Source of the DNA: Thermoplasmata archaeon
GTDB taxonomy: Archaea; Thermoplasmatota; Thermoplasmata; Thermoplasmatales; Thermoplasmataceae
NCBI GenBank assembly: GCA_021810045.1
Contig: JAJZJR010000004.1
Span: 18,351 to 82,350 of the forward strand
Direction of reading: 5' to 3'
DNA length: 64,000 nucleotides
Part shown: piece after piece, positions 1 to 64,000 of the stretch
Position numbering within the stretch: position 1 is the first letter of the stretch
Layout of the letters: the number at the start of each line of letters is the position of its first letter
The notes under the pieces: model-generated
The model's database searches: none
What the model saw: only the letters and a program-made list of their open reading frames with translations
Told to the model about the DNA's origin: nothing
Position numbers and translations under genes: made by a program

Positions 1-2
1 TC

Positions 3-1031
3 GGGCCGACAGACAGTGGAAAGAGCACATTTCTATTGACACTCAAGGACATTCTTGGGGTAACTAATGTATCCTCGGCAACATTACAACAACTTTCCAA
101 AGCTGACCAGAGGTTCATCACTTCGAAACTGTACAAGAAGCTGGCCAATATCGCACCGGATATGCCAACAAGCTCCCTGAGTGATATCTCTATATTCAAG
201 GGAATCACCGGCAGAGACCTCATACCTGGGGAATTCAAGTACAAACAGCCGTTTGATTTTCAGCCAAGATCCAAACTGCTGTTTTCGGCAAATTCATTGC
301 CCTTTGTAGGCGATGACGAGGAGGCATTTTTCAATCGCTGGGATATAATTGTCTTTCACAAGCCACCTAAGATCGATGCACGACTTCAAGAAAAACTCAA
401 AGAAGAGTCCTCAGGTATTTTCAACTGGGTCATTGAAGGGGCTAGAAGAATAATTGAAAATGGACTGAAGTTCACTGATGCCACACCTACTGCAGAAGCA
501 ATGAGAATCTGGACCAGATCTGCAAATCCAGTGAGGGCCTTCTTTAACGAATGTATTGCAAAGGAAGGCGAGGAAGAGAGGCCAGCTTCAGACTTTTATG
601 ATGCTTATAAACAATACGCGGAGAGATATCACCTGAAATTTGAAGATGAGGATATTTTTGACATTAAGTTCTCCAAGGTCAGCAGAACCAATGTCTTAAA
701 GCATCAACGGAATAACGTGACTCACAAGTACAGAAAGGGTTTGAGAATTCTACCCTTGGAAGATTGGCCAGATTCTGACTCCTCTATTCCTGACGAGTAT
801 ACTGAAGATGAAATGGATTCAGATAAAATATTTGAAAAGGTCAGAAAAGTCTTTGCCGGAACAAGTGAAGTCGCCAGAAAACGCGACAACATTGAAAGAT
901 GGATTGCTTCAGAGAATGGTATATTGATAGAAACCGCTCATAACGTTATTGAGAAGTGGATATCAGAGGGGACAGTCGTCCCTAATGACAGATGCCTGGA
1001 ATTTCCGGAGTGGGATGATTTCAATGCTTGA
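3..1031 (+). CDS. P4/D5-family phage/plasmid primase-helicase, C-terminal NTPase part (5' end cut by window edge)
   Basis: The frame is open from base 3 and reads GPTDSGKSTFLLTLKDILG (Walker A, GxxxxGKS/T) ahead of the tracked ORF start at 36. The following FKGITGRDLIPGEFKYKQPFDFQPRSKLLFSANSLP...FFNRWDIIVF follows the P4/D5 primase C-terminal domain layout. Confidence 0.75.
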   Translation, partial: GPTDSGKSTFLLTLKDILGVTNVSSATLQQLSKADQRFITSKLYKKLANIAPDMPTSSLSDISIFKGITGRDLIPGEFKYKQPFDFQPRSKLLFSANSLPFVGDDEEAFFNRWDIIVFHKPPKIDARLQEKLKEESSGIFNWVIEGARRIIENGLKFTDATPTAEAMRIWTRSANPVRAFFNECIAKEGEEERPASDFYDAYKQYAERYHLKFEDEDIFDIKFSKVSRTNVLKHQRNNVTHKYRKGLRILPLEDWPDSDSSIPDEYTEDEMDSDKIFEKVRKVFAGTSEVARKRDNIERWIASENGILIETAHNVIEKWISEGTVVPNDRCLEFPEWDDFNA

Positions 1032-1353
1032 ACAACGAGGTGCTTATCTTTACAGGAATGGAGATGTTGTGGGTAAACTGGAAAGCCCTCACTGTATTGC
1101 GGTTCGTGATAGAAGACACTACTTCAGGAAGTATGGTGGATTTGCCCTTGCCGTTGAAGCTTATGAATGGCTGCTCAACAAAGGGTTCACTTACTTCCGG
1201 GTGATATATAGGCCTGAAAAGAAAATCATCACATACAGAATTTCAGATTTTGCATCTGGTTACAGAATTGATTACCCTCCGCATGGTGAACAGTATGTGC
1301 TCCCTACGACAACGAGTCTTGAACCTGACGAGAAATCAGGCTTGAATGGGTAG
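1024..1353 (+). CDS. hypothetical protein (109 aa), coupled to primase gene
   Basis: The ATG at 1024 lies inside ATGCTTGA and overlaps the primase stop (1029-1031). The tracked start at 949 would overlap the primase by 83 nt. No family recognised. Confidence 0.4.
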   Translation: MLEQRGAYLYRNGDVVGKLESPHCIAVRDRRHYFRKYGGFALAVEAYEWLLNKGFTYFRVIYRPEKKIITYRISDFASGYRIDYPPHGEQYVLPTTTSLEPDEKSGLNG

Positions 1354-1773
1354 CCTTCTCTGCTTGCCCCCGATGTAGCGCATAGCCATCTGAAATTTCT
1401 CGTCATGATGCTTCGAAAAAATATGGGCAAGCTCATGAACGAGAACCTCCCTAATTTCAATTCTGGTAAGTTTAATAGCATCCTCCCTAACCAAAATGGT
1501 TGACCCTTTGAGCATGGAGAGAATGGACCTATCCCTGAATTTCCTGACCAGCTCAAAATCAATTTCTCCAACAATGTAAAAATTTCCGTTTTTCTTCAGC
1601 TTCAGGAATTCTGATTTTAGGATTCGTATCAGTCTAGTTTTCATATACTCCATGAGAGCGTGTTTATCAAAGGAAAGCGGTACGTAGAGTATGTCACCGG
1701 AGTGTTTTGGTCTTTTCCTCTCGCACCTTACTATTGTTGTAGTCTTTCCTAAAATTATTGCATCAGAATCCAA
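1336..1773 (-). CDS. HExxH zinc-metallopeptidase-like protein (YgjP/DUF45- or SprT-like), distal gene of the type I R-M operon
   Basis: HELAHIFSKHHDEKF motif. The start overlaps the hsdR stop by 11 nt. DUF45-type genes commonly neighbour type I R-M systems. Confidence 0.6.
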   Translation of the reverse strand: MDSDAIILGKTTTIVRCERKRPKHSGDILYVPLSFDKHALMEYMKTRLIRILKSEFLKLKKNGNFYIVGEIDFELVRKFRDRSILSMLKGSTILVREDAIKLTRIEIREVLVHELAHIFSKHHDEKFQMAMRYIGGKQRRLPIQA

Positions 1774-4747
1774 ATGTCTCCCTCAAATTCTTGTATATAT
1801 TCCCGACAACCAAATCTTCTTCTCCAACATCTCTTGGGTTAAGTATTTTGATTGCAGAATATCTTATTGATTTCACAATCTCTTTTCTGTCTATTTTGCG
1901 TACAGTTCTTTCCCCTTTCAGAAGAAGTTTAATGCCTTCTCTGCTGGCCAGATCCTCACAGAATTGATTTAACTTATCATTTCCAATCTTGTCTATTGCA
2001 GTTTTTACGGCCTCTCTGAACGCAGTCTTTATTTCACCTTCGGTTGATTCAGCGGCTTCAATTGAGTCCAGAGTATCCTTTATCGCCTTTATTTCAGTCA
2101 GTATCTCTTCATTTACAGCCTTGGCTCTCATCAATTTCTGGTACGCATTGACTATTCTCTCCAGAAGGCTTGGATATCTGAATCTTCTTCCAGATACATC
2201 AATATGCCAGGTGTTCAAGGCCCTCAAGGCCGATGCATAATCCTTGGTTCTCCCTAAGTTGTTAAGGTATGCTCTGTCTATGGTAAAACTTCCTTTCTTT
2301 TCTACATCGATAAAGAAATTCTCACTTACGATCTTCTTCACTCTTTCATAGGCATCCTGTACCTTCTGCTCATTAACATCCCCCAATTTCAGGTTGTTGA
2401 CATACACACCATAAGCTTTGGCAAGAACTTTGTATCTGTCCATGTGGCCCAACAGGTATGATTTTGCTCTCGGCAGGTTAAGAATTGCCGTGAGTTTCTT
2501 AAAATTCTTTTCAAAGTTTTCTGAAATCTCAGAGTCAGACAGGAGCTTCATCAATTGGTCAAGGTTCTCGTGGCTGTCACTTGAGAAATCAAAATCGCCG
2601 AAGAGTTTATAGGTTTCATTCAGTAATTCAACAAAGTCCTTCTCAATTTCCTCTCTTGATATGACTATGCCACGAATCCCCCCGTCTGATGACATTCCTT
2701 CATATTTTTTTAGGGTCTTGTTGAGGGTTTCAAGCAGATACACATAGTCAATGACATAGCCATAATCTTTTGTACTAAAAGGTCTGTCAGTTCTCCCTAT
2801 GGCCTGCAAAAGGCGTTCCTCAAAGAGGGGTTTGGCGAGATACATTACCCACAGCTTTGAGGAGTCAAATCCCGTAAGAAGCATATCCGTCACTATGAGT
2901 ATCTTTGGGTTTTCAGAGAAATCAAAATTTTCAGCGAATTCTTTGCAGGCTTTCCTGACATCTTTGCCCGTCCTCTTTTCAAGCTCGTCCCTGTATCCCT
3001 TAATGAGATCGGAGACCTCGTTATGTCCAAATGTCATCACAATCTCAGAGGCCTCCGGGGAAAGCAATGTATCAAGTTTCCTTTTGTACATGACACATGC
3101 CTCTCTATCCACTGCCACGAGCATGGCCTTTAGACCCGTGTTGCTGCCTTCAATCTCGCTCCGGAAATGGTTGGCAACATCTCTTGCTATTGTATCGACG
3201 TTTGCCTCCGTTTTATACAGCTCCTTGATTACCCTAATCTTTCTGTTAAGCAGTTCCTTTTCAGGTTCAGATAAATCCTCTGTTTCTTCATCGTGGTCGA
3301 GTGCCTGCTTTATTATCTGGTCTTTAACCTCTGGAATCGCAGCGTTGTATTCATAAGCTATGGGGACAGTGAAGTTGTCATCCTGGGCATCTTTCATGCT
3401 GTATCTGTCCAGGTACAGTTCTTCTGGAGGGCAGAATTCTTCGAAGGTGTTCCTTACCTTCCCCCCAGTGTTCTTTCTTATGGGAGTACCGGTGAATCCG
3501 AAAACAAAGGAGTCTGGAAACGCATTTCTGAAGGTTGCTGCCATCAGACCATACTGTGTTCTGTGGCTCTCGTCGACCAGACAAATTACATTTCTGCCCT
3601 TTATGTAAGAGTTTCCAGCTATGGATTTGAAATTCTCAGGGCTGAACTTCTGGACAGTAACGATGAAGACCCCAGGTTTCCCCTGGCCGTTGTTGTAGTC
3701 AATAAGTTCCGCCAGTTCCGTTGTGTTGTTTATGCTGTGAGTAAGCTCCAATCCCTGTATATCAGAAAATCGTGTTAGAGCCTGATTGTCCAGATCCTTT
3801 CTGTCAACAACAATGAGAAGTGTGGCATCCGGCATCTTCTTCCTTATCTGATATGCTGTGTATGCCATTATCAGTGTCTTACCCGAACCCTGCCAGTGCC
3901 ATATCAATCCGGTTTTGACGGCCTCATCCTGCTTTCTGTCAATATTATCCTCAATTCTTTTGAGAATCTTCTCAGTAGCCCTGAACTGCATGTATCTGGC
4001 CATTATCTTTTCATTTCGGTCACCCTTCTTTCTTATGTGCAGATAATTGGTCAGAATTTTTATGAAATTATCAGGATACAAGGCCCCATATAGCAGTGTT
4101 TCAACCTCATTTTCTGGTGTTGGTTCAAGAGGGTACGAGGTCTTCCATTTTGCCCTGATATCCTCACCCTTCTTATTGAAGAACAGGGGGAAGAGTTCTC
4201 CCTTTACACCGTTGTTTATAACAGCCAATTGCAGGTAGGTGAACAGTTCCCTGACACTTTCCTCATATCCCTTTATCTGGTTATAAGCCAGTTCAAGGGT
4301 GCCCATATTGTAAGGGTTCTTGTTCTCCATAATCACAAGCGGAATTCCATTGACGAACAGTACAACATCAGGTCTCTTGTTGGACTTGCCTTTGACACTA
4401 AACTGATTTGTGACTATGAAGCTGTTATTGTAAATTCTTGACTCGTCAAGTAATTTTACAGTATGAATCTGCTTGTTTTCGTCCACAACGCTAACTCCTT
4501 GTTTCAGGAAGTCCAGAAATTTGGCATTTCCTTCCTGTGATGGGGTCAATTCTTCCAATTTTGAGATTGCATCGGAAATGAGCGACTCTTGAATGGGATT
4601 AATTTTCCTCAGGCTGTTAAGAAGATTCTCCATGAGTAAAAAGACACCATTATTTCTTTCTTCGAGGTCTTCCGGGGAGTTGTAGATCCATCCGTAATCC
4701 TGGAGTTTTCTTATAATCCATTCCTCGTTGGAAGCCTCGCTGACCAT
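1763..4747 (-). CDS. hsdR: Type I restriction enzyme R subunit
   Basis: 994 aa. Helicase motif I is WHWQGSGKT and motif II is LVDESHRTQYG. The start overlaps the hsdS stop (TGATG). Confidence 0.92.
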   Translation of the reverse strand: MVSEASNEEWIIRKLQDYGWIYNSPEDLEERNNGVFLLMENLLNSLRKINPIQESLISDAISKLEELTPSQEGNAKFLDFLKQGVSVVDENKQIHTVKLLDESRIYNNSFIVTNQFSVKGKSNKRPDVVLFVNGIPLVIMENKNPYNMGTLELAYNQIKGYEESVRELFTYLQLAVINNGVKGELFPLFFNKKGEDIRAKWKTSYPLEPTPENEVETLLYGALYPDNFIKILTNYLHIRKKGDRNEKIMARYMQFRATEKILKRIEDNIDRKQDEAVKTGLIWHWQGSGKTLIMAYTAYQIRKKMPDATLLIVVDRKDLDNQALTRFSDIQGLELTHSINNTTELAELIDYNNGQGKPGVFIVTVQKFSPENFKSIAGNSYIKGRNVICLVDESHRTQYGLMAATFRNAFPDSFVFGFTGTPIRKNTGGKVRNTFEEFCPPEELYLDRYSMKDAQDDNFTVPIAYEYNAAIPEVKDQIIKQALDHDEETEDLSEPEKELLNRKIRVIKELYKTEANVDTIARDVANHFRSEIEGSNTGLKAMLVAVDREACVMYKRKLDTLLSPEASEIVMTFGHNEVSDLIKGYRDELEKRTGKDVRKACKEFAENFDFSENPKILIVTDMLLTGFDSSKLWVMYLAKPLFEERLLQAIGRTDRPFSTKDYGYVIDYVYLLETLNKTLKKYEGMSSDGGIRGIVISREEIEKDFVELLNETYKLFGDFDFSSDSHENLDQLMKLLSDSEISENFEKNFKKLTAILNLPRAKSYLLGHMDRYKVLAKAYGVYVNNLKLGDVNEQKVQDAYERVKKIVSENFFIDVEKKGSFTIDRAYLNNLGRTKDYASALRALNTWHIDVSGRRFRYPSLLERIVNAYQKLMRAKAVNEEILTEIKAIKDTLDSIEAAESTEGEIKTAFREAVKTAIDKIGNDKLNQFCEDLASREGIKLLLKGERTVRKIDRKEIVKSIRYSAIKILNPRDVGEEDLVVGNIYKNLRETFGF

Positions 4748-6006
4748 CAGACCTTCACCCTCATCTTTCCAGTCAGGAGATCGCCCATCAGTCTCTGCTT
4801 GATGGTTTCTAAATTTTCCCTCTTCTTGCTTAGAAGGGTTAACTTATCATCTATGCTGGATAGAATCTCAGTGATTTTGTTCTGCTCTGAGATAGGTGGG
4901 ACTGGAAAAGCTAAGCTAAAAAGAGAATCTTTTGGAACTCTCTGTCTTCCCGTTGTCCCAACCATGCTGTCAATAAGCGGCTTCCTAAAGAGGTTTGTTT
5001 TCAAAAGGTAAAATGTAAATAAATTTGTAAGAGAATTTTCAGAGACAATAGGGTATACCTCTGAAGTTGCGAAAGCGTGTCCCGATGGTATATTTGGAAC
5101 AATTCCCTGTTTTCCGTTTTCTACGGAGGGGGTTATTTTTGGGAGAAGTATATCGCCGGGTTCGCAATAGGTTGGAGGTATGACCTCGCCTTCTTTTAGG
5201 GACTTGTATTCACAGTATGTATTCTCGTCAGGAATTAGCTCCATGGGAATAGCATACAACGCATCCACTTCTGCCAGCTTCTTTTTCTTTCGAATTTCTA
5301 GTACTTCACAAAATGGCTTCAGGTCCCATTCTTCAGGTATTTCCCCAATCTCGGTTTCTTTGAATTTTGTGTGTCCTATACCTATAGTAAGAAGTCTCTG
5401 CATTAGCCCCTTCTTTAACTGTTCCGTCAGCGTTATCTGTTCGTTAACCTTCTGGATCGCATCATCTGCTGTTGTAAGGATTTCTGCAATTTTTTGCTGC
5501 TCGTTCAACGATGGACAAGGTATTTGCAAATTCTCTAACGTTGATTTTTTAATGGAAGGCATTGTCGTAATGTTTGATAGAACTTTAAGATCCACTCTGG
5601 AAACAAAGTAATAGTATAGAAATTCATCGTGAAGTCTCCTTGGGACTATACCTGCTACATTATTGTCAAAAGTGGCTTCCACAGAGAGAATTCTGAATTT
5701 ATTGAGATAAACTGCCATTCCAATTTTTGGAAATATGGTAGTGCCTGCAGGAAAAACTTTCGCATGTAACAGTTTGAGTTCTTCTCTTCCAACAAAATTG
5801 CTTGCTGTGTTAACATATTTATTGGACAGGTTCATATCTCCTACCTTTACGAATGGGTAGGTACCTTGATCCTTTCCTTGATATTTTAAAGGAAATCCAT
5901 AACCAGAAACCACATCGGCCACTTCAGAAAGCTTTACAATTCTCCATTCCGGAGGGCCTGTTTTATTAATTGTTAAGTCGTCTCTAGCCCCCTCTGAATT
6001 ATTCAA
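4747..6006 (-). CDS. hsdS: Type I restriction-modification specificity subunit
   Basis: 419 aa with two variable halves, each followed by a conserved helical spacer (LNEQQKIAEILTTADDAIQK and ISEQNKITEILSSIDDKLTLL). It sits between hsdM and hsdR with overlapping junctions. Confidence 0.88.
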   Translation of the reverse strand: MNNSEGARDDLTINKTGPPEWRIVKLSEVADVVSGYGFPLKYQGKDQGTYPFVKVGDMNLSNKYVNTASNFVGREELKLLHAKVFPAGTTIFPKIGMAVYLNKFRILSVEATFDNNVAGIVPRRLHDEFLYYYFVSRVDLKVLSNITTMPSIKKSTLENLQIPCPSLNEQQKIAEILTTADDAIQKVNEQITLTEQLKKGLMQRLLTIGIGHTKFKETEIGEIPEEWDLKPFCEVLEIRKKKKLAEVDALYAIPMELIPDENTYCEYKSLKEGEVIPPTYCEPGDILLPKITPSVENGKQGIVPNIPSGHAFATSEVYPIVSENSLTNLFTFYLLKTNLFRKPLIDSMVGTTGRQRVPKDSLFSLAFPVPPISEQNKITEILSSIDDKLTLLSKKRENLETIKQRLMGDLLTGKMRVKV

Positions 6007-7546
6007 TATAACCTAGCTCCCTGAGATAACCGTTGAGCTTGTACTCAACTTCAGTAAGTTCGATATTTATTTCATTAAGCCCCTCAATAGTGCCTGAAAT
6101 ATCAATTGAATTTTCATCGTTAACTGGGTTTACATAAGTGCTGACATTCAAATCGTAATCTTTTGCTTTTATTTCCTCCACACTAACAACTTTTGAAAAC
6201 CCCTCTTTGGATTCGAAGTCTGTATAGGTTGAAACTATGTTATTGATATTTTCTTCGTTTATTATATTCAATTTCTTGATATTTTGGTGCTTCCCGAACT
6301 CTTTAGAAGCATCTATAAACAAAATATCATCTCTGTGGCTCTCTTGTTTGTTCTTATTGAAAGTGAGGACAACTCCAGCTGCTCCGGTATTGTAGAATAT
6401 TTTGTCTGGCAACAGAATAACGGACTCCAGAGTCTTCTCATCAACTACCTTTTTTCTTATGACTTTCTCGGAATTTCCCCTAAATAGTACTCCCTGGTCC
6501 ATGATAACTGCCACTTTTGATTTCGAAGTGTAAAGCATATGCTGTATCCATGCCCAGTCTCCGTACCTCTGAGGAACAAAACCATCGGAGTATCTATCCT
6601 TGAATTCTGCCTGTTTCAGCGTTTCTTCCCCATAGCCTTTTTGGGCCCACGGTGGATTGGCCAGGACAAGATCGAAAGGCCTCAACCCAGAAGCTGTTTT
6701 AAATTTAGGGTATAGAAGGCTGTCACCTACTTCAAGATGAGATTCAGAAATCCCATGGAGAATTGTGTTCATTTTTGCCAGAGCATAGGTCGTTGGACTT
6801 CTCTCTTCACCATAAAGGCCGACACGATTTGCACCATCTTCGCCGATTTTCCGTTTTACATGTTCATATGCCTCAATGAGCATACCGCCAGAACCGCACG
6901 CAGGATCGTAAACGCTCATTCCAGGCTGCGGGTCCAGTATGTCAACCATAAGCCTGACAACCTCTCTAGGTGTGTAGACTTCACCTTCCTTGGCCTTTTC
7001 GGGTGCGAATCTCATGAGTATGTGTTCGTATGCATCTCCCATGGCATCGCCTTCAATACACCTGTTTGAAAAGGTGTATTTGTCAAAAAGAGCGATTAAC
7101 TGCTCAAGGAGGATTCTGTTTTCCCTGCTCTTCGTGAAATCAATGAAGTCTATCCTGTTTATGACCCCATCAAGCTCTTTGTTTTCCTTTGCAATTTCAT
7201 TTATGGCCTTTGACAGGTTTTCCGTGAGCTTTTCCTTATCCTTTCTTATGTTATCCCAGAGCACATTCTCTGGAACCATGAAGCTGTGGTATTCCTCTCT
7301 CACTGCACGTTTGATTGCTTCAGATTCATCAATTCCCGTCTCCTCCATGATTTCAGTCTTTGCGTCCTCTACTTCCTCTTTCCATCTGTCACTCAACCTT
7401 TTTATGAACAACAAAACCAGAATGTACTTGTAATCCACTGATGTCCTTATCAAATCTGCAGCATCATCCACCAGTTTGATAAGGTCAGCTTTTGTGACTT
7501 TTCCAAAGCAATCAACCATAGCCATAGAATTCAGAGAGATAAACAT
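5999..7546 (-). CDS. hsdM: Type I R-M N6-adenine DNA methyltransferase subunit
   Basis: AdoMet motif I is VYDPACGSGGML and catalytic motif IV is LANPPW. The N-terminal HsdM helical domain is present, and the stop overlaps the hsdS start by 8 nt. Confidence 0.92.
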   Translation of the reverse strand: MFISLNSMAMVDCFGKVTKADLIKLVDDAADLIRTSVDYKYILVLLFIKRLSDRWKEEVEDAKTEIMEETGIDESEAIKRAVREEYHSFMVPENVLWDNIRKDKEKLTENLSKAINEIAKENKELDGVINRIDFIDFTKSRENRILLEQLIALFDKYTFSNRCIEGDAMGDAYEHILMRFAPEKAKEGEVYTPREVVRLMVDILDPQPGMSVYDPACGSGGMLIEAYEHVKRKIGEDGANRVGLYGEERSPTTYALAKMNTILHGISESHLEVGDSLLYPKFKTASGLRPFDLVLANPPWAQKGYGEETLKQAEFKDRYSDGFVPQRYGDWAWIQHMLYTSKSKVAVIMDQGVLFRGNSEKVIRKKVVDEKTLESVILLPDKIFYNTGAAGVVLTFNKNKQESHRDDILFIDASKEFGKHQNIKKLNIINEENINNIVSTYTDFESKEGFSKVVSVEEIKAKDYDLNVSTYVNPVNDENSIDISGTIEGLNEINIELTEVEYKLNGYLRELGYIE

Positions 7547-7690
7547 AATAAAATAATATTAAAGTTACGTGACAAATCGGACATGGTTACCATTGAATCC
7601 GAACACATGTATTACAGACACAATAATAATGTGGATTAGGAAGAATGATTTGCAAAATTTATAAATATGTAAGAATGTATTATTTTTCTA

Positions 7691-8245
7691 ATGACCACAT
7701 GCTGTCACTGTGGGAGAATTCTATACTATCGCCAAAGTGTGAAGAGGCATAGCGGTTCATGGTGTTATTATAACAAAGGTGCTTGCAGTTTTGACTACAA
7801 TTATGCACATGATGAGTCAGAGGAAGGGCAAGAAGACTTCAAGAGAAAACTAATCAAGGGAATCGCCAAAGGAGCCATCATCGGTGCAGCACTAGGTGTT
7901 ACGTGCTTGTTGGTGCACGTCGCTTGCATTATTACTGCATTCATACACCAGCATTATTATTTTAAGTCAGCAGCTTCATCAGTATATTCTGTTCTGAAAA
8001 ACAAGTCTGAACACGATAATCATCCAGTCAAGGAAGCTGCAATATCCGGAACACTGGAAACATCAAATGCTGCCGGTACCGATGCGCTATCTTCTAAGCT
8101 CGGAGCTAAATTTGCTGAAATTGCCCACGCAAGGTCCGGAGCATCATTATCTTGGGCTGGAGAAATAGGAAAAGAAACAGGCAGAGGAATGCTTGAACAG
8201 GGTTCTAGTGCCGTATTTGACTGGGGCTCAAAGGTAGTTGTGTGA
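7691..8245 (+). CDS. hypothetical zinc-ribbon membrane protein
   Basis: N-terminal CCHCG...WCYYNKGAC cysteine cluster, then one clear hydrophobic helix (AIIGAALGVTCLLVHVACIITAFI), then a Ser/Ala/Gly-rich tail. No family recognised. Confidence 0.45.
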   Translation: MTTCCHCGRILYYRQSVKRHSGSWCYYNKGACSFDYNYAHDESEEGQEDFKRKLIKGIAKGAIIGAALGVTCLLVHVACIITAFIHQHYYFKSAASSVYSVLKNKSEHDNHPVKEAAISGTLETSNAAGTDALSSKLGAKFAEIAHARSGASLSWAGEIGKETGRGMLEQGSSAVFDWGSKVVV

Positions 8246-8550
8246 TAAAAATGGAAGATACCAATGATAGAGATATGAATTTCTCAGAAAATTTTGTTAT
8301 AATATCATCCAGAAAGACTGATTTTCTGACCCGGTTCATTGAGAAACTGAAATCTGAAAGTGAAGAACGCATACAACCAGACACCATTTCGGAAGTTGTG
8401 CATATAGTAGCTTCTCTGGACCCTTTGCTGTTTGTTAGTCAAAAAGAAATCAAAGAAGGCCATCTTCACCTCGACACCAAGCTTGAAGACCTTGATAGAG
8501 AAAAGATCGGAGAGGAGATAGCCAAAAAGATGAACGGGTTTACTGAATAG
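8242..8550 (+). CDS. hypothetical acidic protein
   Basis: The ORF abuts and overlaps the preceding gene (GTG at 8242 or ATG at 8251). Composition is charged. No family recognised. Confidence 0.4.
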   Translation: MIKMEDTNDRDMNFSENFVIISSRKTDFLTRFIEKLKSESEERIQPDTISEVVHIVASLDPLLFVSQKEIKEGHLHLDTKLEDLDREKIGEEIAKKMNGFTE

Positions 8551-8595
8551 GTAGATACAACCCAGGAATCAATCTAGTAAGTGAATACTATCCTA

Positions 8596-8654
8596 ACCCC
8601 TCAACAACCTGGAAAGCCTTTGATATAGCCTTCCAGTGAAAGATGTTGAGGGGT
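8596..8654. repeat. stem-loop 1: 11-bp perfect arms ACCCCTCAACA / TGTTGAGGGGT, 37-nt spacer with an inner 9-bp imperfect stem
   Basis: Read directly from the sequence. The inner pair is CTGGAAAGC / GCCTTCCAG with one mismatch. Confidence 0.8.
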
Positions 8655-8722
8655 GGCATTTCATTGTTATTCTATGATGCCTAAATGTTTTATTTTGCTC
8701 CAGGAAACAACAGTAGGAAAGC

Positions 8723-8782
8723 ACCCCTCGACATGTTGGTACAGAGACGCTATTACACTGATTCAGAGAGTTGTCGAGGGGT
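8723..8782. repeat. stem-loop 2: 11-bp perfect arms ACCCCTCGACA / TGTCGAGGGGT, 38-nt spacer
   Basis: Read directly from the sequence. The arms differ from stem-loop 1 at one base pair, and the change is compensatory (A:T to G:C). Confidence 0.8.
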
Positions 8783-9066
8783 CATCTTGACTGATTCAAC
8801 TCACATTTCACTATGTCATTTTTTACGGTCATTTTTCAATTTTCTCCAAAGTGGTAAGTCACAGATGACTTTGGAAGAACTGCAAGGTCTAAGAGCATCA
8901 CTTTCGCATGAATACTACACTTTCATAGGTTTAAGGTGAAAGGAAAATTACCTTACAAAATGCCTATTTTTGATGAAATTTATACCTATAGAACAGATAT
9001 ATGATTTATAGATGACCACTATGTGATTTTGTAAATGTTAATATAGATGATTTTAGTTAGTTCTTC

Positions 9067-9720
9067 ATGTCAAAATCCAGGCACTATCCTCCTTCTTATA
9101 TGAGATATCAGATCGAACATCCTCCAGTTACAGTTCACCTAAGCAAGAAGGTCAAGGAGAACTTAGATGCTGTCAGGGGAAACAGGTCATACGCGGAAGT
9201 AATCAATGAAATTCTTGATGGAACGTTCAACCTGGAAGATGAGGTTAAGAGACTCCCTCTAAACGAATCTGTAATTTCATACGCACGCGGATTTGAAGAG
9301 GCAGAGGAGCGTTACGCGCAACTGGGCACCTGTCTCAAATGCAAAGGCGAATACAACTACCTCTGGAAAGACGGAAAATGTGACAAATGCCATAAGAAGA
9401 CTGAAGGCCCGGATTTCTCACATTTCAGGGACAAGATACCAATCACATGGATTGATGAGAGCGACTTTGAAAAGGCAAAGATAAAACTTCCCAATCTTGA
9501 GAAGATATCGTATGAAAACGGATACAAACGTGGCTCCAAAGAAGGAAGGGATGCAGGTTACAAGTTAGGTTATGATGAAGCAGAAAAAAAGTTCAAGATA
9601 ACCTATCCCTGTGCCAGGTGTGGAAAGTCTATGGAAATGCACCCAGGTGATGAGGACCATAAAGAGATGATGACATATATGAAGGACCATGAATGGCACC
9701 ATTCTAAATGTTCAAGTTAG
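9067..9720 (+). CDS. hypothetical RHH-like / multi-zinc-ribbon protein
   Basis: The N-terminus VTVHLSKKVKENLDAVRGNRSYAEVINEIL looks like a CopG/RHH strand-helix-helix. It is followed by CLKCK...CDKCH and CARCG...HHSKC cysteine pairs. Confidence 0.5.
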   Translation: MSKSRHYPPSYMRYQIEHPPVTVHLSKKVKENLDAVRGNRSYAEVINEILDGTFNLEDEVKRLPLNESVISYARGFEEAEERYAQLGTCLKCKGEYNYLWKDGKCDKCHKKTEGPDFSHFRDKIPITWIDESDFEKAKIKLPNLEKISYENGYKRGSKEGRDAGYKLGYDEAEKKFKITYPCARCGKSMEMHPGDEDHKEMMTYMKDHEWHHSKCSS

Positions 9721-9869
9721 TAGATGAGACATTATTTAGCTCAAGGGAATGAGTTTAATCGGCGAAATCATTTGTGCAACACTAAATCGTTCCTCACGAA
9801 TGGTGCGCAATAATCTATAATTTAGGCCAGTTTCGTTCTTTCTTTAACTGTAAAAACAAAAGTTAATAC

Positions 9870-11108
9870 TTATCGAGTACGAATATAATTAAGCCATTCT
9901 CCGAGGGTGGGTTTTACTTCCCTGACATACTCCCTTACCTCGCCTTGCTGGGCGAATTTTTTACTGAAGTGAATTTCATCTCCACTTCTTTCAAGCTCAT
10001 GAAGCTTAAGGGCATAAGAGAGAGTTTCTGACATCTCTTCATCCTCCAAGATTTCCTTTATCGTATAAGTCTGAACTATGGTTAATATTAGTTCTTTAAG
10101 TTCAGTAGATCTAAGACTCCTTATAGATTCTAATAAACCTTCTATTCGTTCTTTATCTCCTAAAATGGCTTTAAGGTGACTTATAGTGAGAACATTCCCT
10201 TCAAATGCCTTGATTACTTGTTCTTTTTTTGTGATAATATCACCATTTCCATTTTGCTTGGGTGGAGGCATTCTTCCGCTTCCAAGCGCCACTACATCGC
10301 TCATGAATATTTCTTGGCCATGTGGCCCGCTGAGTGACTTGTACCGGCTTTCTCTTTCAATTCCAGTGGTTATTATAGCGACATCTAGGTCCTTAAAAAC
10401 ACGAATCAAATCCCTTAAAATTGGCTGCATTTTTACAGGGCTACTGTAATGCAATCCAATGGCCGGAATGTGCCCTGAACTCACTGAGGATTTCAAAAAA
10501 GGCGTAACATATTGAAAAGCAGTAAAATCCTCATCGGACGGGTCCAGAAAAATCATAGGATAGGGTGCATTGGATTCTCTGTCGATAACGTATCTCTGCC
10601 ATAGATCTTTTATATCTTCTATTGGTATAAAATGCGGAAAAGTAAGTCCCCAGAACTTTGCTCCAGTGTTTGAGGCTATCATTGCAGAATAATCATAAAT
10701 TCTCTCATATTCTTCTTTTCTTGAAGCTAATACATGTTTTGCTTTATTCTGTGGTCTGACAATGAATCCGTGCAATGGTGAGTATTTCATTTTAGACATA
10801 TGTCGGTCGACTGAGGCATTCAGGCTTACATAACCATTCGTACCCCGCAATAACTTCCTTAGCTCTGTTTCTTTAAGGGTCTTGTCTACTATCGAGACGT
10901 CAGATGAGATCTTCACTATTTCTTTCAATTTTGAATTAGCATTGTATTCTACTGTTGTTGCAGACCTAGTTGGAGATGTTATCTGCTTTCCATCTACGTA
11001 AATAGTTCCCGACCTAAAATAATATGGAACCGACCCCACGTAGTTAATATCTGCACCAGGGGACTCCAATTTGAAATTTATATCTGACAAATCAATCACC
11101 ACGCTCAC
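9870..11108 (-). CDS. hypothetical 412-aa protein, distal gene of a 3-gene cassette (candidate toxin/effector)
   Basis: Long ORF whose start overlaps the upstream Panacea-like gene by 17 nt. No motif I can assign. Confidence 0.6.
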   Translation of the reverse strand: MSVVIDLSDINFKLESPGADINYVGSVPYYFRSGTIYVDGKQITSPTRSATTVEYNANSKLKEIVKISSDVSIVDKTLKETELRKLLRGTNGYVSLNASVDRHMSKMKYSPLHGFIVRPQNKAKHVLASRKEEYERIYDYSAMIASNTGAKFWGLTFPHFIPIEDIKDLWQRYVIDRESNAPYPMIFLDPSDEDFTAFQYVTPFLKSSVSSGHIPAIGLHYSSPVKMQPILRDLIRVFKDLDVAIITTGIERESRYKSLSGPHGQEIFMSDVVALGSGRMPPPKQNGNGDIITKKEQVIKAFEGNVLTISHLKAILGDKERIEGLLESIRSLRSTELKELILTIVQTYTIKEILEDEEMSETLSYALKLHELERSGDEIHFSKKFAQQGEVREYVREVKPTLGEWLNYIRTR

Positions 11109-11613
11109 GTAACTTGTTTTTTCGGGAAAGATACCTATCTCTCACCGCTGAATTTACAGTATAGTCTGGAAACTCTTCGTATACAACTTTCATGATTCCA
11201 TCAGTGCCTTTTTGATCGAGTCTGATTCTAAACTCAACGAGATCCTCCCATACTTCAGGCTTATATTCTTCTCTCACTTTCTCTAGTACATTGTGTCCTC
11301 GACCGTTTAGCCCGATTTTGTTTCCATCGATGGAAAGGACTCCATCACCATGAAGCTCTCTGAGTTTGTTTGCAAGATATCTGCTGTATGGCCCATATCT
11401 ATGCGGGTAGAATGAGATATCAGGGGGATTTATCAGCTTACTCCTCATAGTTTTTAGAAAAAGGAATGCTTCTTTCACGATTAGCGTCCTTCCCCTTATC
11501 GGGATTCCTGTTGTTCCAAGTAACATAACAAGGAAATTCTTAGTTCTATCCTCTAATATCTCTTCCCCTATTTTCTCTATATATTCGTCATAATACTTGG
11601 GGTCGATAAGCAC
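11092..11613 (-). CDS. Panacea/DUF4065 (SocA/GepA)-like protein with C-terminal wHTH-like segment (putative antitoxin)
   Basis: RGRTLIVKEAFLFLKT....FYPHRYGPYSRYLANKLRELHGDGVL resembles the DUF4065 pattern (KLQKLLYF ... F..W.YGP). This is recognised by eye only. Confidence 0.5.
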   Translation of the reverse strand: MLIDPKYYDEYIEKIGEEILEDRTKNFLVMLLGTTGIPIRGRTLIVKEAFLFLKTMRSKLINPPDISFYPHRYGPYSRYLANKLRELHGDGVLSIDGNKIGLNGRGHNVLEKVREEYKPEVWEDLVEFRIRLDQKGTDGIMKVVYEEFPDYTVNSAVRDRYLSRKNKLRERGD

Positions 11614-11657
11614 ACGACCCTCATCGGTTTCATAGGCTGGAATACCAAAATAGTTTG

Positions 11658-12167
11658 TTAATTTCGTGTCATTCCCTCCAATTTTACATAAGCTGATTCA
11701 TCCATTCCAACAAAGCATGTCAATACATATTGCTTTCTTCTGATTTTAATTCTTACATCGAATTCGAAAGGATAAACTGGGATCTCAAACCTTCTCAGTT
11801 CAGCTGATAAACTTCTTGGAAGCCTCTTCTTGAGTTCTGGGAAAAGAAGCGTCATATCACTTAGTGCAGTTATTCTGTAGTAATCTGAGAAAAACTGATC
11901 CCCCATCCAAACTCTGTGCCCGGATATCATAATTGGCTCATTAGTGTCGAACGAATTGCCACAGTCGTGGCAAGCCCACCTCTCTTTTCTTGGAATTATT
12001 AATCCAGAATTTATTTCCTCACCTTCAATGTGGCTCCTGTTTATCTTTATCCTGGAATCGAAACCTGCCTCAGTATGAACCTCATTAGAATTCTTTTTCT
12101 CGAAATTCTCCTGAAACCGTTCAGTTATGTACTCGGTTCTTCCAGAACCACAAATTGGGCAAATCAA
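11658..12167 (-). CDS. hypothetical zinc-ribbon protein, first gene of the 3-gene cassette
   Basis: MICPICGSG ... WACHDCGNS forms a CxxC...CxxC ribbon. It lies 44 nt upstream of the Panacea-like gene on the same strand. Confidence 0.5.
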   Translation of the reverse strand: MICPICGSGRTEYITERFQENFEKKNSNEVHTEAGFDSRIKINRSHIEGEEINSGLIIPRKERWACHDCGNSFDTNEPIMISGHRVWMGDQFFSDYYRITALSDMTLLFPELKKRLPRSLSAELRRFEIPVYPFEFDVRIKIRRKQYVLTCFVGMDESAYVKLEGMTRN

Positions 12168-12502
12168 CTTCTTTACCTCGTCCTTCAGGGAAGTATTCTC
12201 GATGTCTGAATTCTTTATGAGTATGAAATATATTCTAACCTCAGACTGCGTTTTTTGCAGGATTGGAAATTATGCTTTAGAATTTCTAAGGCAACTTTTC
12301 GAACACAGTCATATGTTTTAGTGATGTTCATTTATAAATATTATCATATGTATTATAGAGGCAAGAATGAGATTAGTTCAGAAGTTGCAGATTATACTCA
12401 TTAAGAAACAAAGTGAAAAAGTAATTCACATAATGGGGGGCGATAAGGCTTACACTTGAAAAGGAGCCGCTGACTTGAATATATTTAAATGCATCATTCA
12501 AC

Positions 12503-12787
12503 ATGTGCATGCACATGCAAAGGAATCTGACATTGAAAGTTGATGATGAACTCGTAGAAAAGGCACACAGGTACGGCATCAACATCTCTAAATTCCTTGA
12601 ATATGCACTGGACAACGCTTTCAAGCGTGGTTTTGAAGATCTCTCACAGAATCAGGAAAATTCAGAATGGACCGGTCGGGATTTGAACCCGAGGCCTCCT
12701 GCTTGCAAAGCAGGCGATCTACCGCTGATCTACCGGCCCTTCCCAATAAAGGGATCAGGGAATCGGTTCTATAGTATTAATTTTTGA
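12503..12787 (+). CDS. RHH (CcdA/VapB/CopG-like) small protein whose 3' part runs antisense through tRNA-Ala
   Basis: RNLTLKVDDELVEKAHRYGINISKFLEYALDNAFKR is a typical archaeal RHH antitoxin/regulator sequence. An AT-rich TATA-like ATATTTAAAT lies at 12481-12490. There is no stop before 12787, so the tail WTGRDLNPRPPACKAGDLPLIYRP is the antisense translation of the tRNA. Start could be ATG 12503, 12509 or 12515. Confidence 0.5.
   Translation: MCMHMQRNLTLKVDDELVEKAHRYGINISKFLEYALDNAFKRGFEDLSQNQENSEWTGRDLNPRPPACKAGDLPLIYRPFPIKGSGNRFYSINF
12668..12739 (-). tRNA. tRNA-Ala (anticodon UGC)
   Basis: Reverse complement: GGGCCGG TA GATC AGCGGTA GATC G CCTGC TTTGCAA GCAGG AGGCC TCGGG TTCAAAT CCCGA CCGGTCC A. 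This gives a full cloverleaf with a G3:U70 pair (the alanine identity element). CCA is not encoded. Confidence 0.9.
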
Positions 12788-12878
12788 CGATCAATCTTTA
12801 TGAGGTAATTTGATAAGATAACCCCAACCAGCCGAACAAACATAGTTTATTAATCCAAAATAGAAATCACATTGTCAT

Positions 12879-13616
12879 ATGTTTCTTGTCAAGCTTGGTG
12901 GCAGTGTCATAACAGTCAAGGGAAGATACCGTTATTTCAGGCCCAAGGCTGTACAGGAAATAATAGGGGAACTGAAGAAGAAGGGCGAACCCTTTGTACT
13001 CGTACATGGCGGAGGATCCTTTGGGCACATCAAGGCAAAGGAATATGGAATTCCCGGAGCGATTACAGAAGTCAGGAAAATGGGTTATTCCATCATCCAC
13101 CGAGACATGGTTGAACTGAACCAGAGGATCATAAATTCTCTTCTTGATAACAAAATAAGGGGAGTTGGTGTGCCTCCAGCCTCCTTTAACGGGGATCTGG
13201 AGAAAATAACACAGGCAATGAAAGAGCACATGGAGGCAGGGCTTTTTCCTGTTTCATTTGGGGATGTTTACATAAACAAGGCGGAGAACAGGTTTGAAAT
13301 CGTGTCAGGAGATGATCTTGTTCTAGAACTTGCCAGGGTTCTCAGGCCAAGGGAAGTATATTTCCTGACAGATGTGGATGGAATATATGACAGGAACCCA
13401 AAGAAGCATCACGATGCTGTACTTCTTAGAGAGTTGAATGACACTGCAACCTTTGAGCATGTGGGCACTGATGTCACCGGCGGAATGCTCAAAAAAGCCA
13501 GTACAGTAAGAGATATTGCAGGACTGGGAACTACAGTTTATGTCCTAAATGGCAATGTTCCCTCAAGGTTAAACCAGATCAATTCAAAGAACTTCATTGG
13601 AACAGTGGTTAAATGA
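12879..13616 (+). CDS. isopentenyl phosphate kinase (amino-acid-kinase fold)
   Basis: MFLVKLGGSVIT...VLVHGGGSFGH...VSGDD...TDVDGIYDRNP pattern. It sits immediately upstream of type-2 IDI with an ATGA overlap. Confidence 0.85.
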   Translation: MFLVKLGGSVITVKGRYRYFRPKAVQEIIGELKKKGEPFVLVHGGGSFGHIKAKEYGIPGAITEVRKMGYSIIHRDMVELNQRIINSLLDNKIRGVGVPPASFNGDLEKITQAMKEHMEAGLFPVSFGDVYINKAENRFEIVSGDDLVLELARVLRPREVYFLTDVDGIYDRNPKKHHDAVLLRELNDTATFEHVGTDVTGGMLKKASTVRDIAGLGTTVYVLNGNVPSRLNQINSKNFIGTVVK

Positions 13617-14662
13617 TAGAGAACAGGAAGGAAGAACACATACGCATAGCGGAAAATGAAAAAGTAGATACTGACCACAATTACTGGGACGATATTCAGG
13701 TACTTCATCAGGCCATACCTGAGATAGATTTTGATTCCATAGACACAAAGGCCAGATTCATCAGCCACGAGATAGGATACCCCATGATCATTTCCTCCAT
13801 GACAGGAGGAACAGATCTTGCAAAAAAGATCAATTACAATCTTGCCACCGCAGCCGAAAAATTTGGCCTTCCAATGGGTGTTGGCAGCATGCGTGCAGCT
13901 GTGGAGAAGAAAGAGCTTTCAGACACGTTCTCCATAATTCTTGAGAAGAAAGTGCCTGTGAGAATAGCAAACGTGGGTGCACCACAACTTATCAACCAGG
14001 GAAAGAAAGCCTTCACGGACAAGGACCTTGAATACATATTCAATCTCATAGATGCAAATTACCTCATCGTCCACTTCAATTTCCTCCAGGAAATGGTTCA
14101 GCCTGAAGGTGACAGGAATGCAAAAGGCATAATGAAAAGACTTCAGGACGTCGCATCCAGTTATCCGGTAATTGCAAAGGAAACCGGGAATGGCTTTTCC
14201 AGGGAGGCCGCTCTCCAGCTCAGGGATGCCGGAGTCAGGGCAATTGATGTGGGTGGCCTTGGCGGGACCTCATTTGCTGCCATAGAATATTACAGGGCCA
14301 GAAAAGCAGGCGATGAGGAAAAAATGAGATCAGGGCAATCCTTCTGGAACTGGGGAATACCAGCACCTGCTTCTGTGAAGTACTCTCAGGTAGGCATTCC
14401 GGTCATAGGGAGCGGCGGCCTCAGGAACGGCCTCGATCTCTTCAAGGCAGTTCTCATGGGTGCCAGTGCGGGAGGATTTGCAAGAACACTGCTGAAAGGG
14501 GCTGACAATTCGGAGGAACAGATCCAGAAAGAAATATCCTATATTCTCAGGGACTTCAAGACTGCAATGTTCCTTTCAGGTTCCAGGAATCTCAAGGAAA
14601 TAAAAAAGGCAAGACATTTCATTAAGGAGCCTTTAAAATCCTGGCTTGATGTATATGACTGA
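13613..14662 (+). CDS. fni: isopentenyl-diphosphate delta-isomerase, type 2 (FMN-dependent)
   Basis: 349 aa. RKEEHIRIA..., SSMTGG, AKETGNG, DVGGLGGTSFA and GSGGLRNGLD are typical of IDI-2. Confidence 0.9.
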   Translation: MIENRKEEHIRIAENEKVDTDHNYWDDIQVLHQAIPEIDFDSIDTKARFISHEIGYPMIISSMTGGTDLAKKINYNLATAAEKFGLPMGVGSMRAAVEKKELSDTFSIILEKKVPVRIANVGAPQLINQGKKAFTDKDLEYIFNLIDANYLIVHFNFLQEMVQPEGDRNAKGIMKRLQDVASSYPVIAKETGNGFSREAALQLRDAGVRAIDVGGLGGTSFAAIEYYRARKAGDEEKMRSGQSFWNWGIPAPASVKYSQVGIPVIGSGGLRNGLDLFKAVLMGASAGGFARTLLKGADNSEEQIQKEISYILRDFKTAMFLSGSRNLKEIKKARHFIKEPLKSWLDVYD

Positions 14663-15203
14663 TGAAAATATGGATGAGGAAATACCCAGTGAGTTTCAAA
14701 CTGAAACACCATGTCCTTCCTGCGGGGAAAAGCTTTACTTCATATTCTACAGGACAAAGGTAAGTTATGAGGAAGCAGTTGAAATTGAGACTTTCTTCTG
14801 CAAGAAGTGCCTATACAAATCATCCCAGATAAGGCCTCTTGAAAAGGAAACCCCAAAGAAACTTGTACTGGAGATCAGGAATTATGATGATCTCAGGACA
14901 ATTCTATACCGGTCTCCTGAAGCAAAGATTGAGATCCCCGAACTTGAGGCTGAAATTGAACCCGGTGAAATTTCATCTGGAGAAATTACCACGATTGAAG
15001 GAATTCTTACAAGGTTGCTGGAAAAACTTGATCTCTTTGACGAGGAAGATGTTGATCTGGAAAGCCTCAACAGGGTCAAATCACACATACAGGCAATAAT
15101 CAATGGAAGTGGGGAACATTTCACATTTGTTATGGATGATCCTCTGGGAAAGAGCAGGATAAACAGCAGCAGGGTCATCATTCTTCATAAGTCTGAGGAC
15201 TAG
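14646..15203 (+). CDS. ZPR1-type zinc-finger protein
   Basis: CPSCGEK...CKKCLYK ribbon followed by a ZPR1-like beta domain (IEIPELEAEIEPGEISSGEITTIEGIL). The start is ambiguous (TTG 14646, ATG 14649 or ATG 14655) and overlaps the IDI stop. Confidence 0.7.
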   Translation: MMYMTDENMDEEIPSEFQTETPCPSCGEKLYFIFYRTKVSYEEAVEIETFFCKKCLYKSSQIRPLEKETPKKLVLEIRNYDDLRTILYRSPEAKIEIPELEAEIEPGEISSGEITTIEGILTRLLEKLDLFDEEDVDLESLNRVKSHIQAIINGSGEHFTFVMDDPLGKSRINSSRVIILHKSED

Positions 15204-15292
15204 TTGATTTACTCTCTAAAGGTATAGAAGAACTTCCTATGTACGTGTATCTTTTATATACCCTCCAACAATGATCCGTCGGAGTATTTAGC

Positions 15293-15520
15293 ATGACAAT
15301 AACGGACTCGGCACTCTTGGCAATTGCGGCTGCAATCTCAATAGCCGGAGGTCTTATCGGTACAGGTATGGCCCAGCAGGGTATTGGTGCAGCAGGTATG
15401 GGAATAATCGCAGAAAAACCCGAGAAATTCGGTCAAGTTCTAGTATTCTTCGTGATTCCAGAGACACTATGGATTATTGGATTTGTTCTAGGTATCATCC
15501 TTCTCAGAGGAATTCTTTAA
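15293..15520 (+). CDS. atpK: A-type ATP synthase subunit K (proteolipid c)
   Basis: 75 aa forming a two-helix hairpin. It is Gly/Ala-rich with the conserved carboxylate in VIPETLWIIGF. First gene of the atp operon. Confidence 0.9.
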   Translation: MTITDSALLAIAAAISIAGGLIGTGMAQQGIGAAGMGIIAEKPEKFGQVLVFFVIPETLWIIGFVLGIILLRGIL

Positions 15521-15529
15521 AGATAGAAC

Positions 15530-16093
15530 ATGTCTCTTGAGGAAATACTTAGGGATATAGAGCTTCGAGGGAAGCAGGAACTGGATGAGCTTAAGCTCTA
15601 TTATGAGAAGAAGATCGCGGATCTTCAGGCAAAGCAGGATCGTGCTATAAGTGCACAGAATGAGAAAATCAGGAAGAGCACCGACGACGAGAAACGTTCT
15701 GCCGAAAGAACCATCATAAGTTCTGCTGAAATGGAAGCACTTAATATTCTCAGGAGCAGGGAAGGTATCCTGGTAGAGGAAGCAGCATCAAAAGCTGAAC
15801 TTTACCTTAAGAATATGAGAGATCGCAAGGATTATTCTGAAATTCTTGCCAAGATGGTTGACATATCTAGAAAGACACTGGGAAATGACTGCAGGATATT
15901 CGTTTCAAAGGAGGATTCCTCCAAGGTAACTGCAGATGGATCAAAGGTTGTTGTGAAAGAAGTTGATCCCTTTGGTGGCATTAAGGCAGAGTCATCTGAC
16001 GGTTCCAGAGAACTGGATCTTACAGTTTCTGCCATTGTTTCTGAACTAAGGGAAAAAATTACTTCACAGTTCTACCAGTATTTAGGGGAGTAG
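15530..16093 (+). CDS. atpE: A-type ATP synthase subunit E
   Basis: 187 aa with a coiled-coil N-terminus and globular C-terminus. It occupies the position between K and C. Confidence 0.85.
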   Translation: MSLEEILRDIELRGKQELDELKLYYEKKIADLQAKQDRAISAQNEKIRKSTDDEKRSAERTIISSAEMEALNILRSREGILVEEAASKAELYLKNMRDRKDYSEILAKMVDISRKTLGNDCRIFVSKEDSSKVTADGSKVVVKEVDPFGGIKAESSDGSRELDLTVSAIVSELREKITSQFYQYLGE

Positions 16094-16096
16094 TTT

Positions 16097-17161
16097 ATGG
16101 ACCCGACATACACGGGGGCTTACGGAAGAATCAAGGTTTATGGGACAGAGTTTCTCTCTGAAGACTTTCTTAGCCGGCTTGTTAACTCAGCCAATGTTGA
16201 TGAGATATCCTCCATGCTCTATACAACATTCTACAGAGAAGACATGGACCTGTTCTCAGCCCTGAACAAAGGCATAGACCTCCTGAATATGGCAGTTAAC
16301 CACAGAATTATCTCAAGAAACAGGATATCACTTTTTGCCGCTCCAACACCAGGAAGAGAGACAATAAGGGCATACCTTTCAAAGTGGGATATTGAGAACA
16401 TAAAGTCAATCATATCCTCAAAGTACATGGGATATGAGATAAAGGAATCAGAAAACTTCCTCATCAGTTTCAGAGACGTACCGATTGGTATGTTCAGCGG
16501 AGCGATGACTCATGATGATTTCAAGAACCTCCTGACGCTTGGCTCAATTGATGAGGTTGTAAACAAGCTTTCCAATTTCGGATATGGGCAGGAACTTCTC
16601 CAGTACATGGACAGGTACAGGAAGAGCGGGGACATCGCAATTCTTCTTGCAGCTCTGGACAGCCTTTATTATTTCAGACTTCACAATTCACTGAAATTCT
16701 ACAATGGTGATGAGGGCCCCATAAGGAGGTTCATAAGTGAGGAAATTGACGTAAGGAATATCATGGTCATTCTCAAGGGCGTGGATATGTCAGTAGAGTT
16801 TGACAGGCTCAAGGAGGCACTTATACCAATGGGAAACATTTCGCTGGCAGCACTGCAGGAGATATATTCTTCAGGCCTGCTGGAACAATCAGTCGAAAAG
16901 CTGAAGGCATATTACCCGGGACTCGAGGAGGCCTTGAAGGATTACTACCAGAACAGGAGGCTTGAAGTGTTCGAAAGCCACATGCGGTCGGAACTTTACA
17001 GGAAATACATGGCTATCTTCTCGCAGCAGTCACTTTCTGTTGGTTCGGCATTCCATTTCATCATGCGATCAGAGAGGGAAAGGGAACGCCTGAGAACAAT
17101 TGTATTCGGCAAATACTATGATCTCTCACCGGAGAGCGTTAGGACACTGGCATCCCTTTAG
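16097..17161 (+). CDS. atpC: A-type ATP synthase subunit C
   Basis: 354 aa helical protein in the operon position between E and F. Confidence 0.85.
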   Translation: MDPTYTGAYGRIKVYGTEFLSEDFLSRLVNSANVDEISSMLYTTFYREDMDLFSALNKGIDLLNMAVNHRIISRNRISLFAAPTPGRETIRAYLSKWDIENIKSIISSKYMGYEIKESENFLISFRDVPIGMFSGAMTHDDFKNLLTLGSIDEVVNKLSNFGYGQELLQYMDRYRKSGDIAILLAALDSLYYFRLHNSLKFYNGDEGPIRRFISEEIDVRNIMVILKGVDMSVEFDRLKEALIPMGNISLAALQEIYSSGLLEQSVEKLKAYYPGLEEALKDYYQNRRLEVFESHMRSELYRKYMAIFSQQSLSVGSAFHFIMRSERERERLRTIVFGKYYDLSPESVRTLASL

Positions 17162-17170
17162 GTGTGATTT

Positions 17171-17539
17171 ATGGCAGCAGTTAGTGAAAAGGTTGGAAAC
17201 ATCGCAATAATAGCAGAGAGAGAACTGGTGCTGGGGTTCAGGCTCATAGGTGTGGAGCATTCCTTTATTGCAGAGAAGGAGGAAGGCGTCAAGAAACTTT
17301 ACGAGCTCCTCAACGAAAAGAAATACTCTCTTATCATGGTTTCAGAAAGCATTAAACACTATATGGACAACAAGACCCTGAGGTTCACAGACACTTCCAC
17401 AGATCCGGTTGTTGTATTCATTCCGCTTCCCGGAGGAGTTGATCCAGAATCGGTGAATGCACTTGCAAAGAGGGTCCTTGGTGTGGATATTGGAGGACAG
17501 CAGGCTAGCTCTCAGAAAAAGGAATCGGAGGTGGCCTGA
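17171..17539 (+). CDS. atpF: A-type ATP synthase subunit F
   Basis: IAIIAERELVLGFRLIGV...VVVFIPLPG is typical of subunit F. There is a short Ser/Gln/Lys-rich C-terminal extension. Confidence 0.85.
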   Translation: MAAVSEKVGNIAIIAERELVLGFRLIGVEHSFIAEKEEGVKKLYELLNEKKYSLIMVSESIKHYMDNKTLRFTDTSTDPVVVFIPLPGGVDPESVNALAKRVLGVDIGGQQASSQKKESEVA

Positions 17540-17663
17540 TAGTGTTAAGTTCACTCTTTACATTACAAAATGAAAAATTCAAGTTAAGGATAGATGAGCA
17601 ATCGTCTATATTCAGGAAATGCAAGCAGGAAATTAAAAATCAGTTTGATTTAGAGGTTTGAAG

Positions 17664-20600
17664 ATGGGAATAATAGTTAGAATATCCGGTCCAGTAGTGA
17701 TAGCAGAAGACGTTGAAAACGCCAAGATGTTTGACGTGGTCAGAGTTGGAGAACTGGGTCTAGTAGGAGAAATTATCAGGATTATTGGAAACAGGTCAAC
17801 AATCCAGGTTTATGAGGATACAAGTGGTATCAGGCCTGGAGAAAAGGTGGAAAACACAAACAGGCCACTCTCCGTGGATCTTGGTCCAGGACTGCTTACA
17901 TCAATTTATGATGGAATACAGAGGCCTCTGGACGTAATCAGGGCCAAATCAGGTGATTTCATTCAGAGAGGTTTCACAGCCTCCCCTCTCGACGAGGAAA
18001 AGGTATGGGAATTCAAGCCACTCGCCAAAAAGGGCGACGATGTGGTCACCGGCCAGATAATTGGAACAGTTCCTGAGACAGGAATCATTGAGCACAAGGT
18101 CATGGTTCCATATGGTGTTTCAGGAAAGATTGCAGATATCAAGGAAGGCAAATTCAAGGTATCAGATGTTATTGCAATAATTGACACAGGATCACAAAAG
18201 GTTGAAGTCAAGCTTAAGCAGGAATGGCCTGTGAGGATTCCAAGGAAAGTTCTCAGAAAGCTTCCTCCTGATATCCCACTTATTACGGGACAGAGAGTCA
18301 TCGATACATTCTTCCCTGTGGCCAAAGGTGGAACTGTTGCTGTACCAGGGCCCTTCGGATCTGGAAAATGTGTTACAGGCGACACGCCTGTTCTGCTCGG
18401 AGATGGTTCCATAAGAGAAATAAAGGATCTGTATGAAGAGGGCCTGAAAACCGGCTTACGCATGAAGCTGAAGGATGAAGAGTACCTGTCCCTTCAGAAG
18501 CCAATTGAATTGATGTCTTTCCACGAAGGGAAAATTCAGAAGAGCACTTCCTCCATGCTGTACAAAGGCAAGTCAGATACTGTTGTTAAGGTAAGGACAA
18601 GAACCGGAAGGGAGGCAAGAATAACCCCGGTACATAAACTATTCAAACTGTCAGAAGAGGGGGAAATAGTGGAAACAGAAGCCAGAGAACTTTCTCCCGG
18701 CGATTATATTGTTTCTGCCAAGGCCACTTCAGTGAAAGGCAGGAATAAGAAAATTGATATTTACGGACTTGGAAACCTCAGGGTACTGGATGAGGATATC
18801 CGGGAAGAGGTTGCAGAACTCCTGAAACTCTCTTACCAGAAAGGTATCCACATTGAGCTTCCTTCATCAGTTAAACACAGCTTATCAAGATCTGAGAAGA
18901 GGATGTCCCCAAGACTTTCCTGGGTGAAGGAAATCTATTCCAAAATGGGAAAAACTCCTCCCAATCCACGGAAGCTTGTTGGCGATCGTTCAAGTAACCC
19001 TGTATCAATACCAGAATCCGTTAGTGAAGAACTGGCTGAATTCCTTGGCTATTATATTTCTGAAGGTTACATAAGGGAAAAGGGAACAGTTGTCTTCACA
19101 AATGAAGATGAACAGCTGCTTGACAGATTTACTGTACTGGCAAAGACCCTATTTTCCCTGGACGGAATCAGGGAAATACAGAAAGGAAAAGTGCCAAATG
19201 TTCTCCTTCACAGCAGAGTGCTTGTCCAGTTCCTCGAGTACCTGGATACAGGAGAGAATGCATTCAGCAAAAAGATCCCTGAAATTATACTAAAATCCAG
19301 CGATTCTGTTGTGTCTTCACTCCTGACATCGTACTTCATCGGCGATGGATCATTTTCCAGGGAGAGCGTTGAATTCTCCACTGCAAGTAAATGGCTGTCA
19401 GTTCAGTTATCCTATGTACTTACAAGATTTGGCATAATAAACACAAGATCCGTAAAGAATGTCAATGAGAATGAGTACCACAGGATTTATGTTAGAGGCA
19501 AGACAAACGTTTCGAAGCTGAGCAGACTGATGAAGCCTGTACATTCTAAAATCCAGAAGATTTATTCATATTCTGAATCATCAGGATCCGCATATAATTC
19601 CATAGACATTGTTCCACTGTCGCCATCCTATGTAGGATCTCTATACAGGAGATATACAAGTTATTCTGAGTTGCTCGATGAGGGCATAGAGATATCCAAC
19701 TACATTGGAAACAGGGAAAATATGGGGATCGAAACATTCAGAAGATTCTCTGAGGTAATCAGCAAATCAGCAGGCTCTCAGATTCTTGAAGAACCAATAA
19801 GCCAGCTTTCCGAATCGCTAGATTACATATTTTTTGACAGGATCCTGTCAATTGAGGAAGAAGCGGGACCCTTTGATGTGTACGATGTCACAGTCCCAGA
19901 TTCAGGAATGAATTTTGTGGGTGGATATGGTGGAATAATTCTTCACAACACAGTGGTTCAACACCAATTGTCAAAATGGGCAGATAGTGATATTGTCGTT
20001 TACGTAGGATGTGGAGAAAGGGGGAATGAGATGACTGAAATTCTCACATCGTTCCCTGAGCTCACCGACCCTAAATCTGGCAAGCCTCTCATGGAACGCA
20101 CTGTCCTCATCGCAAACACATCCAACATGCCTGTGGCAGCAAGAGAAGCAAGTATCTACACAGGAATCACGATCGCGGAATATTACAGGGATATGGGATA
20201 TAACGTTGCCCTCATGGCCGACAGTACCTCAAGATGGGCAGAGGCACTGAGAGAAATTTCAGGAAGGCTTGAGGAAATGCCTGGCGAAGAAGGATATCCA
20301 GCATATCTTGGAAGAAGACTTTCGGAATTCTATGAAAGATCAGGAAATGCAATTGTGGTATCAAATGATGAGAGAAACGGTTCCATCACAATTGTAGGTG
20401 CAGTATCTCCTCCAGGAGGAGACACATCTGAGCCGGTTTCACAGAACACCCTTAGGGTTACAAGGGTATTCTGGGCACTTGATTCATCGCTTGCATCGAG
20501 AAGGCATTTCCCTTCAATCAACTGGCTGAACAGCTATTCACTTTATCAGGACGACCTCAGGAAATGGTTCGAGGAAAACGTGACCAGGGACTGGGGAGAA

Positions 20601-20999
20601 CTTTACGACGAAGCAATGGGCATACTCCAGAAGGAGGCTGAACTCCAGGAAGTGGTTCAGCTCGTTGGTTATGACGCATTGCCTGAGAGGGAGAAAAACA
20701 CCCTTGATATTGCAAGAATGATCAGGGAGGATTTCCTCCAGCAGAGTGCTTTCGACGAAGTAGACCAGTACTGCTCCATCGGAAAGCAGTACAGGATGCT
20801 CAACGCAATTATCACACTGGGAAGACAGCAGTCCGATGCACTTGACAAGGGACTTCAGATGGCCCAGATTCAGGGTATAGGCGTAAGGGCAAGAATATCC
20901 AGAATGAAAGAGGTCAAGGAAGAGGAATTCCAGGCTTATTATGACTCAGTGATGTCAGAAATGACAGAACAGATTGGAAAACTTCTGGAGGTGCAGTAA
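17664..20999 (+). CDS. atpA: A-type ATP synthase catalytic subunit A, interrupted by an in-frame intein
   Basis: The exteins read ...VPGPFGSGK|intein|TVVQHQLSKWADSDIVVYVGCGERGNEMTEIL... ATG 17664 (MGIIVRISGPVV, with GAGG 7 nt upstream) is preferred over TTG 17658. Confidence 0.93.
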   Translation: MGIIVRISGPVVIAEDVENAKMFDVVRVGELGLVGEIIRIIGNRSTIQVYEDTSGIRPGEKVENTNRPLSVDLGPGLLTSIYDGIQRPLDVIRAKSGDFIQRGFTASPLDEEKVWEFKPLAKKGDDVVTGQIIGTVPETGIIEHKVMVPYGVSGKIADIKEGKFKVSDVIAIIDTGSQKVEVKLKQEWPVRIPRKVLRKLPPDIPLITGQRVIDTFFPVAKGGTVAVPGPFGSGKCVTGDTPVLLGDGSIREIKDLYEEGLKTGLRMKLKDEEYLSLQKPIELMSFHEGKIQKSTSSMLYKGKSDTVVKVRTRTGREARITPVHKLFKLSEEGEIVETEARELSPGDYIVSAKATSVKGRNKKIDIYGLGNLRVLDEDIREEVAELLKLSYQKGIHIELPSSVKHSLSRSEKRMSPRLSWVKEIYSKMGKTPPNPRKLVGDRSSNPVSIPESVSEELAEFLGYYISEGYIREKGTVVFTNEDEQLLDRFTVLAKTLFSLDGIREIQKGKVPNVLLHSRVLVQFLEYLDTGENAFSKKIPEIILKSSDSVVSSLLTSYFIGDGSFSRESVEFSTASKWLSVQLSYVLTRFGIINTRSVKNVNENEYHRIYVRGKTNVSKLSRLMKPVHSKIQKIYSYSESSGSAYNSIDIVPLSPSYVGSLYRRYTSYSELLDEGIEISNYIGNRENMGIETFRRFSEVISKSAGSQILEEPISQLSESLDYIFFDRILSIEEEAGPFDVYDVTVPDSGMNFVGGYGGIILHNTVVQHQLSKWADSDIVVYVGCGERGNEMTEILTSFPELTDPKSGKPLMERTVLIANTSNMPVAAREASIYTGITIAEYYRDMGYNVALMADSTSRWAEALREISGRLEEMPGEEGYPAYLGRRLSEFYERSGNAIVVSNDERNGSITIVGAVSPPGGDTSEPVSQNTLRVTRVFWALDSSLASRRHFPSINWLNSYSLYQDDLRKWFEENVTRDWGELYDEAMGILQKEAELQEVVQLVGYDALPEREKNTLDIARMIREDFLQQSAFDEVDQYCSIGKQYRMLNAIITLGRQQSDALDKGLQMAQIQGIGVRARISRMKEVKEEEFQAYYDSVMSEMTEQIGKLLEVQ
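18369..19949 (+). mobile_element. 527-aa intein with LAGLIDADG homing-endonuclease domain in the atpA P-loop
   Basis: Starts CVTGDTPVLLGDGS (block A). TPVH is block B. LAEFLGYYISEGY and LLTSYFIGDGSF are the LAGLIDADG motifs. Ends ...VYDVTVPDSGMNFVGGYGGIILHN followed by the +1 Thr of GKT. Removing it restores GPFGSGKT. Confidence 0.9.
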
Positions 21000-22385
21000 A
21001 TGCCGCAGGTAAGTTATAAAACAGTTTCACAGATATCCGGGCCACTTGTTTTCGTTGAGAAAGTGGAAAACGCCGCCTACAATGAATTGGTTGAGATCAC
21101 CCTTGAGAACGGTGAGAAGAGAACAGGACAGGTTCTTGACACAGGGAGAGGACTTGCCGTAGTCCAGGTCTTTGGGCCCACATCAGGAATGGATGTCCAG
21201 GGAACAAAGGTAAAATTCCTTGGAAATACCGCCCGTGTATCAGTATCAGATGACATGCTCGGAAGAATATTCAATGGACTTGGGGAACCAATCGATGGCC
21301 TCTCGCCAATTGCCAGCAAGGAAAGGGTCGAGATTGTGGGAAACGCAATCAATCCATACTCCAGGGAAGAACCTTCTGAGTTTATAGAAACCGGAATTTC
21401 AACCATCGACGGAATGAACACACTTGTGAGGGGACAGAAACTTCCAATATTCTCAGGTTCCGGTCTTGCACACAACAGGCTTGCAGCACAGATTGCAAGG
21501 CAGGCCAAGGTTCTTGGAAGCGATGAGAAGTTCGCCGTTATATTCGGTGCAATGGGTATCACGAGCGAAGAAGCAAACTATTTCGTCAACGAGTTTACGA
21601 AGACCGGTGCAATTTCAAGATCTGTACTTTTCCTGAATCTTTCTTCAGATCCAAGCATGGAAAGGATCATTCTTCCTAAGGTTGCTCTCACGACAGCAGA
21701 ATACCTTGCCTATGAGAAGGAAATGCATATTCTTGTTATCCTTTCAGACATGACAAATTACTGCGAGGCCCTCAGGGAAATATCCTCTGCCAGGGAAGAA
21801 GTGCCCGGAAGAAGGGGTTTCCCAGGATACATGTACACAGATCTTTCAACAATTTATGAAAGGGCTGGAAAAATAAGGGGCAAGAACGGATCAATCACCC
21901 AGATTCCAATTCTTACAATGCCTGGTGACGATATTACAAACCCAATCCCTGATCTTACAGGATACATCACTGAAGGCCAGATTGTGCTTAGCAGGGATCT
22001 TCAGAGAAAAGGTGTTTACCCGCCGGTGGATGTACTTCCTTCTTTATCAAGACTGATGAACCAGGGTATCGGAAAAGGGAGAACAAGAGAGGATCACAGA
22101 GGTGTTGCAGACCAGCTTTACGCAGCCTATGCAAATGGTAAGGATCTCAGATCACTCAGTGCAATTGTAGGAGAAGAAGCCCTTGGTGCAAACGACAGAA
22201 CCTATCTCAAGTTCGCAGACGAATTCGAGAAGAGGTATGTGAACCAGGGGATTTATGAAGACAGATCAATTGAAGATACTCTCACAATCAGCTATGATCT
22301 AATGTCCATGCTCCCTGAAGGTGACATGAAGAGGCTGAAGACAGACTTCATATCCAAATACGGAAAGTGGAAGAAGGAGGAATAA
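21000..22385 (+). CDS. atpB: A-type ATP synthase subunit B
   Basis: 461 aa. The start abuts the atpA stop. Typical B-subunit sequence ([29 protein letters not shown]). Confidence 0.95.
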
Positions 22386-23029
22386 TGGCCCAGGCTGAAC
22401 TGAAACCCACAAGGATTGAACTCATCAGAACCAGGAGAAGAATCAAACTGGCCCAGCGCGGGCTGGACCTCCTGAAAATGAAGCGTTCATCCCTTGTAAT
22501 GGAGTTCTTCAACATAAGCAGGAGCGTCAAGGGACTCAGGGAAAACCTTAGAGCTGATATAGAGGAAGCACTGGAGACACTCAAGGCAGCTGAAATCATC
22601 TCAGGAACAATGAATCTTGAGAGGATAGCTTACATGTCTGCGGATTCTACTGTAGGAGTCAACCTGAAGAATGTCATGGGCGTCAGGATCCCCGAATTGA
22701 GCAGGAACTACAACCAGACCATTCTTTCAAACCAGTACAGGGCCATATCTGTGCCTACTGCTGTCAACGACGCAATAAAGAAATTCGAAAATATTTACAC
22801 TCAGATTGTGGAGATTGCGGAGAAAGAGAACGCAATGAGGAAGCTTCTCCACGAAATAGATAAAACAAAGAGGCGTTCCAACGCCATTGAAAATATACTG
22901 ATCCCTCAGCTGACATATTCGGCAAAGCTCATAAGAATGAGACTTGATGAAATTGAGAGGGACATGTTCACCACATTGAAGATGGTGAAGAGGAAGATTA
23001 ACAGGAAATCCCAGGAGGCAGTTGCCTGA
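22385..23029 (+). CDS. atpD: A-type ATP synthase subunit D
   Basis: [31 protein letters not shown] is the canonical subunit D N-terminus. ATG 22385 overlaps the atpB stop (TAATG) and is preceded by AAGGAGG. The tracked start at 22367 lies inside atpB. Confidence 0.9.
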   Translation: MAQAELKPTRIELIRTRRRIKLAQRGLDLLKMKRSSLVMEFFNISRSVKGLRENLRADIEEALETLKAAEIISGTMNLERIAYMSADSTVGVNLKNVMGVRIPELSRNYNQTILSNQYRAISVPTAVNDAIKKFENIYTQIVEIAEKENAMRKLLHEIDKTKRRSNAIENILIPQLTYSAKLIRMRLDEIERDMFTTLKMVKRKINRKSQEAVA

Positions 23030-23202
23030 TGAAGTACTGGAAACAGCACCTTAACCTGGACACAAACAGGCAAATTACCGTGGAGGAACTCATGAATAAC
23101 AGGAATCTCAGGAGGTTCAAGAAAATAAGGACCTTCTTCCTGGTCTTCAACCCCATGGTTGCAGTGGTGCTGCTCTCCATGTTCTTTACAGGGGTGATCT
23201 GA
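23029..23202 (+). CDS. 57-aa small ORF with C-terminal hydrophobic helix, packed between atpD and atpH (below the ORF-track cutoff)
   Basis: My translation: MKYWKQHLNLDTNRQITVEELMNNRNLRRFKKIRTFFLVFNPMVAVVLLSMFFTGVI*. The ATG overlaps the atpD stop (TGATG), and the stop lies 1 nt before the atpH ATG at 23204. Confidence 0.5.
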   Translation: MKYWKQHLNLDTNRQITVEELMNNRNLRRFKKIRTFFLVFNPMVAVVLLSMFFTGVI

Positions 23203-23203
23203 A

Positions 23204-23527
23204 ATGGAAGATCTGGAAACACTTAAAATAATCAGGGAAAAGGAAGATTCTATCAACAAAGAAATAGCACTTCTCAAGTCAGAGAAGGAGAAGCAGCTTC
23301 AGGAAATGGAAACACAGTTTTCATTGATGCTGAAGGAGAATGAGGAGAACCTAAGGCTTCAGGCCACAAAGGAAGTTGCCGAAGTTTCAGAGAAGGCAAA
23401 ATCAAAGGCTGACAACATGGTTCTTGCAAGCAGGGAAAAGGCTGAAAACCTGAAAATGAAACTATCTGACAGGGATATTGAGAAGATCGCTTCTGATTTG
23501 TTAAAGGACTATCTCGAGGGTATATAA
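23204..23527 (+). CDS. atpH: A-type ATP synthase subunit H (coiled-coil stalk subunit)
   Basis: 107 aa, highly charged coiled coil (EKEKQLQEMETQ...). The stop overlaps the atpI start. Confidence 0.7.
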   Translation: MEDLETLKIIREKEDSINKEIALLKSEKEKQLQEMETQFSLMLKENEENLRLQATKEVAEVSEKAKSKADNMVLASREKAENLKMKLSDRDIEKIASDLLKDYLEGI

Positions 23528-25551
23528 TGGCACTGATGCCTGAGAAGATGCACAGAGTCAGGATAATCGGATCCAATCTGCGAAAGGATCACATCATCAC
23601 TGCACTGCATGATGCAGGTGTAATACAACTTGAAACCGTACCTGCAGATCTCACGAAAATTATGGGGCAGTCCAAACCGGGAGAACTTTACAGGAAGGTC
23701 AACAGATACCTTCAGATTTACAGGGGTTACGAAAACATACTTCCACCTGTCCCTGTAAAGACATCTAGGGAATTTGCAAGCATTGATGAGCTGCTTGATG
23801 AGGCCTCAAAGATTGATCTTGAGGAAGAGCTCAGGATCATAAAGGCAACGGAATCCGATCTGCTGTCTGAAATGAAGGAAATAAACAACCGTCTCGAAGC
23901 TGTGGCCTCTCTTGATGGTCTTAATTATGATCTTTCGATTTTTAACGGTTCAACTATTTCTTCATATATAGCAAAAGGGTTCGAAGATGAGGGTTCTGTT
24001 CCAATGATCAGGGAAAAACTTCCCGATGCAACGGTTTTCAGACTCCCGAACCAGGCTGTGATAATAACAATTCCGGCGAAGAAAGATGCAGAGCTGGCAC
24101 GTGTAGCCTCTGAACTCAAATTCTCAATTTCACACATCCCAGAAATGTCAGGCAAGCCAGAAGAATACAGTAAATCCATGAAGGACAGGCTTGCCCTCAA
24201 GACCAAGGACCTTGAGGAACTCCATAATGACCTGATGGATGTTTCCAAAGAGCACTACGAATCAATAGTACAGATAAGGGAGCAGCTTGAAATAGAAAAC
24301 AAGAAGCTTGAGGTCTCAGACAAACTGGCTTCAACACAGGATTCCTTTGCTCTCGAAGGCTGGATTCCCCAGAAACATTACGACTCTCTTGTATCGCTGG
24401 TAAACAAGGCAGCGGATAACAGTGTGATAATAAAAACAGTTGAAACCAAGGAGGATCCACCCACACTGCTTTCAAATTCAAAGAGGTTCAAGACATTCGA
24501 GTTTTTCATAAATTTCTATTCCCTGCCAAAGGAGTATGAATTCGATCCAACAATGATATTTGCCTTCATATTCCCATTCTTCTTTGGCTTAATGGTCGGA
24601 GACTGGGGATATGGTCTTGTAATTCTTGCTGCAGCGCTGTGGATGAAAAAGAAGCTCACCACACCTGGAGCAAAAACGATCATGCCTAAGGCCCTGACGA
24701 AGTTCGCATTAACCGTGTTTGGCCGAAATGCTCTACTTGTTCTTGCCAAGGCACTTGTTCCCGCATCACTTGTGGCTATTGTAGTTGGTCTGCTGTTTAA
24801 CGGCTTCTTTGGTTTCCCTCTCCTTCCAGTAACGGTGTTCGAGGTAAGCTCCTCATTCCACAACATAAGCATTTTTGGCTTCCCGCCCACACCTTCCGTC
24901 ACAATATTCCACTTACAACTGATGATTCCAAAACTGCTCCTGTTCACAGGTTATGTTGGCCTGGCCATGGTTACCTTTGGCCTTGTACTGGGACTGGTAA
25001 ACGAAACAAGGCTGAAACACAGGAAAGGTGCAGCATCAAAAATAGGATGGCTCCTCATGGCATGGGGACTTGCTCTTTTCGGTCTCAACCTCATTCACTC
25101 AAGTGGAAGCTTCTCACTTAGCTTTGCAACAAACCCGGAGGCACCCATATCACTCATAGCGTTTGTTGTGGGAATCGTCGTTGTTGCACTTTCAGAAGGG
25201 GCGATGGGTCTTATAGAAATACCGTCAATCATCAGTCACATCCTTTCATACACCAGGATTCTTGGTATACTGCTTTCTGCAGTGTACCTTTCCTATGTGA
25301 TTGACCTTATATTCCTGAAACTGGCCACCAAGGATCCATTAATGGCAGTTGTTGGAGCTATTGTACTCATACTGGGGCAATTATTCACCCTGGGTATAGC
25401 AATACTTGAACCGGGTATACAGGGAGCGAGACTTATCTATGTGGAATTTTTCTCAAAATTCTACTATGGAAACGGAAAAATATTCAGGCCATTCAGGACC
25501 ATAAGAAAATACACAACACCAAAGTTCAACCTGGAATCGGCAAGAAAGTAA
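23527..25551 (+). CDS. atpI: A-type ATP synthase subunit I (a-type membrane stator)
   Basis: 674 aa with a soluble N-terminal half and a polytopic C-terminal half. Contains the conserved ...SHILSYTRILGILLS... arginine helix. Confidence 0.9.
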   Translation: MALMPEKMHRVRIIGSNLRKDHIITALHDAGVIQLETVPADLTKIMGQSKPGELYRKVNRYLQIYRGYENILPPVPVKTSREFASIDELLDEASKIDLEEELRIIKATESDLLSEMKEINNRLEAVASLDGLNYDLSIFNGSTISSYIAKGFEDEGSVPMIREKLPDATVFRLPNQAVIITIPAKKDAELARVASELKFSISHIPEMSGKPEEYSKSMKDRLALKTKDLEELHNDLMDVSKEHYESIVQIREQLEIENKKLEVSDKLASTQDSFALEGWIPQKHYDSLVSLVNKAADNSVIIKTVETKEDPPTLLSNSKRFKTFEFFINFYSLPKEYEFDPTMIFAFIFPFFFGLMVGDWGYGLVILAAALWMKKKLTTPGAKTIMPKALTKFALTVFGRNALLVLAKALVPASLVAIVVGLLFNGFFGFPLLPVTVFEVSSSFHNISIFGFPPTPSVTIFHLQLMIPKLLLFTGYVGLAMVTFGLVLGLVNETRLKHRKGAASKIGWLLMAWGLALFGLNLIHSSGSFSLSFATNPEAPISLIAFVVGIVVVALSEGAMGLIEIPSIISHILSYTRILGILLSAVYLSYVIDLIFLKLATKDPLMAVVGAIVLILGQLFTLGIAILEPGIQGARLIYVEFFSKFYYGNGKIFRPFRTIRKYTTPKFNLESARK

Positions 25552-25555
25552 TCTT

Positions 25556-25813
25556 CTATCCGGGCGAACCCATTCTTTTTTCTTTTTTCAGCTTGACAAA
25601 CTTCCTCAGTGCAATTACTGTCCAGACAGCTTCTATAACACCAAAAGGCCATGTACCTGAGAGGAAGCCGTAGGTAGAGGAACCAATGCATGTAAGTCCG
25701 AAGAGCAGGGTGTATGTGCGTGACTTGGGTTCAAGAGCATAAAAAACCATCATAACGGCCAGATCAACTGCACCAAGTATATTCAGGGTAGAAAAGGCAT
25801 CCATAATCAGCAA
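25556..25813 (-). CDS. small hydrophobic membrane protein (85 aa)
   Basis: Three hydrophobic segments and a basic C-terminal tail. Convergent with atpI. Confidence 0.45.
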   Translation of the reverse strand: MLIMDAFSTLNILGAVDLAVMMVFYALEPKSRTYTLLFGLTCIGSSTYGFLSGTWPFGVIEAVWTVIALRKFVKLKKEKRMGSPG

Positions 25814-25856
25814 TTAAAAACAACTTTAAGAAAGCAGGGATTCCAGCCTGATCCAA

Positions 25857-26312
25857 TTGGAAGAAGAAAGGATAGAAAGCATATCCCGTGAGATAGCGGC
25901 AGGGATCACGCCCAAAAGGTTCCCTGATGATTTTCTGGATCAGAACCAGAAAGGTGAGATAACCAGAATTCCTGCTGGAACAGAAGTCAGTATGTACAGG
26001 GAACTGGAAGGGGTCTTTGTAATGATTGATGGGGAGAGACTCTTCTTCAACCAGCCCATATTTGCAAAATTCATATTCTACTGCGCAAAGTCAGGCATAA
26101 CAGAAGTGCACGTTCCGGAGGCAAAGGATGCCAAAAAAGCAATAAAAGGACTGGAACAGGAAATAAACGGAATCCTTTTCAGCATTGACCAGGAAATGGA
26201 AAAGTACAGGGTGCCTGAAATTAACAAGAGAGAAACACTCTTGAAAATCCTGGAAATCCTCAGGCTCTCATACTATGACGATATTGTGTCATCAGAAGAA
26301 GACTTGTGGTAG
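25857..26312 (+). CDS. hypothetical protein (151 aa)
   Basis: ORF with a TTG start. No family recognised. Confidence 0.4.
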   Translation: MEEERIESISREIAAGITPKRFPDDFLDQNQKGEITRIPAGTEVSMYRELEGVFVMIDGERLFFNQPIFAKFIFYCAKSGITEVHVPEAKDAKKAIKGLEQEINGILFSIDQEMEKYRVPEINKRETLLKILEILRLSYYDDIVSSEEDLW

Positions 26313-26395
26313 TCCCATGAATGGATGGCAGTGAGTTTTCCCCAAGGTAAATACATAAAAATACCAGTGATGGATGCATTCACATAAAAGGTGCA

Positions 26396-26989
26396 GTGGA
26401 AATGAAACATAGGCTTGTGGTGGCAATTACTGGCTCAACGGGTGCCATTTACGGATACAGGTTGCTTCTGGCTGCAAGCAAAATCAAGGATCTTGAAACA
26501 CACCTCATTTTCTCCAACGGGGCTGTGAAAACCATGAAGATCGAAACCGGTCTTGATCCTGAGGAAGTGGTGAAACTTGCAACATTTGCCCATGATGAAT
26601 ATGATTTCTCTGCAAACATTTCCAGTGGCTCTTTTGTTACCTCAGGAATGATAGTCGCACCCTGTTCAATGAAAACACTCTCCTCAATTGCAACAGGATA
26701 TGAACAGAATCTTGTGGCAAGGGCAGCAATGGTAACACTGAAGGAAAGAAGGCCCCTGATACTTATGGTAAGAGAAACTCCGCTGAACCTCATCCATCTT
26801 AGGAACATGGTTACGGTGACAGAGGCAGGGGGCATAATTATGCCACCACTTCCTCCATTCTACTTCAAGGTCAGGAACATCAATGAACTGGTGGATCTCA
26901 CAGTGGGAAGGGCTCTCAATATGATGGGTATCCAGAACAGCCTGATGAGGGAATGGGATTCTTCCGATGCAGGCACATCTCAGGACTGA
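26396..26989 (+). CDS. ubiX: UbiX-family flavin prenyltransferase
   Basis: VVAITGSTGAIYGYRLL...IVAPCSMKTLSSIA...ERRPLILMVRETPL...GGIIMPPLPPFY is the characteristic UbiX/Pad1 pattern. Start is GTG 26396 or ATG 26402. Confidence 0.88.
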   Translation: MEMKHRLVVAITGSTGAIYGYRLLLAASKIKDLETHLIFSNGAVKTMKIETGLDPEEVVKLATFAHDEYDFSANISSGSFVTSGMIVAPCSMKTLSSIATGYEQNLVARAAMVTLKERRPLILMVRETPLNLIHLRNMVTVTEAGGIIMPPLPPFYFKVRNINELVDLTVGRALNMMGIQNSLMREWDSSDAGTSQD

Positions 26990-27453
26990 AGCTTCTCTAT
27001 ATGTTCCCGGATCCTCAGAAATGAATTCTGGTAAGCATCTTTCACTTTTTCCTCTTTGAACCTGAGATCGGATATGATTGGTGATTTTTCTGCATAATCC
27101 CTTGAAATATCAACAATTGAGGCGGAATAAAGGGCCTGTTCCTCATCTTCCCAGGAATTGACCCTCTTAACATTCAGTTCCAGATACAGTAGGGAAGGGA
27201 GATCCTGTATTATCAGGGTACATCTGCCTCTGCTCCTTAAAAGAACCTGTGATTCTGTTTTTCTGTATACGAGAAGGAAAAGCTTCTCGTGGTTGTGAGC
27301 CACAACCTGATAAGGAGAAAGCAGGGCAACATGTGGAAATTCAGAATGGTCGACGGTGAGCATGAATATGATTGAATTCTCCCTGTCTTCATTTGAAGAA
27401 AGCAGATTTTCCATGACAGATTCCGGGAGCTTTGTTCCCAATGATTCCGACAT
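26980..27453 (-). CDS. putative PNPOx-like split-barrel flavin-binding protein
   Basis: Weak resemblance only (IIFMLTVDHSEFPHVALLSPYQVV...KLFLLVYRKTESQVLL). The functional call is tentative. Confidence 0.4.
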   Translation of the reverse strand: MSESLGTKLPESVMENLLSSNEDRENSIIFMLTVDHSEFPHVALLSPYQVVAHNHEKLFLLVYRKTESQVLLRSRGRCTLIIQDLPSLLYLELNVKRVNSWEDEEQALYSASIVDISRDYAEKSPIISDLRFKEEKVKDAYQNSFLRIREHIEKLQS

Positions 27454-27518
27454 GCCTTAGGATTTTAACTCCATTAAAATGTTTTATCAATAACATAAAA
27501 TTGGAATTTGTGAGGAGT

Positions 27519-28133
27519 TCATTCCTCAAATTCAACAGGAAGCTGCTCAGAAATCCATTGCTGCATACCTCCCATTACGGTGGCAGCGTTCAGTCCATTA
27601 TCTGCAAGAAACAGGGCTGCCACCTCGCTTCTGTTTCCATGGGCACAAATAACTGCGTACCTGTCACTCCTGTTAAATTCGTGAAGCCTGGAGGGGAGAT
27701 CATTCATTGGGACCTTAATGCTGTTTTTTATTGTTCCGGACATCCATTCGTAAGGTTCCCTGACATCGATAACAGTATACCTGTCAAATTCCCTGTAGAG
27801 ATCATCCGGGGTTATTTCGCCCACACTTGAAAGAAAACGCCCTTCTTCTTTCAATTTGGCAAGGCCATCAGAAATATATTCCTGTACCTCAAGCTCCACA
27901 TTTTTCAGTTCTTCAATGGCTTTTGAGGCGAATTCCTGGGTCTCGGCAACAAGTGCCAGGCCTATTTTCGTTCCGCTAAGCCATGACTTGATGGATCTGG
28001 CCCATCCATAGGGACTGAAAGGAGCATTTACTGATCCTGGTATGTGGGCTTTCATGAATTCATGGTTGTTTCTTGTGTCAATAACCACTATTTCCTGATT
28101 TTGAATTTTTTCCATTAATGATTCGTAATCCAT
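27519..28133 (-). CDS. tandem rhodanese-domain sulfurtransferase
   Basis: Two rhodanese modules. The second carries a GlpE-like active-site loop CAHGNRS, whereas the first lacks the Cys. Confidence 0.8.
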   Translation of the reverse strand: MDYESLMEKIQNQEIVVIDTRNNHEFMKAHIPGSVNAPFSPYGWARSIKSWLSGTKIGLALVAETQEFASKAIEELKNVELEVQEYISDGLAKLKEEGRFLSSVGEITPDDLYREFDRYTVIDVREPYEWMSGTIKNSIKVPMNDLPSRLHEFNRSDRYAVICAHGNRSEVAALFLADNGLNAATVMGGMQQWISEQLPVEFEE

Positions 28134-28334
28134 AGTTATAACACATAGCGAATTTATTTCCTCCTAATAACCTTAACATCCTAGGAAATTACCGGCGGTA
28201 AGTATTCCTGCAAACAGGTTTACCTGAGTTGTTTCTGGCATAAGATTCTAAAAAAATGCCATATATATTCCATAACGGCGAAAGAATTTACGATAGTTAA
28301 AATTATATGCGACTATAATCTCTTCTATCGGCAA

Positions 28335-29723
28335 ATGTTCAAACCCACTGAAGAAAAACAGTTAGGACCCAGGCTTGGTATAAGCATCTGGTTCTTGGCG
28401 GCTGTATTCTTCGCTGTGATGTTCTTCGTTATCGTTAACGTAAGTAATACGTGGAACATTTTCACAATCTATGCAACCTTGTCCTGGTCCTTTGGAATGC
28501 CCATTGTAGTTGTCAGTTTCCTTGGAGCAGTCAGGTCAGGCAGCCTGAAACTCTCCAGTTATACAGGAAGGGTTTCAAACCTCATTGTTTTCCAGATACC
28601 AACAATAGGGTCCCCAGATGTTCTGGGTGCCCTTTACCGTGTAGTGGACTCAATTCTCAGGTGTGCTCCAAAGAATCTTGACAACTGGAGGGTAGATGTT
28701 GTTACCGAAGAGCATTCAAAGGCCCTTGATGAGATAAGGGAGCATTATTCATTCGATCCCCATGTGAACATAGTTGTTGTTCCAAAGGGGTATGAGACAA
28801 ACAACAGGTCAATCAACAAGTCAAGGGCAATGCAGTACGGTCTTGAGTATCACATAGAAAGAGGAGAAGTCAATGACCAGATCTGGTACTTCCACCTTGA
28901 TGATGATGCTTCAGTGGGCCGGGATACTGTGGCTGCAATTGCAGAACACATCAAGTACAAGGGAGACCAGTATTACATAGCCCAGGGTGTTCTTGCTTTC
29001 CCCCATCACCTTTCAAAATCCATCATTGCGAAATTTGCAGATTCCATGAGGCCTACGGACGACCTCACAAGATTCTACTTCTTCACTTCCCTTGTCAAAA
29101 TACCCCTTGTGGGCCTTCATGGTGAAAATCTCCTTGTGAGATCAGACATAGAGGCCCAGATCGGGTGGGATAACGGGAACAGGCCAATCTCAGATGACAG
29201 CTGCTTTGGACTTCGATTCTCAGAGAAATTCCCTGGAAAATCCTCTTTCCTTCCAGCATTCACATACGGGGCATCCCCATCATCCGTGAGGGATCTTCTC
29301 AGGCAGAGGAGAAGGTGGCTCGTAGATCTCACAAACCTTGGACTTTTTGGTCCACTTCCATGGAAATACAGACTCATCTTCATCTATTCAGTGCTGTTCT
29401 GGAGCAGCATGGTGACCCAGAATGTGATTCTTGGCGCCATGATCCTGCAGTTCTTCCATATCATAAGTTTTACCCTCATCACTCCTCCTATGGGTGTAAT
29501 GTGGGCGTTCACGTTCAGCTTCTGGATATGGTTCTACTGGAACGGTCTGCACATAAACCACAGCGTTTCCGAAAAAAAGACTCCATTCTGGAAGAATGCG
29601 CTTCTTATGATACCGCTCTTCTTCCTGGTCATAGGACCACTGGAATTCATAGGCGGAGCCTGGGGAATTTATGCATTCGTGAGGAACGAGAGAAGGTTTG
29701 AGGTCATAAGCAAACCTTCCTGA
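28335..29723 (+). CDS. membrane-embedded family-2 glycosyltransferase (processive type)
   Basis: N- and C-terminal TM segments. HLDDD acidic motif and QRRRW (the Q-x-x-R-W signature). Confidence 0.7.
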   Translation: MFKPTEEKQLGPRLGISIWFLAAVFFAVMFFVIVNVSNTWNIFTIYATLSWSFGMPIVVVSFLGAVRSGSLKLSSYTGRVSNLIVFQIPTIGSPDVLGALYRVVDSILRCAPKNLDNWRVDVVTEEHSKALDEIREHYSFDPHVNIVVVPKGYETNNRSINKSRAMQYGLEYHIERGEVNDQIWYFHLDDDASVGRDTVAAIAEHIKYKGDQYYIAQGVLAFPHHLSKSIIAKFADSMRPTDDLTRFYFFTSLVKIPLVGLHGENLLVRSDIEAQIGWDNGNRPISDDSCFGLRFSEKFPGKSSFLPAFTYGASPSSVRDLLRQRRRWLVDLTNLGLFGPLPWKYRLIFIYSVLFWSSMVTQNVILGAMILQFFHIISFTLITPPMGVMWAFTFSFWIWFYWNGLHINHSVSEKKTPFWKNALLMIPLFFLVIGPLEFIGGAWGIYAFVRNERRFEVISKPS

Positions 29724-29735
29724 TCCGGTTAAAAT

Positions 29736-30287
29736 TCATTCCAATTTTTCAATAAGTCCAAAAATTTTAACAACGTCCCTGCAGCTAATCTGCCCTGGAC
29801 TTGTTTTTTCTCCAGCATGGCAGTATATCAGTCCTGAACCAAGCAGTGAATATACAATCCTTGAAGCAGGGGTTCCATCAGTTTCCATTACAGCAAGATT
29901 CCTGTATCGGTTAAGGAGTGAAATGAGATGCCGGGATGAAACCTCTGACTTGCGTAAAGCGATCTTAAGAAACCTGCATTTCCCACCATATTCTCTTACC
30001 AGGGATTCAAGCTCCTCATATGTTGGGTCTTCGTGAAGGTAATGCCTGGAAAGAATCTGATCCCCGTAATCCAGTGGTATGCTGCCCAGGTTGGATATTT
30101 CAATGTCAACCAGAAACCCATTCTGTATTGCGGATCTGAGAAGCCGGATCTTTGTCTCCGGGTTAACATCTCTTACCCCTCCTTCTTTCACATCTCTCAC
30201 AGTAATGATGAGTCTTTCCCTGTATTCCCTGAATATTTCCATGGTGAGACTCTCCGGGTCACTGAAGTAATCAAGCCTCAGTTCCAC
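29736..30287 (-). CDS. aroD: 3-dehydroquinate dehydratase, type I (annotated from the first canonical start, GTG; homology continues upstream)
   Basis: VELRLDY... core. The in-frame upstream sequence KTVASLPFTGTDVVDRIKDIPTDL looks like the genuine AroD N-terminus but contains no ATG, GTG or TTG (see finding). Confidence 0.8.
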   Translation of the reverse strand: MELRLDYFSDPESLTMEIFREYRERLIITVRDVKEGGVRDVNPETKIRLLRSAIQNGFLVDIEISNLGSIPLDYGDQILSRHYLHEDPTYEELESLVREYGGKCRFLKIALRKSEVSSRHLISLLNRYRNLAVMETDGTPASRIVYSLLGSGLIYCHAGEKTSPGQISCRDVVKIFGLIEKLE

Positions 30288-30361
30288 AAGATCCGTGGGG
30301 ATATCCTTTATTCTGTCAACAACATCTGTGCCGGTGAAAGGTAATGAGGCAACAGTTTTTG

Positions 30362-31576
30362 TTACGATCTTAATGATATTTTCCCCCCAAGCCTTATCAG
30401 GTCATCGTAGAACCTGGGATTACTTTTTGCAACGGCCTCAGCTCCATATATCATTCCACCGGATCTGAGGGAAAGAACAGTTCCAAGCATTGCAATACGG
30501 TGGTCTTTCCAGTCTTTTACTATGCCCGAGTGCCAGTTTCCATTATTTCTTATGTTCATGCCATTGTCGGTGGAAACCTCAATGCCAAAGGCCTCCAGTG
30601 TTCTGGATACAGACTGGATCCGGTTGCTTTCCTTTATCTCAAGCAGGCTTGTGCCAAGAATCCTGTATTCTCCTCCTGAAATGGCGGAAAATGCAGCAAG
30701 TGAAACGGCCATGTCAGGGGAATCCTCTATATCTTCAGTGAAAGACAGGAAATCCCCATTGCCTGACACGTGCCAGGTATCATCTTCGACATAACTCCCT
30801 GCCCCGGATTTTCCCACAATGTCAACTATACGGAGATCTCCCATGCTCCAGTTCCGGCTGGACAGACCTGTGATATTCACACTCCCTTTTGTTATGAGTG
30901 CCGCTGCAGCATAAAATGAGGAGAGTAGAAAATCACCGGGTACTTCACCTGAGAATTTCAGGGGTTCCATGAGGGCTTGAACACTTATGTCCAGTCCATG
31001 GTAATAAATGCTGCATCCAAGGCTGTTGAGAACACTGCAGGTCATTTCAATATACGAAGTGGATCTTACAGGAGGAAGGAGCCTGATCTTTCCTCCACCG
31101 GAAAGGAGCAGTCCGTAGATTATCCCACTGATATACTGGCTGCTTTCAGATCCTGGGATTTCAACGTTACGGGAAGAAATTTTTCCGGAGATTGCAAGTG
31201 GGAGATGATCGCTGCTCATTGAAACTCCATTGGCTTCAAGCCAGGATCTTATAACAGTAAGCGGTCTCTTCTGAAGAGTCTCATCTCCCATGATCGTGCA
31301 TTTCAGTCCGAGAAATGCCAGAATAGGGAGAAGCATTCTCAATGTTGTGCCAGAACCCCCGACATCAATTATCCCAACATCGGTATCAGATGAATCAATT
31401 GTCTTCCGGACCTGGTCTATTGCACTCAAAGCTGCATCAACATCATGGGAATGCTCAAGTTTTTCCAGTCTCACATCTCCAAGGAGACTGGCGAAAAGAA
31501 GCCTTATGGCTATGCTCTTGGATTGCGGTGCCCTTATGGTGCCTTTGATTACTGATGGCGAAACCTGGGCTCTCAC
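30362..31576 (-). CDS. aroA: 3-phosphoshikimate 1-carboxyvinyltransferase (EPSP synthase)
   Basis: 404 aa. Has the PQSKSIAIR and GGSGTTLRML motifs. Confidence 0.9.
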   Translation of the reverse strand: MRAQVSPSVIKGTIRAPQSKSIAIRLLFASLLGDVRLEKLEHSHDVDAALSAIDQVRKTIDSSDTDVGIIDVGGSGTTLRMLLPILAFLGLKCTIMGDETLQKRPLTVIRSWLEANGVSMSSDHLPLAISGKISSRNVEIPGSESSQYISGIIYGLLLSGGGKIRLLPPVRSTSYIEMTCSVLNSLGCSIYYHGLDISVQALMEPLKFSGEVPGDFLLSSFYAAAALITKGSVNITGLSSRNWSMGDLRIVDIVGKSGAGSYVEDDTWHVSGNGDFLSFTEDIEDSPDMAVSLAAFSAISGGEYRILGTSLLEIKESNRIQSVSRTLEAFGIEVSTDNGMNIRNNGNWHSGIVKDWKDHRIAMLGTVLSLRSGGMIYGAEAVAKSNPRFYDDLIRLGGKISLRS

Positions 31577-31578
31577 TC

Positions 31579-32346
31579 TTAGATTGGCCTCCTGGTTATT
31601 GGGGAACCGAGAGATGAAAAGATGTCCATGATCGGCCCCTCTTCTCCCTCCTTGACAAGTGCAAACAGTGATGGCCCGTTACCTGAAACACCTGCCGCTT
31701 TTGCACCAGAATCGATTGCTTTCAGCAGCAGATCTGTTTCATAGCCGAGTGCCTGGGAGACAGTCAGGCCATTATGTGCCATGGCCTCTATATATCGGCC
31801 ATTGTAAACCATGGAGGCTATTCCCTTGAATGCAGGCCACCTCCTTCTTAGCAGTTCCGGATCAAAATTGACCCTGGGACCCCTTGGAAGAAGCACGAAC
31901 AGGTAACCATCTGGAAATGGCACTTTTCTGACGATCTTCATATTGGTGTTATCGCAAATAGAAATTCCTCCATATAGGGATGCCACCACATCATCCAACG
32001 CACCGGTGATGGACACCCCCGCTTCAATGGACAGCTTTGCTGCCAATACAGGAATATCCACATCCATCCCGGTAAGGGATGAAAGTGCCGCTACTGCACC
32101 TGCAGCAACTGCACTGCTGCTCTTTAGCCCTCCACCCTGCGGGATTTCACTCTTCACCTTTACTGAAACCTCTCTTCCTGATTTGCTGGAGAAATACCTG
32201 GTTATGGTATCCAGCAGGATCGAATCAGGACTCTGTGGACCAAACGATGCTTCCACCTCAACTGGAAGATCAACAGCACAGGAGGAACCAAGGCCCAACG
32301 GGATGGCATTCAGTATTGAGACTCCTCCATGGGTTATCACTGACAT
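31579..32346 (-). CDS. archaeal GHMP-family shikimate kinase
   Basis: 255 aa with the GHMP motif [13 protein letters not shown]. It lies between aroC and aroA. Confidence 0.85.
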
Positions 32347-33494
32347 TTTCCGGTATACTCCTTCCAGCGTTCCTCAATCAGGTCTGATTCACTTTCAGAA
32401 AGCCTGGCATGGGGAATAATGCCTGCAATCCTGGAATAATCTGCCAGCACAACTGCCATCATGGCTTCTGCAACAGATACACCTCTAACAGCAACAACGG
32501 GGTCGTGTCTTCCAGTGACGGAAATTTCTGCTGGTTCAAGTGTATCTAGATCCACAGTCCTGGCTGGAATCCTTATGGAGCTTGTAGGCTTGAAGGCACA
32601 TCTTATGCATATATCATCTCCTGTTGTAAATCCACCAAGCATTCCACCAGCCATATTCTTTCTTAATTCCAGCTCTCCCTCGTCGCTCTTTATTATTTCA
32701 TCGGCTGCTTCTGATCCCTTCATTCTGGACGCCTTAAATCCCATTCCATACTCAAAACCTGTAACAGCAGGTATAGAAAGCAAAGCCATCCCAAGCTCAG
32801 CCTTTATTTTATGGAAAACAGGTTCTCCAAGGCCTTCAGGAGGTTTTATGGCAAACACTTCGGCAACTCCGCCGTAACTGTCACCTTCCTTCATTGTGGT
32901 TTTGATCAGGTCTGTGTATTTTTTATCTGTTTCCCGATCCAGGGCTCTCGTCTGGAATTTCTTTGAGTTCAGCGATAACAAGGGATCTGTGCAATGGGAT
33001 CCTTCCAGTGGGCCTATGGATTTCAAATATCCCGAAACATAAGTTGAGGTGTACATCAGCAGTTTCTTTGCAACAGCACCGGCCGCCACTCTTGAAACGG
33101 TCTCTCTTGCACTGGATCTGCCGCTTCCCCGGTAATCCCAGTTTTCCCTCCCGTACTTCTTTATGAGAGGAAGATCTGAATGTCCTGGCCTGGGTTTGTG
33201 ACTGACCTGGGAATATAGGGAGGAAATGGCATCCACGTTCCTGAATATTATGGCAATAGGGGCACCAGTTGTCTTTCCATTGTAAAGTCCACTGATAATT
33301 TCAGGCTCATCTGTTTCCCTTCTACCAGAAACCAGGTAATTGCCGGTCTTTCTGAACTGGAGTTCAAAACTGATATCTTCGGGAGAGAGCATGAGGCCAG
33401 CCGGAACTCCGTCTATTACAACACCCATCGCCGGGCCGTGACTCTCACCAAAGGTGGTTACCCTGAACTGATTACCTACTGTGCTTGACATCAA
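32337..33494 (-). CDS. aroC: chorismate synthase
   Basis: [31 protein letters not shown] and GRSSARET motifs. Confidence 0.93.
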
Positions 33495-34290
33495 TGACCT
33501 CCAGTATTTCAGTAAATTCGGCTTCTATATTATTCCAGATCCTTTGTGAGTGTATTGCCTGAGATGCGAGAATATCTTCTCCAGTTATGAAAGCGGTTTC
33601 TCCCGTGAATCTGTTCCGGAAGTTTCCTGAACGGGAAGCATAATTGAAATCCACGGCAAGTTTCGAACGCATTCCCGGATACATGAACTCCGGATATGAA
33701 ATGCAGTTGACAAAAACTTCCGATTCCATGGTCTCCTTTGATATCTCCGTCTTAAGGGTAACAGACTGTGCGTCTATTCCGGAACGGGTAAGATCATTTT
33801 CAAGTTTCTGTGCTTTTTCCAGGCTCCTGTTAATTATTGTTACATACATTTTCATGTTTCCAAACAGATATGAAGCAGTTCTTGCTGCCCCTCCTGAACC
33901 AAATATGGTGCATTCTTTCCCGGCAAGATCAAGATCCTGTCTTGATATCAGTTCCTGAAGTGCAAGATAGTCTGTGTTGTAACCCCTGTTGTTCTTTACA
34001 AGGTTAACGCTCCCCGTGAGTGATGCCTCAGGAGATAATTCCTGCAACAGTTTTGCAGCATTCTCTTTGTAAGGTGTTGTTACATTGAATCCGGATGCGT
34101 ACTGGATCAGGGTATCCATGGCTGTGCTGAAGTCCTGTTGTGGGACATCAAAGAGGCCATAAACTGCCTTTATGCCAAACTTCCTGAAAATGTGGTTGTG
34201 AATTTCAGGAGAAAGGGAATATCTGATCCTGTAACCAAGCAGCCCGTATATTCCCGTTTTACTGTCATTTGAGAAGGCCAAGATAATCAC
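33472..34290 (-). CDS. aroE: shikimate 5-dehydrogenase
   Basis: [21 protein letters not shown] and GSGGAAR motifs. Confidence 0.9.
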
Positions 34291-35311
34291 TTATGCTACT
34301 GAGTTCCACTTCACAAACTTTTGGTATCCCGGGTTTTTCCGGAATGGGAAGTTTCAGTGTATGTCTAGTTGACTTTTTGTCCGATAAAATATATTGTATC
34401 AGCTCCTCCGGGGGACCAGGCAAATAATCCTCCCTTTTTACTGAGAAACCCAGATGGGTTACAAGTTCCCCGATCCTTTTCCGGACATCCGGTGTTACTA
34501 ATCCTTTGGAAACAGCATAATCTGTTTCCATAAGCATTCCTCCAATAACAGCCCGGCCATGACTTATTGAAAAACCTGAGAGAGCCTCTATGGCATGTCC
34601 AATGGTATGCCCATAGTTCAGGACAGCTCTTATCCCCTTCTGGTCAAACTCATCCTGTTCAACCAGGTCCATCTTGTCCTTTACACACCTGGTGAGCAAA
34701 TACTGGGTTTTCTCTTCATCTTCAAGAATTTCATTTACAGAATTATTCATGAGGAACTCCTGAAGTTCAATATCAAGTATTGCTGCGTATTTTGCTATCT
34801 CACCAATTCCATCTTCAATAAGGAATTTTGGCATTTCCCTGACAAGGGATGTGTCAATAATGATTTCAGAGGGGCTGTAAAAAGTTCCAAGTACATTCTT
34901 CACACCCTTGAAATTAACGCCATTTTTTCCTCCCATGGAAGCATCAACCATGGATAAGAGCGTAGTGGGAACAGAAATGTACCTGATTCCTCTGAGATAA
35001 ATGGAGGCTGCAAACCCTGCAACATCAGAAACTGTGCCTCCTCCGAAGGATATGAGCATGGAATTTCGCTTGAAATTACCCACCATTAGTTTGTCCAGTA
35101 CCTGTATAACTGTTTCCATGGTCTTGGATTCTTCTCCATCGCTGATTCCTATGTATTCAGCAGAACCATGGATATGTGATTTTACCAGATCCTCCAAGGA
35201 TTCCGGAAACAGGACAAGAGCATCCTCTAATTCTCCCAGCGAACTTATTGCACCTGTTCCAAGGATTATTTCTGTAACTCCCCTGGAAAGTCTGTAGGAA
35301 AATCTCTGCAT
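34265..35311 (-). CDS. aroB: 3-dehydroquinate synthase
   Basis: GGGTVSDVAGFAAS, VPTTLLSMVDAS.GGK and LNYGHTIGHAIE motifs. Confidence 0.92.
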   Translation of the reverse strand: MQRFSYRLSRGVTEIILGTGAISSLGELEDALVLFPESLEDLVKSHIHGSAEYIGISDGEESKTMETVIQVLDKLMVGNFKRNSMLISFGGGTVSDVAGFAASIYLRGIRYISVPTTLLSMVDASMGGKNGVNFKGVKNVLGTFYSPSEIIIDTSLVREMPKFLIEDGIGEIAKYAAILDIELQEFLMNNSVNEILEDEEKTQYLLTRCVKDKMDLVEQDEFDQKGIRAVLNYGHTIGHAIEALSGFSISHGRAVIGGMLMETDYAVSKGLVTPDVRKRIGELVTHLGFSVKREDYLPGPPEELIQYILSDKKSTRHTLKLPIPEKPGIPKVCEVELSSISDYLGLLK

Positions 35312-35312
35312 A

Positions 35313-36302
35313 TTACACCTTTATGGCTTTACGGAGCGATTTAATGGCATCCGTGAGTTTCTTCAGGTCATCTACAGTAATCTGCTGTTGTGCATCACTC
35401 AGGGCATTCTCAGGACTAGGGTGAACCTCAACAAGCAGCATGTCTGAGCCTGCAGCAACAGAGGAAAGTGCCAGTGGCATAACAAGATCCCTTCTTCCAG
35501 CCGGGTGGCTTGGATCTGCACATACGGGAAGATGTGACTCCTTCTTTGCCCTCGCAATTGAACCAACATCCAGAGTGAATCTGGTGGCATTTTCAAATGT
35601 CCTTATGCCTCTCTCACAGATGATCACTGAACCGTTTCCTTCGCTCAATACATAATCTGCAGTGGCCATCCATTCAGTATAGGTGTTACCCATTCCCCGT
35701 TTCAGGAGAACAGGTCGCCCATCTCTGGCAACCTTTCTGAGTAACTGGAAGTTCTGTGCATTACGTGATCCAATCTGAAGGAGATCCACGCCATTGAAAT
35801 TCCCGATGTTGTCGGAATCAAGTATCTCAGAAACAATAGGCAGATCTGCTGCTTCCCCCATCTTCCTGAGGATGTCAAGACCTTCGCTGCCTTTTCCCTG
35901 AAATGAGAATGGGCTTGTCCTGGGTTTGTAGGCTCCGCCACGTATGATATTGGCTCCGGCTCTTTTCAGTTCAATTGCAAAATCCTCGACGTTCTCGTCA
36001 AAGTCAATTGAGCATGGGCCTGCCGCTACGGTAACATCATGTCCCACCTCAACATCCCTGACATTGACCATGGTGTCTTCCTGTTTCCATATTCTTGAAC
36101 TGAGGATAAATTCACTGTCAACAGAGGTCTGAAACTCTATATCCGGATGACTGAACGCCTGTCCTGAGTCTGGCCACATCAGCACAACAGTTTTTCCATA
36201 AAGCTGAATCTTCCTTATGGAAACCGTGTCGTTTCCGGGCGCCTCCAGGAATTCCGTGGAGGCGGAGTTGTTCTTTAATACAAATATCCTGTACTTTACC
36301 AA
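35313..36302 (-). CDS. 3-deoxy-7-phosphoheptulonate (DAHP) synthase, class I-beta with N-terminal regulatory domain
   Basis: AAGPCSI, GGAYKPRTSPFSFQG, LQIGSRN, KRG and DPSH motifs plus a ~70-aa N-terminal extension. TTG start. Confidence 0.88.
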   Translation of the reverse strand: MVKYRIFVLKNNSASTEFLEAPGNDTVSIRKIQLYGKTVVLMWPDSGQAFSHPDIEFQTSVDSEFILSSRIWKQEDTMVNVRDVEVGHDVTVAAGPCSIDFDENVEDFAIELKRAGANIIRGGAYKPRTSPFSFQGKGSEGLDILRKMGEAADLPIVSEILDSDNIGNFNGVDLLQIGSRNAQNFQLLRKVARDGRPVLLKRGMGNTYTEWMATADYVLSEGNGSVIICERGIRTFENATRFTLDVGSIARAKKESHLPVCADPSHPAGRRDLVMPLALSSVAAGSDMLLVEVHPSPENALSDAQQQITVDDLKKLTDAIKSLRKAIKV

Positions 36303-36534
36303 ATAAATCCCTCAAATGAGGAAGATCATGCATACTGTATCCATGGAAAGAATAGAAATATTACCACAGTGACTTTTATATGCTCTTCCTCTATGTCCAT
36401 GACACTCTGTATCACTGTAAATATTTAAACATTACTGTTTTGTATCAAACAATATTTATTCTATAGCACCAATATAGTGACTACGCAATCAATTCAAAAA
36501 TTGGAAAAAATTAAAAAAGGGTATTTTAAAGACT

Positions 36535-38091
36535 TTAAGCAGAAGGTTCTTCCTTGCTGTTCTTTATGCCCATTGCCCTGGTCACGTATGTTCCAACAAC
36601 AGTTATGATCACGTTAACCAGGAGTGCGAACAGACCAACGAAGACAAGGATTTCGCTTGCTCCCAGATGACCGAATAGGTAAAATGATGTCTGGATCTTA
36701 CCGAATTTGGCATTTGCTTCAATCATCATGTATATGTCCAAAATCATACCGACTGCCCAACCAACGATCATGGAATGCTTGTTCAGCTTGGGGAAGTAAA
36801 GTCCCATAAACAGTGCAGGCAGTGTTTCAAGGATGAAACCTCCGGCGAGCAGCTGCAGCTGTATAGCAAACGTGTCATTGATGACCAAAGTAAAACCTAC
36901 AGCTATGAAGATAAATATTATGGTGATTATCTTTGCCCAGAAAGTTTCACTCTTGGAGGATAACGGTACTTTCTTGTATGGTTTTACAACGTTTCTGATA
37001 AACAGGTTTGCAGAGGCAATTGACATAATTGCTGCAGGGACTAGTCCTCCAATGAATATTCCAAGGAAGGCAAATCCAGCGAACCAGCTGGGCATTGTGT
37101 ACAGGATCAGGGCTGGAACCACGTAGACACCGCCAGTTCCAGATGGGAAACTGTTCACATAGCTAAGGGCTGGGCCAACAGCATATATCAGGACGCCGAA
37201 CAGTGCAAGGAATGCAAGACCGATACCATAGACTGGAAGCAGTGCTGTACTCATTCTAAGATTCTTAGCACTGTTAGAGCTCAATGATCCATTCACGGCA
37301 TGAGGATATAGATAAAGTGCCAGGGCACTGCCAATCCACAATGTTGGGTAAGCCACCGAATAAGTATTCAAAGGAAGAGTCTGGAATGCTGATGCCGCTT
37401 TTGCTGCAAAAGCTGTCTGAAAGCCCCCATATGCCATAGGCACAGCAATTATGACCACTATGACCGTTATGAAAATGATCGCATCCTTGAACAACGCAGT
37501 AAGACTGACACCTCTTAGACCGCTAATGAATGTGAAAGCGATCAAGATAATAACTGAAACAATCAATGCTAGGTTAATGATCAGACCAAGGTTTCCAGTA
37601 TTAACCGGGAACATGACTGTCAGTACAGCTTTCATTCCTACAAGCTGCAAACCCACATATGGCAATTCTGCCACAATGCCTGTTACAGCAATGAGCAGAC
37701 CAAGTGTCTTGCTGGAGAAAGTGTCAGTTACGTAATCTGCTGCAGTAATGTATCCTTTCTTCTTTGAAATAGACCACAACTTTGGCATCATGAGCATTGC
37801 CACAGCAAATGTTACAGCAACGTATGGAACAGCGAAGAAGTAGATACCGCCCTTTGCAAATAAGCTTGAAGGCACTGCTATGAAGGTATAAGCTGTATAC
37901 AAGTCAGCCCCGACCAGGAACCACGTCAATACAACGCCCAGCTTCCTGCCGGCGAGAGACCACTCATGGAGTTGTGATTCATCTCCTCTCCTGAAAAATC
38001 TCCCCATAAATCCAATGACTGCAAAAACTACAAAAAGGACAATGAAAACGATAAAACCAGCAAGAGGCAACCCTCCATCAGGCCCAATCAT
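36535..38091 (-). CDS. sodium:solute symporter (SSS) family transporter
   Basis: 518 aa with about 13 hydrophobic segments. It is preceded by a DUF3311-like small subunit, the arrangement seen for MctP/ActP-type SSS permeases. Confidence 0.75.
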   Translation of the reverse strand: MIGPDGGLPLAGFIVFIVLFVVFAVIGFMGRFFRRGDESQLHEWSLAGRKLGVVLTWFLVGADLYTAYTFIAVPSSLFAKGGIYFFAVPYVAVTFAVAMLMMPKLWSISKKKGYITAADYVTDTFSSKTLGLLIAVTGIVAELPYVGLQLVGMKAVLTVMFPVNTGNLGLIINLALIVSVIILIAFTFISGLRGVSLTALFKDAIIFITVIVVIIAVPMAYGGFQTAFAAKAASAFQTLPLNTYSVAYPTLWIGSALALYLYPHAVNGSLSSNSAKNLRMSTALLPVYGIGLAFLALFGVLIYAVGPALSYVNSFPSGTGGVYVVPALILYTMPSWFAGFAFLGIFIGGLVPAAIMSIASANLFIRNVVKPYKKVPLSSKSETFWAKIITIIFIFIAVGFTLVINDTFAIQLQLLAGGFILETLPALFMGLYFPKLNKHSMIVGWAVGMILDIYMMIEANAKFGKIQTSFYLFGHLGASEILVFVGLFALLVNVIITVVGTYVTRAMGIKNSKEEPSA

Positions 38092-38303
38092 TCTTCCTCA
38101 TCCCCCTTTGCACGGCTAATCAGGAAAGCTGCCACTCCAAATAAAATAGCGGAAAGAGCCAACCACAGAGTTTGATACCAATAGAAGAGGGGTACACCTG
38201 CCAATTTGGGGTCAACTTTGTCGTACAGCGGGAGAACTATGTACGCAAAGAATGGTATTATCATTAAAATACCAGCCACCAAATATGCACTCTTCTTGCT
38301 CAT
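38088..38303 (-). CDS. DUF3311-like small membrane protein accompanying the SSS permease
   Basis: MSKKSAYLVAGILMIIPFFAYIVLPLYDKVDPKLAGVPLFYWYQTLW... matches the DUF3311 hallmark P..G.P.FYWYQ. I trimmed the start to ATG 38303. The stop overlaps the permease start. Confidence 0.65.
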   Translation of the reverse strand: MSKKSAYLVAGILMIIPFFAYIVLPLYDKVDPKLAGVPLFYWYQTLWLALSAILFGVAAFLISRAKGDEEE

Positions 38304-38702
38304 TTGAGTATGAACTGTGCTATCACTTGGCATAAAGAATGATATGATGTTGGGTATATAATAACATTGCGGAAACCTAATACGGAGAGGCAAACGTATT
38401 TAGTTCATAAACTGTTTTTACATCCTTTTCTGAGCTCCTTCTTAAAATGTTGTTTCTTATAGGCAATTGTCTGTCTTTTCAGGTGAATCAGTAAATCATT
38501 ACTGTTCCTGTAAATATCCCTAATATTAATGGTGCTTCAGGCAACTAATGGGGGAATCATATAAAATGGAGTTTTTCACGGGAGAAACGTTCTTTGCGAA
38601 TGCAGAAAATATGCTTCATTGTAATCTGAAAAGGCTTAAATAAAAGCTAGATACCTGAATAATGGCGTATACGGTTAATCTATGCTGTAAAGATGCAATG
38701 TT

Positions 38703-40385
38703 ATGAAAGTCAATGTCTGCCTTGTCCACCCCCCAAGCATTTATGACTTCAGGAAGAAAGATTTGAGGTACGGCCCCATAAGTGATGTTGTTCCCTCAAC
38801 TCCCCTCTTTGAAATGTATCCGGTTGGGTTCATAAGCATGCTGAACTCCCTGGTTGAAAACGGATACAATGCAAGAATAAGCAACATTGCAGTTCTGATG
38901 CTTGGTTCTGGCAAATTCGACGCAGAAAAATATCTTTCGGGCATAGAGGCAGACATATTCGGTATTGATCTTCACTGGCTTCCCCATGTACATGGGGCAA
39001 TCAACCTTGCGAGGATCATCAAGGAACTGCATCCTGAATCAAAGGTACTAATGGGCGGATATTCTTCCACATATTTTTCCAACGAGATAATGACTGAGTT
39101 CCCCTTTATTGATTTCATCCTGAAAGGTGACCTTCAGGAGAACACTATTGTGGCTCTTGCCGAGGCGGTTGAGGGAAACAGGGATCTTTCACAGATTCCG
39201 AATCTTTTGTACAGGGAAGGAAATAAGATAAGACAAAACCAGCCAGCCACTGATCCAAGAGCAATAGATCAGATCCTGTTGAACTACAATCTACTGATGA
39301 AGAACGCCATAAAGTACGGTGATGTAAAAGGTCATCTCCCATACAAAATGTGGATCAAGAATCCTTCAGCAATGACCCTCATCGAACATGGATGCCAGTA
39401 CAACTGTGGTTTTTGCGGCGGATCAAACTTTGCTTTTTCCCACAATTATTTCAAAGGTTCTCCAATATTCAGGAATCCTGACAGAATTGCCGAGGAACTC
39501 GAGATAATCCAGGACAGCATTGGAACTCCAGTATTCATTGCCGGTGACATATATGCAGCGGGTGAGGAATTCCAGGAGGGATTTTTCATGGCGGCAAAGG
39601 AACGGGGTGTGGATATTCCTCTACTGACAGAATACTTTGTACCTCCCGCACCGGAATATTTCCAGAAACTGAGCAGATATTTCCCGGATTTTACCGCAGA
39701 AATTTCTCCTGATTCATCCAATGAGAATATCAGGCTCATTGCAGGGAGAGGATATTCAAACCATGATCTAGAAAAATCAATACTGAATGCAGCTAAGAAC
39801 GGATGCAGGAAGTTCGACGTGTACTTCACCATTGGACTCCCTAAACAGAAGAGAGAGGATGTGATCAGGGATGTCGAGTTTTCGGAATATCTCATGTCAC
39901 AGCATATTGAAAGGAACATGGAAATGCATGCTTTCCTTTCTCCACTGACTCCATTCCTGGACCCAGGTTCCCTGTTTTATGAGATGCATGACAAATATGG
40001 AATCACTCTCAGGGCAAAAACACTGGGAGATTATTACATGCTGCTTGATCAGGGAAAGAGCTGGGAAGACTACCTGAATTATGAAACAAGTGAGATGACA
40101 AGGGAAGATCTTGTAAATGTTACTTATGAGGCAGGGAAAATGATGGCCCAGGTAAGGGAAAGGCTTGGACTTATCACCAAAACAGAAATGAACAGGATCA
40201 CGAAAAACATTGATGCTTACAGGGATGGAAGTGCCATTTCTGTTGGCGATGCCATGGGAATGCACCTGAATTACATGATCAAGGAAATTGAATGGTCCAG
40301 GAGGCATAATATCACATACTCCTCCTTCCTCATATTCCTCTACAGATACTATGACGGACTGAGGAACAGGATACACCCGAGCTGA
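38703..40385 (+). CDS. B12-binding-domain-type radical SAM protein
   Basis: The N-terminus VCLVHPP...YPVGFISMLNSLVENGYNARI resembles a B12-binding-like domain. The radical SAM cluster motif is CQYNCGFCGG (CxxxCxxC). Confidence 0.8.
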   Translation: MKVNVCLVHPPSIYDFRKKDLRYGPISDVVPSTPLFEMYPVGFISMLNSLVENGYNARISNIAVLMLGSGKFDAEKYLSGIEADIFGIDLHWLPHVHGAINLARIIKELHPESKVLMGGYSSTYFSNEIMTEFPFIDFILKGDLQENTIVALAEAVEGNRDLSQIPNLLYREGNKIRQNQPATDPRAIDQILLNYNLLMKNAIKYGDVKGHLPYKMWIKNPSAMTLIEHGCQYNCGFCGGSNFAFSHNYFKGSPIFRNPDRIAEELEIIQDSIGTPVFIAGDIYAAGEEFQEGFFMAAKERGVDIPLLTEYFVPPAPEYFQKLSRYFPDFTAEISPDSSNENIRLIAGRGYSNHDLEKSILNAAKNGCRKFDVYFTIGLPKQKREDVIRDVEFSEYLMSQHIERNMEMHAFLSPLTPFLDPGSLFYEMHDKYGITLRAKTLGDYYMLLDQGKSWEDYLNYETSEMTREDLVNVTYEAGKMMAQVRERLGLITKTEMNRITKNIDAYRDGSAISVGDAMGMHLNYMIKEIEWSRRHNITYSSFLIFLYRYYDGLRNRIHPS

Positions 40386-41270
40386 TCAGGATGAGTTCTT
40401 AAGGTTCCAGTACGCCCTGTCAAGGGCTCTGTTCACTTTGTCCTGCAGTACAGTGAGATCCTCTACTGAGGAGAATCTCATTACCACAGAATATGTATTC
40501 GATCCGGAAGCTTTTGAGGTCAGGTATATCTCAGCGGTAAATTCCCTGTCGTTACCTGAAGAAACCAGCACTTCTTCCCTGGCCTTTTCCATGAATTTAT
40601 CTGCAGGGATATCAGACGGAAGTGTTACGGTAATCGTGTATGTAAGTGCCTTCCCTGTGCCAAGGGAAGTGAAAACAGTGCTCCCCAGCAGGGCAGTATT
40701 CGGGACCATAACAGTCTGTCCCACAGAGTTTTTAATTCTTGTATGCAGGACTTTCACATCTTCCACTCTTCCGGTTATGGTCTGGCCGAAAAGCCATGAA
40801 TAGATTGATATGGCATCTCCGGGCTTGATGAAGCCTCCTCCGCTGACCATTATACCTGAGAGAAGATTGGAAACAACTGACTGGACAGCAAAACCAATGA
40901 CTACGCCACCTATTGCCCCTCCAACCAGTGCGCCCTCGAGGTTCACTCCAATTGAGGAAAGGAACCAGAAGATTACTACTGCGTAGATAATAATCCTTAT
41001 TATGATGAAAATACCTCTGAAGTCCCTCTTCCCCTCAGTTCTCTCTGAGATATTCCCTATAAGATGACCTATGACTCTGACTGTTGCCACTGCCAGCCCA
41101 ATGGCAACCACTGCAGATATGGCATCGTGGATGTAAGGCAGGTAACTGGTGAGAACAGGATAACTCTTTGACAGGAATGAGAAGAAATAATCTGCAGCAT
41201 AGAGGATCGCAACAGAAACAACAATTGCAGCAATTATCCTTGAAATACTTCCCCTTATGGAGCCTGGCAT
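40386..41270 (-). CDS. MscS-family mechanosensitive channel
   Basis: Three N-terminal TM helices, then the beta-domain pattern GDAISIYSWLFGQTITGRVEDVKVLHTRIKNSVGQTVMVPN. Confidence 0.8.
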   Translation of the reverse strand: MPGSIRGSISRIIAAIVVSVAILYAADYFFSFLSKSYPVLTSYLPYIHDAISAVVAIGLAVATVRVIGHLIGNISERTEGKRDFRGIFIIIRIIIYAVVIFWFLSSIGVNLEGALVGGAIGGVVIGFAVQSVVSNLLSGIMVSGGGFIKPGDAISIYSWLFGQTITGRVEDVKVLHTRIKNSVGQTVMVPNTALLGSTVFTSLGTGKALTYTITVTLPSDIPADKFMEKAREEVLVSSGNDREFTAEIYLTSKASGSNTYSVVMRFSSVEDLTVLQDKVNRALDRAYWNLKNSS

Positions 41271-41415
41271 GATACTGGATATTCTTCATTGTTTATAGCG
41301 ATTGCCGGGAAATACCGTCCATAACAGGCATGTGTGACACGTGCCAAATACAGCAAACTGGCTCTGAAATATATAAAACGGGAAAAAGAAGCCTCCCGTT
41401 TCTTTTAATTATTTA

Positions 41416-41439
41416 GGTTCTTCCCACTTTCATGTGGGT
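41416..41439. repeat. IS left terminal inverted repeat GGTTCTTCCCACTTTCATGTGGGT
   Basis: Read directly from the sequence. Pairs with 42692-42715. Confidence 0.85.
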
Positions 41440-41470
41440 AATTTTATCTAACATTTAGATATATTATTTC

Positions 41471-42691
41471 ATGGACGACTGCCAGCTCTATTCTACACTT
41501 CTTGAATTGAAAATGCCCTGGAAGGTTGAGAAGGTTGCACTTGATTCAACGAAAAAGACGGTGGAGATATACGTATCTCATGAAAAGGGATCAAAGCTCC
41601 ACTGCCCGGAATGCAGAAAGGAATGTATGGTTTATGATCATTTGAAGGAGAGGGTATGGAGAGACCTTGACAGCGTAGATTTCATGACGTTCATCCATGC
41701 ATCGCCTCCAAGAATATCATGCCCAGAACACGGCATCATAGAGGCATTGCTTCCCTGGACAGAGAAAACATCAAGGTTCTCCATGAGATTCGAAACACGG
41801 TCCATAAGGATGCTCCAGAACATGGACACCTTCAACTTCACCGAAATCATGAAATTGTCATGGAAGCAGGCATGGAATATTATCGATCGTGCAGTGAAGA
41901 GAGGCAGGTCAAGGAAGAGCGGCCATCCCTCTGTGATCGGGATAGACGAGAAATCATACAGGAGGGGGCACAAGTACATCACGCTCGTATATGACACGGT
42001 AAACAATGGCGTCGATTACATTGCATACGACAGGAAGAAGAAGTCTCTTGACGAGTATTATAAGACGCTGACAGAACAGGAACTCTCCTCGATAACTGCA
42101 GTATCCATGGACATGTGGGACCCCTTCATGTCTTCAACGGTGAAGCACGTTCCTGATGCGGATTCCAAGATCGTGTTTGACAGGTTTCATGTGACGAAAC
42201 ATGTAAACGAGGCTGTGGACACAACACGAAAAGAAGAGAACAGGAAACTTGTGAAGGGTGGCGTAATGGATCTCAAGGGTACAAGGTACATATGGCTGTA
42301 TGCCTCCGATAATCTGCCTGAAAAATACAGGGAAAGGTACAATGATCTCAAGAGATCTGACCTGGAGACGGGGAAGGCGTATTCGATGAAGGAGAACATA
42401 CGGAATCTCTGGAACATGCCATCGCTGGAAGAGGGGAGAAAATACTGGGAAAGCTGGTATAACTGGGTAATCCACTCATCAATACGGGCAATGAAGGACG
42501 TTGCAAGGATGATGAAGGTTCACATTGAAAGGATACTGAACTACTTTATCCACAGGATCACAAATGCAAGGGCTGAAGGCATCAATTCCAAGATTGCACT
42601 CATAGAGAAGATGGCCTATGGATACAGAAATAAGGAGCACCTGAAGATTGCAATATACTTCAGGTGCGGGAATTTACAGCTTTACCCATGA
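41471..42691 (+). CDS. ISL3-family transposase
   Basis: 406 aa. N-terminal zinc finger HCPECRKEC...CPEHG, then a DDE domain layout typical of ISL3 (…IGIDEKSYRRGHKYITLVYD…, …ITNARAEGINSKI…). Confidence 0.9.
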   Translation: MDDCQLYSTLLELKMPWKVEKVALDSTKKTVEIYVSHEKGSKLHCPECRKECMVYDHLKERVWRDLDSVDFMTFIHASPPRISCPEHGIIEALLPWTEKTSRFSMRFETRSIRMLQNMDTFNFTEIMKLSWKQAWNIIDRAVKRGRSRKSGHPSVIGIDEKSYRRGHKYITLVYDTVNNGVDYIAYDRKKKSLDEYYKTLTEQELSSITAVSMDMWDPFMSSTVKHVPDADSKIVFDRFHVTKHVNEAVDTTRKEENRKLVKGGVMDLKGTRYIWLYASDNLPEKYRERYNDLKRSDLETGKAYSMKENIRNLWNMPSLEEGRKYWESWYNWVIHSSIRAMKDVARMMKVHIERILNYFIHRITNARAEGINSKIALIEKMAYGYRNKEHLKIAIYFRCGNLQLYP

Positions 42692-42715
42692 ACCCACATG
42701 AAAGTGCGAAGACTC
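42692..42715. repeat. IS right terminal inverted repeat (reverse complement GAGTCTTCGCACTTTCATGTGGGT)
   Basis: Read directly from the sequence. Confidence 0.85.
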
Positions 42716-42742
42716 ATTATTTAAAAAATGAAAGATGAAAGA

Positions 42743-43210
42743 TCATTTCCCTGTTTCATTGTAGATTTTTCCGTAGACAGATACAGTGTTGTGGAAATGA
42801 TCAATTATCTGTATGTTCAGGTACAGAGAATCAACATAGGCAGTTCCAAAGAAGAACATTGAGTAATGGGTATTGTTGTGGATTAGTCCTGCAAGGTAAG
42901 CCATGGAAATGCCTGTCGAGTTGTGAATAACCTGGGCTTGGGCAAGTGCACTTGCCACTGTTATATCCGGATCCACTCCTGAAGCTGAGTCATTCCTCAC
43001 GTTGAACAGATAGTGCGAGTTGTTTGTAGACTGCCCGATGAGGTAAGAGCCAACAGTGGTATTGTTCACCTGAGCCAGTTCCCCGTTTGCCTGGTAAGGG
43101 AACAGTGCCTGACCTATGCCAGTAATAGCTGCTGGAAACGCCAATCCACAAATTATGGCAAGGACTAGAGCCAACCTCATGGTGCCTGAAATCATTTTTC
43201 CAACTTTCAT
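42743..43210 (-). CDS. kdpC: K+-transporting ATPase subunit C (compact form)
   Basis: N-terminal TM helix plus FPYQANGEL and SASGVDPDITVASALAQ motifs. The start overlaps the kdpB stop. Confidence 0.8.
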   Translation of the reverse strand: MKVGKMISGTMRLALVLAIICGLAFPAAITGIGQALFPYQANGELAQVNNTTVGSYLIGQSTNNSHYLFNVRNDSASGVDPDITVASALAQAQVIHNSTGISMAYLAGLIHNNTHYSMFFFGTAYVDSLYLNIQIIDHFHNTVSVYGKIYNETGK

Positions 43211-45369
43211 AATACTCCTCCCGAAAATACCAGGAATACAGCAATCAGCTTTATTGCCGCAAATGGCAGCAGCACCCCACCGACTCCATAAAGAAGCAGA
43301 TTCTTCAGGAAAATTCTCATTGTGCTCTGCGGCCTGAACCTGGTGCCCTTCAATGCTATGGGTATCAATGCAGGAATGACTAGGGCATTGAATATTAGGG
43401 CAGAAAGCACTGCAATATGTGGAGACAGGCCAAGAATGTTCAAAGCATCCAGTGCAGAAATGCTGGCAAACATCACAGGCACTATGGCAAAGTACTTGGC
43501 AACATCATTTGTTATACTGAATGTCGTAACAGCGCCCCTGGTCATAAGAAGCTGCTTTCCAAGCATCACCACATCTATGATTTTTGAAGGGTTTGACTCA
43601 AGGTCCACCATATTGGCAGCATCCTTTGCAGCAAATGTTCCAGAGGCCATTGCTAGACCGACGTCCGCCGCGGCGAGGGCTGGGGCATCGTTTGTACCGT
43701 CTCCTATCATGGCCACAATCCTGTTCTCTGCCTGCTCATCCTTGACCTTCTGGTATTTGGTCTCGGGTTTTGCCTGGGCAACGAATTCATCAATCCCGAC
43801 CTCTCCTGCAATGCTCTTTGCTGTGAGCGGGTGATCACCTGTTATCATGACAGGCCTGATTCCCATTTTCTTGAGGCCAAGTATCTTTTCCATTATTCCC
43901 TGCTTTATCACATCCTTGAAATATATCAGCCCTAAGATATCGCCATTAATGGAAACTGCAATGGGTGTTCCCCCGGTAGATGTTATTTTTGTGACAGTTT
44001 CATCATAACCTTCAGGCACGGAGCTTGCTGACTCCCTTATGGCATCAGGAGCGCCCTTGTGAATTATTGTCTCTTCAGTCAGGGGAGTCTGGAGCTCGAA
44101 TTTCTTCCTGAACCTGTGCCTCTGGAAGAATTCCCTTCCGCCCTTGGGTAGGGTGAAGTCATCGGAGTCAACAAGGGTTATTCCGCTCCTTCTTGTGACC
44201 GCGCTGAACTCCTCATGAACCCCCTCCCTGAGGGCATCATACTCCCTAGGCACGAATTTTCTCTGGAATGCCAGTTCAACAATGCTCCTTCCCTCAGGCG
44301 TGTCATCATTCCACGACGACAGGAATGCAGCCTCTGCAAGTTCCCTTTCCGTGTGGTTGCCCAACGGAATGAATTCATGTGCGAGCCTGTTTCCTACAGT
44401 TATTGTTCCTGTCTTGTCAAGCAGTATTGTATCAGCGTCACCCGCAGTCTCTACGGCTTTCCCTGACTTGGCAATGATGCTGTTTTTCGACATCCTGGTG
44501 ATTCCAGATATGCCTATGGCCGGAAGCAGTGCGCCAATAGTGGTTGGAAGAAGGCACACATAGAGCGCAATGAGCACTGAAAGGTCGGCCCCAAGATTGA
44601 GGAGAAGGGATAGTGCAATGAGTGCAACCAGTATTATTGTGAACACACCGGTGAGCCCAAGCAACAGGATCGAAAGAGCAACCTCATTGGGCGTCTTTGG
44701 CCTCTCTGAAGATTCAACCATCTTTACTAGCTTGCTTATATAGGTCTCGTCAGGGTTCACATTCACAACTGCAACAATGGAGTCACTTATAACAGTGGCT
44801 CCTCCAATAACAGTATCACCCTTTGATTTCCTGACTCCCGCCGATTCCCCGGTGAGAAGGGATTCATCAACCATTGCAATGCCTTCTACAACTTCCGCAT
44901 CAATTGGGATCTGGTCTCCCTTCTCAATGAGTATTACATCCCCTTTCCTGAGATCAGAGGACTTTACCATTTCAATGGTTCTTCCACCGGCTTCGTTCTC
45001 CCGTATCCTCCTAGCGATCCCCTCCTTTTCCAGTTTCTTCAGGCTGGCGGCCGTTGTCCTGGATCTTGCCTCTGCAAAGGAGTCAGAAATGGTGCTGAAC
45101 CATACAGTAACAATAAGGATTGCTGCAACATAGGCATAGAAAACCCTGTCACTCTGGTGTGCCATATGTGGAAAGGCTCCAGGCGCGATAGTCATGAGCA
45201 AAACCACTATGAATGACAGTTCAACAACAAACATAACGGGATTCTTGATCAGCCTGATCGGGTTCAACCTCAGGAGAGAGTCTTTAATGACATATGGCCA
45301 GCTGACAGATTCTCCGAGACTTTCAGGTGGTACATTCTTTCCTCTATTCCGTTTCTGATTAAAGTGCAT
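43207..45369 (-). CDS. kdpB: K+-transporting P-type ATPase subunit B
   Basis: Phosphorylation site LLDKTGTIT, TGES, MITGDHPLTA and GDGTNDAPALA motifs. Confidence 0.95.
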   Translation of the reverse strand: MHFNQKRNRGKNVPPESLGESVSWPYVIKDSLLRLNPIRLIKNPVMFVVELSFIVVLLMTIAPGAFPHMAHQSDRVFYAYVAAILIVTVWFSTISDSFAEARSRTTAASLKKLEKEGIARRIRENEAGGRTIEMVKSSDLRKGDVILIEKGDQIPIDAEVVEGIAMVDESLLTGESAGVRKSKGDTVIGGATVISDSIVAVVNVNPDETYISKLVKMVESSERPKTPNEVALSILLLGLTGVFTIILVALIALSLLLNLGADLSVLIALYVCLLPTTIGALLPAIGISGITRMSKNSIIAKSGKAVETAGDADTILLDKTGTITVGNRLAHEFIPLGNHTERELAEAAFLSSWNDDTPEGRSIVELAFQRKFVPREYDALREGVHEEFSAVTRRSGITLVDSDDFTLPKGGREFFQRHRFRKKFELQTPLTEETIIHKGAPDAIRESASSVPEGYDETVTKITSTGGTPIAVSINGDILGLIYFKDVIKQGIMEKILGLKKMGIRPVMITGDHPLTAKSIAGEVGIDEFVAQAKPETKYQKVKDEQAENRIVAMIGDGTNDAPALAAADVGLAMASGTFAAKDAANMVDLESNPSKIIDVVMLGKQLLMTRGAVTTFSITNDVAKYFAIVPVMFASISALDALNILGLSPHIAVLSALIFNALVIPALIPIALKGTRFRPQSTMRIFLKNLLLYGVGGVLLPFAAIKLIAVFLVFSGGVL

Positions 45370-47020
45370 TTTTTAACCCCCCCAGATGCATGAGAATGGG
45401 CCCAATGGAAAGGAATGGGAAGAACGTGAGGACAGCAAGAATGAATATGCTTGCAATCAGTACTACAGGGAAGACCAGGTTATCGGTCCTAAGTGCAATT
45501 TCAGCGCTTCTCTTCCTGTCCTGCATTCTTCCCGCTATAGCTAGCATTATGAGTATGGGAATGAAACGGCCAGCCCACATCACTATTCCCGTGGAAACAT
45601 TGAAGAAGACGGTATTGGCTTCTGTCCCCAGGAAATCCGAACCGTTGTTTGCGGCAGATGACGTAAACTCATAGAATACCTGGGTGAATCCCACAGGTCC
45701 GTTTCCGAATCCAAGCGCATGGACAGCGCCTGTTGCATAGGCCAAAGCTGTGGGGATCAGTATTATTATGGGGTGCGACAGGAAGCCCAGAACGGCAAGC
45801 TTAACATCTTTTGCGTTTATTTTCGCTCCCAGATATTCTGGCGTTTTTCCAGCCATGAGTCCGACGATGAATACGGTTATAATCACATACATTAGCATAT
45901 ACATGGCACCAACGCCAATCCCTCCTGGAGTGGCTTGGATAATCATTCCCATGAAAGCAGACAAGATCACTATTGGATTCATTGCCGCAAGGGAAGTGTT
46001 AACCGAGCCCGTTGTAAACGCTGTTGTTGTAACGGTCCAAAAGACTGGAGAGAAACCGCCAAACCTTGTTTCCATTCCAGCTCCGAGAGAGAAGACAGGG
46101 ACAAGTGCGATTGCCAGGTCGATAGCGTACAATCCGTAAGATGCAAGGACAATGCTTCTTCCTTCTCCCTTCTTTCCCAGCATACGCCCAAATAGGAATA
46201 TGACCGATGTAGGAAGAAGCATCATCATGCCCAGTTCAAGGTAGTTAGTCAGCGGGCTCGGATTCTGCAGGGGATAGGCCGAGTTTGCACTGAAATATCC
46301 GCCTCCATTTGTTCCCAGCTGCATTATTGACACTAGTGATGCGACTGGTCCTACCTTTATGATCTGTGCCGCTCCAGAAAGCGTTTGGACAATGCTGTAT
46401 CCGGAAAGGGATTGGGGGATGCCAAAGGCTATGAGAATTACGGCCGATATTAAGGATAATGGAATGAGCACTCTTGTGATACTTTTCACAAGATCGACAT
46501 AGAAATTGCCGAGTTTTGCCCCATCTTTTTTCTTCCCCGAAAAACCCCTGAAAATGGCAACGGCCACAGCAAGCCCTGTAGCAGCTGAAGTGAATTGAAG
46601 GAATTGTATACCAACCATCTGGCTGAGGTAAGAAAGAGATGAACCTCCTCCGTAGTGCTGGAGGTTTGTATTTGAGGAGATGGACATGGCGGTGTTTAGT
46701 GCCAGTGACCAGCTCAAATCTGGAAATTTCATTGGATTAAGTGGAAGGAATCCCTGGAAGAACAGGACCAGAAATGAAATAACAGCAGTCATTATACTGA
46801 AGCTGAAAAGTGCAAGGAAATATTCTTTCCAGTCCATCTCCTTGTTTCTGTCAATCCCAATTATGCGGTAAATAAAGCTTTCAACGGGATTCAGGATCCA
46901 GTCAAGAAATGTCTTCTCGTTTTCATAAACTTTTTTCAAATATTTGGAAAGTCCCCATGCAAGGCCGATAATTATGGTCCAAACCAGAGCAATTATAAGG
47001 AGATATTCTGCCCCGATCAT
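45359..47020 (-). CDS. kdpA: K+-transporting ATPase subunit A
   Basis: 553 aa polytopic protein with selectivity-filter-like repeats (NTNLQHY, TNGGGYF, TTTAFTTGSVN, ANNGS). Lies upstream of kdpB with an 11-nt overlap. Confidence 0.92.
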   Translation of the reverse strand: MIGAEYLLIIALVWTIIIGLAWGLSKYLKKVYENEKTFLDWILNPVESFIYRIIGIDRNKEMDWKEYFLALFSFSIMTAVISFLVLFFQGFLPLNPMKFPDLSWSLALNTAMSISSNTNLQHYGGGSSLSYLSQMVGIQFLQFTSAATGLAVAVAIFRGFSGKKKDGAKLGNFYVDLVKSITRVLIPLSLISAVILIAFGIPQSLSGYSIVQTLSGAAQIIKVGPVASLVSIMQLGTNGGGYFSANSAYPLQNPSPLTNYLELGMMMLLPTSVIFLFGRMLGKKGEGRSIVLASYGLYAIDLAIALVPVFSLGAGMETRFGGFSPVFWTVTTTAFTTGSVNTSLAAMNPIVILSAFMGMIIQATPGGIGVGAMYMLMYVIITVFIVGLMAGKTPEYLGAKINAKDVKLAVLGFLSHPIIILIPTALAYATGAVHALGFGNGPVGFTQVFYEFTSSAANNGSDFLGTEANTVFFNVSTGIVMWAGRFIPILIMLAIAGRMQDRKRSAEIALRTDNLVFPVVLIASIFILAVLTFFPFLSIGPILMHLGGLKNAL

Positions 47021-47232
47021 GATGGTTTTCCTTCCTTTCTCACAAAATAGCTCAGAAATGAATTTTCAAGTAAGTGGGAGCTTGCAAGGCCCCTGAAAAT
47101 TCGTGGACCGTAAAGCATCTTATTCAATATATTATAGAAAATATATCTGATTCCTTTAATATCATATTCACAGTACATAGTGTTGCCTCCATATTCAAAT
47201 TAACAACGAAAATGATCCTGAAGAGGATCAAA

Positions 47233-47547
47233 TTACCGTTTTCTGTTTTCCAGTGAAACGGGATTGGCTCTAGGCCCTTTTGCAGCGCTCAGAACTATTG
47301 AGCTGACTACACTTTTGACACCGGGAATCTTCATAATTTTATTCTTCAGTGTATCCCGGAATTCTTCTATACTTTTGGAACTAACAACAGTGGCTATATC
47401 AAATTCTCCTGTCACTTCGTAAGCTTCTTCGACTGAGTCGAGCAGACGGAGTTCACCGATTACCTCTTCTACTTTGGTGGTGTCCACAAAAATATCGACT
47501 ATTGCCGTGACCTGCTTTTCGTTTTCAAACTCGTTTCCGACAGTCAT
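47233..47547 (-). CDS. stand-alone Lrp/AsnC ligand-binding (RAM) domain protein
   Basis: 104 aa. VTAIVDIFVD...VEEAYEVTGEFDIATVVSSKSIEEFRDTLKNKIMKIPGVKSV matches the AsnC_trans_reg beta-alpha-beta-beta-alpha-beta pattern. There is no HTH domain. Confidence 0.7.
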   Translation of the reverse strand: MTVGNEFENEKQVTAIVDIFVDTTKVEEVIGELRLLDSVEEAYEVTGEFDIATVVSSKSIEEFRDTLKNKIMKIPGVKSVVSSIVLSAAKGPRANPVSLENRKR

Positions 47548-47835
47548 CGCTCTGCCCAGTGGATTATGTTGGGATATTAATATATTTGGTTATTTTTGTA
47601 TCGATAATTAGATAATAGTTGAAAAAACAGATTTTCCAGATAACAGTATAAATACTGCAATCGACGTGATTTTTTATACCCATGGCACATCATTTCATGC
47701 ATTATTTAATCTTAATTGAGCAACACAATTCTGCAAACTTAATCGATGCGATTATACTTATGACGTGACTTCTTCAAATTTCTTGGCAACGTGTTGAGAG
47801 GACGGCCAGACAATCTTTCCAATCATACTTGTTGG

Positions 47836-47887
47836 ACATTTGTATGTACGTATCCATAAAAAAGTATGTTTTATAACATACAAATGT
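47836..47887. promoter_or_regulatory. perfect 12-bp inverted repeat ACATTTGTATGT (28 nt) ACATACAAATGT just upstream of abiEi; candidate operator
   Basis: Arms lie at 47836-47847 and 47876-47887, read directly. The repeat ends 10 nt before the abiEi ORF start. Confidence 0.5.
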
Positions 47888-47897
47888 ATTTACAACA

Positions 47898-48572
47898 GTG
47901 AAGAAGGAAGAATTCATGGATTATCTATCTTCCAATGAGATCAAGGTATTCAACATCCATGATGCTGCTAAAATATTCGGAAAACCTGAAAAATACGTCT
48001 CTATGAGGCTTACTTCGATGCCCAAGATAAAAAGAGCAACAAGAGGGGTTTACTATATTTATGATGCCGACGTGAGTGAAATTGCCACAAAGATCGTAGT
48101 TCCTTCATACATAAGCCTCATTTCTGCTTTCGCACTCCACAATGTCACTACACAGATGCCTCTTGAAATTCATGTCATAGCTCCGGTTCAGCATCGAACA
48201 CTCGAAGTGGAAGGCTATAAAATCAGGTTCATAAAGTTCACGCAAGAAAGAATTTTTGGCTATTCCAGGATCAATGGCAGCATGGTCGCCATTCTGGAAA
48301 AGGCTATTGTTGATTCGCTTTACCTGAATCTGTACACAAATGAGGCTATGGAAGTAGTAATGGACAACATTTCTCTTCTTGACAAAGCGAAACTAATAGA
48401 TTATGGGATACGGATGAGGTCCAAGGCCACCATAAGTCGACTCGGCTATCTTATGGAAATGGCAGGATACGATGCAGGTAGGCTGGAAGAATTGCGATCG
48501 GAGAGGTATGTGAGGTTTAGTGATACAGGGACTTCCAAAAACATGAAGTGGAGGGTAATCTATGCTGAATAG
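47898..48572 (+). CDS. abiEi: AbiEi-like antitoxin / transcriptional regulator
   Basis: N-terminal wHTH-like segment plus a C-terminal domain. The stop overlaps the start of an AbiEii nucleotidyltransferase gene by 11 nt. Start is GTG 47898 or ATG 47916. Confidence 0.7.
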   Translation: MKKEEFMDYLSSNEIKVFNIHDAAKIFGKPEKYVSMRLTSMPKIKRATRGVYYIYDADVSEIATKIVVPSYISLISAFALHNVTTQMPLEIHVIAPVQHRTLEVEGYKIRFIKFTQERIFGYSRINGSMVAILEKAIVDSLYLNLYTNEAMEVVMDNISLLDKAKLIDYGIRMRSKATISRLGYLMEMAGYDAGRLEELRSERYVRFSDTGTSKNMKWRVIYAE

Positions 48573-49302
48573 GGAGGAACTTATCCAGGCACCAATTGAC
48601 TTCAACATGTACCAGAAAGAGAAGGATTATCTTCAGCACATCGTCCTTTCCAGAGTTTTCTCCAGGACAAGTTCAGAGCTGACATTCAAGGGTGGTACCG
48701 CCATTCAAAAGTGCTTAGGGCTGAACAGGTTCTCTGAGGATCTCGACTTCACCGCCTCTGAAAATTTTAGCAGCGAGAAACTTGAAAGAAGTCTGGAAGA
48801 AATGGGGAGGTTCTACCCATGTTCTGTGTCGAAGGTTGAAAATAATACCTCTCTCAGCTACAAGTTGAAGATAGAGGGGCCTTTGTTTCACGGTCCACTC
48901 TCACTACAAACCATACGAATTGATATAAGCTTGAGGGAAGAGATTCTGCTTACCCCGATAAATCGCATAGTCACCCCACTCTACATTGATCTCCAACCGT
49001 ACATGGTCGTATTCATGGATCCAAGAGAGATTATGTCTGAAAAGATTAGAGCCCTGATGACACGAGCTAAGGCGAGGGACTTGTACGATGTATATTACCT
49101 GTGTCAGAAAAATGTGGCGTTTGATCTGCATCTGGCATCCAGGAAACTTGAATTCTACTCGTTGGAATTTAACAGGGATATTTTGTTGGAAAGGGCGAAC
49201 AGATTAGAATTCCAATGGGAAAAAGAAATTCCTAGTCTGGTAAGGAATGTCCCCAATTTCGATCTTGTTATTTCAACGCTGAGCGAGTTTATCAAGACGT
49301 GA
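48562..49302 (+). CDS. abiEii: AbiEii/AbiGii-family nucleotidyltransferase toxin (DUF1814)
   Basis: LTFKGGTAIQKCLGLNRFSEDLDF is the hallmark GG..L....RFSEDLDF motif. SEKIRALMTRAKARDLYD is the C-terminal motif. Confidence 0.85.
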   Translation: MLNREELIQAPIDFNMYQKEKDYLQHIVLSRVFSRTSSELTFKGGTAIQKCLGLNRFSEDLDFTASENFSSEKLERSLEEMGRFYPCSVSKVENNTSLSYKLKIEGPLFHGPLSLQTIRIDISLREEILLTPINRIVTPLYIDLQPYMVVFMDPREIMSEKIRALMTRAKARDLYDVYYLCQKNVAFDLHLASRKLEFYSLEFNRDILLERANRLEFQWEKEIPSLVRNVPNFDLVISTLSEFIKT

Positions 49303-49378
49303 GAGCATGCTTGTAAAAACCACATTTGACCACAGAGACCAGGTTTTCAAACTGTCTGGTCAGCAACTGATTGATATT

Positions 49379-49549
49379 CTATTTAGTATTAGAGAAGTTC
49401 AGAATTTCCACTCCAATGAGCTGCCCTTTCTGGTTTATGTCGATAATGAGTCCTTCATTCACCTCAAGGGATTCCTCTACCTTGCCGCCATTTATCTTTA
49501 TATACGCGGAATCAGCCTGGGGATCATGGTCGATGACATATTTTGACAC
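49379..49549 (-). CDS. DUF2283-like small protein (56 aa, GTG start; below ORF-track cutoff)
   Basis: My translation: (M)SKYVIDHDPQADSAYIKINGGKVEESLEVNEGLIIDINQKGQLIGVEILNFSNTK*. It fits the DUF2283 pattern (YD.eaDalYI.l....v.e s.e....i.vD.d..G.liGiEIL.as). Confidence 0.55.
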   Translation of the reverse strand: MSKYVIDHDPQADSAYIKINGGKVEESLEVNEGLIIDINQKGQLIGVEILNFSNTK

Positions 49550-49688
49550 AAATCTACATGATTCATTTGCCTAAAAACAATTTCTTATTCTGTCAGGACA
49601 TCAGATAAATCGCTCGAACATTTATATTTCAAGGATGTGAAAAAATGACGGAATTGGGCACAAAGCATGAATCCGGACATAGAACAGA

Positions 49689-49761
49689 TGGGGCTGCCCG
49701 GATTTGGACCGGAGTCTCAGGCTCCCAAAGCCCGTAGGATACCAAGCTACCCCACAGCCCC
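49689..49761 (-). tRNA. tRNA-Pro (anticodon UGG)
   Basis: The reverse complement is GGGGCTGTGGGGTAGCTTGGTATCCTACGGGCTTTGGGAGCCTGAGACTCCGGTCCAAATCCGGGCAGCCCCA. It has a 7-bp acceptor stem, an anticodon arm CGGGC-TTTGGGA-GCCTG and a T-arm TCCGG-TCCAAAT-CCGGG. The exact junctions of the D-arm and variable region were not fully resolved by hand. Confidence 0.8.
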
Positions 49762-49815
49762 ATTGGGAATTAGTAAAGTGCAAGCTCATTAAAAAATTAA
49801 CGCAAACATGTGCAG

Positions 49816-50253
49816 TTAAGATTCAGGTTCCTTGTACTTGAAGGGAAGCAGGTCTTTCATGTAGACTTTTTTCAGGCCTTCTGCTGTTTTTATTATGACT
49901 TTGGTATCAGGATCGTAGTCAGTAATCATCTCCCTGCACATGCCGCATGGGGAAACAACTTCATAATCGGGCCTCCCCCGCTTTTCATTTGGATGCTTCA
50001 CTGCTACAATGGTGTCCAGTTTCTCGTGACCCGCCATAATGGCATTGGCCATGGCAATGGGTTCTGCACATATGGAGATCCTTCCCACAGTAGCATCAAA
50101 GTGTATTGAGGAGAAAACTTCACCATCTTTCGTTCTCAGTGAGGCACCAATGCTGTGCCAGTTCTCTTTGTATCCCTTCTTGATGGTTCCTTTGGCAGTT
50201 TCAATGAGTTTCAGGTCATCATCTGTGATTGGAAGCTCTTGAGGCGCATTCAT
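49816..50253 (-). CDS. cdd: cytidine deaminase (homotetrameric type)
   Basis: Zinc ligand motifs ICAEPIA and SPCGMCREMI. First ATG is at 50253; the tracked TTG start is at 50274. Confidence 0.85.
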   Translation of the reverse strand: MNAPQELPITDDDLKLIETAKGTIKKGYKENWHSIGASLRTKDGEVFSSIHFDATVGRISICAEPIAMANAIMAGHEKLDTIVAVKHPNEKRGRPDYEVVSPCGMCREMITDYDPDTKVIIKTAEGLKKVYMKDLLPFKYKEPES

Positions 50254-50532
50254 GTCATGTGTACCGCAAACCAAGAGAAAAGATTGTTCTTAGAAACAAA
50301 AAAATAGTGTCTGATAATTTACAGGTGCCACAATGATGAATTCAGCCTAGTCTGAAAAAGTGATGATCGACGGGCAGACTGAGTGGTTTTCTTATTTTTG
50401 TATGTGTCAGGATACTGGCTGTTCTGAAGACGATTAGAAATGAAATCAATAAATATAAGATATTTATTCAGGACTATCAACTGCGGAATGGCGTTTCCGC
50501 GTTAAATAAAACCGCCAGCGCGGGTCTGGCTA

Positions 50533-51507
50533 ATGACGCCTGGCAAGCGCATGGTGGTTAACATAGACAACATAACGTTAGTTGAAACGCTACTACAGTA
50601 TTTCTTCATTGTAGGGCTATCTCCGCTCTTTGCTGGAATATTCAGCAAAGTAAAGAGCATGGTGGAATCGAAGAAAGGGCCAAGCATATTACAGCCCTAT
50701 TATGATCTGGCAAAACTCCTGAAAAAAGAGACACTGAGACCGAAAGGCTCGGGAATTGTTTTCATTTACGCACCCTACGTAATCTTCGGGATTTATTCCC
50801 TGATTTCACTGATCATTCCGGCACTCATTCCTGATCCTATTTATTTTACGGCCTCTACAGATTTCCTCGGGGGTGCCATAATGCTTCTGCTTGCTGCTTT
50901 CATAAAAATTGCGGCAGCGTTCGGGAGCAACAGCAATTATTCTGCCCTCGGTGTCTCCAGGATGCTGTCATTCAATTTCCTGGCTGAGGGAACCTTAATC
51001 ACGGTTTTCTTTGCGGTTTCCCTGATCACTTCCACGAACAACCCTTATACAACAAATCATTTTCTAGCTGCAAACCCGCTGCAGAACATATCTGTTGTAC
51101 ACATTTTCTCAACACTGGCATTCTTCATGCTTTTCCTATATGAAACAGGGAAGGTACCGGTAGAAAGCGAAGGCCTGATGGAATTTGGAATGATAGATGC
51201 AGCTACAAATTATGAGTACAGCGGAAAACTGCTGGCCATAAGCAAGTGGAATGGATACATCAAGCAGTTTCTGCTGGGTTCCATTCTACTCAATGTTTTC
51301 CTGGTACCATGGTGGCTCAATCCAACATTTCCGTGGGTTTTCCTTAACATACCCGTGATGTTTGCAAAATGGCTTTTACTCATAGGAATAGTACTTGTCG
51401 TCGAGACAACACTGGCAAAACTCAGGCTGTTCAGGGTTCTGGATTATCTTGCAACTGCCTTCGCTTTCTCCATACTGTTTCTCATATTCACTGAGGTGAT
51501 GCTGTGA
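50533..51507 (+). CDS. NuoH/HycD/HyfC-like membrane subunit of a group-4-hydrogenase/complex-I-like module
   Basis: KGPSILQPYYDLAKLLKKE and ESEGLMEFGMIDAATNYEYSGKLLA correspond to conserved HycD/NuoH motifs. Confidence 0.8.
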   Translation: MTPGKRMVVNIDNITLVETLLQYFFIVGLSPLFAGIFSKVKSMVESKKGPSILQPYYDLAKLLKKETLRPKGSGIVFIYAPYVIFGIYSLISLIIPALIPDPIYFTASTDFLGGAIMLLLAAFIKIAAAFGSNSNYSALGVSRMLSFNFLAEGTLITVFFAVSLITSTNNPYTTNHFLAANPLQNISVVHIFSTLAFFMLFLYETGKVPVESEGLMEFGMIDAATNYEYSGKLLAISKWNGYIKQFLLGSILLNVFLVPWWLNPTFPWVFLNIPVMFAKWLLLIGIVLVVETTLAKLRLFRVLDYLATAFAFSILFLIFTEVML

Positions 51508-52151
51508 TACTTACTGCAGAAGACCTTCTTATCCCGATTTCAAGTCTGATTCTCATAACTGCATTCTACATGCAGGGACAGGAATTCATCAGGCCAATGA
51601 TTCGCGGTCAGTTTGTACAGTCCATTCTCCTGGCAGTGGTGTCAGTTATAATGTGGTACCTGACGCATGACATTGATTTCATTGTACTTGCTGTCCTGAT
51701 AGTTGTTCTTAGGGGTTTCCTCATTACATACTTCCTGGAGAAAGGTATCAGGAAGGATCAGGTACACCTCCATGAAAAGCATGTGAGTGTTGCATTTCCT
51801 TTCCTTATCAGCCTTGTCTTTGTTCTGACAGCTGTCCTGATCGTTTATTCAGTGGTTTTTTCAAGCATAAGGATAGAATCCATCACCGGGAACCAGGGGA
51901 TTCTTGTATTCCCACTGGCACTGTTCTTCCAGGGGCTTTTCCTTATTGCTTCAAGGAGAACAACCTATGCACAGATAATGGGATACATAGAGGAAGAGAA
52001 CGCAATCGTTCTCTTTGCCGTATTCCTTCTCCCAATACCGCTGCTTATTGAGGCCAGTGTTTTTCTTGACGTCCTGGCACTGGTTGTTATCTCATCGGTT
52101 GTGGTGTTGGAGAAATTCACTCATGAAAGAGTGGAGGAGTTGAAAGGATGA
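51504..52151 (+). CDS. HyfE-like small membrane subunit
   Basis: 215 aa polytopic protein. Its position and size match hydrogenase-4 component E. ATGA-type overlaps occur on both sides. Confidence 0.6.
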   Translation: MILTAEDLLIPISSLILITAFYMQGQEFIRPMIRGQFVQSILLAVVSVIMWYLTHDIDFIVLAVLIVVLRGFLITYFLEKGIRKDQVHLHEKHVSVAFPFLISLVFVLTAVLIVYSVVFSSIRIESITGNQGILVFPLALFFQGLFLIASRRTTYAQIMGYIEEENAIVLFAVFLLPIPLLIEASVFLDVLALVVISSVVVLEKFTHERVEELKG

Positions 52152-53494
52152 ATTCAGTTTTCTTATTGCTTATAATAACACTTATCTTCCCGGTAGTTTC
52201 TTATCTGGGGTATCTGTCAAGAATCCCAAGGCTTGACAGTGCAATTTCACTGGCCAACGTTGCATTAGCACTGTATCTGTATGAATTCATACCATATGTT
52301 GGGACATTTTATGTGGATTTCACAACGTGGGTATTCATATTGATGGTTACTTCAATACATCTCCTTTCACAGGTTTATGCAAGGAGTTACTTCCAGAATC
52401 ATAAGATTGGCATAGGGGAGAATCTGTTTTACCTGCTGATGGGACTGTTTACAACATCGATGCTCTTCTCTCTGGAGATTAACAATCTCGGTCTCATGTG
52501 GGTAGGTATAGAGGCTACCACAATATCCTCGGCACTTCTCCTGATGGCAGAGAAAAGTGAAACTTCAGCAGAAGCGACATGGAGATACATTGTTATTGTT
52601 TCAGCAGGTGTAACATTTGCATTCATCTCAATTATCCTCATTTATTATTCATTGGGAACCCTCCAGATTTCATCCATCCTGGGCATGAAAATCGTTCCCT
52701 CTCTTACCCTGAACGTGGCGGTCGCAATAGCCCTTATTGGATTTGGCACGAAAGTTGGTGTTTTCCCTGTGCACACATGGCTCCCTGACGCACACAGCGA
52801 AGCTCCGTCACCAATAAGTGCCATGTTTTCCGGGGTTCTCCTGCCAACCGCCTTATACGTTCTGTACAGGATTTACCAGATCGATCCTCTCAGGGATATA
52901 TTTGTCTGGGCAGGGGTCATATCGGTCATTGCAGCATCCCTGTTCCTAGGATACCAGACACGATACAAGAGAATGTTTGCATATTCAACAATGGAGAACA
53001 TGAACCTGGCACTGATCGGCCTGGCTGTAGGAGGGCCTTATGGACTCATTGGTGCACTCCTGCTGCTTCTTTCCCACAGTTTCGGGAAGGCTGGGGCTTT
53101 CTACTCGTCAGGAAGCATCCTCCGTTATACGGGAAACAAGAAAATCGAAGGAGTCCACGGCCTCTGGAAATCCATGCCGAAAACATCCGGTGCGTTGCTC
53201 ATGTCATCCTTTGCCGTTACAGGAACACCTCCATTCGGCACATTCTTCGGGGAATTCCTCATATTCTATGCACTGTTCTCAATACATTATTACGCACAGC
53301 TTGTTATTCTGCTGTTCTTCATAATGGCGGCGTTCATTTCCGTCAATTACAACGTTACAAAGATGGTCTTTTCAGGGGAAGGTGAAAAGAACGGAAACGA
53401 GGATTCTGTCATGTCAGGAATCGCGGTCCTGTCATCAGTGATCCCACTTCTCATTGGTATAATATATGTGGTGGTGACAACAGTTGCATTATAA
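52148..53494 (+). CDS. NuoN/HyfF-like Mrp-antiporter-type membrane subunit
   Basis: Contains VFPVHTWLPDAHSEAPSPISA, the signature of NuoL/M/N-type proton-pumping subunits. Confidence 0.8.
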   Translation: MNSVFLLLIITLIFPVVSYLGYLSRIPRLDSAISLANVALALYLYEFIPYVGTFYVDFTTWVFILMVTSIHLLSQVYARSYFQNHKIGIGENLFYLLMGLFTTSMLFSLEINNLGLMWVGIEATTISSALLLMAEKSETSAEATWRYIVIVSAGVTFAFISIILIYYSLGTLQISSILGMKIVPSLTLNVAVAIALIGFGTKVGVFPVHTWLPDAHSEAPSPISAMFSGVLLPTALYVLYRIYQIDPLRDIFVWAGVISVIAASLFLGYQTRYKRMFAYSTMENMNLALIGLAVGGPYGLIGALLLLLSHSFGKAGAFYSSGSILRYTGNKKIEGVHGLWKSMPKTSGALLMSSFAVTGTPPFGTFFGEFLIFYALFSIHYYAQLVILLFFIMAAFISVNYNVTKMVFSGEGEKNGNEDSVMSGIAVLSSVIPLLIGIIYVVVTTVAL

Positions 53495-54653
53495 ATTTGG
53501 TGAACCGGCAGGAAGGTACATTGGGCCCGGGGGAAACTATCATGTGTATTCCAGCACTATTTCTGATGTTCCTCCGGAAGGTTTCGAGGAATTGCCTGTG
53601 CACAAAATGGCCCCTGGAGAATTTAATTTCCAGTACGGTCCTTCCACGGGCGGCCTTGTTGAATCAGCAGGTCTGCAGTTTATCACGCCTGGAGAGATGA
53701 TCAATTCAGTACAGGTGGATCCGACCTACAAGACAAGAAAACTGAAAATGAAAGGCCTGGACATTGAAAGGGCAATTCTGACGGTTGAGAGGATAAACGG
53801 ATTCCACGCCTCAAGCAATACTATTGCCTTCATTCTCGCTGTTGAAGAGGCATTGGGCATGGAACCCGACGAGGAAGTGCAGAAGGCAAGGATACTCCAG
53901 CTTGAGCTCGAAAGGATAAGGAGTAACTTCGAGGTACTGAAAAGAATGGGCGAACCGGCTGGATTCGGGGTTCCTGTTAACCAGATCGGTTTTCTCAGGG
54001 AAAGGGTTTCGCGGATCATATCAAAGGCTGCAGGTCACAGGTTCTTCTTTGGTGTGAATTCACCGGGTTCAGCTCTGATATCAAATTCCGGCCTCAACGA
54101 GAAACTCTCAGAAATCAGAAAGGAATTTGACAGGATATTTTCAGGACTCCTTCAGTCAAAGATTTTCCTGAACAGGCTTCAGAACAGCTGTATCACAAAA
54201 GGGAAGTTCCTCACAGGTCCTGCTGCAAGAGCTGCAGGCCTAAGATACGATGCAAGGGAAGACTCAGATTCCCTCCCATATGATGAAACGCCTTTCGTTC
54301 CCGTCGTACATGAGGACGGGGACATATTCAGCAGAATGATTGTGAGGGGTGAAGAGATCTTCAATTCTTTTGATATAATCTCTTCCCTGGGAACGGTCAG
54401 GGAGACTCCAGGAATAAAGGTGGAGAAAGGAACCGGAGAAGGTTCTGCCAGAGTGGAAAGTCCTCAGGGCGATATTTTCTATTATGTAAAGGTCAACAAT
54501 GGAACGCTGGAGGATGTCTGGTACGTTACTCCAGGTACACTAAATGTAAGGGCATTCATGGAATCAATGAAAGGAAACCTGTTTCCGGATTTCCATTTCA
54601 ACTGGGAGAGTTTTGGCATCTGGATATCAGAACTGGGGGTGGAAATACAATGA
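53484..54653 (+). CDS. NuoD/[NiFe]-hydrogenase large-subunit-like protein lacking all metal-ligand cysteines
   Basis: ERINGFHASSN occupies the place of the ERxCGxCxxxH motif. LELERIRSNFEVL aligns with the E.eRi.sHl helix. The C-terminus has no DPCxxC. The 389 aa contain only one Cys (NSCITKG). Confidence 0.7.
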   Translation: MHYKFGEPAGRYIGPGGNYHVYSSTISDVPPEGFEELPVHKMAPGEFNFQYGPSTGGLVESAGLQFITPGEMINSVQVDPTYKTRKLKMKGLDIERAILTVERINGFHASSNTIAFILAVEEALGMEPDEEVQKARILQLELERIRSNFEVLKRMGEPAGFGVPVNQIGFLRERVSRIISKAAGHRFFFGVNSPGSALISNSGLNEKLSEIRKEFDRIFSGLLQSKIFLNRLQNSCITKGKFLTGPAARAAGLRYDAREDSDSLPYDETPFVPVVHEDGDIFSRMIVRGEEIFNSFDIISSLGTVRETPGIKVEKGTGEGSARVESPQGDIFYYVKVNNGTLEDVWYVTPGTLNVRAFMESMKGNLFPDFHFNWESFGIWISELGVEIQ

Positions 54654-55273
54654 GTAACTTCTGGTTTGGCGAAGGCCTCAGAAAAGGAAGGAAAACCGAG
54701 AGGTTTCCACATGCTCCGCCGGAAGAGCCGCCGTTGTGGCCATCTGTCCTGGAAGGGAGTACAGATACATTCTGCCCTACGGATGCAATAAAGGATGGAA
54801 AATGGGATTCAGGGAAATGTATATCCTGCAGGCTCTGCATGCCTGAATTCAGGCCAACAGGAAAACAGGACACATTCCTCATAAAGAAGACCGAGCCTGC
54901 GCTGAAAAAGTCATTTTACCTTTACAAGCTGGATACCGGTGCATGTGGTGCATGCAACATAGAGCTCGGAACAATATTTGATCCTCAGTACGATGCAAAC
55001 AGGCTCAATATTTTCATAACAAGCTCACCAAGGCATGCAGATGCAATCGTTGTCATGGGCATCCAGACAGAAGGCATGAAGGAAGCACTTAAGAACGCAT
55101 ATGAGGCAATGCCTGAACCAAAGTTGATTATTTCACTGGGAACCTGTGCCATATCAGGTGGGATCCTTGGGGATTCACCCATGAGCAGGGATGAATACCA
55201 CATTGAAATCGCAGGCTGTCCACCATCGCCATATACGATACTTGAGGCCATAGCAAAGGCCAGGGGTGAGTAA
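54650..55273 (+). CDS. NuoB/HycG-like small subunit fused to an N-terminal half-ferredoxin motif
   Basis: The NuoB core is GACGACNIEL...SSPRHADAIVVMG...GTCAISGGI...AGCPPSP, giving four Cys for one 4Fe-4S. The N-terminal CPTDAI...CISCRLC adds a C-P plus CxxCxxC set. Confidence 0.75.
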   Translation: MSNFWFGEGLRKGRKTERFPHAPPEEPPLWPSVLEGSTDTFCPTDAIKDGKWDSGKCISCRLCMPEFRPTGKQDTFLIKKTEPALKKSFYLYKLDTGACGACNIELGTIFDPQYDANRLNIFITSSPRHADAIVVMGIQTEGMKEALKNAYEAMPEPKLIISLGTCAISGGILGDSPMSRDEYHIEIAGCPPSPYTILEAIAKARGE

Positions 55274-57025
55274 ATGTTTACATACCTTGCAATAGCAATA
55301 CTTGGAATATCTGCCTTGGCGGGAGTATTCTGGAGGCCCGGTGCATATGCGGGCACAATAATCGGATCCGCATACTTCATTCTTTCCGGCTTCAACCCGG
55401 CTGACCAGATGTCATATTTTGTACTCATAGCCTCACTTGTGTGGATCATTGTCTCACTTTATTCCATGTCATACGACAGGAAATACGGAAAGTGGCTCGC
55501 ACCATCTCTGGCTCTTATGATTATGGGCATGATGATAATCCTGCAGTCTACAAATTATCTGCTGCTCATAACGGGCTGGGAAATAATGTCTGTACCTGCA
55601 TACCTGATCGTTGGGCTGAACAGGAGGGAGAGTTCACCTGCCTTCACCTTCATGATGTTCAGTGAGTTCAGTACCATCCTCATAATTGCCGGATCAGTTT
55701 ACGCTTTCTTTGTCACCGGGACACTCAGTTTCTCCTATGTGTCTTCATACGGACCTCTGTTGCTCATTTCACTGGGTGCAATAATAAAAATGGGGATGAC
55801 ACCGTTCATGATCAGTGAGTGGCTGCCCATCGCCCATGGAAATGCACCTGCGAACGCATCTGCGGTTCTTAGTGCAACAATGACTCTCATGGGTGTTTAC
55901 GTTATCATGAAAATGATACTCCAGAGCCCTGACAATATGGGTGTGGGATATCTGTTCCTCGCAATAGGATCAGTTTCCATTCTCTTCTCATCCATATATG
56001 CTTACATATCCGAGAACATGAAGATGCTTGCTGGATTCAGTACAATCGAAAACAATGCGGCCATTTTGTCGGCAATGGGTCTCTATCTGGTGGCCTCTAC
56101 ATCTGTACTAAGGGAGTTCATTTTCATTACAATCATCATCTTTGCACTTGCCCATTCAATTTCCAAGACAGGACTTTTCCTCTCAATAGGGAATTCTCCG
56201 GGGGAATTTTTTGGACAGAGCGACCATCCCACCTCTTACACTCAGAGGGTTGGGACCATGCTTACGACAATGTCTCTATCAGGTCTGTTTCCAACACTTG
56301 GCGGCCTGGCTACATGGATGCTTCTTGAATCCTTTTTCATGGAAGCATATTCTGGTGGAGCAACAGGAATAACTGCCATAGTGATAGGTTCCCTCATTGC
56401 AATGGGCGAAGGGATGGCAATGGGTTCAATGATGAAGATCCTTGCCTTCGGAAACATATTCCGCAGGAAACTTGAAACAAAACAGGAACCCAATCACATC
56501 ATAATATCAGGGGTAGGTCTTCTGCTCATCTTCCTTTTTGGAATTTCAGTACTCATCGTGTCAGGCACTTTTCTTTCAGGCATACCGAGCATACTGATAT
56601 TCAATGGATACATGATAACATCAAGATTCGGACCTGCCGATTTTGGCCTTATCTCCCCTGATTATATCCTGATTCTCATAACTGTGTTCTCACTGGTGGC
56701 TTATGCAGTGTTCAGGAAACCAAGACTCAGGGAAGTTCCTGTATGGAACGGAGGTGCCGTTGAGGTTGATTCATACACTTCATTTGCCTTTTCCAACAAT
56801 ATCAGGTTAATGCTGAAGCGGCTGCTGAGAACAAAAACAGGCTCATTGGGGAGTTCTGTGACTGTAATTGATGTTTTCTGGTTACTAATGACTGACATAG
56901 GAAAGGGCTACAAGGCCATGAGCAAGTTCATCACCCTCAGGATCATGAACAGCTCAATCGGCTGGTACATGATCTACATGATTGCAGCCTTCATGGTGAT
57001 AATGGTGATCGCAGTAAAGATGTGA
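55274..57025 (+). CDS. NuoL/HyfB-like Mrp-antiporter-type membrane subunit
   Basis: 583 aa polytopic protein. The MTPFMISEWLPIAHGNAPANASAVLSA region parallels the NuoL/M/N signature. Confidence 0.75.
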   Translation: MFTYLAIAILGISALAGVFWRPGAYAGTIIGSAYFILSGFNPADQMSYFVLIASLVWIIVSLYSMSYDRKYGKWLAPSLALMIMGMMIILQSTNYLLLITGWEIMSVPAYLIVGLNRRESSPAFTFMMFSEFSTILIIAGSVYAFFVTGTLSFSYVSSYGPLLLISLGAIIKMGMTPFMISEWLPIAHGNAPANASAVLSATMTLMGVYVIMKMILQSPDNMGVGYLFLAIGSVSILFSSIYAYISENMKMLAGFSTIENNAAILSAMGLYLVASTSVLREFIFITIIIFALAHSISKTGLFLSIGNSPGEFFGQSDHPTSYTQRVGTMLTTMSLSGLFPTLGGLATWMLLESFFMEAYSGGATGITAIVIGSLIAMGEGMAMGSMMKILAFGNIFRRKLETKQEPNHIIISGVGLLLIFLFGISVLIVSGTFLSGIPSILIFNGYMITSRFGPADFGLISPDYILILITVFSLVAYAVFRKPRLREVPVWNGGAVEVDSYTSFAFSNNIRLMLKRLLRTKTGSLGSSVTVIDVFWLLMTDIGKGYKAMSKFITLRIMNSSIGWYMIYMIAAFMVIMVIAVKM

Positions 57026-57153
57026 CCTCCTCCCACATATGAAGAAGGTGGGCTTTCCCGCTCATAGTGGTAAATCACCGGCTCTATTTTCTTAAGGATA
57101 ATTAAATCGCCACAATCCAAAATATTATTTACTTTTAAAAATTTAAAGTTACG

Positions 57154-57876
57154 TTGGACAGACGTAAGTCGATTGCAGTAGTTATTTCTGTACTTTTTCT
57201 CACAATACTGGCAGGCTCAGTTGCAGTGGAATACAACAACGGGAAGGACATCAGCCATTTCCACCTTGACACATACTATTTCAATCCCATAGTGAGTGCC
57301 ACGTATTTCTCAAAACAGGATTACCAGAACTTCACTTCCTTTTATACTCCAGATATAAAATCGCTTGAAGGCAACTACTCAGAGAAATCAGTTAATTTCA
57401 GCTTTGGAGAATATACAATTCTCGTGACCCCGAACCTTCAGCCCATACCCGTGGGCCCCATAAACCTCCATAATTTTTCATCAGCCAATCTCTCCTCTGT
57501 ATCTGATCCTTTGGGATACATCGGCCCCGATTTTGGCATAGCAATGGTGAAAGCCACAGGGCAGTCACCTGGCTTTCTGGGTTTCACGCCAATCGATGCC
57601 AAAGTACTGGCACCCAATGGCTCAAATTACGTTTTCAACCTGAGAGGGGAAAGTTACCGGTTAATTGATAAAATCTACGGATATCCAATCAACATCGGCC
57701 CATACTACAATGTGGGAACAGGTGGCATAAGGCCTACCAACTATTCCATGAAACTTATGCCTGGCCAGTACACGCTTCAGGTCACGGTTTCGCTGTATCA
57801 TTTCCAGAGCATTGGATATACACACCTCACGGATCTGAGCTTTACGTTACCGTACTACAATTTCATTGAAAAATAA
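57154..57876 (+). CDS. hypothetical exported/anchored protein rich in N-glycosylation sequons
   Basis: N-terminal signal/anchor helix (IAVVISVLFLTILAGSVAV). Seven or more N-x-S/T sequons (NFT, NYS, NFS x2, NLS, NGS, NYS). TTG start. Confidence 0.5.
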   Translation: MDRRKSIAVVISVLFLTILAGSVAVEYNNGKDISHFHLDTYYFNPIVSATYFSKQDYQNFTSFYTPDIKSLEGNYSEKSVNFSFGEYTILVTPNLQPIPVGPINLHNFSSANLSSVSDPLGYIGPDFGIAMVKATGQSPGFLGFTPIDAKVLAPNGSNYVFNLRGESYRLIDKIYGYPINIGPYYNVGTGGIRPTNYSMKLMPGQYTLQVTVSLYHFQSIGYTHLTDLSFTLPYYNFIEK

Positions 57877-57888
57877 TGAAGTGTCAGT

Positions 57889-58788
57889 TCATCTTATTCT
57901 TTTGAGTTCGAAGGAACCAAGTGTAAGATCGTTTCCGTTATGAACAACCTCAATCCAGTCCCTGGATTGTGCCTCCTTCATTCCCCTCACCCTGAGATAT
58001 TCGGCAGATGATTCCGTCCTGAATTCTACGGAGCCGTCCATGAAGTAATTCATGTTCTCATAGAGACTTCTCTGAAAAATACCGTCTTCTATGAGGTAAA
58101 GGGTTGTGGACCCTTCCATTTTTCTCCTCTGGGAGAAATGCTGCAGTGCCTTTGGAAACAGTTTATCATCAGATGACTGGGTGATCCAGGCTGTAAGTGA
58201 GAAAAACACCATCCGGTACTTCCCCATGCTGGAGAGCATCATGGAGCAGTTCTGATCCATTGCCTTGAGAAAATTGCTGATGTTGGAAACATTGTCAAGA
58301 ACTATGGCATTGCGGTCATTGTTATCCATCTGGATACTCCGGGAGTAGGCGTCCACGAATTTCAGGTAACCGCTGTCTTCGTAGGAATCAGCAGAAATAC
58401 CCATTGCATAAAGATCGGATTTGATCTCTGAAATAGGTTTGTCCATGGACACAATAACCACTGGATAGGATTCCTTCAGGGATGATACAATAAATCTGTT
58501 GGCAAGAGTAAATTTGGAGCTGTATGGCGGGCCGCTCAGAAGGATGTTGGAGGAAGAGGGATAACCTCCATGCAGGAGATCGTCAAGCCTTGCAAAACCG
58601 GTTGAGATCCTTTGGTTTTCATTATCAACATTGCTGGAACCAACAGGATCAGGCGATAACTCCCTTATGGAGCCATCTATCTGTTCAATGAGGCTCCTTG
58701 TTTCATTGAGTTTCTCCTGGAGCTTCCTTCGCTGATCCATGAGATCCTGAAGCTTTCCATCTGAAGATTCCTGCGGAAATTCTGTCAT
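57889..58788 (-). CDS. KaiC/RadA-like ATPase-fold protein with degenerate Walker A
   Basis: ISTGFARLDDLLHGGYPSSSNILLSGPPYSSKFTL parallels KaiC-family ...G...LD.lLgGG.p.gs..lv.G.pGtGKT, but the glycines of the P-loop are lost. I trimmed the start to ATG 58788, which lies 1 nt after the upstream gene's stop. Confidence 0.6.
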   Translation of the reverse strand: MTEFPQESSDGKLQDLMDQRRKLQEKLNETRSLIEQIDGSIRELSPDPVGSSNVDNENQRISTGFARLDDLLHGGYPSSSNILLSGPPYSSKFTLANRFIVSSLKESYPVVIVSMDKPISEIKSDLYAMGISADSYEDSGYLKFVDAYSRSIQMDNNDRNAIVLDNVSNISNFLKAMDQNCSMMLSSMGKYRMVFFSLTAWITQSSDDKLFPKALQHFSQRRKMEGSTTLYLIEDGIFQRSLYENMNYFMDGSVEFRTESSAEYLRVRGMKEAQSRDWIEVVHNGNDLTLGSFELKRIR

Positions 58789-58789
58789 A

Positions 58790-59989
58790 TCATCTTCCGT
58801 CTGGAGCCCTGTAAGTTCCTGAAACCACCCATGGAGGTTCCTTAGGATCGAAGGGTTCCATGCCCTCAACTGCATTGGTGCTTACAATCTTTTCGTCTAC
58901 CTCAACACCTATGCCTGGTTTTCCGGATAGGGTAAATCTGCCATTTTCCAGCTTGTAACCTGACTTCACAAGATTTCGCTTCCAGTCAGGCCAGAATGCC
59001 TCAAAGCTCTCCTGTATGAGGAAATTTGGAAGTGTCTTGTCAACATTCAGTGTAGCGGCCGTCTGGATCGGTCCAAAAGCATTGTGGAATGCAACAGGCA
59101 CACCCATTGAGTCTGCAATTGCCCCGATCTTCTTTGCCTCCAGTATTCCAAGTGAGTTTGTGAGATCGGGCTGAATGATGTCAACCATGCCCTGAGCGAT
59201 GTATCTTGCAAAATCGGCTTTATTAAGTAGTCTCTCACCCAGTGCTATTGGGGTCCTCACATACCTCTTTACATCTGGAAGTGCAAATTCAAGTTCAGGG
59301 TGAAGAGGCTCCTCCATGAACAGCGGCTCAAACTGGTCAAGTGCAGTTCCAGCATCTATGGCGGCTTTTGTGGAAAATCTGCCATGGCACTCAATAAGCA
59401 GATCTACTCTGTCGCCAAATTCCTCTCTTAGGGAACCTACGATATCAACCGCATTTTTGAGGCCCTCTTTTGAAAGTTTGTCATAATTATTGCCGAATGG
59501 ATCAAATTTCATGGCTGTAAAACCTTTTGAAACGACTTCCTTTGCCTTTCTGACAAAATCCTCAGCAGTGACACAATCTGAGTACCAGCCATTTGCGTAT
59601 GCCCGCAGGTCCTGGTTGAATTCACCACCAAGCAATCTGTATACTGGTTCACCAACAGATTTTCCAATGAGGTCCCAGCTGGCAATCTCAAAGGCACTCA
59701 ATGCTGCAGTTGATTCCATTGATCTTGAAAGATAGAATGAGTTTTTGTAAAATTCCCTTATATTCTTCTCTACATTGAAGAAATCAGCATCCTGGAAGAC
59801 TCTCTTTACCTCCTCCATCTCTTCCTTTACGGGTAATGTCATAAGGGTTGTAGGGGCCTCTCCATAGCCTATAAGGCCATCTTCTGTAGTAAGTCTCACC
59901 AGAAGGATAGTGGAACTCCAGGGGCTTGATATCTCCTTGCCTTTCTCGCCAAGTTCCAGAACATCTATTTTCTTTATTTTCGACGACAT
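58790..59989 (-). CDS. enolase-superfamily D-gluconate/galactonate dehydratase
   Basis: NIREFYKNSFYLSRSMESTAALSAFEIASWDLIGKSVGEPVYRLLGG closely parallels archaeal gluconate dehydratase of the non-phosphorylative Entner-Doudoroff pathway, as I recall the Sulfolobus enzyme. Confidence 0.8.
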   Translation of the reverse strand: MSSKIKKIDVLELGEKGKEISSPWSSTILLVRLTTEDGLIGYGEAPTTLMTLPVKEEMEEVKRVFQDADFFNVEKNIREFYKNSFYLSRSMESTAALSAFEIASWDLIGKSVGEPVYRLLGGEFNQDLRAYANGWYSDCVTAEDFVRKAKEVVSKGFTAMKFDPFGNNYDKLSKEGLKNAVDIVGSLREEFGDRVDLLIECHGRFSTKAAIDAGTALDQFEPLFMEEPLHPELEFALPDVKRYVRTPIALGERLLNKADFARYIAQGMVDIIQPDLTNSLGILEAKKIGAIADSMGVPVAFHNAFGPIQTAATLNVDKTLPNFLIQESFEAFWPDWKRNLVKSGYKLENGRFTLSGKPGIGVEVDEKIVSTNAVEGMEPFDPKEPPWVVSGTYRAPDGR

Positions 59990-60114
59990 ATATGTAAATG
60001 GGTAGAATTGTACTTAAACCTATCAAATCTGACTTCCCGGTCATCTGAAGAGGGCATCGTTCATCCGACAGGTTAACAGATCATCAGTTTTCTGCATGAG
60101 GGTGAAGATATTGA

Positions 60115-61026
60115 CTATCTGCCCATATCCAGATAAGCTTCAAGGGCAGGTATTGAAGGTAATAATGCGTAAATCTTGTTATGGAGTTCATCAAATATTA
60201 TGTCTGAAATCTCGGAACTGCACTTTTCAATCTCTCTAACCCTGCTGTTCTGGAGATCAACTACTGCCAGCTGCCTGCTATCCCTGAATATTACATAGAG
60301 GTGGTTTACCAGCGGATTGAAGAGTATTTTCCTTACAGGTTCCTTGAATGAAATCGCAACCGTGAATGATCCTCCATTTAAACCAGAGACAAGTATCTTA
60401 CCGCTTTCAGTGCCGGCAACAACTCTCTGGTCAACACTGCAAACTACTGCAGAGTTCACAATTTCATCGCCAAATTCTATGTCTCTAGTTACTTTCAGTT
60501 CCTCTCCCGATTTTATCATCATGAGGCGGGAAGGATTTTGAAATAGTATTATGAAGGAATCCTCAAGGTCGTCAAATTTTGTATAAATCACATTTCCTGC
60601 AATCATTGGAAAATTCATGTCTCTTCTTTCAGGATACCGGAAAAACTTGTATTCTCTGTTGGAAACCAGCAGAATGTCACGGTCACTGTCAAGGGAGATG
60701 TTGTGTGGGACAAAGTCGAATTTCAAGGGCAAATGTGGTTTACCGGTGCCTATTTTGTAAACACGGGCCTCGCCGTCACCGGATCCGGTCAGGAACAGAA
60801 GGCCGCGGTCCTGGCATACAGAAGCAATTGAGTTACTTCCGGTGCCTTCCACCGCTCCTGTTATCCTGTCTTCATCAGTGTTTATAATGAGAATCTTCCC
60901 TTCAGCGGGATCCGGCATGTATAAGGTCTCATTGCTGGAATGCACATCCCCTCGCCATGGATTGTCCTTTCCAGTGGAAGGATCCTGCTTCGGGAGCTTA
61001 ATCTTAGAAATTCTGACGGTACTCAT
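60115..61026 (-). CDS. hypothetical protein, possibly beta-propeller-like
   Basis: 303 aa with a beta-rich repetitive pattern (…LLFLTGSGDGEARVY…, …VVAGTESGKILVSG…, …LYVIFRDSRQLAVVD…). The fold call is tentative. Confidence 0.45.
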   Translation of the reverse strand: MSTVRISKIKLPKQDPSTGKDNPWRGDVHSSNETLYMPDPAEGKILIINTDEDRITGAVEGTGSNSIASVCQDRGLLFLTGSGDGEARVYKIGTGKPHLPLKFDFVPHNISLDSDRDILLVSNREYKFFRYPERRDMNFPMIAGNVIYTKFDDLEDSFIILFQNPSRLMMIKSGEELKVTRDIEFGDEIVNSAVVCSVDQRVVAGTESGKILVSGLNGGSFTVAISFKEPVRKILFNPLVNHLYVIFRDSRQLAVVDLQNSRVREIEKCSSEISDIIFDELHNKIYALLPSIPALEAYLDMGR

Positions 61027-61140
61027 TTAAACCAATTGCCGGGGTAAAGACAGGGAATAAAACAACCTTCATAAATATTCTACCTGTACCAGTTCTTAAT
61101 TTATCATGGTTTTTGTCACTTTCATCAATAAAAATAATTA

Positions 61141-63909
61141 ATGGAACACAATAATGACAGGATACCCATGAGTTCCAAATTTCAGAATATAAAGAATTTT
61201 AAGGTAAATGGAAAGGAGTACAACTACTATTCACTGAAGGAGCTTGAAAAACAGGGATATCCAGTTTCAAGATTCCCCGTATCAATCAGAGTCATACTTG
61301 AGTCACTGATCAGGAATTTTGACGGAAAGGAAGTGCGGGAGAAGGATATTGAAAATCTCCTCAAGTGGAACGGAACAAACCTTGCCGATTTTGAGATACC
61401 TTTCAAGGTGGCCCGTGTTTTAATGCAGGATTTCACGGGAGTACCTGCAGTTGTTGATCTTGCAGTAATGAGGGATGCAGCTGCATCACTGGGTAAGAAG
61501 CCCGATATCATCCAGCCACAGGTTCCGGTTGATCTTGTTATTGATCATTCGGTACAGGTAGATTTCTACGGCACACCAGAGGCTATGGAAGAGAACAAAG
61601 AGAAGGAATTTTCAAGGAATGGGGAAAGATACAGGTTCCTCAAGTGGGCTCAGGGGGCATTTGAAAACCTCAGGATTATCCCTCCTTCAGTCGGTATCGT
61701 TCACCAGGTCAATCTCGAGTATCTGGCAAAAGTGGTCATGGAGAAGGAAGTGGATGGCAAAACCTGGGCCTTTCCGGACACTGTTGTGGGAACAGATTCC
61801 CATACCACAATGATCGATGGACTCGGAATTGTCGGCTGGGGAGTTGGAGGCATAGAAGCGGAGGCTGCAATGCTTGATCAGCCCGTTACTTTCAGGGCAC
61901 CTGAGGTTGTAGGCGTACACCTTAAGGGGAAGCTTAATCCCGGCCTTACCGCAACAGATCTGGTTCTCACAGTAACTGAACTGCTCAGAAAGAACAAAGT
62001 CGTAGGCAAATTCGTGGAATTCTTCGGAGAGGGAATCAGGAATCTTGCACTGCCCGACAGAGCAACAATATCCAACATGTGCCCGGAATATGGGGCAACA
62101 GTGGCACTGTTCCCGGTGGATGAACAGACACTTGACTACCTGAGGCTGACTGGAAGATCAGAAGACCACATAAAACTCATAGAGCAGTACTGCAAGGAGC
62201 AGGGAATTTTCGGCTCACAGGAAAATGTGGAATATTCACAGGAAATTGAACTCGATTTATCTACAGTCAAGCCAAGTGTATCGGGTCCAAAACTCCCGCA
62301 GCAGAGGGTCAACCTGGGGAACATAGGCAACAGCTTCCTGAGTTTCATGGAGGACAACCAGGATCAGAACCACCGTGGCGAGGCCAGATTCGAGAATGAG
62401 GGAGGCCTTCCTGACGGCACCCATGGGGCAAAATCAGGACAGGTCCATCTAAAATCATCCAAAATAAATCTCAGCGGAAAGGAAGAGACCCTTACCGAGG
62501 GTGATGTGGTTATAGCAGCAATCACAAGCTGTACCAACACCAGTAATCCCTATGTTATGCTTGCAGCTGGTCTCCTGGCAAAGAAAGCAGTTGAGAAGGG
62601 ACTAACGGTGAGCAAGAAGGTAAAAACCAGCCTTGCACCGGGCTCCAGGGTCGTTACAGAATATCTTAACAAATCCGGCCTTCAGACATATCTGGACCAG
62701 CTTGGCTTCAATCTTGTCGGTTATGGATGCACAACCTGCATAGGTAACAGCGGGCCACTCAATGAGAGTATTGAGTCAGCAATCGTCAGGGACAATCTTG
62801 CAACCGCTGCAGTTCTTTCAGGAAACAGGAATTTTGAGGCAAGAGTTCACAGGAATGTAAAGGCCAACTACCTCATGTCACCACCTCTTGTTGTGGCTTT
62901 TGCCCTGGCAGGAAAGGTTACAATCGATCTGGACAGGGAACCAATCGGAAAGGGGAAGGATGGCAAGGATGTATTCCTCAAGGACATATGGCCGGACAGC
63001 AATGAGATTACTGAGGCAATGAAAGGTTCAATCAGCAGGGAAATGTTCATTGAAAGATACAACAACGTTGACAACTACAACGAGCAATGGTCAGAACTGG
63101 AGGCACCAAGTGGCGTTCAGTATTCCTGGGAACCAGAGAGCACCTACATAAGGAAGGCCCCATTCTTTGAGAACTGGGATCCAAAACAGGTCATAGAAAC
63201 AAAGGAACTCAAGGACACCAGGCCACTACTTGTTCTTGGTGACTCAATCACCACGGATCACATTTCTCCTGCCGGTTCATTCAGCAAAGAGACCCCGGCT
63301 GGAAAATACCTTATGGAACATAATGTCCAGCCGCTTGACTTCAATTCATATGGTTCAAGAAGAGGTAACCACGAGGTCATGATGCGAGGTACCTTTGCAA
63401 ACAACAGGATCAGGAACAAACTTTCCACGAAGGAAGGCGGTTACACTGTTCATTTCCCAGATAAGAAGGATATGAGCGTTTATGATGCTGCCATGCAGTA
63501 CATGAACGAGAAAAGAAATACCATTGTTATCGCCGGTGATCAGTACGGAACAGGGAGTTCCAGGGACTGGGCCGCCAAAGGTCCTTACCTTCTCGGAGTA
63601 AAGGCTATTGTTGCAGTTGGCTACGAAAGAATCCACAGGAGCAATCTTGTAGGCATGGGAGTGATACCTCTCCAGTTCAAGAATGGCGAGAATTTCGAGA
63701 GCCTGAAGATTGATCCTGAAAAGACAATCGACATTGTATTTGAGAAAGGGGTTACTGCATCAGGTAGAGCTACGATGAAATTCACTGAGAGCGGCACAGG
63801 GAAAGATAAATCCACAGAATTAATCATAAGAGTGGATACGCCTGTGGAAGAGGAATACCTCAAGATTGGCGGAATTCTTCAATTCGTTCTTAGAAGACTC
63901 GTATCCTGA
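61141..63909 (+). CDS. acnA: aconitate hydratase A
   Basis: 922 aa. Motifs GTDSHTTMIDGLG, ITSCTNTSNP and GCTTCIGNSGPL provide the Fe-S ligands, and YGSRRGNHEVM is also present. Confidence 0.95.
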   Translation: MEHNNDRIPMSSKFQNIKNFKVNGKEYNYYSLKELEKQGYPVSRFPVSIRVILESLIRNFDGKEVREKDIENLLKWNGTNLADFEIPFKVARVLMQDFTGVPAVVDLAVMRDAAASLGKKPDIIQPQVPVDLVIDHSVQVDFYGTPEAMEENKEKEFSRNGERYRFLKWAQGAFENLRIIPPSVGIVHQVNLEYLAKVVMEKEVDGKTWAFPDTVVGTDSHTTMIDGLGIVGWGVGGIEAEAAMLDQPVTFRAPEVVGVHLKGKLNPGLTATDLVLTVTELLRKNKVVGKFVEFFGEGIRNLALPDRATISNMCPEYGATVALFPVDEQTLDYLRLTGRSEDHIKLIEQYCKEQGIFGSQENVEYSQEIELDLSTVKPSVSGPKLPQQRVNLGNIGNSFLSFMEDNQDQNHRGEARFENEGGLPDGTHGAKSGQVHLKSSKINLSGKEETLTEGDVVIAAITSCTNTSNPYVMLAAGLLAKKAVEKGLTVSKKVKTSLAPGSRVVTEYLNKSGLQTYLDQLGFNLVGYGCTTCIGNSGPLNESIESAIVRDNLATAAVLSGNRNFEARVHRNVKANYLMSPPLVVAFALAGKVTIDLDREPIGKGKDGKDVFLKDIWPDSNEITEAMKGSISREMFIERYNNVDNYNEQWSELEAPSGVQYSWEPESTYIRKAPFFENWDPKQVIETKELKDTRPLLVLGDSITTDHISPAGSFSKETPAGKYLMEHNVQPLDFNSYGSRRGNHEVMMRGTFANNRIRNKLSTKEGGYTVHFPDKKDMSVYDAAMQYMNEKRNTIVIAGDQYGTGSSRDWAAKGPYLLGVKAIVAVGYERIHRSNLVGMGVIPLQFKNGENFESLKIDPEKTIDIVFEKGVTASGRATMKFTESGTGKDKSTELIIRVDTPVEEEYLKIGGILQFVLRRLVS

Positions 63910-64000
63910 GCAAATGTGCGAAATTTTTCGTACATTCTTTTCAACATAACCCTAATTTTTTTAAACATATGAGATCAGGGTATGCATAACCATGTACATA

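Follow-up and report, generated by a model that had tools for sequence, protein, structure and literature searches.

A mobile archaeal three-gene operon with a distant Panacea-like protein and a predicted transglycosylase-fold protein: a candidate toxin–antitoxin-like or antiviral module

Introduction

Could three adjacent genes lying beside a type I R-M system in an archaeal genome be a toxin–antitoxin (TA)-like or defence module, and if so, which of their products would be the effector? The question comes from a sequence-only reading of the window – the whole 64,000-nt stretch of DNA analysed here – in which the middle gene of the trio, B, was likened to the Panacea (DUF4065) antitoxins. Panacea antitoxins neutralise many unrelated neighbouring toxins through direct binding, and PanAT three-gene variants with accessory genes exist (PMC8832971). 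Archaeal immunity beyond CRISPR and R-M is poorly charted, and the trio is a compact, conserved and experimentally tractable candidate that goes unseen by Pfam, DefenseFinder-type models and PADLOC, save for a partial match on B.

Results

The trio consists of three minus-strand ORFs, A, B and C, at 9870–12167. The ORF list reproduced the lengths originally given for the three genes, as well as the 44-nt spacing between A and B and the 17-nt overlap between B and C. The reported surroundings were also borne out: Pfam recognises the type I R-M genes as HsdM (7546..5999), HsdS (6006..4747) and HsdR (4747..1763), and a tRNA-Ala gene lies on the minus strand at 12668..12739. The GC content is 0.385–0.40 at 5–13 kb as compared to 0.44–0.47 further on, and a D5-like helicase gene is present in the window; a search of positions 1–13000 for att-like direct repeats of the tRNA-Ala end was negative. 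A 217-aa neighbour with four CxxC motifs (9067..9720) was considered as a fourth component and dropped: it is kept in only 2 other contexts.

A, B and C form a real operon, and are not chance ORFs, because they are conserved together in other contigs. The reading frames overlap or abut at both the A/B and the B/C joints, from which we infer that the three products probably act together as a complex. Word-indexed homology searches with A, B and C returned 3–11 close relatives only, with the A-B-C trio of close relatives located in five different genomic contexts; identity to the window trio in other contigs is 45–71% for C, 49–80% for B and 35–73% for A. More broadly, the order [small protein with two CxxC motifs]-[B-like]-[C-like] is found again in 12 lineages, which belong to three groups of archaea: Thermoplasmata, an Archaeoglobus-containing cluster and Ca. 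Nitrosocosmicus. The B-like proteins of distant lineages are recovered with HMM E-values of 1e-20 to 1e-58, and the three-gene architecture persists where C identity is only ~20%. Surveying the neighbourhoods of C homologues, we found a B-like gene beside C in 12/12 lineages. A pattern scan of IMG/VR viral contigs yielded no copy, and two pattern scans of GTDB representatives yielded no relatives.

The neighbourhoods contain mostly R-M, defence or mobile-element genes. A type I R-M system accompanies the trio in the window and in contexts L001 and L008; elsewhere the neighbours are KwaA, MTase+PDDEXK and MmeI-like genes (L013), HEPN_Swt1 and an Eco57I-like gene (L016), PrimPol, HEPN and SNF2-NOV_C (L005), NOV_C (L010), AbiJ (L034), AbiE, with an integrase adjoining the trio (L037), and HicA and TnpB (L032). 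The neighbourhoods L025 and L036 contain no defence genes. The trio is horizontally mobile and self-contained, with archaea as its only carriers so far.

Gene B (11613..11092, minus strand, GTG start, 173 aa as listed) carries RGRTLIVKEAFLFLKT...FYPHRYGPYSRYLANKLRELHGDGVL; its core is winged-helix-like (FYPHRYGPYSRYL...L..L...G), and the motif LDQKGTDGIMKVVYEEFPDYTVNS is conserved at its C-terminus. Its proposed likeness to Panacea proteins received support from remote homology and none from direct annotation: hmmscan of B against PF13274 (DUF4065; Pfam gathering threshold 25.7 bits) gave no match even at E<1. At E≤1 this model picks up 4/18 sequences of the B-family set, at least three of which are non-cassette relatives. 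When the B family was compared by hhalign with WP_050049445, a bona fide SocA/Panacea protein (PF13274 E 6e-10), the two aligned at 96% probability (E 4.3e-9, 65 columns, B residues 27–99). Comparison with haloarchaeal intermediates gave 98.9%, and another intermediate comparison 96.8%; these haloarchaeal relatives match PF13274 below threshold, yet over its full length, and score about threshold on PadR (27–30 bits).

Could B be an ordinary MarR/PadR-type regulator instead? Since B relatives score on PadR-type winged helix-turn-helix (wHTH) models, and weak matches to the wHTH families PadR, HTH_45, HemN_C and CggR_N occur across the B family, B could be a mere DNA-binding regulator. This alternative was checked: B itself has no Pfam match to PadR (PF03551), and a canonical PadR of 105 aa, compared with the B family by hhalign as a control, gave 1.6%. 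The wHTH had been placed after the Panacea domain; the wHTH-like part is rather the core of B's Panacea-type domain and not a separate unit.

Further matches of B are to PADLOC PDC-M19A (E 4.7e-12) and PHROG 24871 (E 3e-9), and a PDB sequence search with the B profile produced only chance-level or zinc-knuckle matches. The bona fide SocA protein and the B-like proteins match the same PADLOC regions, namely the N-terminus of PDC-M19A and the C-terminus of DarG. The B gene abuts or overlaps C in 12/12 lineages, which places it within the <100-nt distance from a conserved partner gene, in a 2–3-gene operon, by which PanAT operons are recognised (the distance is taken from PMC8832971). Collectively, sequence comparison supports B as a distant member of the SocA/Panacea (DUF4065) antitoxin superfamily.

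Gene A (12167..11658, minus strand, 169 aa, TTG start) encodes the zinc ribbon noted before, with motifs C3-P-I-C6-G and C66-H-D-C69-G. The ribbon is split: C3xxC6 and C66xxC69 are separated by a charged insert of ~55 aa, and it is followed by a conserved C-terminal domain of ~95 aa. Searches of Pfam, NCBIfam and PDB gave zinc-knuckle-level matches only, no PADLOC or PHROGs model was matched, and the C-terminal domain matches no family, so that A still stands without a family assignment. Its orthologues (35–73% identity) are always first in the operon, and in remote lineages, too, the operon opens with a gene for a small protein with two CxxC motifs, though sequence similarity is gone. A in L004 and C in L010 look truncated, but this reflects differences in start-codon calling; neither is a pseudogene.

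The length of the 44-nt A–B gap was right, its status as a gap probably was not. At the A/B junction (11614..11661, minus strand) the B frame runs upstream as far as the A stop codon, which it overlaps in the pattern NTRA, adding 16 codons (T N Y F G I P A Y E T D E G R) before the first canonical start. This upstream peptide is kept in the window and in L001, L008, L005, L016, L010 and L013 with many synonymous codon changes, suggesting that the stretch probably codes for protein and that B is probably ~190 aa long rather than the listed 173 aa. The junction codon varies by lineage (GTG, CTG, TTA, ATA or GTA), and in the window it is TTA, at 11661..11659, a non-canonical start. Possible routes of B synthesis are an A–B fusion and termination–reinitiation at near-cognate codons (TTA, CTG, ATA, GTA).

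Gene C (11108..9870, minus strand, 412 aa, GTG start) has no match in Pfam, NCBIfam, PADLOC or PHROGs, and neither do 51 members of the C family in Pfam. The family comprises about 56 clusters (56 representatives) in 1.84 billion proteins, and a PDB sequence search with the C profile gave no match beyond chance. C had been left unassigned in the sequence-only reading; structure prediction followed by Foldseek supplied a fold. An initial AF2 model built from 4 sequences (pLDDT 41) was replaced by one built from a 51-sequence alignment (pLDDT 90.7, pTM 0.90), in which an N-terminal β sheet is followed by a (β/α)8 barrel and a C-terminal helical domain. The top 11 Foldseek matches in the PDB are all TGT (E 2.8e-9 to 1.5e-5, probability 1.00, TM 0.44–0.55); their E-values are four to five orders of magnitude better than those of the folds ranked next, other TIM barrels following at E ~1e-4. 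In BFVD nothing scored below 1e-3. As judged by this model, C has a TGT-type (β/α)8 barrel fold that is strongly diverged, and would be the enzymatic component of the trio.

At the sequence level, hhalign comparisons of the C family with E. coli TGT and with a TGT profile built from 5 sequences both gave a probability <1%, and forced global alignment was uninformative. The sole local hhalign match to E. coli TGT is the equivalent N-terminal R..G...G.(I/V).TP segment. Over the 51 sequences P46, H263, D271, E371, S375, E378 and Y394 are invariant, and R48, R252 (50/51) and D189 (45/51) nearly so; in the AF2 model the polar residues R48, D189, R252, S260, H263 and D271 lie at or just past barrel strands. 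The catalytic aspartates of E. coli TGT are D89 and D264, and D143 reads the base. Mapped by strand order rather than superposition, D271 of C is on the last barrel strand, as is TGT D264, and the ends of β3 and β4 carry Q/R-P119 and P156, with no Asp. The window protein has zero cysteines and the family no conserved Cys column; having no cysteine, C lacks the TGT zinc site (CxCxxC...H). The active site of C appears remodelled around D271, H263 and R252. A housekeeping role was also checked: C is not a housekeeping TGT. It lacks a Pfam TGT match, its hhalign probability is <1%, the zinc site is missing, and its distribution is sporadic and mobile.

Discussion

The operon structure and the neighbourhoods are consistent with the trio being a candidate TA or defence module. 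How does it compare with known systems? As in PanA–PanT pairs, B shows remote homology to a bona fide PF13274 protein, its gene is directly upstream of, and overlaps, a larger unrelated enzyme gene (C), and the unit is small and mobile. Unlike in PanA–PanT, B is below the Pfam threshold, the partner C is a predicted TIM barrel of 400 aa with the TGT fold, a type of PanT that did not turn up in the literature searched, the operon always includes a third gene, encoding a zinc ribbon, and every carrier seen is archaeal.

Within the TGT superfamily (bacterial TGT, ArcTGT, DpdA and Cap10), which provides the best structural match of C (TM 0.44–0.55), C shares the N-terminal β sheet and, after it, the TP motif located at the first barrel strand. 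Its invariant Asp on the last barrel strand may, as mapped by strand order, correspond to the TGT nucleophile. C differs in having no Pfam TGT match, no zinc site and, by strand order, apparently no Asp at the β3/β4 positions, and in its C-terminal helical domain with invariant E371, S375, E378 and Y394. TGT-family enzymes already feature in defence, in DpdA, Cap10 and BRC systems; unlike for DpdA and Cap10, no deazaguanine synthesis genes or DpdB/Cap9 partners are found near the trio.

In DarG, a domain of the SocA/Panacea superfamily also makes up the C-terminal part, which contributes to DarT binding. This part of the DarG profile (~145–285/329), outside the macrodomain, is where the B family, the haloarchaeal relatives of B and the bona fide SocA protein align, with weak matches (E 1e-5 to 6e-3); unlike in DarT–DarG, B has no macrodomain and C is not an ADP-ribosyltransferase. 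PDC-M19, an unvalidated multi-gene putative defence candidate in PADLOC, is matched by B at the N-terminal positions 22–135 of 294 of PDC-M19A, and by relatives down to E 1e-16, but the match stops within the first ~130 positions, A and C match no PADLOC model, and of the complete system only B is present. The literature searched on PDC-M19, YwgA and TGT-fold toxins contained nothing relevant.

We tentatively favour, at somewhat less than an even chance, reading the trio as a TA-like or abortive-infection module of the Panacea type, with a new effector that has the TGT fold. C would be a toxic or antiviral effector that attacks the N-glycosidic bonds by which bases are held in tRNA or DNA, and either removes the bases or swaps them. 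By analogy with PanA on PanT and DarG on DarT, B would bind C directly and keep it inactive, and may also autoregulate the operon via its winged-helix core, while A could be an accessory subunit, either a sensor or a nucleic-acid-binding partner, and determine when C is set free. The whole would act as a tripartite TA-like/abortive-infection system in defence islands and integrated elements. The more specific proposal – that C represents a new transglycosylase-fold branch, so far seen only in archaea, and is a base-cutting or base-swapping toxin or antiviral effector restrained by a Panacea-type antitoxin and controlled by a zinc-ribbon sensor – we regard as doubtful.

Several observations count against a TA reading. 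At ~400 aa C is large for a TA toxin; B is under the PF13274 threshold and has relatives that are matched by PadR-type wHTH models; C is tied to TGT through predicted structure only, the profile–profile sequence comparison being not significant; an enzyme of the TGT fold that has DNA-binding partners could just as well serve in modification; and not all neighbourhoods (L025, L036) are defence-rich. An orphan antitoxin beside a degraded toxin is a common trace of toxin loss in TA systems, and no orphan B genes were seen beside degraded C genes.

The main rival to a TA-like module is a DpdA-like modification module, which we judge unlikely: C would replace a DNA or tRNA base with a modified base such as preQ0, with the winged-helix B and zinc-ribbon A as targeting subunits, and the mark would shield the carrier element or host from restriction or act as a self label. 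TGT is indeed the closest fold to C, but C lacks the TGT zinc site, having no cysteine, and, by strand order, appears to have no acidic residue at the β3/β4 aspartate positions. Archaea have a supply of preQ0, which they make for archaeosine, and all carriers seen are archaea. TGT homologues of the DpdA type carry out DNA modification in Dpd systems and in phages, for which they depend on partner proteins; neither DpdB or DpdC nor the preQ0 genes queC/queD/queE/folE, whose co-location marks Dpd systems and phage DpdA clusters, are present among the Pfam-annotated neighbours in the 12 contexts, and no partner restriction component is conserved beside the trio. The trio does travel with mobile elements (the D5-like helicase in the window, PrimPol in L005, the integrase in L037), yet the scan of IMG/VR viral contigs was empty, and the relatives of B are antitoxin-type domains.

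It is less probable still that the trio is ordinary mobile-element cargo with no role in conflict, B being a PadR/wHTH autoregulator, C a TIM barrel acting on a non-nucleic-acid substrate and A a zinc-binding partner. The weak wHTH-family matches across the B family would fit, but the PadR control was negative (1.6%) as compared to 96% for the bona fide Panacea protein. The TM of C to TGT is only ~0.5, with other TIM barrels next at E ~1e-4, but the top 11 structural matches are all TGT, and C also has the TGT-like N-terminal β sheet and TP motif; some neighbourhoods are without defence genes, but R-M, HEPN, NOV_C and Abi genes recur beside the trio in most contexts. Finally, C could conjugate a nucleobase to A, B or another protein as a regulatory modification, similarly to Cap10 in type IV CBASS, which we consider highly improbable and which is pure analogy. 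The active site of C appears remodelled in the model, the N-terminal extension of B is unusually conserved, and a TGT-family enzyme remodelled onto a protein N-terminus is described in a preprint (bioRxiv 10.1101/2025.04.06.647259). The CD-NTase and QueC-like Cap9 genes that define the type IV CBASS operon are, however, absent from all neighbourhoods, and neither C nor its family matches any known system component in PADLOC.

Should the more specific proposal hold, C would be the first toxin with a TGT fold, and the trio the first system of the Panacea type to be dissected in archaea. If C acts on nucleic-acid bases, the TGT superfamily would gain an effector role beyond tRNA modification, DpdA and Cap10; the list of Panacea partners would also grow by a new fold and reach archaea. 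Non-canonical translational coupling in archaea could be studied at the A/B junction: either of the possible routes of B expression would be an unusual mechanism setting the antitoxin dose.

B also resembles a viral protein, ORF159a of the fuselloviruses SSV3/4/5: hhalign of the SSV4 protein against the B family gave 99.1% (E 1e-18, 140 columns), and tblastn 36% identity. Unlike B, ORF159a is virus-encoded, has no C-like or A-like neighbour and lacks the C-terminal VYExxPxYTxNS motif. The existence of this fusellovirus B-like gene hints at viral counter-measures.

Organisation and conservation of the cassette

The three genes of the cassette lie on the minus strand of the window in the order A (12167..11658; 169 aa, TTG start, motifs CPICG and CHDCG), B (11613..11092; 173 aa, GTG start) and C (11108..9870; 412 aa, GTG start). 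ORF listing reproduced the strand, the lengths, the 44-nt spacing between A and B and the 17-nt overlap of B with C, all as noted in the sequence-only reading of this DNA. Close homologues (11 of B, four of C and three of A) always co-occur; among these close relatives the trio is found in five distinct genomic contexts, with identities to the window proteins of 45–71% for C, 49–80% for B and 35–73% for A. Searching 1.84 billion representatives exhaustively by HMMER with a C profile yielded 56 clusters at E<1e-3, all about 385–425 aa and aligned over their full length at about 20% identity. Every distant member with an inspectable contig has a B-like gene directly upstream (HMM E 1e-20 to 1e-58), the recurrent linkage that a neighbourhood survey of C homologues had been proposed to look for. 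A small protein lies ahead of the B-like gene in the distant lineages; most versions carry a pair of CxxC knuckles, and in loci L032 and L035, where the called gene is shorter, a single knuckle can be made out. The three genes thus form a genuine operon that has been conserved. By source name, C-family members come from Archaeoglobus sp., Thermoplasmata and Ca. Nitrosocosmicus, with no bacterial carriers seen among them. Pattern scans of IMG/VR and GTDB species representatives found no copies, in keeping with a rare module that occurs sporadically and moves horizontally.

The habitat of the trio is a mobile, defence-island one, and the defence-gene surroundings suspected from the window recur in most contexts. 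Genes up to about 8 kb away include type I R-M genes in the window and in loci L001 and L008; KwaA, an MTase+PDDEXK pair and MmeI-like enzymes in L013; HEPN_Swt1 and an Eco57I-like enzyme in L016; a PrimPol-helicase, an Apyc1-like MBL protein, HEPN_Swt1 and an SNF2-NOV_C protein in L005; a NOV_C protein in L010 and L011; AbiJ in L034; HicA and TnpB in L032; and AbiE in L037, where an integrase adjoins the trio together with a string of small genes such as integrated elements usually carry. No recognisable defence genes were found near the trio in L025 and L036.

The A–B junction and gene A

The B frame overlaps the A stop codon, in the pattern N-T-R-A, in all 11 lineages examined (the window and L001, L005, L008, L010, L013, L016, L024, L025, L032 and L035), the junction codon being GTG, CTG or ATA in three lineages each, GTA in one and TTA in the window. 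A conserved 16-residue peptide (11614..11661, minus strand of the window) is encoded there, upstream of the first canonical B start; across the Thermoplasmata clade its 16 codons show many synonymous differences (e.g. GGT/GGG/GGA, CCA/CCG/CCT, CGT/AGG) while the protein sequence is kept. On this conservation, the 44 nt earlier described as a gap are probably translated. In L001 and L008, B begun at the first canonical start would lose a further 45 conserved residues. The pattern suggests that B is made by reinitiation at the A stop on a near-cognate codon, or by a frame change giving an A–B fusion; the junction shows no obvious slippery heptamer of the classical kind.

In A itself, two CxxC knuckles flank a charged insert of variable sequence, about 55 residues long, and are followed by some 95 residues of conserved domain (QF.SDY.R.T...D...LF ... 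Y.LTC ... YVKLEG..R). Searches of Pfam, NCBIfam and the PDB gave zinc-knuckle-level similarity only; A keeps its description as a zinc-ribbon protein, its C-terminal domain assigned to no family.

Predicted fold and putative active site of C

Neither C nor 51 family members gave any Pfam match or a meaningful PADLOC match, and a PDB sequence search with C returned nothing. AlphaFold gave an unusable model of C from four sequences (pLDDT 41) and, from a 51-sequence alignment, one with a pLDDT of 90.7 and a pTM of 0.90, comprising three N-terminal beta strands, eight beta/alpha repeats and a helical C-terminal domain (residues 309–411). The top eleven Foldseek matches to this model in the PDB are all tRNA-guanine transglycosylases (TGT) of bacteria, archaea, mouse and human (E 2.8e-9 to 1.5e-5, probability 1.00, TM 0.44–0.55), with unrelated TIM barrels appearing from E 2e-4; a viral structure library gave nothing below 1e-3. 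When the C family was compared by hhalign with E. coli TGT and a five-sequence TGT profile, the probability was below 1%, and the sole local alignment (C 30–66 with TGT 11–47, R..G...G.(I/V).TP) covers a topologically equivalent N-terminal segment.

The window protein has no cysteine, and the TGT zinc site is therefore absent. P46, H263, D271, E371, S375, E378 and Y394 are invariant in the family, and R32, R48, P119, P156 (T in the window protein), D189, R252 and S260 nearly so. D271 (EIFMSD271VV) would fall on the last barrel strand, the site of the TGT nucleophile (E. coli DMFD264CV), while the sites of the TGT beta3 and beta4 aspartates would hold Q/R-P and P; we infer this mapping onto the TGT active site from strand order. 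C, which the sequence-only reading could assign to no family, is on this model most aptly viewed as an enzyme of the TGT fold whose active site appears remodelled. It is enzyme-like and has an invariant polar constellation. The structural comparison points to the TGT fold, yet not to a housekeeping enzyme: an archaeosine TGT was set aside given the missing zinc site, the undetectable TGT sequence match and the sporadic, mobile distribution.

Relationship of B to the Panacea superfamily

The resemblance of B to DUF4065/Panacea survived as remote homology, seen by hhalign and in common PADLOC regions, and failed in the direct Pfam scan: PF13274 (SocA_Panacea, formerly DUF4065) gave no match to B even at E<1, which rules out Pfam-level membership. 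By tblastn, B matched haloarchaeal plasmid proteins annotated PadR/HTH (E 4e-4, 75% coverage) and, weakly, a protein annotated as a SocA-domain antitoxin, which passes PF13274 (E 6e-10). The haloarchaeal relatives score about threshold on the PadR model (27–30 bits), and two of the three reach PF13274 sub-threshold (about 21 bits, model positions 1–96 and 1–109 of 113). In hhalign profile–profile comparison the B family matched the haloarchaeal group (98.9% probability, E 3e-17), that SocA-annotated protein as a bona fide Panacea member (96.0%, E 4e-9, B residues 27–99) and ORF159a of fusellovirus SSV4 (99.1%), against 1.6% for a canonical 105-aa PadR taken as negative control.

B-like proteins, haloarchaeal relatives and the bona fide SocA protein match common PADLOC profile regions, namely the first 130 or so positions of PDC-M19A, an unvalidated candidate, and positions about 145–285 of 329 in DarG; all but the SocA protein also match the C-terminal extension (about 430–550 of 554) of the type I S-subunit model Specificity_I PDLC03184. 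Several defence proteins may carry a fused Panacea-like domain. The core common to B and its Panacea relatives, (R/K)(L/I)xKxxFL ... F.P..YGP(Y/F)S..(L/I)...L..L...G.I, takes in the recognition helix and wing of a winged-helix fold, hence the weak PadR, HTH_45 and HemN_C matches across the B family. On the profile–profile, PADLOC and tblastn lines, B is a distant Panacea-superfamily protein and not an ordinary PadR.

An identical B protein is labelled 'YwgA' in IMG, a name on which a literature search gave nothing useful. ORF159a (2387..2866 of SSV4, NC_009986) also occurs in SSV3 and SSV5, and these fuselloviruses have the B-like gene but neither an A-like nor a C-like one; its product may act as a regulator for the virus, or as a decoy antitoxin directed at C-type effectors of the host. 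On the three haloarchaeal plasmids (L020, L022, L023) a protein of about 245–251 aa precedes each B-like protein, with a TrmB HTH and a weak PLD-like match in L020, and a DUF6338 gene follows the pair in L022 and L023; this may be another conserved Panacea-type pair.

Proposed function of the cassette

The cassette is a conserved, translationally coupled three-gene operon. As a candidate tripartite module, its closest functional likeness would be to Panacea-type toxin–antitoxin systems (PanAT), in which PanA neutralises PanT (PMC8832971); it differs from them in its apparently new effector fold, obligatory third gene and archaeal range. It lies outside Pfam-level membership of DUF4065, TGT/DpdA, Dpd, type IV CBASS and PADLOC PDC-M19, and we found no description of the C family, or of a TGT-fold partner of Panacea, in the searchable literature. 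We regard it as a putative PanAT-like module with a new effector fold, one that makes a good and tractable candidate archaeal defence or toxin–antitoxin system.

With a little less than even confidence, we propose that C would attack base–sugar bonds of tRNA or DNA as a toxic or antiviral effector, that B would neutralise C as its cognate partner, in the manner of PanA on PanT, and that A would serve as a sensor or nucleic-acid-binding accessory. Relatives of B align to the DarG antitoxin profile in its C-terminal part, outside the macrodomain. The main rival, which we consider rather unlikely, is a modification module like that of DpdA, the TGT-family enzyme of Dpd systems, with A and B as targeting subunits. 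In its favour, archaea make preQ0 and the trio is carried on mobile elements; the antitoxin-type ancestry of B, the remodelled pocket predicted for C and the lack of deazaguanine or Dpd partner genes nearby weaken it. A regulator beside an unrelated TIM-barrel enzyme, with no part in conflict, seems improbable, and a protein-conjugation role for C like that of Cap10, the TGT-family enzyme of type IV CBASS, highly improbable.

The island and neighbouring genes

The type I R-M system and the tRNA reported beside the cassette are confirmed, with HsdM (7546..5999), HsdS (6006..4747) and HsdR (4747..1763) complete by Pfam on the minus strand and tRNA-Ala at 12668..12739 (minus). GC is 0.385–0.40 across roughly 5–13 kb, as compared to 0.44–0.47 beyond. 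Given the low GC, the R-M genes and the adjacent tRNA-Ala, the cassette is placed in a low-GC island that is probably an integrated element; no att-like direct repeat of the tRNA-Ala end was found in 1–13000. On the first 12.6 kb of the window, Pfam matches to the C-terminal region of a D5-like primase-helicase (a fragment, DUF5906/Pox_D5; 36..1031, plus) and to an SprT/WLM-like metallopeptidase (1336..1773, minus) flank the R-M genes, and the whole of 1–12.6 kb, adjoining tRNA-Ala, has the look of a portion of some integrated mobile element extending past the window start.

A CcdA-like ORF (12503..12787, plus; PF07362, E 4.9e-6, residues 8–44) overlaps tRNA-Ala, which lies on the other strand; the syntenic locus L001 has a 52-aa ORF and, after it, a CcdA-like gene of 90 aa. 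The window ORF may belong to another small TA-like pair that diverges from the cassette. Two copies of a 27-nt AT-rich repeat (ATTTATAAATAT...ATGTATTAT, 78% identity), one at 7657..7683 just upstream of a 184-aa gene at 7691 and one intergenic at 12330..12356 between the cassette and the CcdA-like ORF, look like a shared TATA-box promoter element. That gene (7691..8245, plus; Cys-rich N-terminal segment and hydrophobic helices) and the next, for an acidic 102-aa protein (8242..8550, plus), form a conserved pair without family assignment (85% and 82% identity in L001).

Convergent with C, a 217-aa zinc-ribbon protein with several CxxC pairs (9067..9720, plus) is kept beside the trio in L001 (65% identity) and L005 (48%), where a Cys-rich protein of 478 aa separates it from C; the 217-aa protein is missing from the remaining contexts and was ruled out as a core component. 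The downstream neighbours are isopentenyl phosphate kinase, IDI-2 and A-type ATPase genes; the ATPase catalytic subunit carries a LAGLIDADG intein in L001 and L002 (1111 aa; L001 1..1442) and none in L008 (585 aa; L008 934..2691).

Follow-up and report, generated by a model that had tools for sequence, protein, structure and literature searches.

Six genes occupy positions 50533-57025 on the + strand of the 64-kb window, the whole stretch of Thermoplasmata archaeon DNA that was analyzed. All six open reading frames lie where the original prediction had placed them and are translationally coupled, with overlaps of 4, 4, 11, and 4 nucleotides between successive genes and a last pair that abuts. 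Domain matches agree with the predicted HyfC/NuoH-, HyfE-, HyfF-, large-subunit-, small-subunit-, and HyfB/NuoL-like products.

50275..50532, + strand: putative archaeal promoter region of the operon, with an A/T-rich box at ~50449-50470 (read from the sequence only)
50533..51507, + strand: EhrH, NuoH/HyfC/HycD-like membrane subunit, 324 aa (PF00146, E 1e-28)
51504..52151, + strand: EhrE, HyfE-like small membrane subunit, 215 aa, ~7 predicted helices (weak match to NF008556, hydrogenase-4 subunit E, E 3e-8)
52148..53494, + strand: EhrF, HyfF/NuoN-M-like antiporter-type subunit, 448 aa (PF00361, E 7e-50; NF005042, 581 bits, cutoff 437)
53484..54653, + strand: EhrL, homologue of NuoD and the [NiFe] large subunit, 389 aa, TTG start (PF00346, E 4e-20)
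54650..55273, + strand: EhrS, truncated HyfH/NuoI-like ferredoxin domain fused to a NuoB/HycG-like small subunit, 207 aa (PF01058, E 8e-22)
55274..57025, + strand: EhrB, HyfB/NuoL-like antiporter-type subunit, 583 aa (PF00361; NF005046, 660 bits, cutoff 460)

When compared with the Hyf and Nuo proteins of E. coli, each of the six products has its Hyf counterpart as the best match, and in hyf terms the gene order reads hyfC-E-F-G-(H remnant fused to)I-B. The same order is found in all 58 related loci examined, with the operon intact where contigs allow. These 58 loci share no conserved neighboring gene, and the six-gene set is bordered by unrelated genes. The hosts are mostly Thermoplasmatales, together with Sulfolobales, Micrarchaeota, and a peat Methanobacterium. 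Those named are Thermoplasma, Picrophilus, Ferroplasma, Acidiplasma, Cuniculiplasma, Oxyplasma, Caldiplasma, Sysuiplasma, Sulfolobus, Acidianus, Stygiolobus, ARMAN-type Micrarchaeota, and the peat Methanobacterium; all are acidophiles. We conclude that the locus encodes all six subunits of a self-contained Ehr-type complex, with a Hyf-type group 4 hydrogenase as its ancestor.

The most highly conserved of the six subunits is EhrH (mean 67% identity over 34 loci), for which the best solved structures are HycD (7z0s_D, 5e-23) and MbhM. Its conserved Lys, Glu, Asp, and Arg residues include an acidic TM5-6 loop (E204, E217, and E228 in YEYSG). EhrF is closest to MbsH (6u8y_H, 1e-29) and MbhH among solved structures. 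The TM5 glutamate E122, TM7 lysine K202, TM11 histidine H310, and TM12 glutamate E369 are invariant in 56 EhrF sequences, and the TM8 lysine is replaced by proline. EhrB, with ND5/NuoL and MbhH as best structures, has invariant E103, K172, and H294, a threonine, valine, or isoleucine at the TM12 position, and a leucine at the TM8 position. For EhrE, no match to NuoK, NuoJ, or any PDB fold was detectable. When its C-terminal half was aligned with E. coli HyfE, none of 1000 shuffles reached the observed score (hhalign E 1e-4). R70, E91, R151, E165, and D189 of EhrE are invariant, and E163 is conserved at 98%.

The large subunit was aligned with MbhL, HyfG, and NuoD, and the positions equivalent to the two NiFe-binding motifs were located as follows.

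53787..53819, + strand: L1-equivalent motif ERINGFHASSN, EhrL residues 102-112 (alignments to MbhL, HyfG, and NuoD)
54609..54632, + strand: L2-equivalent motif SFGIWISE, EhrL residues 376-383 (alignment to HyfG SLDPCYSCTDR)

The first motif pairs with ERMCGICSFSH of MbhL and DRVCGICGFAH of HyfG, with N105 and H108 at the positions of hydrogenase Cys1 and Cys2; W380 and E383 take those of Cys3 and Cys4 (DPCxxC). As had been claimed from the single sequence, EhrL lacks all four NiFe cysteines, and its 389 residues include one cysteine, C236. The close family keeps N105 and has His, Phe, or Tyr at position 108, and W374, G378, W380, and E383 are invariant in the family alignment (A1). A frameshift hiding the cysteines is excluded: the N-[H/F/Y]-W-E signature persists across ~20 nearest 50%-identity clusters, and 0 of 112 aligned family members carry the NiFe cysteine motifs. 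The hydrogenase "canopy" arginine is also absent from EhrL, with Gln, Ser, Ala, or Gly there across the family, and so, by alignment, are the quinone ligands of NuoD (the β1-β2 loop histidine and the L1-region tyrosine). The β1-β2 loop itself is conserved. The best solved structure for EhrL is MbhL (6cfw_L, 5e-18, against 3e-11 for MbsL).

Many database names nevertheless present the complex as a true [NiFe] hydrogenase or a formate hydrogenlyase ("formate hydrogenlyase subunit 5," "Ni,Fe-hydrogenase III large subunit," "hydrogenase 4 subunit B/F," and the NCBIfam names), and a hot-spring study labels syntenous fhl-type clusters in Thermoplasmata MAGs as bidirectional NiFe hydrogenase (PMC10439147). 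Such an identity is barely conceivable given the family-wide loss of the four cysteines and of the canopy arginine. In agreement with the original prediction, neither tblastn with E. coli queries nor Pfam searches of the other open reading frames revealed hyp genes, hycI or another endopeptidase gene, or further nuo genes across the 64-kb window. Formate dehydrogenase or HycB/HyfA is adjacent in no locus. The hydrogenase reading is already refuted at the sequence level.

The small subunit contains two cysteine motifs.

54773..54838, + strand: extra [4Fe-4S] motif C42-P...C57-x2-C60-x2-C63 in the EhrS N-terminal domain
54944..55225, + strand: proximal (N2-equivalent) [4Fe-4S] ligands C99-x2-C102, C166, and C190 (GCPP) of EhrS

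The predicted cluster cysteines of the NuoB-like part (C99, C102, C166, and C190) do not vary in any of 91 sequences and show the CxxC spacing of hydrogenases where complex I has a tandem CC. The best solved structures for EhrS are HycG (7z0s_G) and MbhJ. The N-terminal domain matches E. coli HyfH (hhalign probability 96.3%, E 1.5e-9) and NuoI (95.8%, E 6.8e-9), and it is modelled with confidence in an AlphaFold2 prediction of EhrS whose mean pLDDT is 89. C42, C57, C60, and C63 are each at least 90% conserved, and the second-cluster cysteines are kept in nearly all Thermoplasmata. Two loci lack the domain, L054 of Methanobacterium and L053 of Micrarchaeota. In more distant homologues the fused ferredoxin domain is more complete, with two motifs (7 Cys). 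By these matches the EhrS N terminus is a remnant of the HyfH/NuoI ferredoxin subunit, predicted to hold one extra [4Fe-4S] cluster. The remnant keeps the CP of motif 1 and the CxxCxxC of motif 2, the combination that ligates N6b, the neighbor of N2, in complex I of T. thermophilus. The alignments indicate a complex from which the NiFe site has been lost, with the iron-sulfur wiring and ion channels retained.

The locus shares with complex I and the archaeal 11-subunit Nuo the NuoH, NuoD, NuoB, and NuoL/N-like modules and the NuoI remnant, as well as the antiporter Glu/Lys pairs and the acidic loop of NuoH. It differs in having two antiporter-like subunits instead of three, CxxC in place of CC, no quinone His/Tyr, and no detectable NuoA, NuoC, NuoJ, or NuoK. 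The predicted absence of NuoA, NuoC, and NuoJ thus stands, but the claim that a NuoI equivalent is lacking was only partly right, since the EhrS remnant keeps four cysteines. A rearranged canonical complex I with its missing subunits outside the window would account for the NuoH/D/B/L/N-type domains. It is extremely improbable: besides the missing quinone His/Tyr and tandem CC and the closer match of each subunit to Hyf than to Nuo among the E. coli proteins, the six-gene set is complete between unrelated genes in 58 of 58 loci, and Thermoplasmatales relatives hold a separate archaeal NuoABCDHIJKLMN operon (Yelton 2013, PMC3750248). The conserved stand-alone operon and the nuo operon that co-exists with it in relatives refute it. 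The original statement that the complex is neither a canonical complex I nor a hydrogenase was borne out.

Its assignment to the energy-converting-hydrogenase-related (Ehr) class also holds. All four defining features are present: subunits homologous to group 4 hydrogenase and complex I, a large subunit with none of the four NiFe cysteines, a small subunit with an intact proximal-cluster motif, and NuoH-like and antiporter-like membrane subunits in the same operon. The class, for which later papers cite Coppi 2005 and Marreiros et al. 2013, is on record from Geobacter, Sulfobacillus, Nitrospira, ammonia-oxidising archaea, and Margulisbacteria, with six-gene clusters described in acidophilic Sulfobacillus. 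An AMD Thermoplasmatales cluster was earlier described as a "putative group 4 hydrogenase" without Ni-binding motifs (PMC3750248), which makes the present locus one more representative of a class already known. The class and the locus have in common the NuoH-, HyfE-, NuoD-, NuoB-, and antiporter-like set, a large subunit without the NiFe CxxC, and a small subunit that keeps its cluster. In contrast, the large subunit here (~390 aa) lacks the NuoC-like N-terminal fusion of many ~500-aa Ehr relatives, and the ferredoxin domain is reduced to one cluster, whereas more distant relatives have the 7-Cys fusion. Also particular to the Thermoplasmatales-type subfamily are the N-[H/F/Y]-W-E signature and a C-terminal motif, FTDFHFNWESFGIWISE.

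The order C-E-F-G-(H)-I is colinear with that of E. coli hydrogenase 4 (HyfABCDEFGHI), which likewise has a HyfE-type subunit. HyfA, HyfD, and HyfJ are absent here, HyfH is a one-cluster domain fused to HyfI, the hyfB-like gene comes last rather than first, and the large subunit lacks both the NiFe ligands and the NuoC-like N-terminal domain. For five of the six subunits the nearest solved relatives (HycD, HycG, MbhL, MbsH/MbhH, and MbhJ) come from FHL-1 of E. coli (7z0s) and from Mbh (6cfw) and MBS (6u8y) of P. furiosus; EhrE matches no solved structure. FHL-1, for which HycE was compared, has the four NiFe cysteines that EhrL lacks, and it has a single antiporter-like subunit and no HyfE-type subunit, whereas two antiporter-like subunits and EhrE are present here. 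Mbh also has all four NiFe cysteines. Both Mbh and MBS oxidise ferredoxin directly, without a donor module, and carry extra Mrp-derived subunits that are absent here.

Our preferred reading, which has nearly an even chance of being right, is a redox-driven ion-translocating oxidoreductase that passes electrons from ferredoxin along a two-cluster wire to a membrane acceptor, probably menaquinone. Reduced ferredoxin, the most likely soluble low-potential donor, would come from 2-oxoacid:ferredoxin oxidoreductases and dock on the peripheral EhrS/EhrL module. Electrons would enter the N-terminal HyfH/NuoI-type cluster, pass to the proximal N2-type cluster, and arrive in a metal-free pocket where EhrL, EhrS, and EhrH meet. 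Lining it would be the family-specific N105, aromatic 108, W374, W380, and E383 and the conserved GPSTGGLxES loop, and the acceptor, most likely menaquinone, would be reduced there. The effect would be transmitted through the acidic loop of EhrH and then through EhrE to the two antiporter-like subunits, and H+ (or Na+) would be moved by EhrF, with its complete Glu/Lys/His/Glu set, and by EhrB, with a partial set.

We favor this mechanism because both iron-sulfur sites are under strong constraint and because the EhrH loop and the charged residues of EhrF and EhrB are invariant. No donor module (NuoEFG, FdhF, or HycB/HyfA) is adjacent in any locus examined, which agrees with direct use of ferredoxin, as in Ech, Mbh, and NDH-1. 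Menaquinone and ferredoxin are suggested because the hosts are organotrophs with several 2-oxoacid:acceptor oxidoreductases and MK-7 as the main quinone (PMC11349054). Any quinone site would be noncanonical, since the His/Tyr of NuoD is absent. Several observations weigh against this mechanism: EhrL is the least conserved subunit, an unexpected trait in a catalytic component; two loci have no N-terminal iron-sulfur domain; charged residues are missing at the TM12 and TM8 positions of EhrB; and the 11-subunit Nuo of these organisms could do the same job. Quinone synthesis is not known from Methanobacterium, which counts against menaquinone.

The pattern of conservation would also suit a redox-independent or only redox-gated, Mrp-like cation/proton transporter for pH or ion homeostasis in acidophiles, with EhrL and EhrS as structural or regulatory relics whose clusters serve folding or sensing. 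The membrane subunits are better conserved than the nominally catalytic EhrL: in 32 of 34 loci EhrH and EhrF rank highest in conservation, and in 23 of 34 EhrL ranks lowest. None of the catalytic residues known from hydrogenases or from the quinone site of complex I survives, the extra iron-sulfur domain has disappeared in some lineages, and only acidophiles are among the named hosts. In addition, hyfBCEF-type genes of an acid-tolerant Nitrospira are reportedly up-regulated at low pH, although they belong to a different subfamily (PMC13109103). We consider this reading unlikely. The proximal cysteines are invariant and the second cluster is nearly universal in Thermoplasmata, and the EhrL β1-β2 loop and EhrH TM5-6 loop, which in complex I couple redox chemistry to the membrane arm, are conserved. 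Mrp antiporters moreover manage without NuoB/D-like subunits, and retention of two extra soluble subunits across at least 57 species needs a reason.

If the complex is a ferredoxin-dependent, ion-translocating reductase, the acceptor at the former NiFe pocket could be other than a quinone, such as sulfane sulfur or polysulfide, as in Pyrococcus MBS, or another soluble or membrane-associated compound. The similarity of EhrF to MbsH of the membrane-bound sulfane reductase and the Methanobacterium occurrence would fit, as would anaerobic respiration in some Thermoplasmatales and the S0/sulfur-ion reduction suggested for AMD archaea (PMC3750248). However, MrpEFG-like or other MBS-specific subunits are absent from the six genes, and EhrL is nearer MbhL than MbsL. 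The cluster is also present in Oxyplasma, described as aerobic (PMC11349054). It occurs as well in Picrophilus, an obligate aerobe, and we judge a non-quinone acceptor quite improbable.

The architecture that supports menaquinone reduction would equally allow reverse operation, in which the large inward proton gradient of an acidophile drives electrons from menaquinol to ferredoxin, as in Ech or Rnf running backwards. The restriction to acidophiles suits this. Its chances are nonetheless slim: most of the hosts are aerobes with a peptidolytic or organotrophic metabolism (PMC11349054), they make reduced ferredoxin and have no obvious need for more, and a ferredoxin-consuming pathway is linked to the six genes in no locus examined.

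Two further details concern the ends of the operon. EhrH may in fact begin with the ATG at 50551 instead of at 50533, since its homologues span 313-321 aa and conservation is lacking over the first ~15 residues. At the C terminus of EhrB, the hydropathy and helical-moment profile predicts an amphipathic stretch (~484-559) followed by a final TM helix (560-583).

The original prediction placed six forward-strand open reading frames of an Ehr (energy-converting hydrogenase-related) complex at 50533-57025, and six genes were found at exactly these coordinates. Their products are given working labels here, which are not published names.

Genes of the Ehr operon and their family assignments
50533-51507, + strand, EhrH: Pfam NADHdh (NuoH-type), PF00146
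51504-52151, + strand, EhrE: weak match to hydrogenase-4 subunit E
52148-53494, + strand, EhrF: Proton_antipo_M (PF00361); NF005042 'hydrogenase 4 subunit F', 581 bits, above cutoff
53484-54653, + strand, EhrL: Complex1_49kDa (PF00346), E 4e-20
54650-55273, + strand, EhrS: Oxidored_q6
55274-57025, + strand, EhrB: Proton_antipo_M (PF00361); NF005046 'hydrogenase 4 subunit B', 660 bits, above cutoff

The first five genes overlap one another in turn by 4, 4, 11 and 4 nt, and ehrS and ehrB abut; a NuoH-like and two antiporter-like membrane subunits (PF00146, two PF00361) lie in one overlapping operon. When compared with the Hyf and Nuo proteins of E. coli, each product matches its Hyf equivalent best (in gene order, HyfC, HyfE, HyfF, HyfG, HyfI and HyfB), and the gene order C-E-F-G-I of the E. 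coli hyf operon is colinear with the operon in the window.

EhrL, the large subunit of 389 residues, is homologous to the large subunit of group 4 [NiFe] hydrogenases and to NuoD (MbhL 6cfw_L, E 5e-18; HyfG, E 5e-12). In the alignment, the L1 region reads ERINGFHASSN in EhrL, as against ERMCGICSFSH in MbhL and DRVCGICGFAH in HyfG, and the L2 region reads SFGIWISE as against SLDPCYSCTDR in HyfG. The four positions of the NiFe-binding cysteines are occupied by Asn-105, His-108, Trp-380 and Glu-383, so that none of the four ligands is retained; the one cysteine that the prediction had allowed the protein is Cys-236. The arginine over the active site (EAPRGE motif) is replaced by glutamine in EhrL (ESPQGD), and by Gln, Ser, Ala or Gly in the family. 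None of the 112 aligned family members carries the NiFe cysteine motifs, and N-[H/F/Y]-W-E at the cysteine positions is common to the approximately 20 nearest 50%-identity clusters. The 151 nearest clusters include 110 that lack all four cysteines and 25 that have the complete set. The loss is a family-wide trait and not a local defect, and EhrL is predicted, as had been claimed, to be unable to bind a NiFe centre. What the alignment establishes is the absence of the ligands; the Ehr complex would then be a non-hydrogenase with another physiological reaction.

The rest of the scaffold is retained, with the superfamily-wide motifs PGE, ELERIRS, GHRFFF, GPAARA, DAR, GDxFSR and ESPxGD all present in EhrL. 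The ligands of the quinone headgroup in NuoD, a histidine of the β1-β2 loop and a tyrosine beside L1, are absent: EhrL aligns GPSTGGLVES with NuoD GPNHPSAHGAFR, and ERINGF with DRIEYL.

EhrS, the small subunit of 207 residues, had been expected to keep the four cysteines of the NuoB-like subunit. The proximal [4Fe-4S] ligands Cys-99-x2-Cys-102, Cys-166 and Cys-190 (GCPP) are indeed invariant in 91 sequences. The proximal motif C99-G-A-C102 has the CxxC spacing of hydrogenases, and the N2-binding tandem CC of NuoB is absent. An additional N-terminal domain of about 85 residues contains Cys-42-Pro and Cys-57-x2-Cys-60-x2-Cys-63, which are at least 90% conserved. This domain matches E. coli HyfH (hhalign probability 96.3%, E 1.5e-9) and NuoI (95.8%, E 6.8e-9). 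Remoter EhrS homologues (29-36% identical across most of the query) have a fuller ferredoxin domain with two motifs and seven cysteines fused to the small subunit, of which the EhrS of the window retains the 'CP' cysteine from motif 1 and the CxxCxxC from motif 2. We take this combination to be that of the ligands of cluster N6b, which adjoins N2 in the T. thermophilus complex I structure. The AlphaFold2 model of EhrS, computed from an alignment of protein-search matches, has a mean pLDDT of 89, and its N-terminal domain is confident as well. Foldseek matches are dominated by the NuoB-like domain, with nothing separate on the N-terminal part, so the case for this domain rests on hhalign. Since hyfH lies between hyfG and hyfI in the hyf operon, truncation and gene fusion would explain the arrangement. 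The prediction that the set lacks equivalents of NuoA, C, I and J holds for NuoA, C and J, which, like NuoK, gave no matches, but NuoI is partly present as the one-cluster HyfH/NuoI remnant in EhrS. The whole C42...C63 segment is gone, and the proximal motif kept, in the EhrS copies of a peat Methanobacterium (L054:9116-9667) and a Micrarchaeota MAG (L053:9119-9679).

Among the membrane subunits, EhrH retains the Lys/Asp/Glu/Arg set of NuoH and HycD, including the acidic TM5-6 loop (Glu-204, Glu-217, and Glu-228 in 'YEYSG'). In EhrF, Glu-122 of TM5, Lys-202 of TM7, His-310 of TM11 and Glu-369 of TM12 are invariant, and the TM8 lysine is replaced by proline, where HyfF has asparagine. In EhrB, Glu-103, Lys-172 and His-294 are invariant, the TM12 position is Thr, Val or Ile, and the TM8 position is Leu. 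One of the two antiporter-like charge sets is complete and the other is partial. The C terminus of EhrB has a non-transmembrane stretch of about 75 residues with amphipathic segments, followed by a final TM helix, which would be consistent with a lateral helix of the NuoL type.

EhrE matches HyfE. By eye, its C-terminal half has a NuoK-like appearance (RR, ExxxNA and EAS motifs). Equivalence to NuoK or NuoJ was unsupported by hhalign (E 0.43 and 0.13, respectively), and 407 of 1000 shuffles scored at least as high as the observed sequence. A PDB profile search with EhrE returned no matches, and its AlphaFold2 model (pLDDT 75) had no significant Foldseek match, with mouse ND6 at rank 47 (probability 0.28). 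No solved structure is close to any Ehr subunit; the best are HycD, HycG, MbhL and MbsH (E about 1e-18 to 1e-29).

Comparison with known systems sets the operon apart from each of them. Group 4 [NiFe] hydrogenases (Hyf, Hyc, Mbh, Ech) have the four cysteine ligands and the EAPRGE arginine, and the window complex has neither. Hyp maturation and endopeptidase genes are often found near such hydrogenases; in the 64-kb window, neither a tblastn search with E. coli proteins, including HypA-F and HycI, nor Pfam annotation turned up hyp or hycI, as predicted, or any fdh or further nuo gene. Respiratory complex I has 11-14 subunits with a core that includes NuoA, C, I, J and K, whereas the window operon has six genes, and both the NuoD quinone His/Tyr and the NuoB tandem CC are absent. 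The MBS/Mbx sulfane reductase comprises about 13 subunits with an Mrp-derived module (MrpE/F/G/B-like), in contrast to six genes only. Mrp antiporters (MrpA-G) lack NuoB- and NuoD-like subunits, whereas the window operon has both and lacks MrpE/F/G. At the sequence level, a genuine hydrogenase, with none of the four NiFe ligands, and a rearranged complex I are both excluded. The Ehr reading was borne out by the large subunit, its cysteine loss, the proximal cluster and the membrane subunits.

The Ehr complexes form a recognised class without an assigned function (PMC6349859, PMC10432482, PMC10284858). In acid mine drainage Thermoplasmatales, 'putative group 4 hydrogenases' without the two Ni-binding motifs have been described, and an archaeal NuoABCDHIJKLMN operon was reported both from these organisms and from T. 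acidophilum (Yelton et al. 2013, PMC3750248). A six-gene Ehr cluster has been described in acidophilic Sulfobacillus (PMC4378227). The evidence supports the window operon as a further member of this known uncharacterised class, previously noted in the lineage. No expression or proteomic reports on the Thermoplasmatales-type subfamily were found in the literature.

Database names point elsewhere, since EhrF and EhrB fall under the curated NCBIfam models 'hydrogenase 4 subunit F' and 'hydrogenase 4 subunit B' (NF005042, NF005046), and many EhrL records bear the name 'formate hydrogenlyase', or else 'Ni,Fe-hydrogenase III large subunit'. In a hot-spring study, syntenous 'fhl' clusters of Thermoplasmata MAGs were scored as bidirectional NiFe hydrogenase (PMC10439147). 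The names have in this way led at least one metagenomic study to count what appear to be such clusters as H2 metabolism, a reading that their sequence rules out. Four of the loci compared here (L016, L019, L058, L062) seem to come from the same MAG series, as judged from isolate names.

The scan of species-representative genomes gave 57 loci, and 58 were examined, counting three from exact protein look-up (two duplicating scan loci). Nearly all scan loci are from Thermoplasmata, and the others are from Micrarchaeota, Methanobacterium/Methanobacteriaceae and one 'Thermoprotei' MAG. Other searches added Picrophilus, Stygiolobus, Acidianus, Sulfolobus sp., Caldiplasma and Sysuiplasma, and the named hosts are acidophiles throughout. 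The gene order H-E-F-L-S-B is kept in all 58 loci. EhrL shares 52% identity with 'formate hydrogenlyase subunit 3' of Thermoplasma volcanium and 50% with the homologue from Oxyplasma meridianum. Mean identity to the window over the 34 loci with six full-length genes each was 67% for EhrH, 63% for EhrF, 58% for EhrS, 57% for EhrE, 54% for EhrB and 50% for EhrL, and in 23 of the 34 no subunit was less conserved than EhrL. Several Ehr genes of two Methanobacteriaceae loci (L057, L059) seem split or truncated, which may reflect decay or assembly error.

Clustering of 341 flanking genes from the 58 loci gave no clue to a donor or acceptor, as no family was linked to the operon across lineages. Unrelated genes bound the operon at every locus examined, with no donor module. 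Among the one-off neighbours is a flavodoxin gene that precedes the operon in a single Methanobacterium locus.

The operon is intact and strongly conserved. Two conserved [4Fe-4S] sites make up a short wire; the pocket is metal-free and has invariant residues of its own, and the coupling loops are conserved. We propose that the complex would assemble like Hyf or Mbh and be fed directly by a soluble low-potential electron carrier, of which ferredoxin is the most likely; host organisms encode multiple 2-oxoacid:acceptor oxidoreductases (PMC11349054). The acceptor, reduced at the L/S/H interface, would most likely be menaquinone, the predominant quinone of Oxyplasma (PMC11349054), and its reduction would drive H+ or Na+ translocation. 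Taken as a whole, the scheme falls a little short of an even chance. The main doubts are that canonical quinone ligands are absent, that the 'catalytic' EhrL is the least conserved subunit, that the FeS domain is lost in the L054 and L053 copies and that the family occurs in Methanobacterium, a genus not known to make quinones. On their account a transporter-type complex, redox-independent or only redox-gated and serving pH homeostasis, stays in contention, though we consider it unlikely. A non-quinone acceptor and reverse operation of the complex are each distinctly improbable.

Within the ferredoxin-menaquinone scheme, the cysteine-free pocket (Asn-105, the aromatic residue 108, Trp-374, Trp-380 and Glu-383) may be a new non-canonical acceptor site, fed by the truncated two-cluster wire and plausibly binding a naphthoquinone, a possible but rather doubtful assignment. 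If it were true, this acidophile-associated archaeal subfamily would be a minimal ferredoxin:menaquinone proton pump, derived from hydrogenases independently of complex I, and would fill the unexplained route of reduced ferredoxin into the respiratory chain of aerobic archaea. The locus is a compact, strictly conserved six-subunit Ehr in cultivable acidophilic archaea (Thermoplasma, Picrophilus, Acidianus/Sulfolobus), and the two-cluster wire without a partner module makes it a clean candidate for biochemistry and cryo-EM. Its value lies in this partner-free architecture in cultivable hosts and in the flag it sets on misleading hydrogenase names.

Several genes beside the operon were recorded. 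A 240-residue open reading frame directly 3' of it (57154-57876, +) belongs to no Pfam family; its product has a hydrophobic anchor at the N terminus and is rich in N-x-S/T sequons. The frame occurs in the same-species contigs L001-L003 and seems to be missing at this position in L009, a relative whose large subunit is about 70% identical; there, a KaiC-like gene begins no more than about 10 nt from ehrB. The KaiC-like ATPase of the window (57889-58875, -) is a convergent downstream neighbour in 10 related loci, and one Micrarchaeota locus has a KaiC-like gene that lies on the strand of ehrB and overlaps its end (L060:10895-11671, +). Because KaiC-like genes are common in archaea, this adjacency is probably a coincidence. 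In T. volcanium, a gene for a 190-residue blue-copper (plastocyanin/sulfocyanin-like) protein lies directly upstream on the same strand (L004:6152-6724) and is absent from the other loci.

The window is otherwise ordinary chromosome, including an aconitase gene; a scan for bacterial promoters and terminators was uninformative for an archaeon. A complete type I restriction-modification system (1763-7546, -, and 36-1031, +; HsdR 994, HsdS 419 and HsdM 515 residues) adjoins a DUF5906 protein, and is followed at 7691-12167 by several open reading frames without a Pfam family, possibly a mobile or defence island. The A-type ATP synthase operon (15530-25551) encodes a catalytic subunit A of 1113 residues (17658-20999, +) with an intein (Intein_splicing, residues 246-764) that carries a LAGLIDADG homing-endonuclease domain and interrupts the nucleotide-binding domain. 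Thermoplasma is known to have VMA inteins. The contiguous shikimate/chorismate operon (29736-36302, -) is ordinary and encodes DAHP synthase, DHQ synthase, shikimate dehydrogenase, chorismate synthase, a GHMP-type shikimate kinase, EPSP synthase and dehydroquinase; chorismate is a menaquinone precursor. An ISL3-family transposase (41471-42691) and an AsnC-type regulator (47233-47547) adjoin the kdpC-kdpB-kdpA potassium-pump operon (42743-47020, -). Potassium uptake is typical of acidophiles; a link of kdp to the Ehr operon was rejected, as kdp lies 3.5 kb upstream and is not conserved in other loci. At 47898-49302 (+), an AbiEii-type nucleotidyltransferase toxin (246 residues) and an overlapping upstream partner of 224 residues without a Pfam family form a toxin-antitoxin pair, about 400 nt from a tRNA-Pro(TGG) gene (49687-49762, -). 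The pair is missing from L002, a contig from another sample, and may therefore be a small integrated element.
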